This document shows, one piece after another, positions 1 through 64,000 of a stretch of 64,000 bases of DNA. Every line of letters begins with the position of its first letter. Positions within the stretch are counted from its first letter, which is position 1. Below the pieces are notes generated by a model. That model was not told the DNA's origin, did no database searches, and saw only the letters and a list, made by a program, of their open reading frames with translations. The DNA is from Alphaproteobacteria bacterium (lineage in GTDB: Bacteria; Pseudomonadota; Alphaproteobacteria; Bin95): assembly GCA_965205265.1 (NCBI GenBank), contig CBDBGH010000003.1, positions 5,280,001 through 5,344,000 on the forward strand. The letters are read 5' to 3'. A program made the translations under genes and the position numbers.

Positions 1-12
1 ATATACGGCGTC

Positions 13-201
13 CCTTCAATGGTGGAGCGGGCGTGAAGCCCGCTGAAACGCCCCCATCATGGTGACGGAGCTGGATGCTCATCGTCCGCCTTCAATGTGT
101 GGAGCGGGCCCGAGGCCCGCTGAAACACTGCGCTGCCAGCGGGGCTCGTTTCAAGATCACGCCCCTTCAATGGGTGGAGCGGGCGCGAGACCCGCTGAAA
201 C
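13..201 (-). CRISPR. CRISPR-like array, 3 visible degenerate repeats (may continue beyond window start)
   Basis: CCTTCAATG(N3-4)GAGCGGGC-loop-(G/A)CCCGCTGAAAC at 13-49, 89-126 and 164-201, with unique spacers of 39 and 37 nt. Minus strand reads GTTTCAGCGGG...CATTGAAGG, resembling ATTGAAG-ending type I-G-like repeats. Confidence 0.8.
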
Positions 202-262
202 ACCCTCCGGCCTCCCAACCCCTTGGCGGGCAAAGGTTGACGGGGCGGTTTTCGAGCGGTCC
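202..262 (-). promoter_or_regulatory. putative CRISPR leader
   Basis: AACCCCTTG (217-225) and TTTTCGAGCGGT (249-260). The same motifs lie at a similar distance from the last repeat of the large array (15695-15738). Confidence 0.6.
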
Positions 263-661
263 CCGCGGTTTTGGTATCGCCGAACCGGTCGAAACGGACT
301 GGCGGTTCGATAGCGGCCGGCAGGCATCACGCATCACCACTGCCAGCGGCACCCGGCCAGGCCACAACGGAGGATCGACAATGTCAAAACAGCCACCGGG
401 CAAGCCGGAGGCTCCAGCATAGCGCCACCGAGCGCAAATACACATGGACCGTGGTCGGGATCCGCTTCACGCGGGAGGAACGCCGAAGGGTCGGTGGCTG
501 GATAGACGGACCGCGGCTGGCCGTCCGTCGGCTTGGCGTTGCACAAGGGGTTGGCCGAAGGGTCTTGCAAAGACCCGAACGGCCCTGGGGCTTTGGGTTT
601 TCAGCGGCATCGGAGACAATCCTTCCCCTGGGCCATTTGCGGTGCTGGAGAGAGGGCCTGG

Positions 662-1270
662 ATGCCGGATTTTGCAATCGTTTCCGAACAGGATCTGCGC
701 GAATGGCTTGCCGCGGGCGGAGACCCGAACGAGAGAAATTCGCGCGGGACGTCTGCTCTGGCCCGGGCGGCCGTGAGGGATAATACAGCTGCTGTGCGAT
801 TGTTGCTCGACGCCGGCGCGGATCCGAACGCCCGGGGCTGGAAGAACGAGACGGCGCTGATGAGGGCGGCCGTCAACGGGCATCTCGAGGTCATGGCGAT
901 GCTGCTCGAGGCCGGGGCGGACAGCGGCGCGGTCGAGGAGGAATGGGGGGATACGGCCCTGCACAGGGCAGTCCTCGGCGAACATCCGGCCGCGGTGGAC
1001 GTCCTGCTTTCGGCCGGCGCGGACGCGGAAGCCCGCGACAATGGCGGACATACCCCCCTGCACAGGGCCGCGGAACGGGGCGATGGCGGGATGATCCAGG
1101 CGCTGCTGGGATATGGCGTCAGGCCGGACCCGTCCAACGATGAGGGCAGAACGCCGGAAGACATGGCCAGGGCGGGCGGATATCCGGTGGCGGCGGAGAT
1201 GCTGGTCGCCGCCACCCGGCCGGAGCGGCCCGGGGAGACGGGCGGCCTGCCCGAGCCGGGGCGGACATAG
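662..1270 (+). CDS. ankyrin repeat protein
   Basis: Repeated TALxxAA / LLxAGADPN / TPLHRAA motifs. Start taken at MPDF, matching the paralogs. Confidence 0.9.
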   Translation: MPDFAIVSEQDLREWLAAGGDPNERNSRGTSALARAAVRDNTAAVRLLLDAGADPNARGWKNETALMRAAVNGHLEVMAMLLEAGADSGAVEEEWGDTALHRAVLGEHPAAVDVLLSAGADAEARDNGGHTPLHRAAERGDGGMIQALLGYGVRPDPSNDEGRTPEDMARAGGYPVAAEMLVAATRPERPGETGGLPEPGRT

Positions 1271-1366
1271 CGCCTTCGGACGGCGGCATTTTCACGGATA
1301 TGCTTTAGCATCTTGGCCGACCATGGGCATATGAATGGCCCGGTGCCGGGAAGAAGGGTTTGACCG

Positions 1367-2383
1367 ATGGCGACACGCTGTGTGATTTGCGCGAACCGGC
1401 TGGATGGAGGCCGTCCGCAGGTGAACTTCATCCACTACGATGGCTATCCGGACAACAACGGCGTCGGCGAACGCCTGTTGAGGCACTATTCGACGCCAGG
1501 GGCTGTCGAGGAACTGGTCGGGCTGGGAGACCTCGTTGCCCTGGGAAACACGCCGGGCGAATGCGAACGGCGGGAACCAGCCGGGTCCCGCTTGTTCCCG
1601 GCCGAGCGGCACGGCGGTGAGCCCTTGGGGACAACGCTGCTCCGTGCTGTCGAACACGCCTTCGATGTGGAATGGGCCTATCTCTTCGACGGCGAGCGCT
1701 GGGAGTGTATGGCAGGTCCGGCCCGCGCCGCGGAGTGGCGCGGTGTGCCGGTCGACGAGACAGTGCGGCGCCTGAAGATCTGGGACAGGTTCCCCTTCGA
1801 CCGATTCGAGACTCTCGAGGCGGGGAAGGTGCCGGACGCGGTCGAAGGGCTCCGGGCGACCGCCGCCGACACCGGCGAACTCGACAATCCCTGGTGGTTC
1901 CGTCATGCCGTGGGACTTGCGGCGTACGGAAACAATCGCGAGGGCCTGAAAGCCCTGCTGGACATGGCGGCGGAATTCGACCCGGTCGCAAAGGGCGCGG
2001 ACAGGAGGCTTGCAAGCCACGCGCTGTGTTGGGCCGTCGAGTCGCCGCGGTCGGAGGAGGCCACGGTGCAATTGCTGCTGGATGCCGGGGCGGATCCCAA
2101 CGCATCCAGGGGGAAGGGTCGGCCATCGGTCCTGCACAGGGCGCTTGACTGGGGCTATATGCTCAAGGAGGGAGTGGTCCTTCGCCTGGTCGAGGCTGGC
2201 GCCGATGCCGCCGCGCCGGATGACTGGAAGGCGAGAACGGCTCTGGAGCGAATGCTGCATCTGGACGGCAAGGGTCTGGAGGACCGGCAGACGCCGATCA
2301 ACCTGAAGGAGGCGATCACGGCAGCCGAAAGGCAAGTCGGGCGCCAGACCGAAAGTGACCTGCCGTCGCCCGCGCCATCCTGA
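1367..2383 (+). CDS. hypothetical N-terminal domain (HYDGYP motif) fused to C-terminal ankyrin repeats
   Basis: N-terminal MATR...IHYDGYP...EWAYLFDGERW; C-terminal LLLDAGADPNA and LVEAGADA ankyrin-like repeats. Confidence 0.75.
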   Translation: MATRCVICANRLDGGRPQVNFIHYDGYPDNNGVGERLLRHYSTPGAVEELVGLGDLVALGNTPGECERREPAGSRLFPAERHGGEPLGTTLLRAVEHAFDVEWAYLFDGERWECMAGPARAAEWRGVPVDETVRRLKIWDRFPFDRFETLEAGKVPDAVEGLRATAADTGELDNPWWFRHAVGLAAYGNNREGLKALLDMAAEFDPVAKGADRRLASHALCWAVESPRSEEATVQLLLDAGADPNASRGKGRPSVLHRALDWGYMLKEGVVLRLVEAGADAAAPDDWKARTALERMLHLDGKGLEDRQTPINLKEAITAAERQVGRQTESDLPSPAPS

Positions 2384-2422
2384 GGGGGCGTCAGGCGCCC
2401 GGGCCGGGCACAGGGATAGACA

Positions 2423-3355
2423 GTGGAGGGCAGTTTCGTGGACCAGACGGGGATGACACGGTTCAGGAGCGCCACGGCAGAGGATGTCCGGGCGATGCTC
2501 GCGGACGAACTGGCGGAGGATATAGACCGGGAGGACGGGTTCTGGATGACGGCCTCCCTCTATGCGGCCAATACGGGAAACAATGCCGCCCTGAAAACAC
2601 TTCTCGACGCCGGCGCCGATCCGAACCATTGCGGCGGTCCGCCAATGCAACCGATTCTGCATTTCGCTGCCGGCTCGAAGGAGGCGGATGCGGAGACCGT
2701 GACCCTGCTTCTCGAAGCCGGTGCCGATCCGGACGCACCCGGCGGGAGCCTCGCTACAACGGCCCTTCAGGAGGTGCTGTCCCGGACCGATGAGGGGCCG
2801 ACCTCGGAGATCGCGCTAAAGCTGCTGGAGCATGGCGCATCCTGCGACCGGGGCGAGGGGTACCGGCATGTGTCACCGCCGCTGGGCCTCGCGGTCCGCT
2901 ACAACCGCGATCCCGCGGTCATCCGGGCCCTTCTCGACCGCGGGGCGGACCCCGACACGGTCGGCGGCAGGTCACACGCGCCGGCGCTGCACGACGCTCT
3001 TCGGGAAAGAAGGGAAGACGAACTCACGGCTGAAATCGTCGATATTCTCCTGGCTGCAGGCGCCGACCCGAACAGCAGGGACAAGGCGGACGCGCTGCTT
3101 GCGGCGGGCGCGGATGCGACCATCACCGACCAGGCGGGCAGGACTGCCCTGCACTATGCGTGCGAGTCCCCGCACAGGGGAGACGGGATGATCCGCCTGC
3201 TGGTGAAAACCGGTCTCAATCCGCTTGAGCGGGACGGCCAGGGCATGACAGCGATGGAGCTGGCTATCGAGGCCGAATGGCCGGAGAGCACCATGGCGAT
3301 GTTGGGCAGGGCCATGGGCCGTGAGGCGGACGCCGCGGCCGGACCGACGATGTAA
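2423..3355 (+). CDS. ankyrin repeat protein
   Basis: Multiple LLxAGADPN/D repeats and GRTALHYA. Start may be ATG 2453. Confidence 0.9.
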   Translation: MEGSFVDQTGMTRFRSATAEDVRAMLADELAEDIDREDGFWMTASLYAANTGNNAALKTLLDAGADPNHCGGPPMQPILHFAAGSKEADAETVTLLLEAGADPDAPGGSLATTALQEVLSRTDEGPTSEIALKLLEHGASCDRGEGYRHVSPPLGLAVRYNRDPAVIRALLDRGADPDTVGGRSHAPALHDALRERREDELTAEIVDILLAAGADPNSRDKADALLAAGADATITDQAGRTALHYACESPHRGDGMIRLLVKTGLNPLERDGQGMTAMELAIEAEWPESTMAMLGRAMGREADAAAGPTM

Positions 3356-3449
3356 TCCCTCCTCTGCCCCGGCGCCTGACAAGAGAGCGACCGGAAGGCA
3401 GGACAGGCCTCATACAGGTGCTCCATATGGCCGGGGACGGCCTTGGCGG

Positions 3450-3860
3450 TCACTGCGACGGGACCGGCCATATGGAGGGCCTGTAGTCGAAAAGTCCGGT
3501 GTCCGGAAGCAGGGAGATGGCGAACAGGAAAAGGCTGCCCGTCAACAGGCAGACGGCGGACATTGCCATCGCGGCGCCGCGGCGTTCGTGTTTCATGGAG
3601 CGGCGCAGGTAAAGGACGGCATAAATGACGGCAACCAGCAGGAAGACAGTGCCAATGGATGTGAGCATGAACGAAAAGGGGTTCGATAACGGAGTGATCC
3701 GGAACAGAAGATCGGAGGTATCGGGAACGTTGCCGTAGGGGGCGGCGGGCGTCCCGCCGAGGGGGATTGCGGCGGAGGCGGCAAGGACCGCCACGAGCCG
3801 GATGCCGCGACGACATGCCGGCCGGGTGGCGGGGCGGTCCTTGTCCGGGGGCCGGTGCAT
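3450..3860 (-). CDS. putative small membrane protein
   Basis: Two or three hydrophobic segments; start uncertain. Confidence 0.45.
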   Translation of the reverse strand: MHRPPDKDRPATRPACRRGIRLVAVLAASAAIPLGGTPAAPYGNVPDTSDLLFRITPLSNPFSFMLTSIGTVFLLVAVIYAVLYLRRSMKHERRGAAMAMSAVCLLTGSLFLFAISLLPDTGLFDYRPSIWPVPSQ

Positions 3861-4034
3861 ACAGGGATATGCCGGGATGTTCGCCCGGATGGCAAGGGAT
3901 GCCGACTATCGGGTCCCCGGGAATTCCCGTTGGCCGGGCGGTTTTATGGGGAAACCGGGGCGAAAGCGTACGCGGCTGGAATTCAAAGGCGATAATATCG
4001 CCGGGAGGTCACCTGGTACAGGAATGGAGCCGAC

Positions 4035-4373
4035 ATGCAGGTCAACATGGAAATAGCCGAAGCGCGGGAAGGAGAGGTCCTCATCGTTGCGCCGTCCGGA
4101 CGTCTCGACAGCGCATCGTCGCCGGTCCTTGAGGGCCGCCTGAAGCAGAAGATCGGAAGCGGCGAAGCCAGGGCCCTCCTGCTCGACCTGGCTGGCCTGG
4201 CCTATATGAGTTCGGCGGGCATGCGGGTGCTCATGCTTGCAGCGAGGTCGAGCAAGTCCGAAGGCGTAGCCTTTGCCCTCTGCGGCGTGCGGCCGGAGGT
4301 CAACCAGATCCTGGCCATGAGCGGAATGGACCGGCTCTACACCTTCTACGAGGGGCTTACAAAGGTAAGTTGA
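4035..4373 (+). pseudogene. STAS-domain anti-sigma factor antagonist, 3' end split by the tnpB element
   Basis: GRLD...LLDLAGLAYMSSAGMRVL STAS motif. The native C-terminus FYDDREAGVAGMA* resumes after the element at 5689-5730. Confidence 0.85.
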
Positions 4374-5688
4374 CATTGCCGTGTATCGTATCCAGTTCGG
4401 CCGCATGAGCGAGGTCTTCACGCACCGTCAGGTGGTATTCCGGCTTCTGCCGGGCCGCCGGTCCGTTTGGCGGCGTCTGGAGCGGGTTCTGGAGGCGCAG
4501 CGGCAGTTGTACAACGCCGCCCTTCAGGAACGCTGCGACGCCTGGCATCTGGCCGGGCGGTCGCTCTCCTATATCGACCAGGCGAAGAGCCTGACGGTGT
4601 GCCGCCGGGAGGACCCCGAGATGGCGGCCGTTCCGGTCGCCGTGCAGCGCGGGACGCTGAAGCGCCTGGACGAGGCGATGAAGGGCTTCTTCCGGCGGGT
4701 GAAGGCGGGCCAGAAGCCGGGTTTTCCCCGGTTCCGGTCCCGCCGGCGGTTCGACAGCCTCTCCTTCGTCTCGGGGGTGAGGCTGGAGGACCGGGCCCGG
4801 CCCGGCGCGGACTGCGGGTCCGGCGCGGCCTGCCTGCGCCTTCCGGGTTTCGGCCCGCTTGCGGTCCGCCAGCGGGGCGGCAACCCGCATGGGGATGGCG
4901 AGCCGGTCTCGGCGGTGCTGAAGCGCGAGGCCGGCAAGTGGTACGCCGTGGTCTGCTACCGGGTCCCGGCGCCGGCGGTCCACGAGGATGACGACAGCGT
5001 CATCGGGGTGGACATGAACGCTGGCCAGGTGGCGGCGAGCGGTCCGGGGCCGGAAGCCCGCCTGTTCCATGCCCCGGATACGCGGCGGCTGGAGGCGAGG
5101 GCGAAGCGCCTTGCCCGGCGTCTGGCGCGCCAGAAGCGCGGCTCCGGGCGCCGGGAGCGCACCCGCGCCCGTCTGGCGAAGACGAGGCGGCGCCTTTCCG
5201 GGATGCGGTGCGACTGGCGCCACCATGTCTCGCGGACAGTCGCCGACGCCGCCCATACCGTCGCCGTCGAGGACCTCCGGGTCCGGAACATGACGCGCAG
5301 CGCCCGGGGCACGACAGAGGAGCCGGGCGCCCGGGTCCGGCAGAAGGCCGGGCTCAACCGCGTCATCCTGGCCACGGGATGGGCGGAACTGCGCTTCATG
5401 TTCGGCTACAAGGCGGGACGGCTGCTCGCGGTCGACCCGGCCCATACCAGCCGGACCTGCGCCGCCTGCGGCCATGTCGATGCCGGCTCGCGGCGTTCGC
5501 GGGCCGAATTCCAGTGCACGGCCTGCGGCCATGCGGACCATGCCGACGCGAATGCCGGCAGCAACATCCGGCGTCGGGGACTGGCGCTGCTGCACGGGGA
5601 GGGGCGTTCCGGCTTGCGGACCCCTGCGATCCGTGAAAACGCAGGGATGCTGGCGGCATGACGCCGTCAACTCATCTTTGTAAGGCCC
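4352..5688 (+). mobile_element. non-autonomous tnpB element with TIRs and 8-bp TSD, copy 1 (1337 bp)
   Basis: Left end GGGGCTTACAAAGGTAAGTTGAC; right end reverse complement GGGCCTTACAAAGATGAGTTGAC (20/23 identical). TTCTACGA duplicated at 4344-4351 and 5689-5696. Confidence 0.92.
4381..5661 (+). CDS. tnpB: RNA-guided endonuclease TnpB
   Basis: N-terminal LYNAAL, GFPRF(R/K)S, RuvC-I IGVDMN, RuvC-II VAVEDL, Zn ribbon CAACG...CTACG, RuvC-III HADANA; D/E/D triad intact. Confidence 0.95.
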   Translation: MYRIQFGRMSEVFTHRQVVFRLLPGRRSVWRRLERVLEAQRQLYNAALQERCDAWHLAGRSLSYIDQAKSLTVCRREDPEMAAVPVAVQRGTLKRLDEAMKGFFRRVKAGQKPGFPRFRSRRRFDSLSFVSGVRLEDRARPGADCGSGAACLRLPGFGPLAVRQRGGNPHGDGEPVSAVLKREAGKWYAVVCYRVPAPAVHEDDDSVIGVDMNAGQVAASGPGPEARLFHAPDTRRLEARAKRLARRLARQKRGSGRRERTRARLAKTRRRLSGMRCDWRHHVSRTVADAAHTVAVEDLRVRNMTRSARGTTEEPGARVRQKAGLNRVILATGWAELRFMFGYKAGRLLAVDPAHTSRTCAACGHVDAGSRRSRAEFQCTACGHADHADANAGSNIRRRGLALLHGEGRSGLRTPAIRENAGMLAA

Positions 5689-5726
5689 TTCTACGATGAC
5701 CGTGAGGCTGGCGTGGCGGGTATGGC

Positions 5727-6389
5727 GTGATGCGGAAATTGAGCTTTCCCGAAGAAATCCTGCTGCTGATGCTTCATGACGAGGACGGCAGTTTTCTGCC
5801 GGTTCCGGAAATGTCGATGAGGTGCGCCCTGGCGGGCGCCGTGCTGATGGAACTGGCCCAGGCGGCCCGCATCGACACCGACACCGAGAAGTTCTTTCTC
5901 GTCAATACGGAGCCGACAGGCAACGGTCTCCTCGACACGACGCTGAAGCGCATAGCGGAAGCCGACGGGGACCGCAGCACGCGCTATTGGGTCGAGAGCG
6001 TCTCGAGCGAGGCTGACCGGATCCGCGAGGAAGCGCTTGCGGGTCTGGTCGACAAGGGCATCCTCAGCCGCGAGGAGGACCGTCTCCTGTGGGTATTCGG
6101 CTCGCGGCGCTATCCGATCATCGACGGCGATGCCGAAAGGGAGGTCAAGCTGCGGGTGCTCGGTGTGCTGCGGGATCCGGAAGAGATCCCGGATCCGCGC
6201 GACGCCGTCATTATCGGCCTCTGCAATTGCTGCGGGCTTTTCGCCGAAATGCTGTCGGCCCAGGAGTTGCACAGCCTGCAGGGCCGGATCAACGAGATCA
6301 GCGGCTACGACCTTATAGGCCAGGCCGTGGCGAAATCGATCCGCGACATCCAGGTCTCCCTTGACGCGGCCACCCACCCGTTTGCCTGA
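5727..6389 (+). CDS. GPP34/GOLPH3-Vps74 family protein
   Basis: EEILLLML...ALAGAVLMELA...RID...LVDKGIL...LLWVF.SRRYP pattern. Start overlaps the native STAS stop codon. Confidence 0.85.
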   Translation: MMRKLSFPEEILLLMLHDEDGSFLPVPEMSMRCALAGAVLMELAQAARIDTDTEKFFLVNTEPTGNGLLDTTLKRIAEADGDRSTRYWVESVSSEADRIREEALAGLVDKGILSREEDRLLWVFGSRRYPIIDGDAEREVKLRVLGVLRDPEEIPDPRDAVIIGLCNCCGLFAEMLSAQELHSLQGRINEISGYDLIGQAVAKSIRDIQVSLDAATHPFA

Positions 6390-6612
6390 ACCCCGGCGTC
6401 GCCAGCGTGTCCCGTAAGGGGCGCGCCGAAGGCGACTGCAGCTTTACCGTGTGGATGGGGATATGCGCAGGACCCTGGCGGTGAGGTTGCCCGCTTCCGA
6501 TATGGTAGAAAACTAGACAGCCAGCGAGAGAGGATGTAGAATACTAGACACACTGGCCAGGCCGGCGGCCAGGGTGACGGGCCGGAAGGCCCCGGCGAAT
6601 GGGGAGGAAGCC

Positions 6613-6698
6613 ATGCCGCGTCTGAATTGGGCGTCTTTCAAGTCCATCGTCCCGGTTGCGCTGTCCCTGCGGAGAGAGCACTGGGACCTGTTTTCCCG
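6613..6698 (+). pseudogene. 5' fragment of a gene interrupted by IS21 (continues at 10789)
   Basis: GGAGG RBS then MPRLNWASFK...; removing the IS and one TCCCG copy joins it in frame to the 10898..12166 ORF. Confidence 0.75.
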
Positions 6699-6792
6699 TG
6701 TTAGCGACGGTTAGGAAGGGCGTTTATTTGCTGGCGCGGAACGGCCGGTTTGTGCGGCTTGCGAGCAGCGTCGCATGGGTTAGGTGTTGCGT

Positions 6793-7685
6793 TCATCTGA
6801 TTGGGCGGTCATCGGTTTCGAGCGGCTCGCCGTCGCGGTCACGGATGAGCATGTCGTTCCAGTCCTGGTTTTCGAGGGCCGGTCGCATTCGGACGATTCT
6901 TGTGTCGTTGTCTTGCATGCGGCGGGCGGCGTGATCGCCGTATCGTGTAGCGTCCCAGGCACAGAAGATACGGCGCGGGTTCCAGGCCTCGACCCATTTG
7001 GGGATTCTGGCCGTGATGGCGCCGGTGGAGACGACGGCGCATTTGCTGCGTTTTTCCGGGACGAGGTGGAGGGAGAGGATCGACAGGGCGTCGAGGGCGC
7101 TGCCGGTGAGGATGACGGTGCCGGGCCAGTCGGGCTCCCATGACATCCAGAAGCCGCCGTCTGCGGCCGGCTCCTGCGCTGCGGGGAGGGTCTCTATGCC
7201 GACCACCTTGCTGGCGGCGTTTCGGCGGAGGAACACGGGATTGCCGCGCCGGTCGGCACGGATCAGGCCGAGGCCTCGGCATAGCTCGACGAGCGCGTCG
7301 GCGAGGCCGCGCTGCTCGATGAGGTATTGCCGCAGCGCCGGCCAGCGAGGTCCTGGCACGAGGGCTCCGCCTCACAGCGACTGTTCGGGAGCCGTGAGTG
7401 GCGCGGCAGTTGGGCGAGGAAGTCGAGGGCTTCGGTCGTTGGGCATCCGAGCGCATGAACCGCCAGCTGGATGGCCCCGGCGCCTCCCTCTCCGCGCAGA
7501 TGGTCGTAGAACATGAAGCGGTTGATGGAGAGGACCGAACCGGCTCGTCTCCAGCGCGCGGCATCGGCGGGATCGCGGCGATAGCCGAGGGCGTGGACCA
7601 CGTCTTCGAGGGGGCAGCTTCGCAGCCCCTCGGCCCGCAGGCGGCGATCCCATGGATGCAGATGCTGCACGGCTGGCTCAGGCAT
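6793..7685 (-). pseudogene. DUF3991/Toprim primase-like passenger ORF, frameshifted in this copy
   Basis: G(G)AIQL..H..G....EA..FL, YL...RGL, SALDALS, AWD...GD and DWND motifs. One G is missing at ~7350 relative to the intact copy at 61922..62815. Confidence 0.7.
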
Positions 7686-8463
7686 CCCCCGTGTCTTGCG
7701 CCGTGCTCTTGCCCGCTCCTTTTGCCGATCGCCGCCGGCGGCGATCGGCGCTGCGCTGCTTCTGGCGTTCCTCGGCCTCCTTGCGGCGGTATGAGTCGCC
7801 GTCGATGGCGAGGATCTCGGCATTGTGGACGAGCCGGTCGACAAGGGCCACGAGGCAGGCGGCGTTGGGGAAGGCCTCGCTCCACTCGGCGAAGGGGCGG
7901 TTTGTGGTGATGATGGTGGAGCGCTGCTGGCTGCGGCTTGAGACGATATTGAACAGCAGGTCGGCATGACGGTTGGAGTAGGAGAGATATCCGACTTCGT
8001 CGATGACCAGGAGGTGCTGGCGGGCGTAGAAGCGCAGCCTGCGCTGGAGCATTGTGTCGGAGTCGATGGCGGCGAGCTCGCCGAGCAGGCTGGCGGCGGT
8101 TGCGAAGCGCACGGTGTGGCCTTCGAGGACGGCGCGGTGTGCGATATTGGCGGCGATTGTGGACTTGCCGACGCCGTTGGGGCCGATGAGGACGACATTG
8201 GCGCCCTCGCGGAGGAAGTTGAGGGTCATGAGGTCCTCGACGGCCATGCGGTCGCATCGCCTTGGCCAGTCCCAGTCGAAGTCGGCGAGCGGCTTGAACT
8301 GTCCGAGGCGGGCGGCGGTGAGGCGTCGCCTGAGGCTTCGGCTTCGCCTCTCTTCCTCTTCCCATGCGATCAGGGGCGGGAGCCAGTCGCGCTCCGCAAC
8401 CTCGCTCCAGTGGGCGAGGAGGCCGTGCAGTCCGAGCGCCGTGGCGCGGTCCTTGAGGGTCAT
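7678..8463 (-). CDS. istB: IS21-family helper ATPase IstB
   Basis: Walker A GPNGVGKS, Walker [29 protein letters not shown]. Confidence 0.95.
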
Positions 8464-9965
8464 TCTTCGCTGTCCTCCTCGTGGTGGCTTGCGAGCCCGT
8501 CGTATCCGCCGAGGTCGTGATCGCGGACCGCGATATCGCGCAGTCTTGGATCGCCGGGCAGGTCGATGGGGATGGGTGGTGGCTCGTTGCGCTGTTCGCG
8601 CCGCCGGTTCAGGCTGAAGCGCACCGCATTGGGATGGGGGACGCCGCGCTCAAGGGCTTCATCGATGGCGGCTTCGAGTTCGACGGCTCCGTAGTCGTCG
8701 AGCAGGCGCAGCAGGGAGGCGACGGTTGTGCCGATATTGCCGCCGCGCCTGGCGGTCTCGGCAAGCAGGCGCTCGCTGTCGGGGGCGGCCTGGAGAAGGC
8801 GGCTCTGCCCGCGCAGGCGGTGGGCGTGACGTTTGAGCCTGACCAGCTCCTCGATGTGCTCGGGGGTCTCGATGCGGGCCGCCTTGTCGAAGCTGCGCGG
8901 ATGACGGGCGACGGTGTCGGCGCCGTCGAGGATGCGTACCTCCTCCAGTGTCGCGACCACGGTGAGGGTGCGCCGCGTATGGGTATGCGGGACGCTATAG
9001 TCATTGAGGTCGAACCTGGCGTAGGGGGTCTTGCCGATCCTGACCTCGACCCTCTCGTCGACGGGGGGCCGGTCGTCGGGCAGCGCCATCAGGGAGCCGC
9101 GCTCGCGCTCGAAGGCCTCGCGCACGGTGAGGGAGCGGTCGTCCGGCCAGCGACGGTCGGCGGCGACGCCGTCGCACCAGGCGCGGGCCCGGGCGTTCAG
9201 GTCGTCGAGGTCGCGCCAGGCGCGGGCGGCGAAGAAGTTGTCGCGCACATAGCGTATGGCGCGCTCCACGCGCCCCTTCTCGTTGCCGCGCGCGACCGCG
9301 ACCGGCTTGGGCAGGAAGCGGTAGCGGGCGGCGAAGTCGAGGAGCCGGGGGTTGAACCGGATGGCGTCGCCCTGGCGCTCCAGCACGACGCTCTTCAGGT
9401 TGTCGTACCATAGCTCGCGGGGCACGCCCTGCCAGGCCTCGAAGGCCTCGACATGGCCGCGCAGGAAGTTGTCCATCGCGGCATTGAGGTAGAAGTGCAG
9501 GAAGATGCGGCGCGAGTAGCTCAGCACCATCACGAAGCCCATCAGCGGGCGCTCCGCGCGCCCGATCCTCACCTTGCCGAAGTGGGCCCAGTCCACCTGG
9601 GCCAGCTCGCCGGGCAGGGTCTTGAGGCGCAGATAGGCCTCGGCCACAGGCCGCGGGCGCTCCGGCGCGATCATGCGCCGGAAGTGGCTCTGGCTGCCCC
9701 GGTAGCCGCGCTCGACCGCCATCTGGTAGAGCCGGCTGGCTGGCAGCCTGGGCCAGACCGCCAGGGTCTGGCGGATGAAGGGCCGGAACGGATCGATCAT
9801 CGAAGCCCTGCGCCGCCTCTCACGCGCGGGCGCCCCGGCGGCCGCTACCGCGCGCTCGACCGTGCCGTGGTGGACGCCGAGCTGGCGCGCGATCGTGCCG
9901 ATCCTCCACTTCTCGGCAAAATACAGCCGCTGGATCTCGGCACGGGTCTGCTTGTCGATCGCCAT
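8460..9965 (-). CDS. istA: IS21-family transposase IstA
   Basis: PGELAQVDW, LSYSR, YDNLKS, KGRVERAIRY motifs. Start placed at MAIDKQ after an AGGGAG RBS. Confidence 0.95.
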   Translation of the reverse strand: MAIDKQTRAEIQRLYFAEKWRIGTIARQLGVHHGTVERAVAAAGAPARERRRRASMIDPFRPFIRQTLAVWPRLPASRLYQMAVERGYRGSQSHFRRMIAPERPRPVAEAYLRLKTLPGELAQVDWAHFGKVRIGRAERPLMGFVMVLSYSRRIFLHFYLNAAMDNFLRGHVEAFEAWQGVPRELWYDNLKSVVLERQGDAIRFNPRLLDFAARYRFLPKPVAVARGNEKGRVERAIRYVRDNFFAARAWRDLDDLNARARAWCDGVAADRRWPDDRSLTVREAFERERGSLMALPDDRPPVDERVEVRIGKTPYARFDLNDYSVPHTHTRRTLTVVATLEEVRILDGADTVARHPRSFDKAARIETPEHIEELVRLKRHAHRLRGQSRLLQAAPDSERLLAETARRGGNIGTTVASLLRLLDDYGAVELEAAIDEALERGVPHPNAVRFSLNRRREQRNEPPPIPIDLPGDPRLRDIAVRDHDLGGYDGLASHHEEDSEE

Positions 9966-9966
9966 C

Positions 9967-10401
9967 TCACTCCCTTCGCGCCTGGCGCAGGCCCGGATAG
10001 ACCGCCAGGCCGCAGAACCGACCGCAGCGCTCGCAGCGGAACACCCGGGCGGGACGGTCGGGCCCGAAGGGCCGGGTTCCGGACCGCCCCGCCGGTATGC
10101 GCGCCACATCAGGACGCCGGCGCGCGACGGTCAAAGGGTGATGCGTCACTTTCTGCGCGATGGCCCGAACTGCCGGCTGCCGCACACGGCGCCGTTCGCG
10201 GTAGCGCCGCTGGCGCTCGGCATGCTTGTGACGGCCCCGGCGGCTGTTCTGGTAGCGCTGCCCCGCAAGGCGCACCGACCGACGCCGCGCCCGCCCGCTG
10301 CAACGCGGCGAACAGTAGATATGGCCAGAGTCGCAGCGCCGGCAGAGAACCACCTGGCGGCGGCACAGGGCGCAGGTGAACAGGCGGGCGGCGTTCCTCA
10401 T
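9967..10401 (-). CDS. Cys-rich, Arg-rich putative Zn-finger protein inside the IS21
   Basis: CALC...CRRC...YCSPRC...CERC; the stop lies immediately upstream of the istA start. Confidence 0.6.
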   Translation of the reverse strand: MRNAARLFTCALCRRQVVLCRRCDSGHIYCSPRCSGRARRRSVRLAGQRYQNSRRGRHKHAERQRRYRERRRVRQPAVRAIAQKVTHHPLTVARRRPDVARIPAGRSGTRPFGPDRPARVFRCERCGRFCGLAVYPGLRQARRE

Positions 10402-10788
10402 CGCGACCGATGAGAACGGGGTGGACCCACGCCCGGACGCGCACGATACTGCGCTTCCGGGCCGCGCCTTGCATGGCTCGGGGGGTGCGGCGCCGGTCGT
10501 TGCCACCAAGCCAACGGGGCCGGCGCCGCATCGTTCTCAGAAGCCCCAGTCTACCCCCTGCCGCAGCCCGGGAACGGCCAACCCGGTCGCCAGGACGTCG
10601 CCGCCCTCCGGGAGGCGAAAATCTCAACGCGACGGGGGCCGAGGACTCCGGTCGGGCTACGCCCTCCTTCCGTCCTCGGCCCCCGTCATAAACCCGGCCG
10701 CGCCTGTCTCACGCTGTTTGTCGTGCGCACCACAAAAGCGCGCTACGCCAGCAAATATGCGCCCTTTATGATAATCACCGACATCCCG

Positions 10789-12166
10789 TCTGAAGCTGCC
10801 CGAGAACAGGCGCAACGATGACGAGGCATTCTACGACGCCCTCCTTCATGGAATCCGCCATGATCCGGAGTTCCGGAAAGATTTCGAGCTGCGGTTCGTG
10901 TCGTCGAAGAAGAAGAAGGACAGGGAAAAGTCCTTCGTGAACCGGTCCCTGCTCTGGCTACAGCGAAGCTATCCCGATCTTTACGACTATGCCGACCGGT
11001 GGAGCAGCGTGCCGGCCGGCGTCTTCCCGAAGGACACGCCGGCCGGAGAGTTGTGGCAGCTTGTCCTGCAGACGCTGTCCGAGATCGAGGCGGAGCGCGG
11101 GCAGCTGGTCGTAAACGCGGAGGACATCTGGAAGCAAAGCCGGATGAACTTCCTTGAAGTGCTTCAAGGCATTGAGACCCCGAGCCTGACGGGAATCGGC
11201 GCGATCGAACAGGCCGCGGCCCTGTTCCTCGAGGCCGGCGGGACATGGAAGAAGGTCGCGGCCGAGACCGAACGGCAGCGGGGAGCGGTCCGCGACGTGC
11301 TCCGGGAGGCGGGAGACCTCGAGGGCGTCGCCGACGTGCTCGCCCGACTTCCGACCCTGGATTCAGCCCGGGTCGCCCGGTTGCATGAGGAGGCCGAGGA
11401 CGTCCGCGGCCTGCTGACCGGATTGCGCGAGTGCGGGAAACGAATTGCGGAAAAGGCGTCATCCTTCGACCGCCTGCGGCGGGAGGAGGAGGCCTGGTCG
11501 CGTCTGGCGCCCCAGGCCGCAGCCCTCGCTGCGCTCGAAGAGGAAAGAAAGGTCGGTGACGAGGCCGTGGCGGCGGCCATAAGCCGAATGGCGGCCGTCC
11601 TGGACCTGTCCGCTGCGGGCATGGAGGCGCGGGCGGAACCGGTTCATGGTTCCGCAAAGCGCGGGAAGCGGAACGCCCGGGCCCCGGCCCCGGAAGCGGT
11701 CGACACGGAGTCGGAGTGTCGGGAGGAAGGGGAGCCGGAGAGCGCGCTGCCCGGCGCATGGAGCGATTTGAACGCCTGGTGCAGCGAGCATCTCAAGGGA
11801 CGGCTGGCATTGTCGCCGCGCGCGCGGAACTCGATGAAGAAAGCGCTGTATCAGGATGTGGGGACGGCCGCCCGTTGCCTGCTGTGGCTCGCCGGCGCCT
11901 ATCGCCGGTCCCGTCTCGAGGGCTGCGGGGAGGGCGTCCAGGGAGCGGTCCCGGGTCTTGCGGGGCTTCACAATGAACGCTGTGGCGGGGATGCCTTCGA
12001 ATTCGCATGGTCGGGGCGTCGCCCGGTCGCTGACTGGCATGTCAAGGGTGGGGGCAACAGCCGCGATCCGGCCCGCTGCCTGAGGATCTACTATTGCTGG
12101 GACGACGCGTCCGGCATGGTTCTGGTCGGGGACATGCCCGGACATGTGAGGAGCCGGGCGACATGA
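10789..12166 (+). pseudogene. 3' part of IS21-interrupted coiled-coil protein with C-terminal RelE-like motif
   Basis: Helical middle region; C-terminal HVKGGGNSRDPARCLRIYYCWD...VGDMPGH. Confidence 0.65.
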
Positions 12167-12387
12167 GCGGCGCCCGGCCCGCTGCTCCCGGGGCTGAGCG
12201 GGATGGTGGCCGGCGGACGCACGGGCATGTCTGGGAAGAGACCGTGCATAACCGGCGCACAGGGGCCCGGGAGCGTCAGTGCGGCATTTGCGGCGCAATC
12301 CAGTGTTGGTCCCCGGAACAGAACGCCTGGTCGTGGGAGGTTATGCCGTGGGATGAGTTCGGCTTGCGGCTCCTGGACAGGAGCTGA
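12163..12387 (+). CDS. small hypothetical protein
   Basis: ATGA overlap with the upstream stop; H.W...CxxC motif. Confidence 0.4.
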   Translation: MSGARPAAPGAERDGGRRTHGHVWEETVHNRRTGARERQCGICGAIQCWSPEQNAWSWEVMPWDEFGLRLLDRS

Positions 12388-12406
12388 AGCGAATGAGCGG
12401 CCTCCG

Positions 12407-12616
12407 TCAGCCGGCCGCCAGCTGTATGTCTTCAATCTCTTCGAGTTTCATGGGTCCCCTGTCGGCAGGCCAGTCGATTTCTTCCGCGTTGAACACCTTC
12501 ACGGCAAGCACCCTGGTTCCGTCCTTCAGCCTGACATCGACCACCTGGTAGCCCATAGCGGTTTCCGGCAGGCCGCACAGATGCCGGGTCCAGTGATCGG
12601 GAAGAGGCAGTCTCAT
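12407..12616 (-). CDS. small hypothetical protein (LPETxMGYQ motif)
   Basis: 69-aa ORF with natural composition, divergent from ssrA. Confidence 0.6.
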   Translation of the reverse strand: MRLPLPDHWTRHLCGLPETAMGYQVVDVRLKDGTRVLAVKVFNAEEIDWPADRGPMKLEEIEDIQLAAG

Positions 12617-12675
12617 GGTTGTTGAAGGAGACATCCCGATGCACCTTGTCCTCTGGACAACCGGGCGAAGGAGCC

Positions 12676-12703
12676 TTGCCAAGCAGCCGCAGGAACCTAT
12701 AAT
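12676..12703 (+). promoter_or_regulatory. sigma70-type promoter of ssrA
   Basis: TTGCCA-N16-TATAAT directly upstream of the tmRNA. Confidence 0.65.
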
Positions 12704-12708
12704 GGAAA

Positions 12709-12970
12709 GCGCTGGATTTATCCAGCTATGGCGATAAACGCTGTGCGGAATAAGCGTTGCGGACCCGGGGGCAGTACCCGGCGCCTCCACCATTTCCTTC
12801 GGGGGCGAAACAGGATCGACGTGCGCGGTAAAGGCACTGTCTTCGCCCGGCATGGTACCACCGTTATCGGGCCGACCACACAGGTGCGAACGACAATCAG
12901 GAATTCGCCCTCGCTGCCGCCTAGACGCGGCAAGCGCGGTCTGGAGGGCACCGGGCAACAGAAGCCCTCC
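12709..12970 (+). ncRNA. ssrA: permuted (two-piece) tmRNA
   Basis: Acceptor piece GGACCCGGGGGCAGTACCCGGCGCCTCCACCA ends at 12792. After an 8-nt intervening segment the coding piece starts GGGGGCGAAACAGGATCGAC at 12801. Tag ANDNQEFALAAA* at 12886-12924. Outer ends approximate. Confidence 0.93.
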
Positions 12971-13119
12971 GTATTCCTGCCGCAGGCGGCATGAGGCTGT
13001 CATTTTGTCTTTGCAAGACTCGAGTGAAACACGATGACCGGCAAGCGGGAACGCTGGCCAGCTTGCTTTCGATAAAGGACATCGCTGCCGAACGGCAGGG
13101 ACCCTCGCAGCCAAAACTG

Positions 13120-15683
13120 CCTTCAATGGAGTGGCGGGCGGGGAGCCCGCTGAAACCCGGACGCCATCCAGGGCGAAAACGCCCCGCTCACATTCCTTCT
13201 CAATGATAGTGTAATGCGGGGGATGGGACGTTCTGCCGGGAGAATCCCGATGCCCCGAATTATGTTCGGCGTTGTCCGCCGGACTCCGCGCCGTCGGGGT
13301 CTGTCACCTTCAATGTGATGTGCCGCGGCCTACGGGGCGGAGCAGGAGCTGGTTGGCGGGCACGCGTCCGCAGAAGAGCTTCCTTCAATGTGGCCTCCGC
13401 CGCCCGGGCCGGCGAGGCGCGGATCTATCAACCTCCAGTTCTGCCGGTTGATGGTTCTTCAATGGGAACGGCCTCCGGTGCCCAAGGCCGGGGAGTGGAT
13501 ATTCCGCGGAACATGCCGGACTGGGAACCTCGCCCTTGATGTGTGCCCCGGCAGTGAAGCCGGGGAAAAGGCGGACAATCGGAACCCGAACGGAGAATGC
13601 GTGGGTCCTTCAATGTGCCCCGGCGCCAACGCCGGGGAGAGGCGCGACCAGGTCGCGCGGGTCACTCTGAGCCGCCTTCCTTCAATGGTGTGCCCCGGCG
13701 CCAACGCCGGGGAGAGGGGACAAGACCATGACAACGTCCAGCCTTCACCAGCACCTTCAATGTGTGTGGCCCTTGCCGACCGGGGCCGGAGGGATCGGAC
13801 AGGATCCGGGCATGGGGCGGGTGGGAGACCGGCCCTTCAAACAAAGGGGGATTGATCGCGATGAGCCGGAGCGGTCATGGGGAAAGCGGGCCATGAACCC
13901 GCTGCAACTGATGCCGCCGACGATGCCGAACGCCAAAATGACCTCTCTTCAATGGGTGGGGGGAAGCGAGCAGGACGCCCGCTGCAGGTCCCTGCCCTGC
14001 AACCCGTTAGCGGTTTCGCTACGGAGATCGACGCGTTCCCGGCGGAGCTGATTGTCCTTCAATAGGAAAAGCTGACGAGATATCTGCTGCAGGGGCATCC
14101 TCGGGTGTACTTCTTGGCAGTAGATCCGGACGGGCCGCCGAGCCAGGTCCGGAAATCGGGATATTGCTGTCCGATCTGGGCGTCGCCCCTTCAATGTGGG
14201 ACGGACGTGATGCCCGCGCTGTGGCCATCCGGGTCCAATGCCAGGGGCGCCGGGCCTGGTGGCTCCTTCAATATGCGATGTCGGGTGAATTGCCCGCGGC
14301 ATCAAGGCTCGGCGTAGCCGTCAGGATCGGGCCTCCGCAAATCCTTGCATGCGATGTGGAGCGGGTGCTCAGGCCGCAGGGGTTGAAACGGGCCTGCAAG
14401 GCGCCCTGTGCAGCAAGGTCCGGGAATCCCGGCTTCCCTCTCATGGCGAAGCGATCAAATGCGCGCTCTTCAATGTTTGGCCCGTGGGCAGGAGGCCTGT
14501 TGTCCCGGCCGCAGCGCGATGGGCCAGACGCGGCGCATCCATCGCTTTGGATGGGGTCCGAAGCAGGAGCGGGCATCGCTGCCGGGTGCATGAGCCGGAA
14601 ACGGCTGTCATGCATGGCCAGATACCTTCAATGGGTGGAAGCGGGCGTGGAGCCCGCTGACGTGGCATCGGCCCGCTTCGGGGCAGCGTCCAAATCGACC
14701 CTTCAATGTGTGAGGCGGGGACGAAGCCCGCCTGTAAAACCGCCATCGCAAGGCGGGCTGCTTTGGCCAGACACAGCCTTCAATGTGTGTGGGGTGCGTG
14801 GAGCCGCCGCTCCTTGAAAAGATGGCCCATCCGGCCTCACTGCGTAACCCTTCAATGATGTGTGGCGGACGGCGGGCCCGCGCTTTAACCCCATACCTGC
14901 GGATGCTTCACGCTCGCTTTTGCTGGCACTTCAATGTGCACGGCGGGCACTGCGCCTGCTTTAACCGACTTCCCGAGAGCCTCTAGGACCTGACAAGCTT
15001 CAATGGTGTGTGCAGCGGCCAATGCGCCCACTGCCGGTTTCCGCTGCCGAAGCCAGAGGCGCCGAGGAGGATCCGGAGCCTCAATGGCGCTGCGGGCGCT
15101 TCGCCCGCTGTCGGACCCCGGTCGCGCCGGCCGCGACGCGCGTCATAAGCTCGCTTCAATGAGAGCTGCGGGCCCTGCGCCCGCTGCCGGCGTGGAACGG
15201 TGGGTGGAAAGGAGGGTAGGTATGCGGACCGCTTCAATGGTGCTGCGGGCGCTGAGAGCAGGCAGGCTGTTATCCGCACTTTCCCATGCTTCAATGTGTG
15301 CTGCGGGCCCAGGGCCCGCCGCCGGAATTCTCTCGTACCTTACCGTGGGTGGGCCAATCGATGCTTCAATGTGCTGCGGCACTACGCGCGCTGCGGGGCA
15401 AGCCCTACGTGCTGAGATCAGTGCATGTGATGAGCTTCAATGTGTGCCCGCTGCCGGGGTTACTCGATACATCACGTCAAGCACTCTGTCGGTCGCTTCA
15501 ATGTGCTGCGGGCGATGGGCCCGCTGCCGGGCTGCGTTTCCTCGGGGAAGGAGGACTCCAGCCACTCGCTTCAATGTGGGGAGCTGCGGGCCCTGCGCCC
15601 GCTGCCGGTTGGCCTGCTGGTGCCGCTACCCGGCCTAGGCGGATAGCTTCAATGTGTGCGGCGGGCTCTGTGCCCGCTGCCGG
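13120..15683 (-). CRISPR. long, highly degenerate CRISPR-like array (~33 units), no cas genes in window
   Basis: 26 exact CTTCAAT motifs (e.g. 13121, 13308, 13383, 13457, 13608, 13680, 13755, 14626, 14701, 14778, 14850, 14929, 14998, 15154, 15232, 15364, 15435, 15496, 15569, 15647) plus ~7 variants. Mostly 69-79 bp apart, most followed by a GC hairpin and a unique spacer. Confidence 0.8.
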
Positions 15684-15845
15684 GGCCGCCGGGGAACCCC
15701 TTGCTGGACAAGGGCTGCGGAACCGTTTTTCGAGCGGTGCTGCCGAAGAGCGCCGGCGCTGTCCCGAAATCGGGTCCAGGAGTTGGCCGGAAGCGCCGCA
15801 AGGCCTTGCCACCCCTCGCCTTCCGGGATTTCGAGCGCCCCCGGG
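15684..15845 (-). promoter_or_regulatory. putative CRISPR leader
   Basis: AACCCCTTG (15695) and TTTTTCGAGCGGT (15726), shared with 217-260. Confidence 0.6.
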
Positions 15846-16145
15846 GGTTTCCATGTGCTGCCGGGCCGCTCGGAAACGGCCGGCGGGGACCGGACGCGAC
15901 CCATCGCGCGCGGTCAATGGGACCGGGGCGCTGTCGGCCCCGGAGAAAAGCCGGCATTGCCGCGCGGTGCGGACAGGCGTGGAGCGCCTGCCGCCGACGC
16001 GGAACGCCGACGCTGGTCATCGTGCCCACCATGTGAAACAGCAACAGCAGCTGGCCCCGTCGGGCAGCGCCATGAACAGTTTACCACACGCGCACCTGGG
16101 CGCGGACGGCAAACCGCTTTGTCCTGCCTCTCCGGGCGGGAGAGG

Positions 16146-16499
16146 CTACTCCTCTTGTTCGCCGGCGTCCGGGGCGCTTTCGGCCGCCTCGCCGGCCTCC
16201 GCGCCCGTCTTGTCATTGCCGGCGTTGTCGTCCCCGTCTGCGGGGAGCGTTTCGCCGGCATCGGCGCCCTCCCCTGCCCCGTCGCCCGGCGGGCCGATGC
16301 GCACCTCTCCGGGTTGGGGTTCGGCATATTCCTCTAGGAACATGTCGATCGCCTTGCGGACCACTTGGATCCGAGTCGGCCGGTGACGGCCGAGCACGGT
16401 GTGCGTGGTTATCCTGTCGATGAACCGGTCGAGTTGGTCCGTCTTTTCGGGGGACAGCTTGAAAGTGATGTTGGCCCCTGCAGTCTTGGCCTCCGGCAC
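16146..16499 (-). CDS. putative ribbon-helix-helix (CopG-like) regulator with acidic tail
   Basis: ITFKLS...QLDRF...TRIQVVRKAIDMFL; GTG start with GGAGG RBS. Confidence 0.6.
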   Translation of the reverse strand: MPEAKTAGANITFKLSPEKTDQLDRFIDRITTHTVLGRHRPTRIQVVRKAIDMFLEEYAEPQPGEVRIGPPGDGAGEGADAGETLPADGDDNAGNDKTGAEAGEAAESAPDAGEQEE

Positions 16500-17205
16500 C
16501 GGCGCCTCCTGGTTCGTGCGGTGTTGCTGTGCGCCTCCGGGTCCGGGCGGAACCGGGGGCGGGTCCATGCCCAGGCATTATAGGCTGCATCCCGTTCTAT
16601 GGCAAGTCCTTGTGCCGGTGCATGGCCTCGCACAGATGGCACCGACCCTGGCGATAAAGGCAGTGATGTCGCATGAGTGGGGCACATGCAAACACCATAG
16701 ACGCCGCGCGTACTGCAAGACGCGCCAACAGGGTGTTTACATGGATTACATGTCCGTATGTTCCGCACCGGAAAAACAAGACGCGAGAATGTCAGTTCCT
16801 GCGAAGTTTTTGCAGCGGGGTGTCAAGGAGTGGAAGAACTGACTAGTGTAGTAAACCCAGAACCGGATATATGTCGCTCCACGAGCTGGACACACAAGAA
16901 ACCAGACAGGCTGCATAGCAAGACGAGGAGTATAAGGAGGTTGCGTGAGAGTGAGGGATATAAAAGAGTGGCAAACACAAGACGGGGTGTAGGGAGTGTT
17001 GACGGTGCGGACATGGCCGATATGGTCTGGAAGCAGGCAATCAGCGGAAAAATGACCGCCAGGGAACGCCGTACAACGCGATTCCGAGGACATAACGTAA
17101 TCGTCCCAGAGGAGCAGGGAAGGGGCCGTGCGGCGGCGCGGGAACCGCCCACCCGACAGTGTTGCTTCCTCGCGGGCTTTTGCGGCTGTAAGGACGGCGG
17201 CGCCT

Positions 17206-17533
17206 TCATGTCCCGGCAGGCCCGCCATGCAGATCCTCCGGAACTGTGTCTTCAATCCTGGATATGACGCCCTTCTCCTCGACCGTAACGGACTCCAGCG
17301 TTATGCCGGCGTCCGCAGCGGCCGCGCCGAGCGTCGGGAATCTTTCCCTGCCGACGGCCCGATGTCGGTCGTCGCTTCCCGAAGGGTAGTGGTACAACGT
17401 GAATTCCGTTGCGCCGTCTTCCGGCGGTCCGCTCAAGGAGTAACCCGACGCATAATCGCCCTCCGCGACCGCCTGCTTGGCGGGCCATTGGGCGAACCAG
17501 GTTCCGACACCTATATACTCGAAGTGCATCATG
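17206..17533 (-). CDS. hypothetical protein
   Basis: GAGG RBS upstream of MMHFEY; coding-like composition. Confidence 0.5.
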
Positions 17534-17622
17534 TCGTACCTCTCTTCCTCCCTATTCGGCAGGACCGTCATTGTAAACGGCGGCCGTGAAAGGGCAAAAG
17601 GCAAGGAGTACTTGCCGGAGCC

Positions 17623-18139
17623 TTACGGCTCCGGTGCGTCTCCTGTCAGACGATCCTCAAGCAATTCCAGGACAGCCGTCCGAAATGGGTGTCGACTCGC
17701 GTCCCGCCTCGCGACATGCAAGGGGGTCACACCGGAATGGTTGGCCGCCAGCGGATCGGCGCCGGCAGCCAACAGCAACTTCATCAGTTCCGGCCCGCCC
17801 TCGGAAACGACGCCAAGCAGCGGCGTGCTTCCCTCCTCATTCTTCGGATCCGGCTCCGCTCCGGCCTCCAGAAGCAAGCGGACGGCATCGGTGCGGTCGT
17901 CCATGGTTGCCTTGAAGGCCGCGAGATGCAGCGGGGCATAGCCGAGCCTGTCCGGCCGGTTCAAATCGGCGCCGGCCTCGATCAACACGGCCATGACCCC
18001 GGCATTGCCTGCATCGGCAGCGTCGTGCAGGGGGTGTCCGCGCCGGGTTTCCGCGCCGGGTTTCCGCCATGACATCGCCGCCCTGGGCAAGCCAGTCGCG
18101 GGCCTCGGCGGCGTCGGCTTTTCGGAAATCCGGTTGCAT
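17623..18139 (-). pseudogene. ankyrin repeat gene frameshifted by a 13-bp tandem duplication
   Basis: MQPDFRKA start after an AGAAGGA RBS. CCGCGCCGGGTTT is duplicated at 18038-18063; removing one copy restores a 167-aa ankyrin ORF. Confidence 0.8.
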
Positions 18140-18308
18140 GAATGTCCTTCTCCTGTGATGTGCGATCCCGCCATCGTAACCCGCAGACCTGAAAGGCCGA
18201 AAGCCAGAGCAGGGGGTGCCGGAACGCGGTTCGGGAGTTGCTATGGATAAGGGTGCAGTGCCCGGGAAGGCAGAAGGAACCAGCGATAAAGCTGGGTTCA
18301 GGCAAGGC

Positions 18309-19406
18309 TCAGGGCGGCGAAGGGTCAGCATCAAGCCGGTCGGGCGGGCCCGGCTCTGAGGACACCGCCCGATCGGCGGTGAACCTTGAGGCGAACGCCA
18401 GGAGCGGCGCGGGCAGGGCGGACAGATCGGGGTCGTCGAAAGCGAGCCCGAGATGCCCCGTCGCGATTGCGGCAACCAATTGCGCCTGTTCCCGGTCCCT
18501 TCGCCGCTTGAGGGGATCCCGGAACCGGACCTCCTCCACCATCCACTGCTTCTGCAGCGCATAGACCCGGGGATCCACCGTCACGATCCGGAGCGGGAAA
18601 CCTTGCTCGTCCAACGCGGTTGCCGTGAACTTCGGGGCATTGAGCAACCATTCCCCGTTGTCGATCGCGGAAGCTACCAGATCGTCGGGATGATCGGACA
18701 AGCCTCCTTGGCCTTCCCTCATGATCCTTTCATGATCCGCCGGCGCGACCAGATCGACCATGAAACGGCTTCCGTTCACCGCAGTGAACGATCTCTGCGG
18801 AACTTTTCGGAACGACCGGTCCACTCTTTGCAGCGCGCCGACAAGCCCCTTTTCCCCCACACGCCCGGAGAGGGCGAGCGAGCGGCGCGCATCATGCAGG
18901 AGGTCCAGATCGCCCGTGGCGAGAAGGGCGCTTCCGATGCGCAGGCCGGCCCGCGCCTCATAGGCGTAGAGCGCGCTCGTACCGATCACCGTCAGAGCGC
19001 CGCCCGCCCGCTCCGGCGGCCCCATCAAGCCCAGACTGTCGAGTTTCCGGATCACCCGGGCTGTCAGCAGCGGGACCCGCCCCGCGCCCCGGGCGCGCAG
19101 GACCGGGGCAAGTCTCGAAATTTCGCTCCGCAGCCGCTCGATCTGTTCCCTCGCCTGCATCTGGCCGTCGAGGAATCGCGACAGGATGGTTTCCGTATCG
19201 GCGCTCCGCCGCCCGAGGGAATTCTTCGTCGTGCTGCCATAAGGGCGCCGGATCAGGTATTCGGCGTTCCCGCGACGCTCGAATTTCATCGACCCGCCAA
19301 AGCTGTGCCGGGCCTCGGCAACCACATGCCGCAGTGCGTCATAGCATTCCCGCGCGTCGATCGTGTCACGCAGGGAATCGTGGTCCAAATGCTTGATATC
19401 CGGCAT
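18309..19406 (-). CDS. GSU2403-like nucleotidyltransferase-fold protein
   Basis: SLGRRS.DTE, VIGTSALYAYE, ATGDLDLL, DPRVYALQK.W, DPLKRRRD motifs. Confidence 0.8.
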   Translation of the reverse strand: MPDIKHLDHDSLRDTIDARECYDALRHVVAEARHSFGGSMKFERRGNAEYLIRRPYGSTTKNSLGRRSADTETILSRFLDGQMQAREQIERLRSEISRLAPVLRARGAGRVPLLTARVIRKLDSLGLMGPPERAGGALTVIGTSALYAYEARAGLRIGSALLATGDLDLLHDARRSLALSGRVGEKGLVGALQRVDRSFRKVPQRSFTAVNGSRFMVDLVAPADHERIMREGQGGLSDHPDDLVASAIDNGEWLLNAPKFTATALDEQGFPLRIVTVDPRVYALQKQWMVEEVRFRDPLKRRRDREQAQLVAAIATGHLGLAFDDPDLSALPAPLLAFASRFTADRAVSSEPGPPDRLDADPSPP

Positions 19407-19470
19407 TTTACCAATTCAGGCTGCTTTTCGGACTTCTATTGGTAAAAACCGGTTCTTGTCAAAGGGCCGT

Positions 19471-20532
19471 TCAGGGCTGCGGGATATCCGTCGTCTCCGC
19501 CGGATCCGGCTGCTCTTCGCTGGACAATCCCGCCGCCAGCTCCTCAAGCACCCCGGCCAGTGCCGGACGGGCGGCCGCGAGCACGGCGATCGTCTCCCCC
19601 AGAAACGCCTCCGGGGCGGTTTCGGCGGTTGAGGCGCGGCCAGCCGTTTCCCGCAGCGCCGCCAGACATTCCCGGGCCTTGAAGACAGCCGATGCCCTGC
19701 TGTCGACGGATACGCTGGCGAAAGGGGGATCATGGGCAGCGGCGATCTCCCCGCCCAGCACCGGGACCATCGCCAGGAACCGACCGACCGCATGGGCGCA
19801 ACCCCGCGCGGTTACACCTCCATAGGGAGCCTCATGGTGTTTCTTCGTCTGACCGTCCATAGAGAGGATGTCGTCGGCCATGGCGCCGAGCCCGGCCTGC
19901 CGGGCCGTTCGCGCCAGCCGCTTGAGTTCGTGCGTCTTCGGGTACTCGACGCCTTGGCGCCCGAGCATCGCCTTCGCCAGCAACTCCGCCGCATCGGCCG
20001 AGGCGGCGGCGAAGGAATCGCACGCGGCGAGGTCGTCCCGCCACTGGCCGCTCCCGCCTAGGCCGAACGCCGCCAGAGCCGCGTGCTTCATGTGGTCGAG
20101 GGCGTCATAGACGAGGCGGGAGTATTCGTCGGGCTGCATCGAAAGGGGATCCTCCAGATTACGGCCGCAGGCCGGCCATGCTCCTGCCAGCAGCAGGCCG
20201 TCGCGCAGCACGCCGAGCGCCACATGGCCGATGGCCCGCGCCTTGCGCCGCGCCAACGGGACCGGCAGCGCGAGACACTGCACGTCGATCCCCGGGTCGA
20301 GAGAGCGGATCGGCAGACCTTCCGGGACCGCCTCCAGCTGCACGCCGTCTGCCGTGAGGAAGGCCACGTCCCAGTCGCTGTCGGAACGGTGGTCGCCCCG
20401 GGCGCGCGAGCCGAACAGCACCGCCGCCTTTGCCTCCGGCCAGACCGTCAGCGTCTCCTCGGCCGCCTGTTCGATCAGGGCCAGGACGGCCTCATCCGGA
20501 GCCTGTGCCGCTCTGTCCGCAAGCCTCTCCAT
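19471..20532 (-). CDS. fused minimal nucleotidyltransferase (MNT) + HEPN-like protein
   Basis: LFGSRARGD...SDWDVA (GS..DxD) followed by AELLAKAML...YPKTHEL, a HEPN-like helix bundle. Confidence 0.75.
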   Translation of the reverse strand: MERLADRAAQAPDEAVLALIEQAAEETLTVWPEAKAAVLFGSRARGDHRSDSDWDVAFLTADGVQLEAVPEGLPIRSLDPGIDVQCLALPVPLARRKARAIGHVALGVLRDGLLLAGAWPACGRNLEDPLSMQPDEYSRLVYDALDHMKHAALAAFGLGGSGQWRDDLAACDSFAAASADAAELLAKAMLGRQGVEYPKTHELKRLARTARQAGLGAMADDILSMDGQTKKHHEAPYGGVTARGCAHAVGRFLAMVPVLGGEIAAAHDPPFASVSVDSRASAVFKARECLAALRETAGRASTAETAPEAFLGETIAVLAAARPALAGVLEELAAGLSSEEQPDPAETTDIPQP

Positions 20533-20764
20533 AACGACGCAAAATCTAACCGGCGGCAGGAATGCGCGCAACGTCCCCGGAGGTGGTTCAGATCGGCTCG
20601 CGCGCCCGGGGCGTCCGCCACTCCTTCGCAGGCCGCTACTGTCTGGCGGCACTGCGGGGGACGGCCGCTCATCCAGATGACGGCCGCGAGGACATCCATC
20701 AGGTAGTTCCTTCGCTTTCCGGAGATTGAGCCGGGCATTTGGCGACACGCCCCGACGCGGCCGC

Positions 20765-21070
20765 TCACGGAGACGGTTCGGAAGCCGAGGCCGGATCCGG
20801 GTTGGGGAAAGCCACAGGCGTCACATCCATGGAAAGGCTCCTGTCCTCATCATGCTCTGGCAGATACGCAACCACCTCATGCAATGTGGCCTGGCCGCCC
20901 GGGTACATGATGCGGATGAGGATGTCGTCGCAATACAGACCCTTCCAGCCGGGATGGGTCTTGTCGAGGATTTCCAGCGCCCGGCGGGCAACGTCCTTCT
21001 CGACAGCCTCGTCCAGGAAGAGTATCTCCCCGCCGCCCGTCGGCTGCGCACTGATATCGGGCGCGCCCAC
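20765..21070 (-). CDS. hypothetical protein
   Basis: Short ORF with coding-like composition. Confidence 0.35.
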   Translation of the reverse strand: MGAPDISAQPTGGGEILFLDEAVEKDVARRALEILDKTHPGWKGLYCDDILIRIMYPGGQATLHEVVAYLPEHDEDRSLSMDVTPVAFPNPDPASASEPSP

Positions 21071-21117
21071 GGCCCTGGCGCCGGACGCCTCGAAGGATAT
21101 CTCAAGCCATCCGCGAG

Positions 21118-22161
21118 GTGTACACGCCCTATTCGGATGCCGCGAAGCGGTATATCGAGCGCGCCCCGGCGCTCGCGCAACGCGCGGCGGCGGCGTGGCG
21201 CGACCTGCAGCTCGATATCGACAGGGGCTGGGAGGAATACACCCGGGCCAGCGACCGGTTTGTGCAGATTCATGTCGACATGGCCGAGAGAGGTCTGGCG
21301 CAGAGACTCCGGAGGTTCTTCGACAAGCGCACGCGCTGCCGCGGGAAAAGGGACTGCGTCGAGCGGCTCGATCGCCGGTACGAACAGGAAATGCGCCGGT
21401 TGTTCCAGGACCCGCCGCCCTGGACCGTTTTCTGCCGGGAAGCCTCGGTGCTCGACAAGGTCGTCAGGAAGAAAGGGAGAGGGCTGTCCATCGACATCAA
21501 CCCGCTGACGGTGTTCAGGACCGGTTACCGGTGCAGCACATCGCCCCGGGATGTAGGACTGGCGCTCGCCTTCTCGCAACAGGAGACCTTCGAGAAGGAT
21601 GTCGCGAACCCGGCCGGATTCCCCTTCGGCATGACCGAGGACGCTTGGCGCGGCAGCGCGCGCCTGGCCGGGCAGGTTCGCGCCGGACTCGAGCAACAGC
21701 ACGGACTGTCGCTCCCCCGCGACTGGTCGCTGCATGACCAGGAGGCGTTCTATGCCGCATATCGCGACCACGCCGACGGTGAGGCCCTGAAGGGGTGGCG
21801 GACGCGGAGCAGGCAGCTGTTCGGGGCGGTCGTGCCTGCCGGTCTGAGCCTGGACGGCCTTACCCGGACGCCGACGGTGCAGGAACGGCTTCGGCAAGGC
21901 CTGGGAGCCGACTATGTGGACGGCTTCGTGTTCTCCTGGTCCGAAGAAGCCTATGTGCGAAACGTGGTTCATCCCTTGATCGAGCGCCGGATCCGCGAGG
22001 CGTTGTCAGCGTTCGAAGCGGGGGCTCGGGACTACCGCGACGGTGCCCCATATGCCGAGGCGGGGAAGGACATGTTCCGGGCTGCAATAGTGCCCGCGAT
22101 CGCGGTATGCCTCTCCCTCTTCTGTAAGCGATGCGGGCGGGTCACCCGGATTTCAGCTTGA
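21118..22161 (+). pseudogene. hypothetical protein truncated at the 3' end by an IS66 terminus
   Basis: Long ORF whose hydrophobic C-terminal helix (IVPAIAVCLSLF) runs into the IS66 IR GTAAGCG at 22124. Confidence 0.55.
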
Positions 22162-23208
22162 CGACGGCTTGAAGTTCCAGGGGAGCAGGTCGTCGATGCG
22201 GTCGTTGGGATAGCCGGCCGCGATAGCTTCGAGGGTGGCCTTGAGCCAGGCGTAGGGCTCGACCCCGTTCAACCTGGCGGTCTGGGTGAGTGAAGCGATC
22301 CGGCCCCAGGCGACCGCGCCTTCGTCGTGACCCGCGAAGAGTGCATTTTTCCTTGTAAGGGCAATCGGCCGGGCGAGATTCTCGACGGCATTGCTGTCCA
22401 TCTCGACGCGGCCGTCGGCGAGGAACAGCCGGAGGCCGTCCCAGTGGCGGGCGATATAGGCGAGTTTCTCGCCGAGGCGGGACTTGGGCGAGACGCGGGC
22501 GCGCTGCTGCTTCAGCCAGTCGCCGAAGGCCTCGACCAGGGGCGCGGACTGCGCCTGCCGTTCTGCGAGACGCTGCTCGGGCGGGTTGCCGCGGATGTCG
22601 GCCTCGATGGCGTAGAGCTCGGCGATCCGGCGCAGGCCCTCGGCCGCGATCTCGGAGCCGCTGCTGTCATAGATCTCGCGCAGGCGGCGCCTCGCGTGGG
22701 ACCAGCAGTAAGCCAGCCGTATCGGTGCGCCGCCCTTGCGGGTCCGGCCGGTCAGCCGGTTGTAACCGGCATAGCCGTCCACTTGGAGGATACCGTCGAA
22801 GCCGTCGAGGAAGCGCTCGGCATATTCACCGCCGCGCCCGGGCGCATAGAAGTACACAACGCCCGGCGGGTCGGGTCCGCTCCAGGCACGGTCGTCGCGG
22901 GCCAGCGCCCACAGCCAGCCGGTCTTGGTCCTGCCGCGGCCCGGATCGAGCACCGGCGCCCGCGTCTCGTCCATGAACAGCTTCGAAGAGCGCTTGAGAT
23001 GCTCCGCCAGCCGGTCGGCCACTGGCTTCAGATGGAACGACGCCCTGCCGACCCAGCCGGCCAGCGTCGAGCGGTCCAGATCGAGGCCGGAACGGGCATA
23101 GACCTGCGACTGCCGGTGCAACGGGCAATGGTCCAGGTATTTGGAGACGAGCACATGGGCGATCGCGCCTTCGGTCGGCAACCCGCCCTCGATCAGCCGG
23201 GCCGGCCA
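22124..23208 (-). mobile_element. IS66-family remnant (C-terminal half of TnpC plus one IR)
   Basis: SKY.DH.PL.RQ, MDET, LQVDGYAGY, CWSHARR, DSNAVE, RKNALFAG, LLPW motifs; terminal GTAAGCG. 5' half absent. Confidence 0.85.
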
Positions 23209-23879
23209 TAGGCGCGCATGAGCGCGACCAGCCGACCCTGCACCTGCACGCGCTCCGGCTCGTAGGCTTCCGGCGGAGGGGCGGCATTCACCGTTTCCAG
23301 CACGACGTGTCCGTCCACCGGACGCCAGATTCCCAGTGCCGCCTCCCGTGAATCCACCAGTGCCACGACGATCTCCCCGCTCTCGGCTTCGCCGCACTCA
23401 TGGATGATGAGGGTATCGCCGTCCATGATGCCGGCATCGACCATCGAATCGCCGGCGACCGTGAGCGCATAGCAGCGTCCGTCGCCAATCATCCCCTGCG
23501 GCACGGACAGGGTGCCCTCGGGCTCGCGCAGGGCCTCGACCGGCATGCTGGCGGCCATGGGGCCATAGAGCGGCAATTCCTTCTGGGCCGCCGCGGCAGG
23601 GTCCACACGTCCGCGAAAGCCCGAGCGCCCCCGGGCATGGCCGAGGCCCCCGAGGGCATCTCCCGGCTCCGGCAGGCGGATGACTTCCAGGGCGCGGCTC
23701 AGCTTCGGAAAGCGCCGGACGAAACCCCGTCTCTCCAATGCCGCCACCAGCCTGTGGACGGTGCCCTTGGAGCGGAGACCCATCGCTTCCTTCATCTCTT
23801 CGAAGGAAGGCGCAATGCCGTCCTTGGAGTCGCGCAGGAAGATGAACCGCAGAAGTTCGTTCTGGCGTTCCGTCAACAT
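23193..23879 (-). CDS. lexA: LexA-like repressor, predicted non-cleavable
   Basis: MLT.RQ.ELL...PSFEEMKEA.GLRSK..VHRL..ALE.RGF winged HTH and GDSM. AAS replaces AAG and AALGI replaces ATLKR. Confidence 0.85.
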   Translation of the reverse strand: MLTERQNELLRFIFLRDSKDGIAPSFEEMKEAMGLRSKGTVHRLVAALERRGFVRRFPKLSRALEVIRLPEPGDALGGLGHARGRSGFRGRVDPAAAAQKELPLYGPMAASMPVEALREPEGTLSVPQGMIGDGRCYALTVAGDSMVDAGIMDGDTLIIHECGEAESGEIVVALVDSREAALGIWRPVDGHVVLETVNAAPPPEAYEPERVQVQGRLVALMRAYGRPG

Positions 23880-23942
23880 GACTCCATAGCTCCGGGAATC
23901 CCCTTGCGCGGGGTCGCCCTGCTCTTCGCCCCTCCGGCATTT

Positions 23943-23957
23943 GTTCTATATAAGTTC
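23943..23957. promoter_or_regulatory. alphaproteobacterial LexA (SOS) box
   Basis: GTTC-TATATAA-GTTC = GTTC-N7-GTTC, 64 bp upstream of the lexA start. Confidence 0.75.
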
Positions 23958-24187
23958 GCCGCGGGCGTCAAGCGGCGCTTCGGAGCGGGCCGCCGGCACA
24001 GGGGGCACAGGGGACACCCGGAGCCCCGTCCGGCACGGCACCGGTCCCCGGGACGAGCTGCCTGCCCGGGCAATTCGCGCCGGCATGCAAAATGCCGACC
24101 TGGATGAAACCGCACCGCTAGGGCAGGAATCCTTGCACCTCCAGTGAAAACCGCCTATCTCATGAACGTGGAAAAGAGGAGGGCATC

Positions 24188-24406
24188 ATGTCACGCGAAG
24201 ACGCCATCGCGTTCCTCGCCCGGGCCGAGGAAAGATACGGCCTGAAGGTCTTCGAGAATATCTGCGAGCGAACCGTCGGGCAACGCCCGCTCGGACGGCG
24301 CCTCCGGGTTGTGGGCGAGGCGATCATGGAACGGACCGACTATGAAGGATACCTCCTGGGCCGCAGGCTGGTCGCCGCCGCGGCCGAGGTGGACGGACAG
24401 TGCTGA
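24188..24406 (+). CDS. small protein, putative antitoxin partner
   Basis: AGGAGG RBS; overlaps the downstream nucleotidyltransferase gene. Confidence 0.6.
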   Translation: MSREDAIAFLARAEERYGLKVFENICERTVGQRPLGRRLRVVGEAIMERTDYEGYLLGRRLVAAAAEVDGQC

Positions 24407-25221
24407 CCGCGATCCAGTCCCGTGCCGCCCGGATCATGGCGGCAAACAGGTCGGAGGAGAGCTATTTCGCGGGCGGGGCGGTTCTCAACGAGCACACGGA
24501 ACGCGTGTCGGATGACCTGGATGTCTTTCATGACACCGAAGAGGCGATGGACGACATCTGCCGCAAGGACATGCAGGCACTGGAGGCCGCCGGCCTCGAC
24601 GTCATCGTCGTCATCGACGTCTGGGGCTGCATCGAGGCCAGGGTCCGTGACGAGGCTCGCAGGGAAACCGTCGTCCAGTGGATGCCCGAGAGCCGGATGC
24701 GTTTTTTCCCGCTGGTGGCCGATCCGCTCTGGGGCGTTCGGCTGCATCGTTCCGACCTGGCGGTCAACAAGGCCATCGCCGCATCGTCAAGGAGGAGGAC
24801 CCGCGACGCGGCGGACCTGGTCCTGATCTCGCGTCATTATTGCCCCTTGGGTCCGTTGTTCCTGGCCGCATCGCTCAAGCTGGACCTGTCTCCCATCGTG
24901 CTGGTGGACATGGCCCGGCAGAGAATGGCCGGGGCGTCCAACGAAGAACTCGGGGAACTCCGCACGGTGATTGGCGGCCAGAACGCCGGCGAGATCAAGA
25001 GCGCCGGATTTGCCGCACTGGATTCCGCGGAGACTTTCCTGCGCGGCCTCCCGGACCGCATGGTGGGTGGACTGCCTGTCAAGGCCGACGGCGCGCCAAC
25101 GGACAGGGTGGAGGACATGGCCTTTCTCCGGCCCGTCACGGACGGCGGCGGCCGCTTCCCGGACTTCCCGGAGACTCCGCCGGAATTCAGCGACGCGGGA
25201 GGCATGGGCGGCGGGCCGTAA
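24400..25221 (+). CDS. AbiEii-like nucleotidyltransferase
   Basis: YFAGGAVL...R.SDDLDVF (GG..DxD), NK..A...R...RD..DL motifs. Confidence 0.7.
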   Translation: MLTAIQSRAARIMAANRSEESYFAGGAVLNEHTERVSDDLDVFHDTEEAMDDICRKDMQALEAAGLDVIVVIDVWGCIEARVRDEARRETVVQWMPESRMRFFPLVADPLWGVRLHRSDLAVNKAIAASSRRRTRDAADLVLISRHYCPLGPLFLAASLKLDLSPIVLVDMARQRMAGASNEELGELRTVIGGQNAGEIKSAGFAALDSAETFLRGLPDRMVGGLPVKADGAPTDRVEDMAFLRPVTDGGGRFPDFPETPPEFSDAGGMGGGP

Positions 25222-25656
25222 CACCGGCTTCGGCCCAGCCATTCCCGGCTCCTGCACGGCCCTCCTTTCGATTCTTGCCCCGACAGGCTTCGGTATAGGC
25301 GCCTGTCGGCTGCGTCGCGGGACGGAGAGGATGCGCCGCAGCAGCGCGAGCGGCCTCAATCCGTGAAGCTGTCAGACACGTCACCGGCTCCGCCGGAGTG
25401 AATCAGCTTGCCTTTCCCGTCCATAGTGTATTCGGGAGGCGCCCAGTATATCGCATGCAGGCAGTCCTCCGCCCCGACCGCATTGCCGTGCATCTCGCAT
25501 CCGCCACCGAACCAGGCGATCGCCGTCCTCCCGTTCCTGACCGCGCTCGCCGCCGGTGCGCCGCTCGTCCCGATCTCCGCAATCCGGCGGACGACGGGCC
25601 TTGTAGTGGCAGCTCTTGCGGCGGCAGCCCTGCTGCGGACGTCGGAAAGCCGTCGG

Positions 25657-25989
25657 CTACTTCAGCATGTAGGCGACAGTCATGCCCACCCCGTAACCGA
25701 TCAGGAACGGAACGAAGAACGCCGCCGGACGGGGCTGGGAGTCGTGATAGTGAGTGACGTGGGCCTCCCAGGCATAGATGTCGACCGGTGCTTCCGGAGC
25801 AAGCTGCTCCAGATAGGTGGCGGTCCCGTCGCGAAGCGAACCGGCGCCGGGGTTCGAGCCGAGCATATCGGCAACCGCGTTGGCCGCGTCTTGAAGATCC
25901 TCGCGAGAGACAGCGGCGAGCTTGGCCTTCGCGTGGTCCGCGAGCTGAAGGTTCGCTATCGTGCTGCCGTTGGTGCTTGCAGTAGCCAT
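25657..25989 (-). CDS. hypothetical protein with hydrophobic C-terminal GxxxG peptide
   Basis: GGAGG RBS; ends AAFFVPFLIGYGVGMTVAYMLK. Confidence 0.55.
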   Translation of the reverse strand: MATASTNGSTIANLQLADHAKAKLAAVSREDLQDAANAVADMLGSNPGAGSLRDGTATYLEQLAPEAPVDIYAWEAHVTHYHDSQPRPAAFFVPFLIGYGVGMTVAYMLK

Positions 25990-26351
25990 GGGGCGTGTTC
26001 CTCCGGACACAGGGTTGGCGGCTGAAGTCTCCGGGAGAAGCCTAGTCCGGCGCACCGGGAAAGTGCAACTCCCGGACCTGAATTGCCGGAACGCCGAGGT
26101 GCGGGCGGACATGGTCATGCGGACCGGGAACATTCCGCCAGGACGCTGCCGGCGACGCTGAAACACCGGGAGAGCGGGAAGGCTCCTGATGGCCCGAGTA
26201 GCCCGAGTGAACTGCCGCTGCGACCGAACGCGCATCGCATGGTCCATTTTCGGCGCGCCCAGGTCGGTTAGTATTCCCTGTGGGCGCGGCCCGATCCACC
26301 CGAAAGACGGGCGCAGCGGAGCCGCCGCACAAACCCTGGGAGGAAAGGAAA

Positions 26352-27688
26352 GGGGCTTACAAAGGTAAGTTGACATTGCCGTGTATCGTATCCAGTTCGG
26401 CCGCATGAGCGAGGTCTTCACGCACCGTCAGGTGGTATTCCGGCTTCTGCCGGGCCGCCGGTCCGTTTGGCGGCGTCTGGAGCGGGTTCTGGAGGCGCAG
26501 CGGCAGTTGTACAACGCCGCCCTTCAGGAACGCTGCGACGCCTGGCGTCTGGCCGGGCGGTCGCTCTCCTATATCGACCAGGCGAAGAGCCTGACGGTGT
26601 GCCGCCGGGAGGACCCCGAGATGGCGGCCGTTCCGGTCGCCGTGCAGCGCGGGACGCTGAAGCGCCTGGACGAGGCGATGAAGGGCTTCTTCCGGCGGGT
26701 GAAGGCGGGCCAGAAGCCGGGTTTTCCCCGGTTCCGGTCCCGCCGGCGGTTCGACAGCCTCTCCTTCGTCTCGGGGGTGAGGCTGGAGGACCGGGCCCGG
26801 CCCGGCGCGGACTGCGGGTCCGGCGCGGCCTGCCTGCGCCTTCCGGGTTTCGGCCCGCTTGCGGTCCGCCGGCGGGGCGGCAACCCGCATGGGGATGGCG
26901 AGCCGGTCTCGGCGGTGCTGAAGCGCGAGGCCGGCAAGTGGTACGCCGTGGTCTGCTACCGGGTCCCGGCGCCGGCGGTCCACGAGGATGACGACAGCGT
27001 CATCGGGGTGGACATGAACGCTGGCCAGGTGGCGGCGAGCGGTCCGGGGCCGGAAGCCCGCCTGTTCCATGCCCCGGATACGCGGCGGCTGGAGGCGAGG
27101 GCGAAGCGCCTTGCCCGGCGTCTGGCGCGCCAGAAGCGCGGCTCCGGGCGCCGGGAGCGCACCCGCGCCCGTCTGGCGAAGACGAGGCGGCGCCTTTCCG
27201 GGATGCGGTGCGACTGGCGCCACCATGTCTCGCGGACAGTCGCCGACGCCGCCCATACCGTCGCCGTCGAGGACCTCCGGGTCCGGAACATGACGCGCAG
27301 CGCCCGGGGCACGACAGAGGAGCCGGGCGCCCGGGTCCGGCAGAAGGCCGGGCTCAACCGCGTCATCCTGGCCACGGGATGGGCGGAACTGCGCTTCATG
27401 TTCGGCTACAAGGCGGGACGGCTGCTCGCGGTCGACCCGGCCCATACCAGCCGGACCTGCGCCGCCTGCGGCCATGTCGATGCCGGCTCGCGGCGTTCGC
27501 GGGCCGAATTCCAGTGCACGGCCTGCGGCCATGCGGACCATGCCGACGCGAATGCCGGCAGCAACATCCGGCGTCGGGGACTGGCGCTGCTGCACGGGGA
27601 GGGGCGTTCCGGCTTGCGGACCCCTGCGATCCGTGAAAACGCAGGGATGCTGGCGGCATGACGCCGTCAACTCATCTTTGTAAGGCCC
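26352..27688 (+). mobile_element. non-autonomous tnpB element with TIRs and 8-bp TSD, copy 2
   Basis: Same ends as copy 1; AAAGGAAA duplicated at 26344-26351 and 27689-27696; two substitutions seen versus copy 1. Confidence 0.92.
26381..27661 (+). CDS. tnpB: RNA-guided endonuclease TnpB
   Basis: Identical to 4381..5661 except H->R and Q->R; catalytic triad intact. Confidence 0.95.
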   Translation: MYRIQFGRMSEVFTHRQVVFRLLPGRRSVWRRLERVLEAQRQLYNAALQERCDAWRLAGRSLSYIDQAKSLTVCRREDPEMAAVPVAVQRGTLKRLDEAMKGFFRRVKAGQKPGFPRFRSRRRFDSLSFVSGVRLEDRARPGADCGSGAACLRLPGFGPLAVRRRGGNPHGDGEPVSAVLKREAGKWYAVVCYRVPAPAVHEDDDSVIGVDMNAGQVAASGPGPEARLFHAPDTRRLEARAKRLARRLARQKRGSGRRERTRARLAKTRRRLSGMRCDWRHHVSRTVADAAHTVAVEDLRVRNMTRSARGTTEEPGARVRQKAGLNRVILATGWAELRFMFGYKAGRLLAVDPAHTSRTCAACGHVDAGSRRSRAEFQCTACGHADHADANAGSNIRRRGLALLHGEGRSGLRTPAIRENAGMLAA

Positions 27689-27701
27689 AAAGGAAACCAT
27701 C

Positions 27702-28151
27702 ATGCGCAAGGGATACACGGTCCTTCTGGCGGCATGCCTCGCAATCGCCGCGCTGCAGGGGTGCACGCATTCAACCGGGTCGCCGGAGAAACGGTTGGAA
27801 GGGGTCGTAAAGACCCAGCCTGAAACCGAGTCGTCCGACAAGCAGTGCAGGACGCAATTCAGGCTGGTCGACACGCACGCCGACGCCCGGGACTACAGGA
27901 GGGCGCTCACCAAGGTCCAGGAAATCGACTGCCCGGTGTGGAAGGACAAGGGTTATCGGTCAATTGCCAGGTCGCTCCGGCGCTATGCCACCGAAGCACG
28001 GAAGGAGCAGCAATTCGCGGCAGCCCGGGATCTTCTTGAGAAGGCGAGGCGCGTAGCGGAGCATATCAGGGATCCCGAGATGCAACTTTCCGTGTTCCGA
28101 GCCATCGAGAGGGCTGCGGAACTGGTGGAAAGGGATATGCGGCGGTCGTAG
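27702..28151 (+). CDS. putative lipoprotein
   Basis: Signal peptide with lipobox-like LQGC. Its RBS is the TSD of the tnpB element. Confidence 0.7.
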   Translation: MRKGYTVLLAACLAIAALQGCTHSTGSPEKRLEGVVKTQPETESSDKQCRTQFRLVDTHADARDYRRALTKVQEIDCPVWKDKGYRSIARSLRRYATEARKEQQFAAARDLLEKARRVAEHIRDPEMQLSVFRAIERAAELVERDMRRS

Positions 28152-28386
28152 CACCGGCCCGGCGATGATCCTGAAGGCTGCGGGGCTGACGGCGGCCGCA
28201 CGCAAAAGCCTGCCGGCGTGGAGTTCCTCCGCGCGGCTTGCCCGCCGGCACGTTTCCGGGCAGAGTCCTGATGGCGGGGGCGGCCCCGCCATTCGCTGTT
28301 TGACACCGTCGAGAAGTGTGACGCCATCAGGTCGGAACGGTCCGGCATGCGGCGACTTTCGTCCACATGGCGTTACGGGACGGGCG

Positions 28387-28714
28387 CTGCAGCGGGCTCA
28401 CCGCCCGCAACACACATTGACGCGGATCGAGTGCGGCGAAGTCGGCAAGCTTCAACGCGACGAACCGCCTCCGGCTCTGCCGAGCGGAGTCGAGCGGTTC
28501 GATGGTTCAAGGGATCCTGCGGCCGCCCCAGGTCCCGGCAGGCGGAGGCAGACACTAGGTTGTCAGTCTGCTGTGCAATTGAAGGGTTTCGAAACCGGCG
28601 AGTGCCCGCAACCGGGCTTGCGCCATCACATTGAAGGACCGCTGTTCCGGATATTCCAATGCGGTCGCTGAAGAGCGGACAGGATGACTCCCTGTCCGCC
28701 TTGCACATTGAAGC
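28387..28714 (+). CRISPR. degenerate CRISPR-like mini-array (~4-5 units)
   Basis: Hairpin plus CACATTGACGC (~28423), GCAATTGAAGG (~28585), CACATTGAAGG (~28637) and GCACATTGAAGC (~28714). Confidence 0.5.
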
Positions 28715-28742
28715 TCCATCAGAGCCTCGATATGGCGCGGTT

Positions 28743-29762
28743 TCATCGAGGTTTCGCCGGTATTCCGGCGTGTTTCTCCAGATGGGATTCGAAGCGGCGG
28801 GTCGCCTGCTCCCAGGAGCGCGCCCGGGCCGCCGCCACGCAGGCCCGGGGATCGAGGCCGAGAGCCCTGCGGGCCGCGGCTCCCAGATCCCTGTCAAGAA
28901 TGCCGCTGCGTCCGTGCTCGACGACATCCAGCGGCCCGGTCACCGGAAATGCCGCGACCGGAACCCCGCAGGCCATCGCCTCGAGCATGACCAGCCCGAA
29001 GGTATCGGTCACGCTCGGGAACACGAGGACATCGGCCGATGAGATGTGGCGCACGAGGTCCGCGCCGGACTTCTCGCCGAGGAACAGGGCGTCCGGATAG
29101 CGCGCCTCCAGTCGCCGGCGGTCCGGGCCGTCCCCGATGACAACCTTCGTGCCCTCCAGGTCCAGTCCCAGGAAGGCATCGAGGTTCTTCTCCACCGCGA
29201 CCCGACCGAGCGCCAGAAAGACGGGCCGGGCAGCGTCGATGGCGTCCCCCGGTCCCGGCCTGAACAGGGTCGTGTCCACGCCCCGCGGCCAGAGGACGAG
29301 ATTCGCGAAGCCGCGCCGGGCCAGCCGGTCTCGCTGGCTGGCGGTAGGCACCATGGTCCGTGCCGCCCGGCCGTGAAAGCGACGCAGCCAGACATAGGTC
29401 CATGCGACAGGAACCGGTATCCGGGCCCGGACATATTCCGGGAACTGCGTGTGGAAGGCGGTGGTGAAGGGGAAACCGTTGGCGAGGCACCAGTACCGCG
29501 CTGCCTGGCCGATCGGCCCTTCCGTGGCGATATGAACGCAGTCGGGCCGGAATGACCGGAGCGCAGCGCGAACGCCCCGGCGCGCGCCGAGCGCGAGCCG
29601 GATGGAGGGATAGGAGGGGCAGGGCACCGAGCGGAATCGCGTCGGCGTGACTAGTTCCACGATGTGACCGAACGCCTCGAGGGTCTCGGCGGTCTTGCCG
29701 AGCGTGCGGACAACGCCGTTGACCTGCGGGTGCGCCGCGTCGGTCGCTATGAGGATACGCAT
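28743..29762 (-). CDS. glycosyltransferase family 4 (GT-B)
   Basis: MRILIATDA..PQVNGV, HIATEGP, GRVAVEKN, FPS.TDTFGLV.LEAMACGVPV. Confidence 0.92.
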   Translation of the reverse strand: MRILIATDAAHPQVNGVVRTLGKTAETLEAFGHIVELVTPTRFRSVPCPSYPSIRLALGARRGVRAALRSFRPDCVHIATEGPIGQAARYWCLANGFPFTTAFHTQFPEYVRARIPVPVAWTYVWLRRFHGRAARTMVPTASQRDRLARRGFANLVLWPRGVDTTLFRPGPGDAIDAARPVFLALGRVAVEKNLDAFLGLDLEGTKVVIGDGPDRRRLEARYPDALFLGEKSGADLVRHISSADVLVFPSVTDTFGLVMLEAMACGVPVAAFPVTGPLDVVEHGRSGILDRDLGAAARRALGLDPRACVAAARARSWEQATRRFESHLEKHAGIPAKPR

Positions 29763-29921
29763 CGGCCGTCCTGTCGCTCCTGGAAGGCGTCCGGTTGCCG
29801 AACGCTCTCCGTGCCATTCGGCCCGGTCCGGAGCGCCTGGTTACGAAGCTCCTGCGTCATGCCGCCCTCCTCCCGGCGGCGGCCGCGACCATCGCCGGCG
29901 CCCCGAAAATCCCAAACGCAA

Positions 29922-29956
29922 ACCGGACCCCGCGGGACGCCCACACACATTGAAGC
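29922..29956 (+). repeat. solitary CRISPR-like repeat
   Basis: CCGGACCCCGCGGGACGCCCACACACATTGAAGC, with a leader-like CGCCCCGAAAATCCC just upstream. Confidence 0.45.
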
Positions 29957-30613
29957 GTGTTCGGATCGTCAATATCGATGAACCCGAAGCTCCCCGGTTT
30001 CCCCGGCCTTCGGCACCGGGCGCACCGTGAAGCCTGCGTGGACTGTGCGTCCGGGATCGAGGACGGCGGTTTCCTCTGGAGAATCGCCGTCCCCTGCACA
30101 ACGCGCCTTCCAACGCCGTTCCATTCCTCCCTGGACAGCCCCTTGAACACCCAGGCGGACGGGTCCGCCCGGGTGGCTCTCTCAAGGGCGGTCGCCGTAT
30201 CCCACGGTCCATCGGGATTCAGGCGGAAATTCGCCGCCACAGCGGCCAGACGCGACGGTTCCGGATGGCCTTCCGCGATGGCCCGCCATTCATCGGCGCC
30301 CGGTTCGTCGCCTTTCAGCCGGCGCTCGTACAGGGCGGCGGCACGGTCGCAATGAGCCGAGTTGCCCTCTCGAAACGGGGAATCCGGATCGCTCAACAGG
30401 GCGTGCATGAGCCGGTCCGGCAGCGCCGAGAGGTCGGCACCGACCGGGATGGCGGCCACGAAGCCGCCGGCCCATCCGGGCGCCCGGGCTTCCTCCATAT
30501 TGTAGAGGAGGGTCGACATGATGTGGGCAACGGATTCCGGAATGGCGAAGTCGTGCTCGAACAGGCCAACGGCCCTGGCGACATGTGCCTGCAGGGAGCC
30601 GGCGGTCCCCCCT

Positions 30614-32529
30614 CCTGACTTCGACGGTTGGGCTGACTTCTGACCGATCTCGCGTCTGGAGTTTTCAGTAAAGCCAATGAGTTGGCAGTTGCGGTGCGGT
30701 CAAGCTGCGTTGTAGTGCCTAGTAAATCTTTGAGACTGTCAATGCCTCCGCCACGCGCTACACTCCCCCCATGTTCGTGCGCATCAAGACCTCCCCCAAC
30801 AGCCCGCGACGCTCGGTCCAGATCGTCGAGGCCGTGCGCGACGGCGGCAAGGTCCGACAGCGCATCGTCCGCCATGTCGGCGTGGCCATGGACGAGGACG
30901 AGCTCGAGCGCCTGAGGCAGCTCGGCGAGTACGTCAAGGCGAAGCTGGAGGACGAGCGTCAGCCGGCATTGTTTGCGCCCGAGAAGATCGCTGAGCAGGC
31001 GATCCGTGTCGGCCGCCGGGGGGACGGCAAGGAGGAACTCCCGGTCGACCTCAAGCAGCTTGAAGAGGAGCAGCGCCTGATCACAGGCATCCACGAGGTC
31101 TATGGCGAGATCTACCGGCTGCTGGGCCTCGACGCGCTGCTGCCGCGCTCGCGCTACCGGGCCTCCCATGACGCGCTGTTCCATGTGGTGATGGCGCGGG
31201 TAGCCAACCCCGACAGCAAGCGGGGCAGCGTGCGCCGGCTCGAGGAGGACTTCGGCGTGAGTCTTCCGCTCGAGAAGGTCTACCGGATGATGGATCAGCT
31301 CGACGCGACGGTGATCGAGCGACTGCGCACGCGCGTCGGCGAGGCGAGCCGGTCGCTGCTGCCGGAGCCGGTCGCGATCCTCTTCTTCGATTGCACCACG
31401 CTCTACTTCGAGACGGCCGCCGAGGACGAGCTTCGCCAGCACGGCTTCAGCAAGGACGGCAAACACAAGGACTCGCAGGTTCTGCTGGCGCTGATGGTGA
31501 CGCGCGAAGGGCTGCCGATCAGCTACGAGGTCTTCCCCGGCGCCACCTACGAGGGACACAGCATGGTCCCGGTCCTGCAGGACATGCAGCGCCGCCACCA
31601 GGTGGAGCGCACGGTATGCGTGGCCGACCGGGGCATGCTGAGCGCCGACAACCTCGACGCCATGGACGCCATCGGCGGCGAGTATGTCGTCGGCGCGCGG
31701 CTGCGCAAGCTGCCGCTCGCGCTGCTGGGGCAGGTTCTCGACCCCGGGACCTATGCCCCGCTGGAGGGCTCACAGGACCGCCGGGTCGGCGAGTGGGAGT
31801 ACAAGGGCCGTCGCCTGATCGTCGTCTTCTGCCCCCAGCGCGCACGCAAGGACGCGCACGAGCGCCGCCATCAGGTGGAACGCCTGCTCGACAGGCTGGC
31901 CCGCAGCGACAATCCCAGGGAACTGCTCTCCAATCACGGGGCGAAGCGCTTCATCGCCGTCGAGGGCGACGCACGGCTCACGGTGAACCCGGAGAAGATC
32001 GCCGAGGCCGCACGATGGGACGGGCTCACCGGCGTCATCACCAATCTGCGCGACGCGCGCGTCACCGAAGTGATGGCTCACTACCAGGGGCTCTGGCAGG
32101 TCGAGGAGAGCTTCCGGATCACCAAACACGACCTGAAGATACGTCCCATCTGGCACTGGAACCCGGACCGGATCCGCGCTCACATCGCCATCGCCTTCCT
32201 GGCCTTCGCCTGCGTTCGACACCTTGCGTACCGCGTCGCCATCCAGAAGCGGCGGATGTCCCCGGAGGTCATCCGCTCCGCCCTCGTCCACCGCCAGTGC
32301 TCCCTGCTGCGCTGTCGGCAATCGGGCAACCGCTACGTCATCCCCTCGAAGCCGACACCGGCGGCGGAGCAGATTTACGCAACCATGGGGCTGCCCCTGA
32401 CGATCACCCCGTATCAACTCGCCTGACCGTCGACGAAGCACGGCTCGAAGAAATGCCGGATGTAGTGCCTAGCCGAAATGAGAACCAGGCAATATCAACT
32501 ACTTATGCGAATCAACCGTCGAAGTCAGG
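30614..32529 (+). mobile_element. IS1634-family element copy 1 (1916 bp), 33-bp direct repeat
   Basis: TIR CCTGACTTCGACGGTTG; direct repeat 30581-30613 = 32530-32562. Confidence 0.92.
30771..32426 (+). CDS. IS1634-family DDE transposase
   Basis: FFDCTTLYFE, GFSKDGK, VADRGM, Y..LWQVEESFR..K..L.IRP. Confidence 0.93.
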   Translation: MFVRIKTSPNSPRRSVQIVEAVRDGGKVRQRIVRHVGVAMDEDELERLRQLGEYVKAKLEDERQPALFAPEKIAEQAIRVGRRGDGKEELPVDLKQLEEEQRLITGIHEVYGEIYRLLGLDALLPRSRYRASHDALFHVVMARVANPDSKRGSVRRLEEDFGVSLPLEKVYRMMDQLDATVIERLRTRVGEASRSLLPEPVAILFFDCTTLYFETAAEDELRQHGFSKDGKHKDSQVLLALMVTREGLPISYEVFPGATYEGHSMVPVLQDMQRRHQVERTVCVADRGMLSADNLDAMDAIGGEYVVGARLRKLPLALLGQVLDPGTYAPLEGSQDRRVGEWEYKGRRLIVVFCPQRARKDAHERRHQVERLLDRLARSDNPRELLSNHGAKRFIAVEGDARLTVNPEKIAEAARWDGLTGVITNLRDARVTEVMAHYQGLWQVEESFRITKHDLKIRPIWHWNPDRIRAHIAIAFLAFACVRHLAYRVAIQKRRMSPEVIRSALVHRQCSLLRCRQSGNRYVIPSKPTPAAEQIYATMGLPLTITPYQLA

Positions 32530-33286
32530 ACATGTGCCTGCAGGGAGCCGGCGGTCCCCCCTCTTGCGGCCGGGTCATCGACTGCAGGGCCGCCGCCGAT
32601 GAGTTCCCCGAATTCCTTCTCGGCCATGTCCCTCACGGCCGGATCGCACCGAGCCAGGTCGGCAAGAAGGTCGAACTTGTCCCTGGCCGAATTCACGAAA
32701 GCCCTCACAGCCGCGCACTCCTTCACGCCCAAGCCCATCCGGTCCGGCCCACTATCTCACGGATCCCTGAAAACCCGCACGGCTTGCGGGCGCCGGGCCC
32801 GGGGATGGTGCCGCGCCAATCGCTGAAGGCGCCAACCGGGTCGATCAGGGGGCCGGTCCTTCACCGTCCCTGGAAGCCGCATGCCGGCCCAGAAGGGTCG
32901 CGAGTTCCGGGCTGCCGGAAAAGGACGCGAGGTCCGCCGGCGTGTTGCCGTCCCTGTCCCTGGCGGAAGGATCGGCCCCGGCGTCCAGCAGCCTCTGGAC
33001 GTGGGCTTCACCGGAAAGCGCCGCCGCGAGATGCAGGGGGCTCCAGCCGTCCTTGTCCCTCGCATTCGGGTCGGCCCCGGCATCGAGCAGGGCCTGCAGC
33101 GCCGCGACCGACCCCCGGGAGGCCGCGACATGCAGCGGCGTGCGCCTGTCCGGACCGCGGACATCCGGATCCGGGCCGGTGCGAAGCAGGACGCCGATGA
33201 CCCGGGCGGCATAACCGCCCGGAGCCCGGGCCGCGGCATGAAGGGGGGTATCCCCGTATCTTGTCGCGGTGGTGGAGGCCACTCCT

Positions 33287-35202
33287 CCTGACTTCGACGG
33301 TTGATTCGCATAAGTAGTTGATATTGCCTGGTTCTCATTTCGGCTAGGCACTACATCCGGCATTTCTTCGAGCCGTGCTTCGTCGACGGTCAGGCGAGTT
33401 GATACGGGGTGATCGTCAGGGGCAGCCCCATGGTTGCGTAAATCTGCTCCGCCGCCGGTGTCGGCTTCGAGGGGATGACGTAGCGGTTGCCCGATTGCCG
33501 ACAGCGCAGCAGGGAGCACTGGCGGTGGACGAGGGCGGAGCGGATGACCTCCGGGGACATCCGCCGCTTCTGGATGGCGACGCGGTACGCAAGGTGTCGA
33601 ACGCAGGCGAAGGCCAGGAAGGCGATGGCGATGTGAGCGCGGATCCGGTCCGGGTTCCAGTGCCAGATGGGACGTATCTTCAGGTCGTGTTTGGTGATCC
33701 GGAAGCTCTCCTCGACCTGCCAGAGCCCCTGGTAGTGAGCCATCACTTCGGTGACGCGCGCGTCGCGCAGATTGGTGATGACGCCGGTGAGCCCGTCCCA
33801 TCGTGCGGCCTCGGCGATCTTCTCCGGGTTCACCGTGAGCCGTGCGTCGCCCTCGACGGCGATGAAGCGCTTCGCCCCGTGATTGGAGAGCAGTTCCCTG
33901 GGATTGTCGCTGCGGGCCAGCCTGTCGAGCAGGCGTTCCACCTGATGGCGGCGCTCGTGCGCGTCCTTGCGTGCGCGCTGGGGGCAGAAGACGACGATCA
34001 GGCGACGGCCCTTGTACTCCCACTCGCCGACCCGGCGGTCCTGTGAGCCCTCCAGCGGGGCATAGGTCCCGGGGTCGAGAACCTGCCCCAGCAGCGCGAG
34101 CGGCAGCTTGCGCAGCCGCGCGCCGACGACATACTCGCCGCCGATGGCGTCCATGGCGTCGAGGTTGTCGGCGCTCAGCATGCCCCGGTCGGCCACGCAT
34201 ACCGTGCGCTCCACCTGGTGGCGGCGCTGCATGTCCTGCAGGACCGGGACCATGCTGTGTCCCTCGTAGGTGGCGCCGGGGAAGACCTCGTAGCTGATCG
34301 GCAGCCCTTCGCGCGTCACCATCAGCGCCAGCAGAACCTGCGAGTCCTTGTGTTTGCCGTCCTTGCTGAAGCCGTGCTGGCGAAGCTCGTCCTCGGCGGC
34401 CGTCTCGAAGTAGAGCGTGGTGCAATCGAAGAAGAGGATCGCGACCGGCTCCGGCAGCAGCGACCGGCTCGCCTCGCCGACGCGCGTGCGCAGTCGCTCG
34501 ATCACCGTCGCGTCGAGCTGATCCATCATCCGGTAGACCTTCTCGAGCGGAAGACTCACGCCGAAGTCCTCCTCGAGCCGGCGCACGCTGCCCCGCTTGC
34601 TGTCGGGGTTGGCTACCCGCGCCATCACCACATGGAACAGCGCGTCATGGGAGGCCCGGTAGCGCGAGCGCGGCAGCAGCGCGTCGAGGCCCAGCAGCCG
34701 GTAGATCTCGCCATAGACCTCGTGGATGCCTGTGATCAGGCGCTGCTCCTCTTCAAGCTGCTTGAGGTCGACCGGGAGTTCCTCCTTGCCGTCCCCCCGG
34801 CGGCCGACACGGATCGCCTGCTCAGCGATCTTCTCGGGCGCAAACAATGCCGGCTGACGCTCGTCCTCCAGCTTCGCCTTGACGTACTCGCCGAGCTGCC
34901 TCAGGCGCTCGAGCTCGTCCTCGTCCATGGCCACGCCGACATGGCGGACGATGCGCTGTCGGACCTTGCCGCCGTCGCGCACGGCCTCGACGATCTGGAC
35001 CGAGCGTCGCGGGCTGTTGGGGGAGGTCTTGATGCGCACGAACATGGGGGGAGTGTAGCGCGTGGCGGAGGCATTGACAGTCTCAAAGATTTACTAGGCA
35101 CTACAACGCAGCTTGACCGCACCGCAACTGCCAACTCATTGGCTTTACTGAAAACTCCAGACGCGAGATCGGTCAGAAGTCAGCCCAACCGTCGAAGTCA
35201 GG
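33287..35202 (-). mobile_element. IS1634-family element copy 2, 165-bp direct repeat
   Basis: Inverted copy of 30614-32529; direct repeat 33122-33286 = 35203-35367. Confidence 0.92.
33390..35045 (-). CDS. IS1634-family DDE transposase
   Basis: Identical 551-aa protein. Confidence 0.93.
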   Translation of the reverse strand: MFVRIKTSPNSPRRSVQIVEAVRDGGKVRQRIVRHVGVAMDEDELERLRQLGEYVKAKLEDERQPALFAPEKIAEQAIRVGRRGDGKEELPVDLKQLEEEQRLITGIHEVYGEIYRLLGLDALLPRSRYRASHDALFHVVMARVANPDSKRGSVRRLEEDFGVSLPLEKVYRMMDQLDATVIERLRTRVGEASRSLLPEPVAILFFDCTTLYFETAAEDELRQHGFSKDGKHKDSQVLLALMVTREGLPISYEVFPGATYEGHSMVPVLQDMQRRHQVERTVCVADRGMLSADNLDAMDAIGGEYVVGARLRKLPLALLGQVLDPGTYAPLEGSQDRRVGEWEYKGRRLIVVFCPQRARKDAHERRHQVERLLDRLARSDNPRELLSNHGAKRFIAVEGDARLTVNPEKIAEAARWDGLTGVITNLRDARVTEVMAHYQGLWQVEESFRITKHDLKIRPIWHWNPDRIRAHIAIAFLAFACVRHLAYRVAIQKRRMSPEVIRSALVHRQCSLLRCRQSGNRYVIPSKPTPAAEQIYATMGLPLTITPYQLA

Positions 35203-36325
35203 GCCGCGACATGCAGCGGCGTGCGCCTGTCCGGACCGCGGACATCCGGATCCGGGCCGGTGCGAAGCAGGACGCCGATGACCCGGGCGGCATAACCGCC
35301 CGGAGCCCGGGCCGCGGCATGAAGGGGGGTATCCCCGTATCTTGTCGCGGTGGTGGAGGCCACTCCTGTCTCGAGCAGCATTCCGACGGCCGCCTCGCTG
35401 CCTCTGACCGCCGCCATGAAAAGCGCCGTACGCCCATCGCGGTCACGGGCTGCGGGATCCGCCCCGGCGTCGAGCAGAAGCCGCATTGTGCGGATATTGG
35501 ACCCCGCCGCATCGGTGCCGTCGGCGGCCCGATGCAGCGGCGTGCGTCCGTGATCGTCGGTGTCGCCTGTCGCGCCGCCGGCGTCGATCCACTGACGGAC
35601 GTCGTGCGGCGCCGCAATCTCGAACAGCGGCGCCATGCGGGCCAGCAGCAGCCGGACCGTCTCCGGCCCGCCATGTTTCCGGGCGAAGTCCAACGGAGTC
35701 CAGCCACACTCGTTTTCCATGAAGGGGTCGGCGCCCGCTTCCAGCAACAGGCTGACCATCCTCGTCTCGTTTTCACGGCCCATGGCGTCGTGAAGCGGGG
35801 TCGCCCCGCCATTCGTTCTGGCGTCCGGCCCGGCTCCGGTTTCGAGCAGGGCGCGCACCATGCCGGGAGATCCCGTCAGGACGGCGAAATGGAGCGCGGT
35901 CTCGCCGAACGCGTTGACCGCATCGGCATGCGCCCCGCCGGCAACCAGGGCGCGCACGGTTTCCGCCGCCTGGGAAGACTCGGGAGATCCCTGGGTGACG
36001 GCTTCATGCAGGGCCGTGTGGCCGCTCGCGAGCCGAAGGTCCGGGTCGGCGCCGGCCTTGAGCAGCATCGCAATGATGTCGGCCCGGCCATAAGCCGCCG
36101 CCCTGTGCAACGGAGCATAGGAAAGCCAGTTGGCGATGCCGGGATCGGCCCCGGCATCGAGCAGCGCCTGGATGACCTCCCTGCCGCTGCCATACTCGAC
36201 CGCCCGAAGGAGCGGCGTGGACCGCTCGCCATCGGTTTCGTTCACATCGGTTGTGCCGGCAATCCATGCACGGATCTCGTCGACCGCCGCTTTCGCGAAA
36301 TCGGGTTGCATGGTTCCGGAGACCC

Positions 36326-37579
36326 CTATGCCGCCGGTTCCGGCAGCCCGCGACCGACCGCTTCGGCAAGCAGTCCGGCGGCCTCCTCGCGTCCCTCATG
36401 CCGGGCCATGTCGGCAGGCGTGTCCCCGAACTCGTTCCGGGCTCCGGGATCGGCCCCGGCCTCGAGCAGCACACGGACATGCTCCGTCGTGCCTGCGGAC
36501 GCCGCGAGGTGAAGCGGGGTTACCTGCTGTGCGCCGGCGGCGTTCGGGTCCGCGCCGGCGGCCACAAGCGCTCTCGCGACCTCCGGATTGGCGTTGTTGG
36601 CAGCGTGATGCAGCGGAGTCGTGCCGTATCGGTCGGCGGCGTTGCATGACGCGCCGGCTTCCAGGAGAAATTCCACAATATCGACACGGTCGTACGTGGC
36701 CGCGAGATGCAGGGGCGTCTCGCCGCCACCCTTCTCCCGGGCCGCCGCATCGGCGCCGGCCTCGGCAAGGATCCTGGCGCACTCGAGATCCGCCCTCCAG
36801 GCGGCCGCCAGATGCAGGGCGCCGCAGCCTGTTTCGGTGACGGCGGCGGCGTCCGCCCCTGCATCGAGCAGCAGGCGGAGGGCGGCGGGGCTGCGCGCCT
36901 GGCTGGCGAAAAGCAGCGGCGTCATGCCACCGCGGTTCCTCGCGTGTATATCGGCCCCGGCTTCCAGGAGGAGTTCCATTGCAGGCACGTTCCCGCCATC
37001 CGCCGCCAGATGCAGGGGCGTGGCTCCCATGATGTCCCGGGACAGGGGAGAGCCGCCCCGGGACAGCCAGTCCCGCAGCGCGTCCCGGGAGACCGAGCCG
37101 AATGCCAGCCAGCCGGGTTCGCCGCTGCCCCGACCGGCCCTCCGGGAATGACGGGAAGTGAGCGTCGCGACGCGGTCCGCCAGACCGGAAACCTCCTCGA
37201 AGCGGCGCCCGGGAGCATCGTCCCAGTCGATGATGGCGTTGAGCCAGCCTTCGGGTCCGCCGGCATGGGGAAGCCGGAGCTCCCCGCAATAGATCTCGCA
37301 GACCCTGTCGGCGAAGGCTCCGCTATCCCAGAGCGCGATACCGAGCTTCTCCGCGCACTGCATCCTGATGCCGCCGCCCAGGGACCAGCATGCGGGGTCG
37401 CCCGTCCCGGGACCGGGCGGGTCGTCGATCGAGAAGATGTCGAGCGCCTCTCCCCTGTCGTTCCGCGCCCAGGCGCGCTGGGTCCAGTCGGATGGCTCCC
37501 GGAACATCGCCGCGACCGCTGCGGCGATCTCAGCCTGGACATCCGGTCGTTGGATCAGTTCCGCGGGGGTCGGGGGCAT
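36326..37579 (-). CDS. phage-like (DUF6197-like) N-terminal domain fused to ankyrin repeats
   Basis: WTQRAWAR...CWSLGGGI...WDDAPGRRFEEV, then about seven TPLHLAA repeats. Confidence 0.8.
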   Translation of the reverse strand: MPPTPAELIQRPDVQAEIAAAVAAMFREPSDWTQRAWARNDRGEALDIFSIDDPPGPGTGDPACWSLGGGIRMQCAEKLGIALWDSGAFADRVCEIYCGELRLPHAGGPEGWLNAIIDWDDAPGRRFEEVSGLADRVATLTSRHSRRAGRGSGEPGWLAFGSVSRDALRDWLSRGGSPLSRDIMGATPLHLAADGGNVPAMELLLEAGADIHARNRGGMTPLLFASQARSPAALRLLLDAGADAAAVTETGCGALHLAAAWRADLECARILAEAGADAAAREKGGGETPLHLAATYDRVDIVEFLLEAGASCNAADRYGTTPLHHAANNANPEVARALVAAGADPNAAGAQQVTPLHLAASAGTTEHVRVLLEAGADPGARNEFGDTPADMARHEGREEAAGLLAEAVGRGLPEPAA

Positions 37580-37835
37580 GATGTGTCCTCTTGCAGAAGC
37601 GGCGGGGTCCGGGACCGGCAGCATAGCCGGAGCCGCTGAAAACTCGATGCGTCGGGACTTGCCCGCCGACGGTTTCCCCGGCAGGATCGGACCGTGCCGG
37701 CAACAACCGGCGTCGCTGTTTGCCACGGTCGCGAGCAAGACAAGGCTCTCCGGATCGCAGGAACCCGGAGCAAGAGAGATACTCGTCCCGAGCGACGAGC
37801 CCTGGGCCCGGCCAGGGAACTTACCGGGCAACAAC

Positions 37836-38153
37836 ACCGCACCGCACCAAATCGCCCATCATTGAAGGTCGTTGGCTGCAGAGAAGAGCCACAGGACGTT
37901 GTCGGTCAGAGCGGGCCAATGCCCGCTCCGCATATTGAAGGGCAATCAATGAAGGTCCGCACCGGTGCCCGGCAAACATCCAGGCCCGCCCCGCCTTGGA
38001 GAGGCCTCCGGCTCCACTTGGATTTCCGCGCTCGGGACTGCCCTCGCAGCGCGGGGGCGCCACGGCCGACTGCGGCGGTCCGAGCTGAAGTCGTTAAGGG
38101 CGCAGCGTGAAAATCCCCTTCAATGTGCAGGCGGCTGAACCGCCGCCCGGACC
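37836..38153. repeat. cluster of solitary CRISPR-like repeats in both orientations
   Basis: CATTGAAGG at ~37860; GCGGGCCAATGCCCGCTCCGCATATTGAAGG at 37911-37941; CCTTCAATGTGCAGGCGGCTGAACCGCC at ~38118. Confidence 0.5.
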
Positions 38154-38488
38154 GGGCGGGATGGCATAGGTGCCCGATTGCTCGCAGTGCGCCGTGAGCC
38201 GGACGCCATCGATCAATGAGCTGGAACGGCGCGGCGCCGCTCCGTGAATTCGCCGGCGCTGCCCGGACACCGGCACTGTCTCTCGCCAACCTGTCACACA
38301 GCACGGGAGCCCAGGCTCCGTGCAACGCATGTTGCCCGGTATAGGTGTCGGCTTCAACCGCTTGGCAAAGGTTCCTCCAACAACTCCGGAAAGCCGGCCC
38401 GGAGACCGGTGTCCCGTGCCGTGTCCGGTTGCATCGGGGGGTGTCACGTCCGAGTGGCTGCCCGCTAAGCGGGTCGGGCCTTCCAGGT

Positions 38489-39055
38489 TCACGCCAGACC
38501 GAGGGCCGACCCGAGGATCACGGTTATGAAGAAACCGGTTGCCGCGACGGCAATGGCGGCGCAGATCTGCCAGCGGGGCACGGGCCTGTCCGGCCGGGCC
38601 CGGAGGGCGCTGACGCAGGCGGCGGCCGGCGCGATCAGCGCCGGAAACGCGATCCCGAAGCTCAGCCAGGCGACGGCGGTCCCGATCACGGTCCCGGCCG
38701 AAGCCGCGCACCAGGCATTGTCGAGACCGCAAGCCGAGCCCGGCTGCGGAACCGCGAGGCTGCCGCCACCGGCAAGGGCGGACGCAAGGAACCCGACCAC
38801 GGTCGCCGGTCCGACCACGGCCACGCCGTGAGCCCAGAACTCGGGAGAGCGTCCGTCGCCGCGCCACCAGACAGCGGCCCCCAGTACGACGGCGGCAATC
38901 CACGGCGTGGCGACCGCAATGCCGAGCGCGACCATGACATTCCCGCCGATCCCGAAAGCGCCGAAGGTGCCTCCCGCGACCAGGGTCGCGGTGGCCATCG
39001 CCGAAAGTCCGGCAGTTGTTCCGAGCACAATCTGGATTACGGTCCGCAGGGCCAT
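38489..39055 (-). CDS. putative multi-pass membrane protein
   Basis: About five hydrophobic segments. Confidence 0.6.
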   Translation of the reverse strand: MALRTVIQIVLGTTAGLSAMATATLVAGGTFGAFGIGGNVMVALGIAVATPWIAAVVLGAAVWWRGDGRSPEFWAHGVAVVGPATVVGFLASALAGGGSLAVPQPGSACGLDNAWCAASAGTVIGTAVAWLSFGIAFPALIAPAAACVSALRARPDRPVPRWQICAAIAVAATGFFITVILGSALGLA

Positions 39056-39233
39056 GATCTACATGCCGCTTACAAGGACCACAGCAATAAGCCGTTGTCC
39101 AGAACGAGAAAGCCGAAGCCCTTCGCGTGCTCGTATCATTTGACCGCTGCCGCAATGCGCTTGCCCACACCGCGTCCCGATGTCGGATATGCCTTGCTGA
39201 ACCATTATTTCATTCTGACGGCAACCGTCCACT

Positions 39234-39286
39234 GCCTGCGTCAGCGCCCTCCGGGCCCGGCCGGACAGGCCCGTGCCCCGCTGGCA
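39234..39286. repeat. perfect 53-bp inverted copy of 38568-38620
   Basis: GCCTGCGTCAGCGCCC...CGCTGGCA is the reverse complement of part of the adjacent CDS. Confidence 0.9.
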
Positions 39287-39457
39287 ATTTGGCCCCAATC
39301 CGCTTGCTTATGCAAGCGGATTGTGCTAGTCTCCAGACTGGAGCCTCGGTTCTGGAATCGCCGCAACACGACAGTTGATCGCCGATGCGCAGCTGCGCGG
39401 CGGGGATGTCCCGGTTAAGCATTTCCACGAACCAATCCTCAGGACAGGACATGTTAC

Positions 39458-39862
39458 ATGGTTGAGAGCCGCTTCATTCACCCGATGCGCTATATGCGGA
39501 CACGACCCTTCGCTCGTCGCGCTGTTCAGACTTACGGTCGTATGTCCGGGAGAAAAATGCCCTCCCCCGAGACATTGGAGGCTATCACAACCTTGATTAC
39601 GGATGCGTACAATAGCGCGTTGCACTCTGTCGCCCGAGGTCAACGACCGCTTCGTCCTACCGGCATGATTTCCGAGGAAATCAGTCTCGCGTGTCATGTC
39701 GGCGCCTTCACTGCACATGGAAGAAACATCTTCCTGCTCTCCACCGACCTTGTGGACATGCTGGATCGAACAGATCTCGCAGGCGTTCGTGCTGCCGATT
39801 TAAAACTGCCTTATCCAGTAGTGCATATCTCGTTTGGAAATGCCTTCGCCGTGTCCCTGCCG
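39458..39862 (+). pseudogene. lower-GC hypothetical gene 5' fragment
   Basis: AGGAC RBS; natural protein sequence up to PYPVVHISFG, then an abrupt switch to high-GC ankyrin DNA in another frame. Confidence 0.55.
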
Positions 39863-40523
39863 GCTCCTGGATGCCGGCGCCAATCCCGCGTCCACGAACG
39901 GCTGGGGCCGGACGACACCTGTGTATGCCGCGGCCTTCTTTTCCGGAAATCCGGACATATTGCGGGTCCTTCTGGCGGCCGGGGGCCCGCACGACGCGAC
40001 CGACCGAAACGGGGAGACGCCGCTGCACGGGGCCGCCGCGGTCGGCAATATCGCCGCGATCCGGACTTTGCTCGATGCAGGGGCGGACGTCCATGCACGG
40101 GACCTCAGAGGACAGACGCCCCTTCACCATGCGGCCTATATTTCCTGGGAGGCCATGCAATTCCTGCTCTCGGCCGGGGCCGACCCGGAGGCGCGGGACG
40201 CGTTCGGGCGGACCGCCCTGTTTCCCGCAATGATGAACGCCTCGCCCGACCGGGTGCGGACGCTGCTCGAGGCCGGCGGCGACCCCGGTGTCCGCGACCA
40301 TGGCGGAAACACGCCGCTTCACTGGGCCGCCAGGTCCCGCGGTCCCTTCGCCCCGGCACGTCTTCTTCTCGCGGTCGGGGCGGACCCGCACGCCAGGAAC
40401 GATGAGGGGGCCACGGCTCTCGATGTAGCCCTGTCCCACGGAACGCAGGGACCTGTGGCGGACCTCCTGCTGTCACTCGGCCCCGCTCCGGACAGCCGGA
40501 CCCACGATGGCCCCAAGCCCTGA
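39862..40523 (+). pseudogene. ankyrin repeat gene 3' fragment
   Basis: LLDAGANP, GETPLHGAA, GQTPLHHAA, GNTPLHWAA; no proper N-terminus. Confidence 0.75.
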
Positions 40524-41108
40524 GGACCGGCGGGAGCAATATGCTCCCGGCGCATGCAGATTCCGGACACGGCATTATCCCTGCCGCGCCCTGCCGCGCT
40601 AGATATCGCGTTCCGCAACGAAGGCGCCGTCATGCTCGGGAAGGGCCGGATGGCTTGGGGGGAGAGCGCGTCAACCGAAACCGGAGGCACAGAGGCACAT
40701 CGCGGCCCATTGCTCCCGATAACTATTGAAATCGGGAGCAACCCCCGGACCGCCCCGCCTCGGGAAGAGCCGGAGGCCCGGTCAATGCTTCTTCAGGTCC
40801 CGACCGCCCTGGTGGAAGAATCGGCAGAAGGATATGTCGCCGGGGATTTCCCGGACTGCCTCCAGCGAATTGCGTCGGGTGTGAGAACCACGCGCCGAAG
40901 GGCGTAGAAATCATCACTCCGCCCCCGCATCCGCGAAGCGCCGCAAGGCCAGTTCTGACAATGGCTTGCAGCCCGCGCGGCGTTTGAGTGCGGCACTTCC
41001 GGCCCTTCCGATCTTCGAACCCGACGCCGTTCCCCGGCGTGTCCTGGTCTCCTGGGTGTTCCCCAACGGGGGCTCCTGCGACCGGCAGACAAGGGAAGGG
41101 GTCGGAAG

Positions 41109-42260
41109 ATGCCGAACGGAACGAAGAGGACGAAGATCACCGAGGCGCGGGCGCGCGCCTTCGCTGCTGCGGACGGGCGCGAGGCCGTGCTGTGGGACAG
41201 CGCCGCGCCGGGCCTCGGCCTGCGGGTGCGGGCGAAAGGGCGCAAGACATGGATCGTGCACCGGCGCGCGGGCGGCTCCGTCGTCAGGCGGACGCTCGGC
41301 GCGCTCGACGAACTGACGGTCGAGGATGCGCGGCACGCGGCGCGAGCGCTGCTCGCCGATGCGGAGACGGGCGGCGCACCGGCGACGGTGCCGACGGTGC
41401 GGACGTTCGCGCCGGCGTTCCTCGCCGACTGCGCCGAACGCTGGAAGCCGGCGACGCGGCGCGCGCACGCGGACGGCATGAACCGCTTCATCCTGCCCGT
41501 GTTTGGCGGTCGGCGCGTCGATTCGATCGGCGCGAAAGATGTGCACAACTGGTTCGACGATCTGTCGGCCAGGCGGGCGGGATCGGCGAACCGGGCGCTG
41601 GCGGTGCTGTCGTCGATGATGAAGCACGCGGAGGCGCTCGGCCTGCGGCGCGAGGACTCCAACCCGTGCAAGGGGCTGCGGCGGCGCAGGACCGGCTTCG
41701 AGGCGCACTACCTGACGGACGACGAGTTCGCCGCGCTTGGGCGGGCGCTCGACGGCGCGGAAGCGGAATGGCCGGTCGCCGTCGCCGCGCTGCGCTTCCT
41801 GCTCCATACCGGCGCGCGCAAGTCCGAGGCTCTGCGGCTCAGGTGGGAGCATGTCCACGGCGACCGTGTTGTGTTGCCCGACAGCAAGACCGGTCCGCGC
41901 ACGATCCGGCTCGCATCGCCCGCCCGCGCCGTGCTCGCGGCGCAACCCCGGCGCGACGACTGCCCGTGGGTGTTCGCGTCTCCCTGCGGCGGCCCTGCGA
42001 CGGTGGACAGGGCATGGAACGCGGTCCGCGCGGCGGCGGGTCTGCCGACGCTGCGCATTCACGATCTCCGCCACAGCTATGCGGCGGTCGCGGTCGGCGG
42101 CGGCGAGGGCCTGCGCATCGTCGCCGGGCTGCTCGGCCATGCCGACATCCAGACCACCTTCGGCTATGCGCACCTTGCCGAGGGCTCCGTGTTCGAGGCC
42201 GCGAACCGGGTCTCGCGCGGCCTTGCCGCCATGCTCGACGGCGGGGAGGCGGACCGATGA
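41109..42260 (+). CDS. tyrosine recombinase/integrase (Arm-binding N-terminus)
   Basis: LWD...GLGLRV, TGARKSE, SKTG, HDLRHS, LLGH....T..Y. Confidence 0.92.
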   Translation: MPNGTKRTKITEARARAFAAADGREAVLWDSAAPGLGLRVRAKGRKTWIVHRRAGGSVVRRTLGALDELTVEDARHAARALLADAETGGAPATVPTVRTFAPAFLADCAERWKPATRRAHADGMNRFILPVFGGRRVDSIGAKDVHNWFDDLSARRAGSANRALAVLSSMMKHAEALGLRREDSNPCKGLRRRRTGFEAHYLTDDEFAALGRALDGAEAEWPVAVAALRFLLHTGARKSEALRLRWEHVHGDRVVLPDSKTGPRTIRLASPARAVLAAQPRRDDCPWVFASPCGGPATVDRAWNAVRAAAGLPTLRIHDLRHSYAAVAVGGGEGLRIVAGLLGHADIQTTFGYAHLAEGSVFEAANRVSRGLAAMLDGGEADR

Positions 42261-43099
42261 CCGAACGCGCCCGGCTGACCGATGCGCTCGCGCTCGCGGC
42301 CCGTCCGCGCGAACGCGAATACGCCGTCCACGATACCGCCCTTCAGGGCTTCATGCTGCGCGTCCAGCCCAACGGCGCGCGATCCTGGGTGTTCCGCTTC
42401 CGGCGCGACGGCAAGCCGTGCCGGGTCACGCTCGGCAGGCCGGAGGCGGTAAAGGCCGACCGGGCGCGCGCTGCGGCGCTCGCCTTCCTCGCCCGCGAGA
42501 AGGGCGTCGGCGATTCTCTGCCCCTTCCCGCTTCCGGCCCGACGCTGGCGAAGTTCGCCGTGGAATATGTCGAGCGGCGCGCCCCGTCCTGGAAGCCGTC
42601 CACGGTGCAGGCGACCCTGAGCTACCTCGACAGCGCCATCCTGCCCGCGCTCGGCCATCTGCGCGTCGGCGCGGTCGTGCGGGCCGACATTGCCCGCTTC
42701 TTCCACGACTACGGGCGGCGGAGGCCGGGCGGGGCGAACCGCGCCCATGACATCCTTCGCAACATGTTCGACTGCGCCGTCGCGTGGGGTCATCGGCCCG
42801 AGGCCGCCGGGAACCCGTGCACGGGCATCGTCCGCTACCGGCGTCCGCCGCGCGGGCGGCTGCTGGGTGCGGACGATCTGGCGAAGCTGGGCGCGGTGCT
42901 GCGCGAGCGCGAGGCCGAACACCCGGTCTGCGCCGCGGCGGTGCGCCTGCTCCTGCTGACCGGGTGCCGGCCGGGGGAGATTCGCCGCCTGCGCTGGTGC
43001 GAGGTCAAGCCGGACCGGCTCGCGCTGCCCGACACCAAGACAGGGTTATTATTTTGCAGCCACCCGGAGCATGCGCCTGGCTGCGCTGTGGCTCTGTAG
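42257..43099 (+). pseudogene. truncated tyrosine recombinase
   Basis: ATGA-coupled. TGCRPGE and TKTG are present, then the sequence breaks at ~43045; lacks HxxR and the catalytic Tyr. Confidence 0.85.
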
Positions 43100-43227
43100 A
43101 GCGTTATATTTCCTACAGTTTTCCTGATTCCTCGCCGCTTCGACCCTCTTGCATCCCCGCGGGGGATGCGCTTGAATGCGCCCCGGTTCGATGCCGCGCA
43201 TGTGCGGTTTGATCACGGGATGAAGCC

Positions 43228-44412
43228 ATGCCCCGGCGAAGCACTCTGAAGATCACCAAGCGCACCGTCGATGCGCTCCGCGTCGAGGAAGGCGACGCCA
43301 CCTTCTGGGACCGCGACCTGGCCGGCTTCGGCGTGCGCGTGCACGCCACCGGACGCAAGGTCTATGTGGTCCAGTCCCGGGGACCGGGCGGGCTGAAGCG
43401 CGCCCCGATCGGCCGGCACGGCGAGATCACCGTCGACGAGGCGAGGGAGAAGGCGGCGGCGGCGATCGACCGGATCAAGCGGGGCGGGGAGCCCTTTCCG
43501 GCGCCGGCGCCGCCGGCGCTCACCGTGGCCGGGCTGGCGGAGCGCTATCTGGAGAAGCATGTGGCGGTGCGCTGCAAGCCGGCGACGGCGGCGCTCTACC
43601 GGTCGGTGCTGGAGCTTCACATCCTTCCGGCGCTGGGCGGCAGGGCGCTGTCCGAGGTCGGGCGGGAGGACGCGGCGGAATTCCATCACCGGCTGCGCGG
43701 CACGCCTTACATGGCCAACACCGCGGCGGCGGTGCTGTCGAAGATGTACCGGCTGGCGGAGAGCTGGGAGCTGGCGCCGCGCGGGTCGGACCCGTGCCGG
43801 TCGCTGCGCCGCTACCCGGAGCACAGGCGCGAACGGTTCCTGACGCCGGAGGAATACCGGCGGCTGGGCGAAGCGCTGCGCGAGGCGGAGGCGAAGGCGG
43901 CGCCGTGGCCGCAGGCGGTGGCGGCGATCCGGCTGCTGCTGCTCACCGGGTGCCGCAAGAGCGAGATCCTGACGCTCAGGTGGGACGATGTCGACCGGGT
44001 GGCGAACGAGCTGCGGTTTCGCGATGCGAAATCGGGGCCGCGCATGGCGCCGCTGACGCCGCCGCTGGTGACGGTGCTCGACGGCATCGACCGGCGTGAC
44101 GGCAGTTCGTGGGTCATTCCGGGCCGCAGGCCGGAGACGCATCTGGCCGGTCTCGACCATTACTGGAGGCGCATCACGGCGGCGGCCGATCTGAAGGACG
44201 TGCGCCTTCACGACGCCCGCCACAGCTATGCGAGCCGGGCGCTGGCGCTGGGCGAGAGCCTGAGCATGATCGGGCGGCTGCTGGGCCATTCCCGGGTGGC
44301 GACGACGGCGCGCTATGCGCATCTGGTGCGGGATGCGGAGAAGGCGGCGGCGCACCGGGTGGGCGAGAGCATCGGCGCTCATGTTGTGGCGCCGGAGCGG
44401 TCCGCGGCATGA
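43228..44412 (+). CDS. tyrosine recombinase/integrase
   Basis: FWDRDLAGFGVRV, TGCRKSE, HDARHS, LLGH...TTARY. Confidence 0.92.
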   Translation: MPRRSTLKITKRTVDALRVEEGDATFWDRDLAGFGVRVHATGRKVYVVQSRGPGGLKRAPIGRHGEITVDEAREKAAAAIDRIKRGGEPFPAPAPPALTVAGLAERYLEKHVAVRCKPATAALYRSVLELHILPALGGRALSEVGREDAAEFHHRLRGTPYMANTAAAVLSKMYRLAESWELAPRGSDPCRSLRRYPEHRRERFLTPEEYRRLGEALREAEAKAAPWPQAVAAIRLLLLTGCRKSEILTLRWDDVDRVANELRFRDAKSGPRMAPLTPPLVTVLDGIDRRDGSSWVIPGRRPETHLAGLDHYWRRITAAADLKDVRLHDARHSYASRALALGESLSMIGRLLGHSRVATTARYAHLVRDAEKAAAHRVGESIGAHVVAPERSAA

Positions 44413-45581
44413 GGGGGGACCGGCGGCGGACGATCTCGAACCGCATGGTGGCGGCGCTGGAGGTCGAGCGGGACACGGTGTTCTGGGATCGGGAGCTGAA
44501 GGGCTTCGGGGTGCGGGCCTATCCCGGCGGAGGCAAGGTCTACGTCGCCCAGGCGCGGGGACCGAAGGGGCCGCGGCGCGTCACGGTGGGACGCCACGGG
44601 GTGGTCAACGCCGAGGAGGCGAAGCGCCGGGCGGCGCTGATCATCGCGCGGGTCAAGGCGGGCGAAGACCCGGCGCCGGAGCCGCTGGCGGCGAAGCGGG
44701 CGCGGGGGCCGACGGTGGCCGATCTGGCGGCGCGCTATCTCGAGGACCATGTGGCGGTGCGCTGCAAGCCGAAGACCGCGAGGACGGCGCGCAGCGTGGT
44801 GGAGCGGCACATCGTGCCCGGGCTCGGCGCCCTGGCGCTGGCGGCGGTGGAGCCCCGCCATGTGCTCGACCTGCATCACGGGCTGAGCGACCGGCCCGCG
44901 ATGGCGAACATGGCGGTGGCCACGCTGTCGCACATGTACCGGCTGGCGGAGGGCTGGGGCATGGTGGCGGAGGGTGCCGACCCGTGCGGGTCGGTGGCGC
45001 GGTATCCGTCAAGGCGCCGCGAGCGGTTCCTCACCGACGCGGAGTTCGGGAAGCTGGGCCGGGTGCTGGACGAGGCGGCGGTCGAGGGCGGCGCGTCGGC
45101 GGGCGCGGTGGTCGCGATCCGGCTGCTGATGCTGACCGGGTGCCGCAAGAACGAGATCCTGACGCTGCGCTGGGAGGACGTGGACCTCGACGCCGGAGAG
45201 CTGGCGCTTGCCGATGCGAAAACGGGCCCGCGGGCGGTGCCCCTGCCGCCCTCGGCGGTTCGGCTGCTGGCGGCGCTGCCGCGCAGGCCCGGCAATCCCT
45301 GGGTCATTCCGGGGCACAGGCCGGGCACGCACATGACCGACATCGACGGCGCCTGGCAGACGCTCCGGGAGCGCGCCGGGCTGAAGGGCGTGCGCCTTCA
45401 CGATCTGCGTCACAGCTACGCCTCGCGCGCGCTGGCGCTGGGCGAGAGCCTGCCGATGATCGGCAAGCTGCTCGGCCACCGCCAGATCGAGACCACGGCG
45501 CGCTATGCCCACCTCGTGCGCGAATCCGTGCACGAGGCGGCGGCCCGGATCGCCGGCAGCATCGCTGCGGACCTGCTGTAG
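44409..45581 (+). CDS. tyrosine recombinase/integrase
   Basis: FWDRELKGFGVR, TGCRKNE, HDLRHS, LLGH...TTARY; ATGA-coupled. Confidence 0.92.
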   Translation: MRGDRRRTISNRMVAALEVERDTVFWDRELKGFGVRAYPGGGKVYVAQARGPKGPRRVTVGRHGVVNAEEAKRRAALIIARVKAGEDPAPEPLAAKRARGPTVADLAARYLEDHVAVRCKPKTARTARSVVERHIVPGLGALALAAVEPRHVLDLHHGLSDRPAMANMAVATLSHMYRLAEGWGMVAEGADPCGSVARYPSRRRERFLTDAEFGKLGRVLDEAAVEGGASAGAVVAIRLLMLTGCRKNEILTLRWEDVDLDAGELALADAKTGPRAVPLPPSAVRLLAALPRRPGNPWVIPGHRPGTHMTDIDGAWQTLRERAGLKGVRLHDLRHSYASRALALGESLPMIGKLLGHRQIETTARYAHLVRESVHEAAARIAGSIAADLL

Positions 45582-45733
45582 GGCCGCCTGCGGGACTCCT
45601 TGCGCCTTGCCGGAACGGCCCGTCGCGACCGCATCGTCGAAGAGGGGATGAACCGTCGATGAAACCGAACCGCCCTGCCGGCGTCGGCATCGAAGTCGAC
45701 GACCTTCGATTCCTTGACGGATAACGTCCCCGC

Positions 45734-47299
45734 TCATGCGGGTTCGGCGCGGATGTCGAGCAGGTTGCGCGCCTCGCGCCCGCAGGCCACGCCGACCAGG
45801 TGGACCGACCCGTCGTGATCGGCGTATTTTTCTGCGTAGCCCCGCCCGCGCATCTGCGCCATCGCCGCATCGAGCGCGGCCGCGCCGCCGTCATCGGTCT
45901 CCGCCACCTTGAACTCGATCACGAAGACCTGCCCGCCGAGACGCAGCACCATGTCCGCCCGGCCGCGGGACGAGGACTCCTCCACCCGCAGGTCAGCGCC
46001 GACCGCGCGCAGGCACATGTAGAGCAGGCTCGCATACCACGCCTCGTAGCGCGCGAGGTCCCCCGTCGCATGCCACTGGTAGGGGATGCCCGAGAGCCAG
46101 GCGTGCAGCGTCTCGCCGAAGCCCGCGAAGTCGTGCGCCTCAAGCAGGACGCAGAACTCCCGCCCCCGCTCCAGGGGCTCGACGCCCTTCTTGCCCAGCC
46201 AGGCCAGCAACCCGTCGTTCAGGCTGAGCCGGACCTCGAGGTTGGGATAGTCCAGACGGTAGAGGGTCCGGTACCCCTGCCGCTCCTCGCCCGCGATGGT
46301 GAGGTAGCCGGTCTGGAAGAGCAGCGCCTCGATGCCGATGTCGCCCACGTCGAACTTCGAGACCAGATCCATCCCGGCCAGCCGGCCCTCCAGTTCCATC
46401 GGGCTCACCGACTGCTCCGTCAGCATCCGGAACAGGAAGTCCGGAGACCCGGTCTCGAACCACCAGGGACGGAACTCGCGGCTGTCCAGCAGCAGCAGAA
46501 CGTCGTAGGGGTTGTAGACCGGCTCCCCGCCGCGCCAGCGGTAGCCATCGTACCAGGCGCGGATCTCCTCCCGATCCAGCCCGTCGAGTTCTGGAGCGAA
46601 CACCCGGTCGAGGTCCTCGTCCCGGTAGCCGCAGATCGCGGCGTAGCGCGGATCGAGGCTGATGTCCTTGAGGTTGTTGAGGCCCGAGAACAGGCTGACC
46701 TTCGAGAACATGCTCACCCCGGTGACGAAGACGAAGCGGACATGTTCGGCGCTGCCCTTGACGATGCCGTAGAAGCCGCGCAGCCAGTCCCGGTTGGCCC
46801 GCGCAAGCTCCGGGTCGTGAAGCACGTCCAGGATCGGCTTGTCGTATTCGTCCACCAGCACCACGGCCTGCCGGCCGGTGGCGTGGCGCAGGCGATAAAG
46901 GACATTCTGCAGGCGCTCCGGCCCCGTGTCGGCGACCGGCCCCGTGTCGAGATCGGCAGCATGTTCGATGATGGCCAGCTGGTTGAGGACGTTGCGCTCG
47001 ATCTCGCCCGGTTCGTTGTACTTGCCGTCGAAGCTGAGCCGCACCACCGGGTGCGGCGCGGACCAGTCCCAGTGCGGGTGGATGTCGAGCCCCCGGAACA
47101 GCGGCTCGTCGCAGGCGAACAGCGATCCCAGGGTATCCAGCAGCAGGCTCTTGCCGAAGCGGCGCGGGCGCGACAGGAAGTAGTGGTCGCCCTGCTCCAC
47201 GAGTTGCCGGATGAGCGGGGTCTTGTCGACATAGTAGCTGCCGCTCTCCCGGAGGCGCCGGAAGTTCTGGATCCCGATCGGAAGACGCTGCCGGGTCAT
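45734..47299 (-). CDS. AAA-ATPase-like protein with C-terminal PD-(D/E)XK nuclease
   Basis: LPIGIQ.F, YYVDKT, RPRRFGKS, LVDEYDKP, GRADM...IEFK...A..Q....Y. Confidence 0.9.
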   Translation of the reverse strand: MTRQRLPIGIQNFRRLRESGSYYVDKTPLIRQLVEQGDHYFLSRPRRFGKSLLLDTLGSLFACDEPLFRGLDIHPHWDWSAPHPVVRLSFDGKYNEPGEIERNVLNQLAIIEHAADLDTGPVADTGPERLQNVLYRLRHATGRQAVVLVDEYDKPILDVLHDPELARANRDWLRGFYGIVKGSAEHVRFVFVTGVSMFSKVSLFSGLNNLKDISLDPRYAAICGYRDEDLDRVFAPELDGLDREEIRAWYDGYRWRGGEPVYNPYDVLLLLDSREFRPWWFETGSPDFLFRMLTEQSVSPMELEGRLAGMDLVSKFDVGDIGIEALLFQTGYLTIAGEERQGYRTLYRLDYPNLEVRLSLNDGLLAWLGKKGVEPLERGREFCVLLEAHDFAGFGETLHAWLSGIPYQWHATGDLARYEAWYASLLYMCLRAVGADLRVEESSSRGRADMVLRLGGQVFVIEFKVAETDDGGAAALDAAMAQMRGRGYAEKYADHDGSVHLVGVACGREARNLLDIRAEPA

Positions 47300-47544
47300 C
47301 GGTTCCTCCCTGTGCGACGCCGGGCCATGCCGCCACCGGCCGCACCCGCCGAACGGGCGCACGGGATTCTGCGCCCCCGCCGTCCCGGCGACGCTACTCC
47401 TTCGCAGGACCCCGGGCAAGCAATGCAGCGGTCGCGCAGGGCTTGCAGCGGGCCGCTGTTTTTCCTAAAGAAGAACGAGGCTGAAAGGCTTGCGACCGCT
47501 ACTGTGCGACCGCAATCCAGTCCGGTACGGGGGAGGTCGAGGTC

Positions 47545-50500
47545 ATGACGAACATTGCAAGCGTCGTTGCGATGCGCGGCCTCCTGCGGCGGCTGTCCGG
47601 GCGGGGTGAGGACGTGACCGCCTCACGCGCGCGCGACCTTCGTACCCCCCCCCCGAGGATTCAGCATCCGGGCGCGGGGCTGATCCGGTGGGCGCCCCCG
47701 GGAGACCTGCCCGCCGCCTGAGCGCGGCTCTTCTCGCCGTTCTGTTCTCACTGCTGACGCTGGCCGCCGCCCTCGCGCCATCAGACGCACAGGCGCAGAC
47801 GCCTGTGGCACCGGTTTTGAGCGCCACGGCAGGCGACGGGCAGGTCACGCTCTCCTAGACGCCCGACAGTAATAATAATTTTCCGCCTGGCATAGGCACC
47901 ACTTTTGCGAGATGGATTTATCAAAAAAAGGAAGGCAGCAGCGACTTCGACAACACTTGGACTCCCATGGGCACCGTCAGGGCAACCACGACTTACACGG
48001 TGACAGGGCTGATAAACGGCACCGCCTACACATTCAGGATGCGAGCATCCTACTCAGGGCCGAGCGGCGGTGCTTCCTCATCTAACTCCAACGAAGTCAC
48101 CGCCACCCCGATGGCGCCGGTCGTTCCGGTTCTCATCTCCGACCCTGACAAGAGCGTGACGCTGCCGTCCGGCCAGAACACGGTGGTGGTGTGCTACAAC
48201 CTCCAGGCGGTCTCGTATGACGGCACGACCTATCTGGAAACGCGCGGCGGCGGCCGGACCGCCGTGCCTGCGCACAGTTCGCTCAGCGATGCCACCAACG
48301 GCGTCGAGATCACGGCCGCGCCGACGGGCATCACCACCGGGCGCAACGTCAACCTCAGTCCCTGCGCCAGCCTCGGGGTCGGCACGCACACGGTCACCTG
48401 GGAATGGAACGGTCCCGACGGCACCGCCCCGAAGGGGACGACCTCGACCACGTTCACGGTCGTCGAAGCCCCGAGCACGAAAACTCTCACGCTGTCGGCG
48501 ACTTCGACCCGGATCACCGAGGGGAATTCCGGCCACACGGACGTCACCGTCACCATCACGCTCGGCGAGCCGGCGCCCGAGGACTTCACGGCCCTGATCT
48601 CCGCTGCCGGCGATCCGGGCACGGCGACGGAACCCACGAAATCGCAGGACGCCTGCGAGCCGCCGCTGCAACCGGCGGATACGGATTGGTGCTTTCTGTT
48701 GGACAGCGCCGCCGTCGCCATTGCCGAGGGCGAGACCGAGGGAACCGTCAAGATCCGGATTCTCGGCGATACCCGGGACGAAAGCAACGAGACCGTCATC
48801 CTGCATGTTTCCTCCGAGGAGCCGGGCTGGACCCGGGATGCCACCCTCACGCTGACCATCGTCGACGACGACGGGGTCACCAGCCCCGCTGCCCCGCCCG
48901 GCCTCAGGGCTTCGGCGGGCGACCGGCAGGTGACGTTGAACTGGAACGACCCGAACGACGCGACCATCACCGGCTACAAGCTGATCTACGCCAAGACAGG
49001 TGACAGGGGCAGCGCGAGCTGGGCCCCGGTCCCCGGTTCCGGCATCCGCACCCTGACCTACACGGTGAGGAACCTCGACAACGACGCCGAGTACAGCTTC
49101 AGGGTGCGGGCGGTGAACAGCGCCGGCGACGGGACGGCCACGACCTGGGTGACGGCGACGCCGACCGGCGGGGTCACCTGCCCGACGGCACAGCCGCCGA
49201 CGGCTCTGTCGGTCACGCCGGGTTCTGACCGACTGTCCCTGACCTGGACCGCCCCGACCCAGGCCAAGCGGAACGGCTGGCAGCTGCAATACCGCAAGAC
49301 GGGGGGAAGCTGGACCGCGGTCACGATCCCGAGCGCCGGCGCGACCAGCTACACGATCGGCGGACTGGAGGCCGGCACGGCCTATCAGGTGCGGCTTCAG
49401 GCCACGGTCGGCGTCCAGGGCGCCAACTGTCCCGCCAGCGCCTTCGCAACCGCCGCCGGCACAACGACGGGGAGCGTCTCCACCACGCCCACCACCTCCA
49501 CCCCCATCTACACCCCGCCCCCCGGCACGCCGCGGGCGGATGCCGGGTCGGAGATCGAGGCCGCGCCGGGGGCGCGGGTAAGGCTGGACGGTTCGGGGAG
49601 TACGGACCCGGACGGGGGCGAACTGAGGTATTCCTGGAGGCAGGTGCTGGGGTGGAGCGGTATCTACAGGACGGCGGTGGAACTCGAGGGCGCGGACACG
49701 GCGCGCCCGTCGTTCACGGCGCCGGCCGGGCCGTACACCCTGGACATCCTGGTGTTCCGCCTCACGGTGACGGACCCGGAGGGGAAGACCGACACGGCCT
49801 CGGTGTGGGTGAAGGTGGGCGATGCGGCGCCGGTGTTCGGCGATGCGTCGGTGACGGCGCTGGAGCTGGCCGAAGGCGCGGCGATGGCGGCGGTGACGCT
49901 GCCCGAGGCGACCGGCGGCAACGGGACGCTCAGCTACACCCTGACCTCGGCGCCGAGGGGCCTGGCGGGCCTCGCCTTCGACCCGTCGACGCGGCAGCTT
50001 TCGGGCACGCCGTTGGAGGGCGGCAGCTGGACGTTCACGTACCGGGCAGACGATGCCGACAGCAACCGGACGGAGGCGGATGCGGCGGTCCTGACCTTCA
50101 CGGTGACGGTGCGCGACGAGGCGCCGACGTTCGGCGATGCGTCGGTGGCGGCGCTGGCGCTGGCCGGGGACGAGGCGATGACGGCGGTGACGCTGCCCGA
50201 GGCGACCGGGGGCAACGGGGTGCTCACCTACACCCTGACCTCGGCGCCGACGGGCCTGGCGGGCCTCGCGTTCGACCCGGCGGCGCGGCGTCTCTCGGGC
50301 ACGCCGTCGGAGGGCGGCCGCTGGACGTTCACCTGGCGGGCGGACGACGCGGATTCGAACCGGACCGAGGCGGACGCGGCGATCCTGACCTTCACGGTGA
50401 CGGTGCGCGACGAGACGCCGACTTTCGGCGACGCGTCGGTGGCGGCGCTGGATCTGGCCCCGGGCGCGGCGATGACGGCGGTGACCCTGCCCGAGGCGAC

Positions 50501-52460
50501 CGGCGGCAACGGGGCGCTCAGCTACACCCTGACCTCGACGCCGAGGGGCCTGGCGGGTCTCGCGTTCGACCCGGAGACGCGGCGTCTCTCGGGCACGCCC
50601 CCGGAGAGCGGCAGTTGGACCTTCACCTGGCGGGCGGACGATGCCGACAGCAACCGGTCGGAGACGGATGCGGCGATCCTGACCTTCACGGTGACGGTGC
50701 GCGACGAGGCGCCGACTTTCGGCGATGCGTCGGTGGCGGCGCTGGCGCTGGCCGGGGACGAGGCGATGACGGCGGTGGTCCTGCCCGAGGCGACCGGCGG
50801 CAACGGAGCGCTCACCTACACCCTGACCTCCGAGCCGGCGGGGCTGGCGGGCCTCGCGTTCGACCCGGCGGCGCGGCGTCTCTCGGGCACGCCGTCGGCG
50901 GGGGGAAGCTGGACGTTCACGTACCGGGCGGACGACGCGGATTCGAACCGGACCGAGGCGGACGCGGCGATCCTGACCTTCGAGGTGAGGGTGGAGGACG
51001 CGCGCACCGCCCTGGTGAAGCAGACGGTGCGGCGCACGCTGGCGGCGGTGGCGCGCCGGGCGCTGACCGGGGCGCTGGACAATATCGGGGCGCGTCTGGC
51101 GGCGGCGCCGATGAGCGGGCTGACGCTGGCGGGCGAGACGGTGCCGTTGAGCGTGTCCGGCGCCGGGACGGGCCTCCCGCTGGCGGGCCACGCCTGCGCG
51201 GCCGCGGACTCCTGGCGGCACGGCCTCGACTGGCCCGGCCCGGAGATCGGCATCGGAACGCCGGGCTGCGGCGGTCCGGCAAGCCGAAGCGTGGGGACGG
51301 ACGAACTGCTGAACGCGAGCGCGTTTTCGCTGGCCCTGGGGGCGGCCGAGGGCGAGGCGGGCCATGACCCGCATGCGCCGCGCTGGGCGGTGTGGGGCCG
51401 GGGCGACTACGGGACCTTCGCGGGGCGCCCCGACGGGATGCGCTACGACGGCGAGATGCGCACGGGCTGGATGGGGATCGACGCGCGGGCCGGCGCCTGG
51501 GTGGCCGGGCTTGCGGTGAGCCACGGTACGGGCGAGGCGGACTACGGCATCGACGGCGGCGCGGAGGGCCGCCTGGAGACCGGACTGACGGCGGTGTACC
51601 CCTACGGGCGGTGGACGGTGTCGGAGGGGCTGGAACTGCGCGGCGTGCTCGGCGCCGGCTGGGGCGAGGCGCGCCACCGGGTGGAGGACGGGGCGGAGGA
51701 GACGAGCGATCTCGCGATGCGGATGGCGTCGCTGGGCCTGCGCCACGAGTTGCCCCCGGTGGCCGGGATCGATCTTGCGGCGCGGACGGATGCCAGCATG
51801 GCGCGGATGGAGACGGACGAGGGCCCGGACCATGTCCACGGGCTGACGGCGGACAGCTGGCGGCTGCGGGCCGGGGTGGAGGCGTCGCGGCGCTTCGCGC
51901 TGGACGACGCCACTTCGCTGACCCCGTTCGTGGAGGCGGCGGCGCGCCGGGACGGCGGCGACGGGCTGACCGGGACCGGTCTGGAGGTCGCCGGCGGTGT
52001 GCGCTGGGAGGCGCCGCGGGTGCAGGTCGAGGCGCGGGGCCGGTGGCTGGCGGCGCACACCGAGGACGGCGCCGAGGAGAAAGGCGTGAGCGTGACCGCC
52101 CGGGTCGGGCCGGGAGCGCAGGGGCGCGGGCTGTCGCTGATGCTGAGCCCGCGCTGGGGCGCCGACGCGGGCGGCGCCGAGGCGCTGTGGCGCGACGCGC
52201 TGCCGGCGGCATCGGCTACGGGCACTGCCGCGGCGCTCGATGCCCGCATCGGCTACGGCCTCGGCCTGATGTCGTACGGCCTGCTGACGCCGTTCGCGGA
52301 GACCGGGCTGGCGGGGAACAGCGGCCAACGGCTGCGGCTCGGGACGCGGTTCGATACCCATCGCGCCGACATGGCGGTGGAGCTTGCGGGCGAGCACCGC
52401 GAGGGCGGCGCTTCCGGGCCGGAGCAGACGATCCGGCTCGACCTGACGCTGCGGTACTGA
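47545..52460 (+). pseudogene. large autotransporter adhesin (FN3, Calx-beta-like, PKD-like, 4 Ig-like repeats, beta-barrel), 5' end disrupted
   Basis: ORF 47967..52460 with C-terminal barrel ending LDLTLRY. Upstream signal peptide is in frame but followed by TAG (47856) where FN3 VTLSWT expects TGG. ATG 47545 is out of frame by one base across a C10 tract (47645-47654). Confidence 0.8.
49827..51002 (+). repeat. four tandem 294-bp intragenic Ig-like (He_PIG-like) repeats
   Basis: APxFGDASV...LPEATGGNG...LAFDP..R.LSGTP units start at ~49827, 50121, 50415 and 50709. Confidence 0.9.
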
Positions 52461-52467
52461 GCGGGGG

Positions 52468-53466
52468 GTGCGGACGATGACGAGGAACGGAAGCGTGTGC
52501 GCAATTAACGGCGCACCCCTGCCGGCCGCGGCGTTCATGGTGGCCGCGCTGATGCTGGCCGCCTGCGGCGGCGGGGGCTCCGCGACCACCGGCGGCCCCG
52601 TGACGCCGCCGGTCACGCCGACACCGCCGGTGACACCACCGGTGACCCAGACGCCGTCGGTCCCGGAGGAGACGCCCCTGGACCGGCTGGGGGCGCTGCG
52701 CGAGCGCGCCGACGTGCTGACGATGACCGGGCTGCACGCGCGCTGGTCGCTCTCCGCCGAGGGGGAGGATGACATCGACGACGCGTTCGTCGAGCCTGTG
52801 ACCTGTTCGGGCGCGCGCTGCGAGGCGGCGGACGGCACGGCGCTGGCGGCGCGGGACCTGCTCGACCTCTCCGGCGGCATCGATCCGGGCACGGCGGAGA
52901 CCGGCGCGCGGGGCGGGTTCGACACGGTGAAGACCGCCGGCGGCTTCGCGGTCGCGGAGACGCTGCCCGACCTGACGGTGACCGTCTCGCCGCAGGCGAC
53001 AACCTGGGGGTTCTGGGGCGAACACGGCTTCGCGGCGCTGACCCTCGGCACGGGCCCGCTGTCGGCGGAGGTCGGGGAGACGGCGTTCGGCGGCACGTTC
53101 TCGCTGGCGCGGGCCTGGGCGGCGGGCACGGCCGCCGGCGGCAATCCGGCGGGAACCGGGAGTGCGACCTGGACCGGCATCGCCGAGGCGAGCCCGACGG
53201 GGGCGTTCGAGCGGGTCGCGGGCACGGCGACGCTGACGATCGAAGACCTGTCGCGGCCCCGGGTCGATGTCGGCATCGCCCTCGACGGCGTCGAGGCGCC
53301 GCTGACCTGGACAGACATGCCGCTCGCCGGGGGGCGCTTCGCTGCCGGGACGGCCGGGACCGACCGGCTCGAAGGCCGCTTCCACGGCCCGGCCCACCAG
53401 GAGGCGTACGGCGTGTTCGATACCCGGGACTACCTCGGCGCCTTCGGCGCCAGGCGCGCGCCGTGA
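52468..53466 (+). CDS. surface lipoprotein, TbpB-like C-terminal barrel
   Basis: LAACGGGGS lipobox, Pro/Thr linker, C-terminal G.F.GP...E..G.F...GAFGA. Confidence 0.8.
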   Translation: MRTMTRNGSVCAINGAPLPAAAFMVAALMLAACGGGGSATTGGPVTPPVTPTPPVTPPVTQTPSVPEETPLDRLGALRERADVLTMTGLHARWSLSAEGEDDIDDAFVEPVTCSGARCEAADGTALAARDLLDLSGGIDPGTAETGARGGFDTVKTAGGFAVAETLPDLTVTVSPQATTWGFWGEHGFAALTLGTGPLSAEVGETAFGGTFSLARAWAAGTAAGGNPAGTGSATWTGIAEASPTGAFERVAGTATLTIEDLSRPRVDVGIALDGVEAPLTWTDMPLAGGRFAAGTAGTDRLEGRFHGPAHQEAYGVFDTRDYLGAFGARRAP

Positions 53467-53732
53467 GCGGCGGGAAGGCGGGGACGCCGACGGTGGCGCC
53501 GCGGGGTCGCCACCAGGGTGGCTGCCTTGCCGAGAATCGCCGGCTCCCGCATTGTCAAGCATCGGCAGGCAGGTCGGCTCCTGGATGACATTCACCGGCT
53601 GAGCCGGTGATATTCGGCAGTCCCGGCTGCGCCGAGTCCTCTCTTCCATGATGTCGAACATCGCCACATCCGGCCGGCGCCGGGTTCAGGCCTTTCTGAC
53701 GGTCCAGAGCACCTTGCCGACGATGTGGGCTT

Positions 53733-55648
53733 CCTGACTTCGACGGTTGGGCTGACTTCTGACCGATCTCGCGTCTGGAGTTTTCAGTAAAGCCAATGAG
53801 TTGGCAGTTGCGGTGCGGTCAAGCTGCGTTGTAGTGCCTAGTAAATCTTTGAGACTGTCAATGCCTCCGCCACGCGCTACACTCCCCCCATGTTCGTGCG
53901 CATCAAGACCTCCCCCAACAGCCCGCGACGCTCGGTCCAGATCGTCGAGGCCGTGCGCGACGGCGGCAAGGTCCGACAGCGCATCGTCCGCCATGTCGGC
54001 GTGGCCATGGACGAGGACGAGCTCGAGCGCCTGAGGCAGCTCGGCGAGTACGTCAAGGCGAAGCTGGAGGACGAGCGTCAGCCGGCATTGTTTGCGCCCG
54101 AGAAGATCGCTGAGCAGGCGATCCGTGTCGGCCGCCGGGGGGACGGCAAGGAGGAACTCCCGGTCGACCTCAAGCAGCTTGAAGAGGAGCAGCGCCTGAT
54201 CACAGGCATCCACGAGGTCTATGGCGAGATCTACCGGCTGCTGGGCCTCGACGCGCTGCTGCCGCGCTCGCGCTACCGGGCCTCCCATGACGCGCTGTTC
54301 CATGTGGTGATGGCGCGGGTAGCCAACCCCGACAGCAAGCGGGGCAGCGTGCGCCGGCTCGAGGAGGACTTCGGCGTGAGTCTTCCGCTCGAGAAGGTCT
54401 ACCGGATGATGGATCAGCTCGACGCGACGGTGATCGAGCGACTGCGCACGCGCGTCGGCGAGGCGAGCCGGTCGCTGCTGCCGGAGCCGGTCGCGATCCT
54501 CTTCTTCGATTGCACCACGCTCTACTTCGAGACGGCCGCCGAGGACGAGCTTCGCCAGCACGGCTTCAGCAAGGACGGCAAACACAAGGACTCGCAGGTT
54601 CTGCTGGCGCTGATGGTGACGCGCGAAGGGCTGCCGATCAGCTACGAGGTCTTCCCCGGCGCCACCTACGAGGGACACAGCATGGTCCCGGTCCTGCAGG
54701 ACATGCAGCGCCGCCACCAGGTGGAGCGCACGGTATGCGTGGCCGACCGGGGCATGCTGAGCGCCGACAACCTCGACGCCATGGACGCCATCGGCGGCGA
54801 GTATGTCGTCGGCGCGCGGCTGCGCAAGCTGCCGCTCGCGCTGCTGGGGCAGGTTCTCGACCCCGGGACCTATGCCCCGCTGGAGGGCTCACAGGACCGC
54901 CGGGTCGGCGAGTGGGAGTACAAGGGCCGTCGCCTGATCGTCGTCTTCTGCCCCCAGCGCGCACGCAAGGACGCGCACGAGCGCCGCCATCAGGTGGAAC
55001 GCCTGCTCGACAGGCTGGCCCGCAGCGACAATCCCAGGGAACTGCTCTCCAATCACGGGGCGAAGCGCTTCATCGCCGTCGAGGGCGACGCACGGCTCAC
55101 GGTGAACCCGGAGAAGATCGCCGAGGCCGCACGATGGGACGGGCTCACCGGCGTCATCACCAATCTGCGCGACGCGCGCGTCACCGAAGTGATGGCTCAC
55201 TACCAGGGGCTCTGGCAGGTCGAGGAGAGCTTCCGGATCACCAAACACGACCTGAAGATACGTCCCATCTGGCACTGGAACCCGGACCGGATCCGCGCTC
55301 ACATCGCCATCGCCTTCCTGGCCTTCGCCTGCGTTCGACACCTTGCGTACCGCGTCGCCATCCAGAAGCGGCGGATGTCCCCGGAGGTCATCCGCTCCGC
55401 CCTCGTCCACCGCCAGTGCTCCCTGCTGCGCTGTCGGCAATCGGGCAACCGCTACGTCATCCCCTCGAAGCCGACACCGGCGGCGGAGCAGATTTACGCA
55501 ACCATGGGGCTGCCCCTGACGATCACCCCGTATCAACTCGCCTGACCGTCGACGAAGCACGGCTCGAAGAAATGCCGGATGTAGTGCCTAGCCGAAATGA
55601 GAACCAGGCAATATCAACTACTTATGCGAATCAACCGTCGAAGTCAGG
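53733..55648 (+). mobile_element. IS1634-family element copy 3, 200-bp direct repeat
   Basis: Direct repeat 53533-53732 = 55649-55848. Confidence 0.92.
53890..55545 (+). CDS. IS1634-family DDE transposase
   Basis: Identical 551-aa protein. Confidence 0.93.
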   Translation: MFVRIKTSPNSPRRSVQIVEAVRDGGKVRQRIVRHVGVAMDEDELERLRQLGEYVKAKLEDERQPALFAPEKIAEQAIRVGRRGDGKEELPVDLKQLEEEQRLITGIHEVYGEIYRLLGLDALLPRSRYRASHDALFHVVMARVANPDSKRGSVRRLEEDFGVSLPLEKVYRMMDQLDATVIERLRTRVGEASRSLLPEPVAILFFDCTTLYFETAAEDELRQHGFSKDGKHKDSQVLLALMVTREGLPISYEVFPGATYEGHSMVPVLQDMQRRHQVERTVCVADRGMLSADNLDAMDAIGGEYVVGARLRKLPLALLGQVLDPGTYAPLEGSQDRRVGEWEYKGRRLIVVFCPQRARKDAHERRHQVERLLDRLARSDNPRELLSNHGAKRFIAVEGDARLTVNPEKIAEAARWDGLTGVITNLRDARVTEVMAHYQGLWQVEESFRITKHDLKIRPIWHWNPDRIRAHIAIAFLAFACVRHLAYRVAIQKRRMSPEVIRSALVHRQCSLLRCRQSGNRYVIPSKPTPAAEQIYATMGLPLTITPYQLA

Positions 55649-55801
55649 AGAATCGCCGGCTCCCGCATTGTCAAGCATCGGCAGGCAGGTCGGCTCCTGG
55701 ATGACATTCACCGGCTGAGCCGGTGATATTCGGCAGTCCCGGCTGCGCCGAGTCCTCTCTTCCATGATGTCGAACATCGCCACATCCGGCCGGCGCCGGG
55801 T

Positions 55802-56491
55802 TCAGGCCTTTCTGACGGTCCAGAGCACCTTGCCGACGATGTGGGCTTCTTCCGCGAGGCAGGTGTAGGGGGCGTAGTCGGGGTTGGCGGAGATGAGGCG
55901 CAGGCGCGGCGGTCCGGCATCGCGCGCCTTCCCGACGCGCTTGACGACGAGGCCGTCGCCGTCCCAGAGCACGAACAGTTCGCCTTCGGCGGGGACGCGC
56001 CGGGCGGTGTCGACGACGATGCGGTCGCCCTCGCCCATCTCGGGCTCCATGGAGTTGCCGCGCACCCTGAGGATGCGGAGCGCCGCCGGGTCGGCGCCGC
56101 CCTCGTGGCGGACCATGGCCTCGGGGAGTTGCCAGCGGGCGCGCTCGCGGACGAACTCCCCGGCGAGCGCACCCGGCCCGGCGGAGGCCTCGACATCGAC
56201 CTCGGGGACGCCGGTCGAGGCCGGGACCGGGGGGTCCGGCGCGGGCTGCGGCTTCCTGCTCCAGCGCTTGCGGGGCGGCACCTTCGCGTGGCGCAGCTCC
56301 CCGGGTTCGCATCCGAGAAGCTCCGCGAGCGCCTCGGCGTCGCGGGCGGCGAGCGCGCGGGGCTTTCCGAGTTCGACGAAGCGGTAGACATAGGCGTGGT
56401 TGCGGCCGATGGCGACCGAAGCCTCGCGCATCGACAGGCCGCGCCTCCAGAGCAGGTCCCTGATCTTTTCTCGTACCGTGTCGTGTTGCAT
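55802..56491 (-). CDS. CI-like repressor with S24 peptidase domain
   Basis: N-terminal HTH, ASAGPG cleavage site, GNSMEP, VVKR. Confidence 0.88.
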   Translation of the reverse strand: MQHDTVREKIRDLLWRRGLSMREASVAIGRNHAYVYRFVELGKPRALAARDAEALAELLGCEPGELRHAKVPPRKRWSRKPQPAPDPPVPASTGVPEVDVEASAGPGALAGEFVRERARWQLPEAMVRHEGGADPAALRILRVRGNSMEPEMGEGDRIVVDTARRVPAEGELFVLWDGDGLVVKRVGKARDAGPPRLRLISANPDYAPYTCLAEEAHIVGKVLWTVRKA

Positions 56492-56584
56492 CGCGTGACC
56501 TCGCGCGTTTGTCGGCGTGGGGCGTATCTTACAGGCTATAAACAGCGATTGTCAACAACAATGGGCGCGATTATCGTCCGCGCC

Positions 56585-57295
56585 ATGGATACCCGGACAC
56601 ATGTCCCGGCGCACGCCGGCAGCGCCCGGCAGGCGCTCCTTGAGGTCATCGAGGCGTACATCGCGCGCACCGGCATGACACGGACGGGCTTCGGGCGGGC
56701 GGCGCTCGGCGACGCCTGCTTCCTCGGCCGCATGGCGCGCGGCTCGGACGTGCTGCTGCGCACCGCCGACAGGGCGCTGGCCTTCATGGGCGAGCCGCCG
56801 TTCGGGCCGCGCTTCCTGGGCGAGGTCGAGGCCTTCATGGCGGTGACCCGGACCAAGGCGCACCTGTTCGGCGATCTGGCGCTGGGCGATCCGAGCTTCG
56901 TGCTGCGTTTGCGGCGCGGGCGCTCGGCAACGCTCGCCACCTGCGACAGGGTTCGCGCCTGGATGGCCGGGAACACGAGCGCGGCCGAGCGCGAGGCGGT
57001 CCGGGCGGCGGTCGAGGACGGTGCGCCGGCGGTTCCGGCCGACGCGGCCGAAGAGGAGGACACGGCATTGAAGGACGGTTACATGAGCACGCGGGAGGCC
57101 GCGGCCTTCCTGGGATTGAGCCACCGCACGCTGGAGCGCTACCGGTGCGACGGCAAGGGGCCGCCGTTCCACCGCTTCGGCACGGCGGTGCGCTACCGGC
57201 GCGCGCGGGTCGCGGCCTGGGCGGCGGAGCGCGAGCTGCGCTCGACCTCCGACGACGGCGGTCCGGACGGCAGCGCCGGGCGGAGGGCGTCGTGA
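56585..57295 (+). CDS. Cro-like tandem HTH fused to an AlpA/excisionase-like HTH
   Basis: Two IEAY/VEAF...FG..ALGD..F...R.G repeats; C-terminal STREAAAFLGLS.RTLE.YR..G.GPPF...G..VRY; divergent from the CI-like gene. Confidence 0.8.
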   Translation: MDTRTHVPAHAGSARQALLEVIEAYIARTGMTRTGFGRAALGDACFLGRMARGSDVLLRTADRALAFMGEPPFGPRFLGEVEAFMAVTRTKAHLFGDLALGDPSFVLRLRRGRSATLATCDRVRAWMAGNTSAAEREAVRAAVEDGAPAVPADAAEEEDTALKDGYMSTREAAAFLGLSHRTLERYRCDGKGPPFHRFGTAVRYRRARVAAWAAERELRSTSDDGGPDGSAGRRAS

Positions 57296-57452
57296 TGGGG
57301 GCCCGCATTCCGCACCGTGCCCTGCCGGACGACGCCGGCGCACCGGCCATGGCCGCGGTTCTTGCGGTGCTGGCGGCAGGGGCGGTGGCTCTGGGCGCCG
57401 ATCCGGCGCTGGCGGCCTCGGACAGCACCTTCGCGAGTCCGCTGGCCACGGT
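57295..57452 (+). pseudogene. possible TrbC/VirB2-like pilin 5' fragment cut by IS21
   Basis: Signal-like AVLAVLAAGAVALGADPALA-ASDSTF, ending at the IS terminus. Confidence 0.4.
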
Positions 57453-57713
57453 TATAGCGCGACAATCTGGGTGAGAGCCGCGCGTCAATCAGGATGAGAT
57501 TCCCCGGCGGCATCGGCGAGTTGATGATTGTCGCGCGGGGCGCGGATTGCAAGCGGTTTCGGATTTTGATTGTCGCGGCGCGACAAACAAGGTTTTCGGA
57601 GAGCGTTTTGATTGTCGCGGGGGGGCCGTCGGGTCGGAGAAGAGACGGCCCGCGGAGGCGATTCCCGCGGGCCGTGAGTGTTGTGGCCGCTGGGCCGATC
57701 TGGCGGCAGCGGT

Positions 57714-60061
<2,348 letters not shown>

Positions 60062-60443
60062 CTACTCGGAAAAACGTCACCGTTCGCCCAGCCGACCGAC
60101 CCCGCCAGAAGGTCCAGGAAAAATTTTTTGAGGCGGCGGCCCGGAACTCCGGTCGGGCTACGCCCTCCCTCCGTTCCGGGCCGCCGCCTTCCCCCGTCTC
60201 ATCCTGATTGTCGCCAGCGTCTCAAGCTGATTGTCGCGCCGCATCGCTTTCCGGTTGGCGTTGCGGGAGGTTGCCGGGGAACCCTTGTTTTGCAACGGTT
60301 TCCGGTCTTCCCGCCTGCCGCTTCCTTGTCCTCCTGCCCGCGAGCCCGGGGCCCTGTCCAGGACACGTTGTGGCATGTCCTGCGGGTCGGGTCCACCCGT
60401 CCCGGACGCTCGGCCCCTTCCGGCGCGCCGCGGCCGGGTTCGT

Positions 60444-61718
60444 TCAGAACTGGCGCACGAAGCTGAGTTCGGCGCGGTTGCGCCGGTAGTCGAGGGCCTG
60501 GGCGTTGGTCTTGCGCTGCTCGCGGATGAGGGAGAGGCGGGGGCTGAAGCCGAGCACGGTCACGGCGCGGTTGTGGACCGAGACCGAGAGGGTCCGCGTG
60601 TCGTCCCGGCGCGGCTTGCGGTCGATGGTGCGGTGGGCGGCGCCGCCACCCTGGTATTCGGTGCGCTGCAGGGCGGCGCGCAGGCCCAGGGTGAAGCCGG
60701 CCGGCAGCGCCAGCGTGGCGCCGAGGCTCGCCCGCGGACCGCTGTTGCGCCAGTGTTCGGCCTTGGCGCGGGCCCAGCTCCAGCCGGCATTGCCGCCGAG
60801 GCGCAGGATGGTCAGCGCGGCCCAGCTGGCGCCGAGCGAGACGTCGCCCACCGGGCCGTCGAGCCAGTCGCAGCCGCGGCAGTTGCGCCGGGCGGCGCCG
60901 GCGCGGGCGAAGAGCGCGAGGCGCGGCGTCAGGAGATGCTGGCCTTCGAGGCGCAGGCCGACGCTGTCGGTCTCGGGCCGGCCGGCGGTCCATTGCCGGT
61001 CCGCGGTCGCGAGCAGGCTCGCTTCGGTGCGGGCGTCGATCAGCCAGCGCGGGCCGATATGCGCGGCAAGGAAATGCCGGTCGAACTCCCCGCCCCTGTA
61101 TTCCCGGACGCTGGCATCCGCCCCGGCGCGCAGGCGCAGGCGGTCGTTCAGCGGATGCTGGTATTCGCCGCCGCCCCAGAAGGAGACGCCGAGGCCGGAT
61201 TCGGGCTTCGCGGGATCGTCCAGGGTGAAGGGCAGCCGTCCGTAGGGGGTGTCGAGGAAGACCGTGCGCTCGCCCGAGGCGGCGTTGAGGTTGCTGTCCG
61301 GGACGATGGCCGCCCCGAACCACGCCTCCCAGCGCCGCCGCGCGCGGATGATGTCGAGGAAGCGCCGGATGTTGGCGGCGACCGCCGGGGGCACGTCGCC
61401 CGCCAGCACCTGCTCGAAATGCCGCCGCGCCAGCGTGTCCTCCTCCTTCAGGAAGAAGGCGCGGGCGAGTTCGAGACGCACCCGCACCAGCTCCGGGCGG
61501 TCCACCAGGATGGCCCGGAAGGCGGCGACCGCCTCGTCGAGCCTGCCCTCGCGGGCTTCCCGGTCCGGCGCGGCATCGGCGGCGGCAAGCGCCTCCATCC
61601 CGGCCCGGAAGCGCATGTCGGCCGCATCCTGGCCCAGGGCGGGGCGCGCGACGGGCGCCGCAACAAGCAGGACCGACAGCCCCGCCAGCACGGGAACAAG
61701 GAACCGGAAAGGTCTCAT
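60444..61718 (-). CDS. Slam-like (DUF560) outer-membrane protein, TPR plus beta-barrel
   Basis: Signal peptide, RVRLELARAFF TPR, PDSNLN, alternating beta-strands, terminal F. Confidence 0.82.
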   Translation of the reverse strand: MRPFRFLVPVLAGLSVLLVAAPVARPALGQDAADMRFRAGMEALAAADAAPDREAREGRLDEAVAAFRAILVDRPELVRVRLELARAFFLKEEDTLARRHFEQVLAGDVPPAVAANIRRFLDIIRARRRWEAWFGAAIVPDSNLNAASGERTVFLDTPYGRLPFTLDDPAKPESGLGVSFWGGGEYQHPLNDRLRLRAGADASVREYRGGEFDRHFLAAHIGPRWLIDARTEASLLATADRQWTAGRPETDSVGLRLEGQHLLTPRLALFARAGAARRNCRGCDWLDGPVGDVSLGASWAALTILRLGGNAGWSWARAKAEHWRNSGPRASLGATLALPAGFTLGLRAALQRTEYQGGGAAHRTIDRKPRRDDTRTLSVSVHNRAVTVLGFSPRLSLIREQRKTNAQALDYRRNRAELSFVRQF

Positions 61719-61921
61719 TCCGTGCCGCAGCGAACGCCGCTCCCTATGCCGACGGCATCGTCCTGTGCTCGCCGAGCGGATTGACGTACCGGTCATAGGC
61801 CAGCTGCAGTCGATGCACCGCAACCGATGTTAGCGACGGTTAGGAAGGGCGTTTATTTGCTGGCGCGGAACGGCCGGTTTGTGCGGCTTGCGAGCAGCGT
61901 CGCATGGGTTAGGTGTTGCGT

Positions 61922-62815
61922 TCATCTGATTGGGCGGTCATCGGTTTCGAGCGGCTCGCCGTCGCGGTCACGGATGAGCATGTCGTTCCAGTCCTGGTTT
62001 TCGAGGGCCGGTCGCATTCGGACGATTCTTGTGTCGTTGTCTTGCATGCGGCGGGCGGCGTGATCGCCGTATCGTGTAGCGTCCCAGGCACAGAAGATAC
62101 GGCGCGGGTTCCAGGCCTCGACCCATTTGGGGATTCTGGCCGTGATGGCGCCGGTGGAGACGACGGCGCATTTGCTGCGTTTTTCCGGGACGAGGTGGAG
62201 GGAGAGGATCGACAGGGCGTCGAGGGCGCTGCCGGTGAGGATGACGGTGCCGGGCCAGTCGGGCTCCCATGACATCCAGAAGCCGCCGTCTGCGGCCGGC
62301 TCCTGCGCTGCGGGGAGGGTCTCTATGCCGACCACCTTGCTGGCGGCGTTTCGGCGGAGGAACACGGGATTGCCGCGCCGGTCGGCACGGATCAGGCCGA
62401 GGCCTCGGCATAGCTCGACGAGCGCGTCGGCGAGGCCGCGCTGCTCGATGAGGTATTGCCGCAGCGCCGGCCAGCGAGGGTCCTGGCACGAGGGCTCCGC
62501 CTCACAGCGACTGTTCGGGAGCCGTGAGTGGCGCGGCAGTTGGGCGAGGAAGTCGAGGGCTTCGGTCGTTGGGCATCCGAGCGCATGAACCGCCAGCTGG
62601 ATGGCCCCGGCGCCTCCCTCTCCGCGCAGATGGTCGTAGAACATGAAGCGGTTGATGGAGAGGACCGAACCGGCTCGTCTCCAGCGCGCGGCATCGGCGG
62701 GATCGCGGCGATAGCCGAGGGCGTGGACCACGTCTTCGAGGGGGCAGCTTCGCAGCCCCTCGGCCCGCAGGCGGCGATCCCATGGATGCAGATGCTGCAC
62801 GGCTGGCTCAGGCAT
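61922..62815 (-). CDS. DUF3991/Toprim primase-like passenger protein (intact, 297 aa)
   Basis: Continuous frame MPEPAV...DWND...; overlaps the istB stop. Confidence 0.7.
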
Positions 62816-63593
62816 CCCCCGTGTCTTGCGCCGTGCTCTTGCCCGCTCCTTTTGCCGATCGCCGCCGGCGGCGATCGGCGCTGCGCTGCTTCTGGCGTTC
62901 CTCGGCCTCCTTGCGGCGGTATGAGTCGCCGTCGATGGCGAGGATCTCGGCATTGTGGACGAGCCGGTCGACAAGGGCCACGAGGCAGGCGGCGTTGGGG
63001 AAGGCCTCGCTCCACTCGGCGAAGGGGCGGTTTGTGGTGATGATGGTGGAGCGCTGCTGGCTGCGGCTTGAGACGATATTGAACAGCAGGTCGGCATGAC
63101 GGTTGGAGTAGGAGAGATATCCGACTTCGTCGATGACCAGGAGGTGCTGGCGGGCGTAGAAGCGCAGCCTGCGCTGGAGCATTGTGTCGGAGTCGATGGC
63201 GGCGAGCTCGCCGAGCAGGCTGGCGGCGGTTGCGAAGCGCACGGTGTGGCCTTCGAGGACGGCGCGGTGTGCGATATTGGCGGCGATTGTGGACTTGCCG
63301 ACGCCGTTGGGGCCGATGAGGACGACATTGGCGCCCTCGCGGAGGAAGTTGAGGGTCATGAGGTCCTCGACGGCCATGCGGTCGCATCGCCTTGGCCAGT
63401 CCCAGTCGAAGTCGGCGAGCGGCTTGAACTGTCCGAGGCGGGCGGCGGTGAGGCGTCGCCTGAGGCTTCGGCTTCGCCTCTCTTCCTCTTCCCATGCGAT
63501 CAGGGGCGGGAGCCAGTCGCGCTCCGCAACCTCGCTCCAGTGGGCGAGGAGGCCGTGCAGTCCGAGCGCCGTGGCGCGGTCCTTGAGGGTCAT
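62808..63593 (-). CDS. istB: IS21-family ATPase IstB
   Basis: Identical to 7678..8463. Confidence 0.95.
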
Positions 63594-64000
63594 TCTTCGC
63601 TGTCCTCCTCGTGGTGGCTTGCGAGCCCGTCGTATCCGCCGAGGTCGTGATCGCGGACCGCGATATCGCGCAGTCTTGGATCGCCGGGCAGGTCGATGGG
63701 GATGGGTGGTGGCTCGTTGCGCTGTTCGCGCCGCCGGTTCAGGCTGAAGCGCACCGCATTGGGATGGGGGACGCCGCGCTCAAGGGCTTCATCGATGGCG
63801 GCTTCGAGTTCGACGGCTCCGTAGTCGTCGAGCAGGCGCAGCAGGGAGGCGACGGTTGTGCCGATATTGCCGCCGCGCCTGGCGGTCTCGGCAAGCAGGC
63901 GCTCGCTGTCGGGGGCGGCCTGGAGAAGGCGGCTCTGCCCGCGCAGGCGGTGGGCGTGACGTTTGAGCCTGACCAGCTCCTCGATGTGCTCGGGGGTCTC
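63590..64000 (-). CDS. istA: IS21-family transposase IstA (3' part)
   Basis: Identical to the 3' end of 8460..9965. Confidence 0.9.
   Translation of the reverse strand, partial: ETPEHIEELVRLKRHAHRLRGQSRLLQAAPDSERLLAETARRGGNIGTTVASLLRLLDDYGAVELEAAIDEALERGVPHPNAVRFSLNRRREQRNEPPPIPIDLPGDPRLRDIAVRDHDLGGYDGLASHHEEDSEE

Follow-up and report, generated by a model that had tools for sequence, protein, structure and literature searches.

The 1337-bp unit that occurs twice in the window (the whole stretch of 64,000 nucleotides analysed here) is, with a probability that we put at roughly 85%, a non-autonomous IS1595-family transposon, in which two 23-bp terminal inverted repeats (TIRs) enclose a tnpB gene and a probable guide-RNA scaffold. 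Because the element encodes tnpB only and no zinc-ribbon DDE transposase, it can only be a derivative of IS1595 and not an autonomous member of the family. With tnpB alone between IS1595-type ends and 8-bp target-site duplications (TSDs), it most likely borrows a transposase that is encoded elsewhere in the genome. Among the hallmarks of the family, TIRs like those of a transposase-bearing member and the 8-bp TSD are present, while a DDE transposase of its own is missing; since the clade of TnpBs to which the element belongs has no transposase in cis, the family assignment is indirect. The positions of all features are collected in Table 1.

Table 1. Positions of the tnpB element, its flanks and its candidate transposase-bearing partner (window positions, or C3 positions where so marked).
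Feature	Position	Strand	Remarks
STAS-domain gene, 5' part	4035..4351	+	Pfam STAS 1.6e-18; split by copy 1
Left TSD, copy 1 (TTCTACGA)	4344..4351		identical to 5689-5696
Copy 1 of the element	4352-5688		1337 bp
Left 23-bp TIR, copy 1	4352..4374	+	20/23 to right TIR
tnpB, copy 1	4381..5661	+	426 aa; TnpB-family RNA-guided endonuclease
Putative omega-RNA scaffold, minimal conserved part	5570..5688	+	spans the last ~30 tnpB codons and the right TIR
Right 23-bp TIR, copy 1	5666..5688	-	tnpB stop codon 4 nt before the TIR
Right TSD, copy 1 (TTCTACGA)	5689..5696		also first bases of the presumed guide
STAS gene, 3' remnant (..FYDDREAGVAGMA, stop)	5689..5730	+	
Left TSD, copy 2 (AAAGGAAA)	26344..26351		
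Copy 2 of the element	26352..27688	+	TIR 26352-26374, tnpB 26381-27661, TIR 27666-27688
Right TSD, copy 2 (AAAGGAAA)	27689..27696		5 nt upstream of ATG
Transposase-bearing element	C3:1919671-1922510		2840 bp; perfect 23-bp TIRs, TSD TCATGTTT
IS1595-family DDE transposase ORF	C3:1921463-1922458		332 aa; inside the 2840-bp element

Copies in the genome

An earlier note on this DNA had described two 1337-bp copies that differ by two SNPs and encode nothing but TnpB. Both differences were found again, at element positions 196 and 520, and the only long sense ORF is tnpB, preceded by 29 bp and followed by 27 bp, with nothing else encoded. The TnpB of copy 1 carries R56H and R164Q, both derived, while copy 2 has the consensus Arg at either position (Arg in 35/40 homologues at residue 56 and in 38/40 at residue 164).

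The search for further copies that the note had proposed revealed seven full copies and one truncated copy genome-wide. The full copies are 99.85-100% identical, with two variable sites in all, and the tnpB ORF is unbroken in each of the seven. At least seven insertions are very recent, and the recent activity assumed before is borne out by these near-identical copies.

Terminal repeats and target sites

The two ends of the element read GGGGCTTACAAAGGTAAGTTGAC and GGGCCTTACAAAGATGAGTTGAC (inverted) and agree at 20/23 positions. Together with the different TSDs of the two copies in the window, TTCTACGA and AAAGGAAA, this matches the previous description of imperfect 23-bp TIRs with a different perfect 8-bp TSD per copy. 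Genome-wide, six of the seven full copies are flanked by perfect 8-bp TSDs, each different and A/T-rich; for the remaining one (C3:4855744) the flanks are AACACGTT and AATGCGTA, with no TSD. Matches to the left TIR were found in the genome at 16 places with up to 3 mismatches and at 50 places with up to 5 mismatches, while the reversed TIR, used as a control in the same genome, gave 0 at either threshold. Over all genomes, a perfect 8-bp TSD was present in 16 and absent in 13 of the 29 tnpB elements for which both ends had been identified. Read in the orientation of TnpB, the tnpB insertion sites have a G at position -1 in 12/16 cases; upstream of the TSDs no clear TAM was seen among the tnpB insertion sites inspected.

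Copy 1 had been said to split a STAS gene whose native end resumes after the TSD. Removing the copy and one TSD in silico restored the frame and gave a STAS protein of 116 aa with the C-terminus FYDDREAGVAGMA. Its end-to-end alignment includes eight homologues in the genus, whose ends are of the VHDDRAAALAAMG type, in agreement with this claim. Copy 2 is located between a purine-rich stretch, plausibly a Shine-Dalgarno sequence, and the ATG of a 149-aa ORF (27702-28151). At the sites of other copies GC-rich spurious frames obscure which ORFs are interrupted.

A further copy (C3:4697103) interrupts a serine-recombinase gene, of which two uninterrupted paralogues exist, at C3:3441028 (93% identical over 2.1 kb) and at C3:3558941 (91%). 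Both read ...gggggatgTTCGAGGTcgtggtc..., with one copy of the TSD and no TIR, and thereby provide natural empty sites within this genome; the check suggested before had concerned empty alleles of the STAS gene. An orthologous empty allele was found in none of 16 congeners. When the flanking DNA was searched against 21 genomes (copy 1) and 17 genomes (copy 2), only the own genome matched, and the region flanking the copies seems to be strain-specific. The 18-mer of the right flank of copy 1 had no other match in the genome. Seven sequencing runs were listed, none of them recorded as RNA. Contigs of four runs contained no joint across the element over positions 3700-6300. A further left junction, taken from one loose contig end, was discarded, its 12-mer being absent from the assembly and the agreement only 0.67.

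The encoded nuclease and a putative omega-RNA

The encoded protein contains the Pfam domains OrfB_IS605 and Cas12f1-like_TNB. It scores 181.8 bits on the NCBIfam model guided_TnpB (cut-off 100) and stays below the cut-offs of IS200_TnpB (120.8 vs 425) and IS607_TnpB (79 vs 350). In an alignment with ISDra2 TnpB that covers residues 15-402, D211, E297 and D389 fall onto the catalytic positions. Among 40 relatives no variation occurs at D211, at E297 or at the four Cys of the zinc finger, and D389 is conserved in at least 90%. The domain architecture, the RuvC D-E-D triad and the C4 zinc finger of a TnpB are all found, and with this triad in place the protein is predicted to be catalytically intact, as had been claimed.

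The 3' end of tnpB carries a conserved nucleotide block with stems in 13 elements. Where the same residue is encoded, codon identity reaches 0.82-0.86 at aa 391-429 compared to ~0.63 elsewhere. RNAalifold predicted 22 pairs and showed compensatory changes in 3 of these, covariation counts being inflated because the compared sequences are related. The predicted stem of the right TIR covaries with the 16 nt after CCGTGAA: in a swap test the own stem was the best one in 13/16 elements. In 12/14 elements the tnpB frame stops 7-41 nt before the right end, the exceptions being a decayed element (G015c) and L086, in which the frame runs to the end. When restricted to the last 70 nt, RNAalifold predicted no pairs; folds of single sequences stood out in only 1/6 cases, and a search of positions 4000-6100 brought no Rfam family near its gathering score. 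Synonymous constraint, the conserved stem-loop block and the covarying TIR stem are together suggestive of an omega-RNA scaffold adjoining the flank. The MITEs described below were considered as stand-alone guide RNAs and rejected: they have a long palindrome of their own, and the conserved scaffold block is absent.

The candidate transposase-bearing partner

The 23-bp TIR family comprises 25 two-ended elements in this genome, mostly MITEs of 192-248 bp, and perfect 8-bp TSDs flank 20 of the 25. About 18 MITEs have ends of this kind. The only transposase gene that was found between TIRs of this family is of IS1595 type and resides in the 2840-bp element. The TIR of this element agrees with the left end of the tnpB element at 19/23 and with the right end at 20/23 positions. 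Its 332-aa ORF matches Pfam DDE_Tnp_IS1595 (PF12762, 1.3e-41) and Zn_ribbon_IS1595 and reaches 204.7 bits on NCBIfam transpos_IS1595 (NF033547; cut-off 75). A DDE element with a matching TIR and its own 8-bp TSD, which the earlier note had expected, thus exists, and from the candidate families named there both Pfam and NCBIfam single out IS1595.

The genomes G015 and G413 likewise contain elements that encode an IS1595 transposase and are flanked by 8-bp TSDs, and these share the termini GGGG(A/C)TTAYA...TTGAC. The best transposase-bearing element found there agreed with the local tnpB TIRs at 18/23 (G413) and 15-16/23 positions (G015). The 2840-bp partner element also holds passenger ORFs. 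Elsewhere in the genome analysed here, IS1595-type ends bound unrelated cargo as well, and one MITE holds a nested IS66.

Relatives in other genomes

TIR-bounded elements that contain only tnpB recur outside this genome: a congener has them, as do a second family of the class and metagenomes, and the TnpB identity falls to about 32-36%. Their TnpBs are 75-77% and ~60% identical in G015, 57% in G413 and down to ~32-41% on metagenome contigs; in the genus of G413 six further genomes have TnpB-only elements with related TIRs. The elements measure about 1.27-1.4 kb, comprising nuclease and putative RNA. One scan for TIRs covered 17 loci, including a locus without TIR (L032, genome G263). A phylogeny of TnpB had been proposed as a further check. 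In a quick IQ-TREE reconstruction a branch with SH-aLRT 99.6 separates all 16 TIR-bearing TnpBs, as one clade, from 66 others. The TIR-to-TIR arrangement is ancestral to this whole clade. Outside of it, TnpB relatives show 3' hairpins.

A transposase within the element was found at none of 117 loci, save one fragment beside TnpB in L076, and at none of 20 further loci. The locus L076 was rejected as a case of a cis transposase: the IS1595 transposase fragment abuts TnpB, no TIRs were found and the TnpB lies outside the TIR clade. On viral contigs none of 74 loci had the TIR motif on both sides. In a plasmid collection TnpB identity did not exceed 60% and no DNA match reached a coverage of 80% of the element, and a scan of genome contigs returned only two distant Streptomyces TnpBs (34-37% identity).

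Proposed mode of transposition and alternative explanations

Judging from the similarity of the ends, the 332-aa IS1595 transposase, or a paralogue such as the one present in four copies, would move the tnpB element in trans. Mobilisation of a MITE-like tnpB transposon by a DDE transposase had been proposed before, and the matching IS1595 ends support this proposal. We are less sure of the following steps. The omega-RNA would be transcribed from the last ~120 or more nt of the element with the right TIR as its last stem, and may read on into the flank, such that the TSD and the following bases would become the guide. TnpB may then cut copies of the site without the element, and cutting of such empty copies could favour retention of the element, or its copying, via homologous repair. 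Retention through cutting of empty sites has been shown for TnpB of the IS605 type.

Among IS families, 8-bp TSDs also occur outside IS1595, and the TIR match of 19-20/23 is imperfect. One could therefore imagine that another DDE family with 8-bp TSDs (ISL3, IS256, IS6, IS66 or hAT-like) mobilises the element and that its IS1595-like ends are coincidental. We regard this as very improbable, given that the sole transposase between ends of this TIR family is of IS1595 type, that the IS1595 elements of the two other genomes share both termini and TSD length, and that the reversed-pattern control gave no matches. MITEs with related TIRs are abundant and one of them has received an IS66, such that an IS200/IS605-type (IS1341-like) tnpB element could likewise have landed once in an IS1595 MITE and now move by accident. 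The few base pairs around the ORF comprise no MITE interior and no IS605-type ends. The same compact layout furthermore recurs in other genera and in metagenomes with TnpBs at 32-41% identity, and the TIR-bearing TnpBs form a single clade, which makes an accidental nesting extremely improbable.

Beyond the single element we consider a wider reading, which we offer tentatively and with the odds somewhat against it: a whole monophyletic lineage of intact TnpBs would have left the HUH and serine-recombinase transposons and would live only as cargo of transposase-less elements of IS1595 type (Merlin-like). The right TIR would have been taken over by the guide RNA as its last stem, the oriented G before the A/T-rich TSD could be a TAM, and Fanzor1 would have in this lineage its counterpart among bacteria and archaea. 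It may instead be that IS1595 moves the element while TnpB is of no use to the transposon, being selfish cargo or having a guide that is not derived from the flank (directed e.g. at competing elements or TIRs). The IS1595-type ends in this genome bear unrelated cargo and MITEs as well, no consistent TAM stands beside the variable TSDs, and TIR sequence is part of the last stem of the putative RNA, which would allow for a TIR-directed guide. TnpB is known to restore IS605/IS607 elements that have been excised without a scar. For a DDE cut-and-paste transposon, which breaks the donor site anyway and leaves a double-strand break upon excision, the benefit of a homing nuclease has been questioned, since restorative homing adds little (PMC13565253). 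A useless TnpB nonetheless appears rather unlikely to us. Its association with the TIRs is old and monophyletic, the ORF is intact in all seven copies and in most relatives with conserved catalytic residues, and in every member it fills the space between the TIRs, its 3' end lying at the right TIR, as guides derived from the flank would require. Passive cargo would also not impose the bias towards G at -1.

The genome provides a compact and recently active test case, with seven near-identical copies, a candidate transposase, empty sites and relatives for RNA comparison. If the proposed TnpB lineage is real, it would be a natural system to learn in what way an RNA-guided homing nuclease is of use to a cut-and-paste transposon whose 8-bp TSD varies. 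The small size of the element (nuclease plus RNA) is of interest to genome editing, TnpB being the ancestor of Cas12.

Comparison with known systems

IS1595-family elements have GGGG-type TIRs of ~20-30 bp and 8-bp TSDs, with ISfinder groups such as ISNwi1+ and ISPna2+, and their ends are known to carry assorted cargo. Siguier and colleagues reportedly described in 2009 members with passenger genes ('transporter IS') as well as MITEs. The tnpB element resembles these transporter IS in its GGGG-type TIRs, its 8-bp TSDs, the cargo between the ends and the existence of transposase-less derivatives. It differs from them in carrying an RNA-guided nuclease, whose probable guide-RNA scaffold includes the right TIR, and in that the cargo lineage kept its ends through deep divergence.

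With the IS1341 group of IS200/IS605 and with IS607 the element shares an ordinary TnpB (WED/REC/RuvC/zinc finger), its non-autonomous nature and a putative RNA that overlaps the 3' end of the gene. Typical marks of these families are subterminal hairpins or GG ends and a target motif fixed at the left end. IS200/IS605 and IS607 elements have neither TIRs nor TSDs and insert beside a fixed 4-5-nt motif that doubles as TAM (PMC13565253), whereas the element studied here has 23-bp TIRs and variable 8-bp TSDs.

TnpBs on DDE transposons have been described before. According to the text of Altae-Tran et al. (2023, PNAS, PMC10691335), DDE transposases accompany six TnpB branches (DDE-1 to DDE-6), each of which has inverted terminal repeats. 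The same text reports solo TnpBs with ends nearly identical to those of transposase-bearing systems, for which mobilisation in trans was inferred, and reads the proximity of the TnpB 3' end to the transposon end as the geometry for flank-derived guides. Our element is like DDE-1 to DDE-6 in having TnpB between inverted repeats with its 3' end close to the transposon end, and like the solo TnpBs in having ends near those of a transposase-bearing element. DDE-1 to DDE-6 are defined there by a transposase in cis, which none of the TIR-clade loci examined here has. As to the DDE partner, the main text of PMC10691335 names only IS630, and a 2026 review (PMC13565253) lists ISL2, IS630 and IS1031; IS1595 is mentioned neither in the text of the former nor in the latter. 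Our literature search returned no description of a TnpB in an IS1595 element; figure 4 and the supplement of PMC10691335, which lay outside this search, may hold the clade. The novelty implied by the earlier note was thus overstated, as DDE-associated and trans-moved solo TnpBs are contained in the text of PMC10691335: nuclease genes on DDE transposons are already published, and it is the IS1595 partner that is absent from the texts searched.

The parallel to the capture of Fanzor by TIR transposons that had been drawn is apt. As far as the consulted parts of Bao & Jurka (2013, PMC3627910) and Yoon et al. (2023, PMC10711439) go, Fanzor1/Fanzor2* are likewise TnpB-family nucleases carried as cargo by cut-and-paste transposons with TIRs and TSDs, often without a transposase, and there, too, the TIR is predicted to lie within the guide-RNA scaffold. 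Among the Fanzor hosts in the consulted part of Bao & Jurka (PMC3627910) neither Merlin nor IS1595 is mentioned. The likeness is one of working rather than of a descent shown here to be shared. Unlike Fanzor, the element described here is prokaryotic, encodes a compact protein and has an IS1595 partner.

The tnpB element and its copies

The two copies in the window are 1337 bp long and differ from each other at element positions 196 and 520. Their left end, GGGGCTTACAAAGGTAAGTTGAC, and the inverted right end, GGGCCTTACAAAGATGAGTTGAC, agree at 20 of 23 positions, and each copy is flanked by its own perfect 8-bp direct repeat. The sole long sense ORF encodes a 426-aa protein that matches Pfam OrfB_IS605 and Cas12f1-like_TNB and scores 181.8 bits with the NCBIfam guided_TnpB model (cut-off 100); it stays below the cut-offs of the NCBIfam IS200- and IS607-specific TnpB models. 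Residues 15-402 align with ISDra2 TnpB (8h1j/8exa, E about 1e-24), whose catalytic positions are occupied by D211, E297 and D389. The description in the earlier note of two TnpB-only copies with an intact catalytic site, imperfect terminal inverted repeats (TIRs) and distinct target-site duplications (TSDs) was thus borne out. The TIR pattern was found in the genome 16 times with at most 3 mismatches and 50 times with at most 5. These matches are not due to chance, because the reversed pattern had no match.

Further copies with distinct TSDs, which the earlier note had expected, were present. A census of the chromosome gave seven full copies (99.85-100% identity) and one truncated after 518 bp. 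Perfect 8-bp TSDs, each different, surround six of the seven full copies; the remaining one has no TSD. Only two sites vary among the full copies, both non-synonymous. Copy 1 carries both changes, R56H and R164Q, and is by its sequence a derived copy: Arg is found in 35 of 40 homologues at residue 56 and in 38 of 40 at residue 164.

Seven of the eight copies are clustered in 609 kb (C3:4.697-5.306 Mb, window included) of the 5.46-Mb chromosome, and for the flanks of both window copies no DNA homologues were found in 16 congeners. Local hopping, or a region specific to this strain, is suggested by these two findings. The truncated copy lies 5.7 kb from the copy without TSD; a rearrangement between the two is possible, and their flanks show no simple match. 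Neighbouring genes of the window copies are included in the table.

Coordinates of the tnpB copies, related elements and neighbouring genes (C3, chromosome; C1, another contig of the same genome; L, locus)
Feature	Position	Remarks
tnpB element, copy 1	window 4352-5688	TSD TTCTACGA
tnpB element, copy 2	window 26352-27688	TSD AAAGGAAA
Full tnpB copy without TSD	C3:4855744-4857080 (L156)	flanks AACACGTT / AATGCGTA
Truncated tnpB copy	C3:4849554-4850072 (L156)	518 bp
tnpB copy in serine-recombinase gene	C3:4697103	
Serine-recombinase paralogues	C3:3440418-3442539, C3:3558352-3560426	weaker match C1:57524-58021
2840-bp IS1595 element	C3:1919671-1922510 (L001:1672-4511)	perfect 23-bp TIRs, TSD TCATGTTT
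2780-bp MITE with nested IS66-type element (three ORFs)	C3:2143223-2146002 (L155)	TSD AAACATGA around whole
MITEs of 192-248 bp	C3:42319-42552, C3:980248-980495, C3:1205672-1205919	about 15 more, outside window
Bacterial GPP34-family protein	window 5727-6389	directly downstream of copy 1, E 7.6e-44
Weak AbiEii-like ORF	window 24400-25221	upstream of copy 2, E 6.9e-4, below cut-off
Metagenome locus with IS1595-type fragment	L076:1578-3704	

Insertion boundaries

Removing copy 1 and one TSD in silico converted the truncated STAS ORF (Pfam STAS, 1.6e-18) into a 116-aa protein, whose 13 C-terminal residues could be aligned end-to-end with the C-termini of 8 homologues from the genus. Copy 1 splits a STAS gene, as had been proposed. 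The search for empty sites succeeded in part. An orthologous empty allele was found neither in the congeners nor in the contigs of four sequencing runs. Another copy disrupts a large serine-recombinase gene (Resolvase, Recombinase and Zn_ribbon_recom domains), of which two intact paralogues exist (93% and 91% identity across 2.1 kb). The sequence of both at the insertion point is ...gggggatgTTCGAGGTcgtggtc...; it contains a single copy of the 8-mer and no TIR. At the sequence level, the STAS restoration and the recombinase paralogues settle the element boundaries. The recombinase gene, with its three copies in this genome, probably marks other mobile elements.

A TIR family with a candidate helper

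The genome contains 25 two-ended elements of the TIR family, 20 of them with perfect 8-bp TSDs. Besides the seven tnpB copies they comprise MITEs of 192-248 bp, whose TIRs are of IS1595 type and enclose a long palindrome, one MITE of 586 bp, one of 2780 bp and a 2840-bp element. The latter encodes a 332-aa protein with Pfam DDE_Tnp_IS1595 (1.3e-41) and Zn_ribbon_IS1595 matches and 204.7 bits with NCBIfam transpos_IS1595 (cut-off 75). Of the 23 positions of its TIR, 19 agree with one tnpB end and 20 with the other, and beyond base 23 the likeness is lost. A DDE element with the same type of TIR, as anticipated in the earlier note, is thus present. From the family membership and this TIR match we infer that the tnpB element is a non-autonomous member of the IS1595-type family. 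Judged by its ends, the 2840-bp element is the best candidate for a helper that would move it in trans. The genome has six further transposase genes of IS1595 type, with about 54-58% identity to the 332-aa one; at least the four-copy paralogue has a different left end.

The 2840-bp element also carries passenger ORFs, one of which encodes a putative lipoprotein of 277 aa that weakly matches the TbpB beta-barrel (E 2.6e-4, below cut-off). Passenger genes are known from IS1595 elements, as are derivatives that lack the transposase; both were reportedly described by Siguier et al. in 2009. Among the 14 non-tnpB family members with perfect TSDs, seven share one 8-mer (AAACATGA/TCATGTTT) as insertion site, among them the 2840-bp element and the MITE with the nested IS66-type element. 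The 8-mer lies within a recurring catgac-rich motif. These features suggest that the target is strongly preferred or that the host sequence is itself repeated.

A TnpB lineage with TIR-bounded elements

In the congener G015, TnpBs with 75-77% and about 60% identity lie in elements 1317-1351 bp long, with related TIRs (GGGGCTTACACAGAAAGGTTGAC); two of these elements have perfect TSDs. In a class-wide draw of 401 genomes a close relative (57% identity) occurred only in G413, an alphaproteobacterium of a second family, and this one, too, has such TIRs. Within its genus, 7 of 12 genomes have clade members; both TIRs were present at 10 of 20 loci, four of these with perfect TSDs. Metagenomes added TIR-bounded, TnpB-only elements with 36-71% identity (L062-L070, L074, L086) and down to 32% (L128). 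Over all sources, both ends were identified for 29 elements; 16 of these show a perfect 8-bp TSD, and no transposase was found inside the element at the TIR-clade loci examined. G015 and G413 also possess IS1595 transposase elements with 8-bp TSDs and ends GGGG(A/C)TTAYA...TTGAC, which agree with the tnpB TIRs of the same genome at no more than 15-18 of 23 positions.

In a quick maximum-likelihood tree of 82 TnpBs (11 of the initial 93 were left out because their sequence was incomplete or their length unusual), a branch with SH-aLRT 99.6 separated all 16 TIR-bearing TnpBs from the other 66, several of which have IS605-like 3' hairpins. On this phylogeny the TIR-bounded TnpB is a lineage and not an accident. 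A protein database search returned 1053 proteins at E <=1e-40, the best 120 of which are all at least 49% identical; the matches listed are named, where at all, only 'transposase'.

Locus L076 was considered as a case of a cis transposase and rejected: its TnpB lies outside the TIR clade and TIRs were not found. An IS1595-type transposase fragment (270-aa ORF) there adjoins a TnpB of 37% identity in divergent orientation, overlapping its start by 12 nt.

Putative guide RNA and insertion bias

In 12 of 14 elements the distance between the tnpB stop codon and the right end is 7-41 nt, which places the stop codon in or beside the right TIR. Since the gene fills the element, any guide-RNA scaffold must overlap the coding sequence. 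Codon identity given the same residue was 0.82-0.86 at residues 391-429, compared to about 0.63 elsewhere. Within the final 240 nt, 13 elements have in common an almost invariant block, which consists of GGCGTCGGGGACTGGCGC..CTGCACGGGGAGG, a variable hairpin and CC..GA.CCGTGAAA. For the conserved block, which lies partly in the C-terminal tail beyond the ISDra2-aligned region, RNAalifold gave 22 base pairs, three with compensatory changes. The 16-nt stretch that follows CCGTGAA can base-pair with the inner portion of the right TIR of the same element. When TIRs were swapped between elements, this stretch paired better with its own right TIR than with any TIR having at least 5 differences over 15 positions; this held for 13 of 16 elements (mean energies -7.8 versus -4.0 kcal/mol). 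No matching segment was seen by eye in the first 50 nt at the left end. The synonymous constraint, conserved stems and TIR pairing point to a putative guide-RNA scaffold overlapping the tnpB 3' end. Given the pairing of the 16-nt segment, the last stem of this putative RNA appears to incorporate the right TIR. Yoon et al. (PMC10711439) likewise predict a TIR in the guide-RNA scaffold for Fanzor RNAs in TIR transposons.

If the putative RNA continues into the flank, the guide would begin with the TSD. With up to 2 mismatches allowed, the 18-nt flanks of five of the seven copies occur only once in the genome; that of the recombinase-gene copy matches exactly at both paralogues, and another flank has one match with 2 mismatches. 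Across 16 insertions with perfect TSDs, read in tnpB orientation, the TSD is preceded by G in 12, and its positions 1 and 2 are A or T in 14 and 16, respectively. The far side is not a mirror image of the near side. The MITEs' favourite site AAACATGA is used in both orientations. The oriented bias could reflect a transposon-adjacent motif or an effect of the transposase.

Comparison with known systems

The earlier reading of a TnpB riding a DDE-type TIR transposon, in parallel to Fanzors, is supported. From its sequence, the element is a recently active IS1595-type transposon that would depend on a transposase in trans and carries as sole cargo an intact TnpB with a probable TIR-anchored guide RNA. 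By ends and TSDs it falls outside the definitions of IS200/IS605 (IS1341 group) and of IS607; it agrees with that of the IS1595 family except for the missing transposase.

Altae-Tran et al. 2023 (PMC10691335) group DDE-associated TnpBs into six branches, each of which has inverted terminal repeats, and describe solo TnpBs that have almost the same ends and for which they infer mobilisation in trans. IS630 is the only family their text names; a 2026 review (PMC13565253) names ISL2, IS630 and IS1031. IS1595 is absent from the text of both, while figure 4 or the supplements of the former may include the TIR clade; literature searches gave no paper linking TnpB to IS1595. The general kind, TnpB in DDE-type TIR transposons, is already published, and among the sources consulted these DDE-associated and solo TnpBs are the closest description of the tnpB element. 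New, as far as checked, are IS1595 as the partner family, a whole TnpB clade with a TIR-bounded lifestyle and no cis transposase, the covarying TIR stem and the oriented target bias.

Follow-up and report, generated by a model that had tools for sequence, protein, structure and literature searches.

Positions 13120-15683 on the minus strand of the 64,000-nucleotide stretch of DNA analysed here (the window) hold a genuine CRISPR array of the type I-G/III-B family that is distant from cas genes, and is therefore termed an orphan. Its approximately 33 spacer-repeat units of about 75 bp each carry repeats that are all different from one another and that have kept an RNA tag and a hairpin, which suggests that repeat identity is perhaps not required for the production of usable RNAs. 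The explanation we judge best, to which we attach modest confidence, is that this is one of several old orphan arrays in which tag and hairpin remain under constraint and which are served in trans.

An array without identical repeats

A preliminary description of this region had proposed a CRISPR-like array of some 33 units, read from the minus strand, in which handle, hairpin and a period of about 75 bp are conserved, and motif, fold and model counts all agree with that proposal. The window contains 33 copies of the motif CTTCAATG, where 1.07 are expected (a count of at least 33 was reached in 0 of 100 shuffles), and 24 of these copies lie on the plus strand within 13121-15654. The 7-mer CTTCAAT, which is the plus-strand form of ATTGAAG, is present in 26 copies in the same interval, with spacings of 57-202 that are mostly 69-79. 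The long gaps between exact handles are occupied by approximately seven decayed units, each with one to three handle changes, which brings the total to about 33. When trained on 14 well-formed units, a covariance model returned 28 full-length minus-strand matches within 13120-15683 at E <= 1.1. The direct repeats are separated by spacers of similar length that are unique in the genome, and most units measure 69-79 bp.

Near-identity of repeats, which is a generic criterion for CRISPR arrays, is absent, as the same description had stated: no two of the 26 handle-terminated 38-mers are the same. The array was missed by Tandem Repeats Finder, which gave no row for it, and a search of Rfam over 11000-18000 recognised the nearby tmRNA as its sole match. 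A promoter scan gave 0 sigma-70-like sites in 12900-16200, a result that is uninformative for a GC-rich host.

Throughout 13120..15683 (minus strand), the repeat plan consists of a flank of 4-6 nt, a GC stem of 6-8 bp, a loop of 3-8 nt, a C/A-rich linker of 2-15 nt and the sequence ATTGAAG followed by one variable base. Among the 26 units with an exact handle, the base preceding the handle is C in 24, and the eighth handle base is G in 13, C in 9, A in 3 and T in 1. A perfect stem of at least 6 bp is found in 15 of these 26 units and is missing in 11. In 20 of 25 units, folding is more favourable for the 32 nt preceding the handle than for the neighbouring spacer window (Wilcoxon p = 2e-4), and hairpin potential likewise exceeds that of adjacent spacers across all arrays (66 units, p = 3e-10). 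Where such a stem exists (15 units), the linker measures 3-11 nt and, under the perfect-stem parse, never 4 nt. Cleavage at a set 4 nt from the stem would thus yield wrong handles for most units.

Two hairpin types, designated P (with a stem like CCCCGGCG) and Q (with a stem like CAGCGGGC), alternate along the array in the order Q, P, Q, and therefore the drift of a single template repeat is insufficient as an explanation. Three repeat families had previously been noted in blocks and all were found, as were the differences among the leader-proximal repeats themselves. The youngest of these (15646..15683, minus strand) scores 42 bits with the covariance model. The trailer-most repeat (13120..13156, minus strand) is well formed at 47.1 bits, and resembles the repeats of another array at positions 13-205 of the window. 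Unit inspection revealed two truncated repeats, both on the minus strand, wherein the 3' arm of the hairpin (15434..15462) or the 5' arm (15231..15257) is gone. The trailer half (13160..14620, minus strand) exhibits irregular spacing of 110-202, weaker hairpins and most of the decayed-handle units, with one further such unit located outside it at 15078-15113. Repeat-body identity is 0.54 in the trailer half versus 0.62 in the leader half, where the spacer baseline is 0.49.

An artefact of sequencing or consensus building, which had been raised as a possible cause of the variation, can be given practically no weight. Contigs from the public runs X1 and X3, which belong to one study, and from X4 of a second study (with coverage in pieces) show 0 other letters and 0 gaps over 12764-16400, and X5 differs at one base, at a depth of 3.65. 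We reject this candidate because four public runs from two studies reproduce the array letter for letter, apart from this single low-depth base, and because other arrays of the same assembly are uniform.

Leader, sister arrays and cas genes

The leader (15684..15850, minus strand) has the two-motif geometry observed for the cas-adjacent uniform arrays of this genome (G000) and of two congeners, G011 and G016. Counted from where the first handle ends, the motif ACCGCTCGAAAAA (15727-15739) sits at about -90 and another, GCGCTCGAAAT (15828-15839), at about -190, both on the minus strand, matching the positions of -191 and -90 in the arrays of G011 and G016. A palindrome, CCCTTG..CAAGGG, also lies within the leader (15697-15713, minus strand). 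The leader arrangement ACCGCTCGAAA..CCTTG..CAAGG is common to four orphan arrays, namely the present one and A5059, A5227 and A5280, and to the uniform, cas-adjacent A3410 (the labels give the kb coordinate of each array on the contig). The genome holds 18 filtered matches to the leader motif, five of which have a handle downstream, and these are exactly the five leader-sharing arrays.

At least eight orphan arrays of this kind reside in a low-GC accessory stretch of the genome, and at least four have an intact leader motif. The first two repeats are identical in A5059, and likewise in A5227, and each sister array is mostly of one hairpin type. Repeats that are not adjacent can be nearest relatives, such as those at 15154 and 15569. 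The window itself includes a sister orphan array (13..340, minus strand) with three units (13-205) and a leader carrying the same motif at ~250, and a degenerate mini-array (28387..28714, plus strand) with four model matches and a solitary unit nearby (29927-29956). Further units occur within 37839..38241, two of them on the plus strand (37839-37941) and two on the minus strand (38117-38241).

The array had been called Cas-less, which is correct for its neighbourhood but not for the genome, where III-B, two I-G, I-C and two II-C systems are encoded. None of the 20 window proteins scanned is the product of a cas gene and 0 of the 20 match a phage family; their assignments, where there are any, are to ankyrin, IS, NTase/HEPN or glycosyltransferase proteins. 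IS elements and defence-like genes abound in this low-GC accessory stretch. Next to the array is ssrA, a two-piece alphaproteobacterial tmRNA gene (12672..12972, plus strand; Rfam 239.5 bits) and a common insertion site for islands, with 148 bp between this gene and the trailer end.

A composite III-B, Cas4g/Cas1g-Cas2 and I-G locus is located 1.9 Mb from the array (C3:3.394-3.4215 Mb), and contains cmr1-6, a Csx1-like gene, Cas4g/Cas1g (752 bits), cas2, a uniform array and csb2-cas7g-cas8g1-cas3g. Of all cas modules, the closest to the array, at 240 kb, is a second set of I-G effector genes (5.0448-5.0530 Mb), 6.4 kb from the leader of A5059. It comprises cas3g, a gene for a Cas7g-domain protein and csb2, and cas1, cas2 and cas4 are absent from it. 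The type I-G genes whose presence had been considered possible (cas3g, cas8g, cas7g, csb2, cas4g/cas1g and cas2) are therefore represented by one full set and one effector-only set, amounting to two effector modules and one Cas4g/Cas1g-Cas2 module. The I-C system of this genome is split, and RT-Cas1, for which a search had been suggested, is absent here and present in a congener, G010.

Models for stand-alone Cas6 (PF01881, PF10040 and TIGR01877) gave no match in the genome, which is 98.98% complete, and Cas6 is likewise absent in the five congeners examined. Csb2, as the sole candidate, is therefore likely to be the processing enzyme. The idea that several Cas6 variants act on the array is accordingly not supported, as the only Cas6-like domains are those of two diverged Csb2 paralogues of 549 aa and 775 aa (scores of 162 and 279 bits).

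A3410, which lies beside the only Cas4g/Cas1g and also adjoins cmr1-6, has 34 repeats, all but three of which are identical. It has the ATTGAAG tag in common with the orphan array, whose eighth handle base, as tallied above, is C in nine of 26 units. Cas-adjacent I-G arrays are also uniform in five other organisms and four congeners, and all uniform cas-adjacent arrays inspected have a linker fixed at 4 nt (C[CT]TC).

Among 41 genomes searched, congener G014 has a match to the spacer at 15400..15434 (minus strand), in a gene that belongs to a mobile-looking element (E = 4.7e-6 per genome). The target resides beside tRNA-Cys, has three mismatches and a TTC 5' flank, and is antisense to the ORF. 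This is the one credible target among approximately 32 spacers. The spacer at 13278-13307 matches a repeated element, ~200 nt long, that occurs in G010 and G012 and for which Rfam returned nothing. Two matches in phage collections and eight in plasmid collections had E = 0.2-0.8, none being below 0.2, and were taken as chance. Similarly, the one 30-nt spacer match among 401 genomes of the class (G034, E = 9e-5 per genome) is not significant after 401 genomes, and none of 69 orphan spacers tested had a second copy or self-target in its own genome beyond chance 16-21-mers. The spacer search recommended earlier gave no match in the phage and plasmid collections (E < 0.2), or beyond chance length in the host genome. 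No spacers are shared between arrays, and therefore no recent block transfer is visible.

No orthologous array was found in 41 relatives or in 37 genomes of the family and order, nor was the array found in any of the other 16 genomes of the genus. Congener G010 carries a similar array in which P and Q types are interleaved, as well as a type III system with RT-Cas1. That array has no recognisable leader, and the G010 genome is without Cas4g/Cas1g and Csb2.

Drift, constraint and a possible mechanism

Repeat variation was compared by segment. In a MAFFT alignment of 38 units, hairpins with 4-nt and 5-nt loops fall in different registers such that a single bracket string is unusable, and the covariance-model alignment forces P-type hairpins into a Q-type model and includes reverse-strand palindrome matches. 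For these reasons, the count was restricted to 17 cleanly aligned Q-type rows. Mean pairwise identity in these units is 0.31 for the loop, 0.42 for the 5' flank, 0.83 and 0.74 for the stems, 0.98 for the handle and 0.32 for its eighth base, where the conservation of stem and handle partly reflects the selection of rows by a model containing both, and the saturation of loop and flank alone is free of this bias. Sixteen of the 17 loops are distinct, and 102 of 119 stem cells are paired. Decay is therefore non-uniform, in keeping with the earlier expectation. For whole repeat bodies, identity is 0.57 versus 0.49 between spacers.

Units farther apart in the array are only slightly less similar in their repeats (Spearman -0.13; a value this low arose in 48 of 2000 permutations), and because the trend is so weak, we rejected a 'conveyor belt' of one drifting template repeat as the sole and complete account. 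The loops of neighbours differ completely, and thus any unit older than its neighbour has been resident long enough for neutral sites to saturate. Given that saturated loops accompany intact stems and handles at least ten places from the leader, constraint appears to act on interior repeats and not just on the template repeat. The handle core is exact in 26 of approximately 33 units, and partial decay is evident from the two truncated repeats in the young half and the approximately seven handles lost.

Judging from its sequence, the array belongs to the repeat and leader family of the type I-G adaptation module (Cas4g/Cas1g-Cas2), and the same family may also feed the type III-B Cmr complex in this genus. 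Transcription of the minus strand is predicted to start from the leader (15684-15850), and the array probably grew by ordinary acquisition at the leader end. With age, the 5' flank, loop, linker and eighth handle base would have drifted to saturation, and purifying selection would have held both hairpin arms and the 7-nt core of the 5' tag, although some units would nonetheless have been lost through truncation or handle decay. One of the genome's two Csb2 proteins (type I-G fusions of Cas5 with Cas6) would cut the pre-crRNA just before AUUGAAG, and the crRNAs would enter I-G Cascade, the Cas6-less III-B Cmr or both, in each case in trans. The proposed Csb2-type processing would explain how repeat identity can disappear while function is kept. 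In one report (PMC9638904), Csb2 cuts 4 nt 3' of a 7-bp stem to leave an 8-nt handle and the I-G PAM is TTN, and another (bioRxiv 10.1101/2022.08.19.504415) describes Csb2 as insensitive to stem sequence, size and position.

A bolder version of this proposal can be entertained only tentatively, as we consider it rather doubtful. Here, repeat identity would be dispensable: at least eight orphan arrays, randomised except for a GC hairpin, a C|AUUGAAG cleavage site and tag, and a period of ~75 nt, would still supply crRNAs to the Cas6-less III-B complex and to both I-G Cascades. It would be the tag sequence, and not the spacing from the stem, that determines where the RNA is cut, and new spacers would still be acquired at leaders whose first repeat matches no other.

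Comparisons with known systems and with rival explanations

The type I-G arrays of Thioalkalivibrio, Geobacter and Bifidobacterium (PMC9638904; bioRxiv 10.1101/2022.08.19.504415) have a similar short flank, a 7-8 bp GC hairpin and an 8-nt handle, and the TTC flank of one protospacer is compatible with the TTN given for I-G in PMC9638904. Other resemblances to type I-G arrays are units of ~72-75 bp, a leader GCGCTCG..AAA motif ~55 nt before the first repeat, and cas genes including Cas4g/Cas1g in the genome. However, the orphan array has no cas genes within 240 kb, no two repeats alike, a linker of 3-11 nt versus a fixed 4 nt, a variable eighth handle base (ATTGAAG+N, versus ATTGAAGC in the uniform arrays of the genus) and some truncated units.

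Service in trans has precedents: an orphan array, CRISPR2, of Enterococcus faecalis (PMC5491264), the use of I-F crRNAs by a III-B system in Marinomonas (PMC5576922) and the sharing of arrays by three effectors in Pyrococcus furiosus (PMC4436667). These cases resemble ours in that an array lies far from cas genes, effectors recognise the same tag and a Cas6-less III-B complex exists beside a type I system. The orphan repeats in these cases are reportedly uniform and match the cas-linked array. In contrast, the present repeats are near-random outside of stem and tag.

A serious but unlikely alternative is that the array and its sisters are a dead relic of an I-G system without adaptation genes, now unused and decaying, such that handle and stems merely reflect requirements at creation. 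Truncated repeats, lost handles and the irregular spacing of the trailer half would be expected of such a relic, as would the missing cas1, cas2 and cas4 of the second I-G module, linkers that violate the 4-nt rule of uniform arrays, the lack of known targets for nearly all spacers, and the similar array of G010 with neither a recognisable leader nor Cas4g/Cas1g and Csb2 in its genome. Yet within the same units loops and flanks are saturated and stems and handle are not, the AT-rich handle is exact in most units despite a genome of 68% GC, the oldest repeat is intact, and both leader motifs are kept at the distances of working arrays. Moreover, the type III system of G010 could use 8-nt tags. 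Degeneration at the trailer end of CRISPR arrays typically affects the last one or two repeats. The greater decay of older units here is reminiscent of this process, whereas the difference of every unit, leader-adjacent ones included, the intact last repeat and the avoidance of stem and handle by the changes are not.

The remaining alternatives are less probable. It is improbable that P and Q hairpins are cognate substrates of the two Csb2 paralogues in a mosaic assembled by recombination between arrays. The existence of two diverged csb2 genes, the alternation of P and Q blocks here and their interleaving in G010, the predominance of one type in each sister array and the relatedness of non-adjacent repeats (15154 and 15569) would fit this arrangement, but zero spacers are common to arrays, nearly all units within one type differ in a manner unexplained by recombination, and Csb2 is reportedly indifferent to the stem (bioRxiv 10.1101/2022.08.19.504415). 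We find very little probability in a mutational process without selection, be it error- or slippage-prone copying of repeats at acquisition, loop-targeted damage, or palindrome template switching that keeps arms complementary. Linkers do differ by gained or lost C or CA, loop length does vary from 3 to 8 nt, and imprecise spacer-side integration could vary the eighth base, given that an I-G Cas4/1 is reported to use the correct site there in 60-70% of cases (PMC10504553). Against error-prone repeat synthesis, as it had been proposed previously, stand the near-uniform A3410 beside the only Cas4g/Cas1g, the identical first two repeats of A5059 and of A5227, and the uniformity of cas-adjacent I-G arrays elsewhere; template switching, for its part, preserves the pairing of arms and not their sameness between units. 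A role as a decoy or regulatory RNA array, which had also been suggested, is equally remote, whether as a Racr-like anti-CRISPR, a CreA-like antitoxin or self-regulating crRNAs. Racr anti-CRISPRs and CreTA antitoxins are typically solitary or very short, phage-borne or inside cas operons, and leaderless. Imperfect repeat-like sequences away from a standard array are a point in common, and the low-GC accessory stretch with IS elements and defence-like genes next to ssrA would suit such a role. However, the leader is complete and of the cas-adjacent, adaptation type, the ~33 units contain normal-sized spacers, one of them with a mobile-looking target and a TTC flank, the array is outside any cas operon, no spacer has a partial or complete match in the host genome beyond chance 16-21-mers, and none of the 20 scanned window proteins is assigned to a phage family.

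If RNAs are made from the array and used, it would constitute a natural mutagenesis experiment with approximately 30 different repeats in one transcript, and would show which features I-G/III-B repeats need (the tag and some hairpin) and which are dispensable (stem sequence, loop and linker length). If they are not made, the array would be a well-preserved fossil in a defence region ridden with IS elements. Regardless, arrays of kilobase size can escape CRISPR finders that rely on repeat identity, and the question of which repeat features are needed bears on how far orphan arrays count as working immune memory.

Anatomy of a CRISPR-like array with differing repeats

The plus strand of window positions 13120-15683 carries 24 copies of CTTCAATG, a sequence that occurs 33 times in the whole window, where 1.07 copies would be expected by chance. 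The 7-mer CTTCAAT, the plus-strand form of a conserved ATTGAAG handle, is found 26 times in this segment, with spacings that are mostly 69-79 bp. Approximately seven additional units with one to three handle changes occupy the longer gaps, which makes the ~33 units counted in the preliminary description correct. A covariance model was trained on 14 well-formed units and returned 28 full-length minus-strand matches inside the array, which was detected by neither Tandem Repeats Finder nor Rfam.

In the minus-strand sense, each unit consists of a spacer followed by a repeat. A short flank opens the repeat; next come a GC stem of 6-8 bp with a loop of 3-8 nt, then a linker rich in C and A, and finally the handle (ATTGAAG plus one base). 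The base before the handle is C in 24 of the 26 units, the eighth handle base can be any of G, C, A or T, and the 38-mers that end in the handle differ in all 26 cases. Three blocks of repeat types had been noted previously, and all are evident.

The segment is a CRISPR array read in the minus-strand direction. Among known systems, its nearest counterpart is a type I-G array that a type III-B complex shares. It resembles this system in its unique spacers, leader, handle core and the presence of type I-G genes in the genome, but differs in that its repeats are not identical, cas genes are not adjacent and the linker is not 4 nt long in the units with a perfect stem of at least 6 bp. A narrow literature search on orphan or degenerate-repeat, type III-B and type I-G/Csb2 arrays revealed none with all repeats differing.

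Sequencing or consensus error, proposed earlier as a possible source of the variation, is excluded for practical purposes, given that contigs from four public runs (two studies) are identical over positions 12764-16400, save for a single base, which lies in a contig with a depth of 3.65. Other arrays of the same assembly are uniform, and this observation together with the identical contigs rules out an assembly artefact as the source of repeat heterogeneity.

Leader, related arrays and cas genes

The leader (15684-15850, upstream of the first repeat in the minus-strand sense) includes a small palindrome, and the CGCTCGAAA motif occurs in it twice, at distances of ~90 and ~190 nt measured from where the first handle ends. 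The same leader precedes a uniform 34-repeat array at C3:3410126-3412530 (C3 is the contig holding the window), directly after cas2, and also the cas-adjacent arrays of two congeners, where the motifs lie at -191 and -90. More distant type I-G arrays carry a related motif, GCGCTCGCAA, in the equivalent place. When the genome was scanned for the leader motif, 18 filtered matches were obtained, and the five with a handle downstream correspond to exactly five arrays.

The handle recurs, accompanied by differing hairpins, in arrays or mini-arrays located on C3 at 4943, 5059, 5137, 5227, 5280 (window 13-205), 5293 (the array under study), 5308 and 5317 kb, and the covariance model finds further units at window positions 29927 and 38117-38241. 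All of these arrays and units reside inside or at the edge of a low-GC stretch (4.75-5.30 Mb), where nine of 11 50-kb windows have a GC content one standard deviation or more under the mean. The first two repeats are identical in the 5059-kb array and likewise in the 5227-kb array, and therefore the last acquisitions there were faithful repeat copies.

The array had been called Cas-less, which is true locally, as the 20 window proteins scanned include no Cas protein (the set comprises ankyrin-repeat proteins, IS605/TnpB, IS21 and IS66 transposases, nucleotidyltransferase/HEPN proteins, a glycosyltransferase and unknowns), but does not apply genome-wide, where III-B, I-G, I-C and II-C loci are present. 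The proposed search for type I-G cas loci uncovered a full set in a composite locus, plus a second effector module. The composite locus (C3:3.394-3.4215 Mb) carries, in this order, cmr1-6 with a Csx1-like gene; Cas4g/Cas1g and cas2; the uniform array and an IS630 copy; and csb2-cas7g-cas8g1(csx17)-cas3g. The second module (C3 5.0448-5.0530 Mb) is also inside the low-GC stretch, with its cas3g 6.4 kb from the leader of the 5059-kb array. It encodes cas3g, a 712-aa Cas7g-domain protein and a 775-aa Csb2, without cas1, cas2 or cas4. In the 712-aa protein (minus strand, G000:C3:5048178-5050316, or 14178-16316 of the excised piece L078), the Cas7g domain spans residues 374-546; the ~370-aa N-terminal part matches no known family and may be a fused large subunit. 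Because three Cas6 models found no match in this genome (98.98% complete), its sole Cas6-like domains are those of the two Csb2 proteins. Cas6 model TIGR01877 gave no match in five congeners.

IS elements have broken the type I-C system into two parts, with cas3-cas5c-cas8c, shortened beside an IS copy, and two arrays in one part (C3:3243898-3254977, 3.24-3.25 Mb), and a second cas3, cas7-cas1c-cas2 and two arrays in the other (C3:4041401-4050138, 4.04-4.05 Mb), where one array is interrupted by a 460-aa transposase gene. There are two type II-C systems. A ~27-kb portion of C3 (3772000-3802000) with a cas9-cas1-cas2 locus and array has a mirror-image copy at the contig end (5436000-5463552), whose array has more repeats; it could be a genuine inverted duplication or an artefact of assembly (stated contamination 7.28%).

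Within the window, four ankyrin-repeat genes (533-3355 and 17623-18174), which are unusual CRISPR neighbours, adjoin the leaders of both arrays in the first 18 kb. An IS605-type TnpB gene (Cas12f-like TNB domain) is present twice (4381-5661 and 26381-27661), and a 294-bp unit recurs four times at 86% identity (49808-50993) within a 1497-aa ORF. The tmRNA gene's final 43 nt (12928-12970) recur inverted, with 42 of 43 bases matching, at G000:C3:4192816-4192858, 1.1 Mb off, which looks like a copy of an island attachment site moved by a large inversion. A ~100-nt repeated element starting with CCCGCCGAACCCCTCGAAACCCGG occupies dozens of C3 sites (e.g. 51850, 490661 and 520900).

Uniform arrays of the canonical repeat occur in four genomes of the genus, and Cas4g/Cas1g and Csb2 are present in all three of these that were checked. 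An equally heterogeneous 13-unit array, with two hairpin types interleaved, occurs in genome G010, which is without Cas4g/Cas1g and Csb2. On a different contig of G010, an RT-Cas1 fusion (676 aa) adjoins type III RAMP-fusion genes of the TIGR03986 family (piece L103, G010:C1:576643-586118). In five other organisms, the cas-adjacent arrays beside Csb2 homologues are uniform, with a perfectly complementary stem that differs per organism and an invariant 4-nt linker.

Spacers and their targets

Spacers of the orphan array are unique in the genome. The spacer at 15400-15434 matches, with three mismatches and over the spacer only, a gene adjoining tRNA-Cys in a congener; its protospacer is antisense relative to the ORF, with TTC as the 5' flank. 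PMC9638904 cites TTN as the type I-G PAM. Another spacer (13278-13307) matches, with a GTG flank, a ~200-nt element belonging to no Rfam family. This element has one copy in G010 and two in genome G012 (pieces L063 12350-12560, L064 7580-7790 and L065 7500-7710), with 77-78% identity between G010 and the G012 copies and ~84% between the latter two.

In the uniform array, spacer 6 (C3:3410501-3410535) shares 28 identical bases with a type II-C array spacer (3788607-3788634), and two systems carry a record of one common target. Spacer 19 (C3:3411449-3411484) matches the host chromosome with 33 of its 36 bases (5102687-5102722, in the low-GC accessory stretch), which may be a resident mobile element. 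One spacer is present three times consecutively and another twice (C3:3412100-3412320 and 3411585-3411740).

Uneven variation among the repeats and its possible meaning

Repeat bodies, meaning everything before the handle, exhibit a mean identity of 57% (61% for adjacent units), relative to a baseline of 49% for unrelated spacer segments aligned alike; identity is 54% in the older trailer half and 62% in the leader half. Among 17 cleanly aligning units of one hairpin type, mean pairwise identity is 0.31 in the loop (16 of 17 distinct), 0.42 in the 5' flank, 0.83 and 0.74 in the 5' and 3' stem arms, 0.98 in the handle core and 0.32 at the eighth handle base, with 102 of 119 stem cells paired, although these rows were chosen by a model containing stem and handle, a selection that leaves only the loop and flank saturation unaffected. 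In 20 of 25 units, folding is stronger for the 32 nt preceding the handle than for the adjoining spacer window (p = 2e-4), and the same comparison over all arrays gives p = 3e-10 (66 units).

Loops are unrelated even between neighbours, and each older unit has therefore presumably resided in the array until its free sites were saturated. Stems and handles would have drifted likewise without constraint, and that they are kept suggests purifying selection on interior repeats, and thus on the RNA. Uniform neutral decay, the alternative raised at the outset, does not describe this pattern, in which loops and flanks are saturated relative to stems and handle, but decay itself is also present. Two repeats in the young half are without one hairpin arm, ~7 handles are decayed, a perfect stem of at least 6 bp is absent in 11 of 26 units, and the units of the trailer half are irregularly spaced. 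The main rival reading, that the array is a dead relic, is one that we consider rather unlikely. A purely mutational cause of the repeat variation is far less credible, and we regard a decoy or regulator as equally implausible.

The anatomy, leader homology, cas inventory and uneven conservation are demonstrated for this array, whereas the way in which it most likely works is inferred. Csb2 would be the likely processing enzyme. PMC9638904 describes a Thioalkalivibrio Csb2 that cuts 4 nt past a 7-bp stem to leave an 8-nt handle and remains on the hairpin. The processed RNAs would then be used by the III-B Cmr complex, which needs the 8-nt tag, and by both I-G Cascades. Linker length is a weak point of this explanation, as it ranges from 3 to 11 nt here, whereas every uniform array has 4 nt. 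Either cleavage is positioned by the conserved C|AUUGAAG, or the handles made from most units are faulty. The alternation of two hairpin types is a second weak point, and calls for recombination between arrays or another source of mosaicism. These arrays, however, have no spacers in common. A mosaic array serving two Csb2 paralogues is improbable, more so than a relic. The reading that repeat identity is dispensable, provided that tag, hairpin and period are retained, is less likely than not, and we advance it tentatively.
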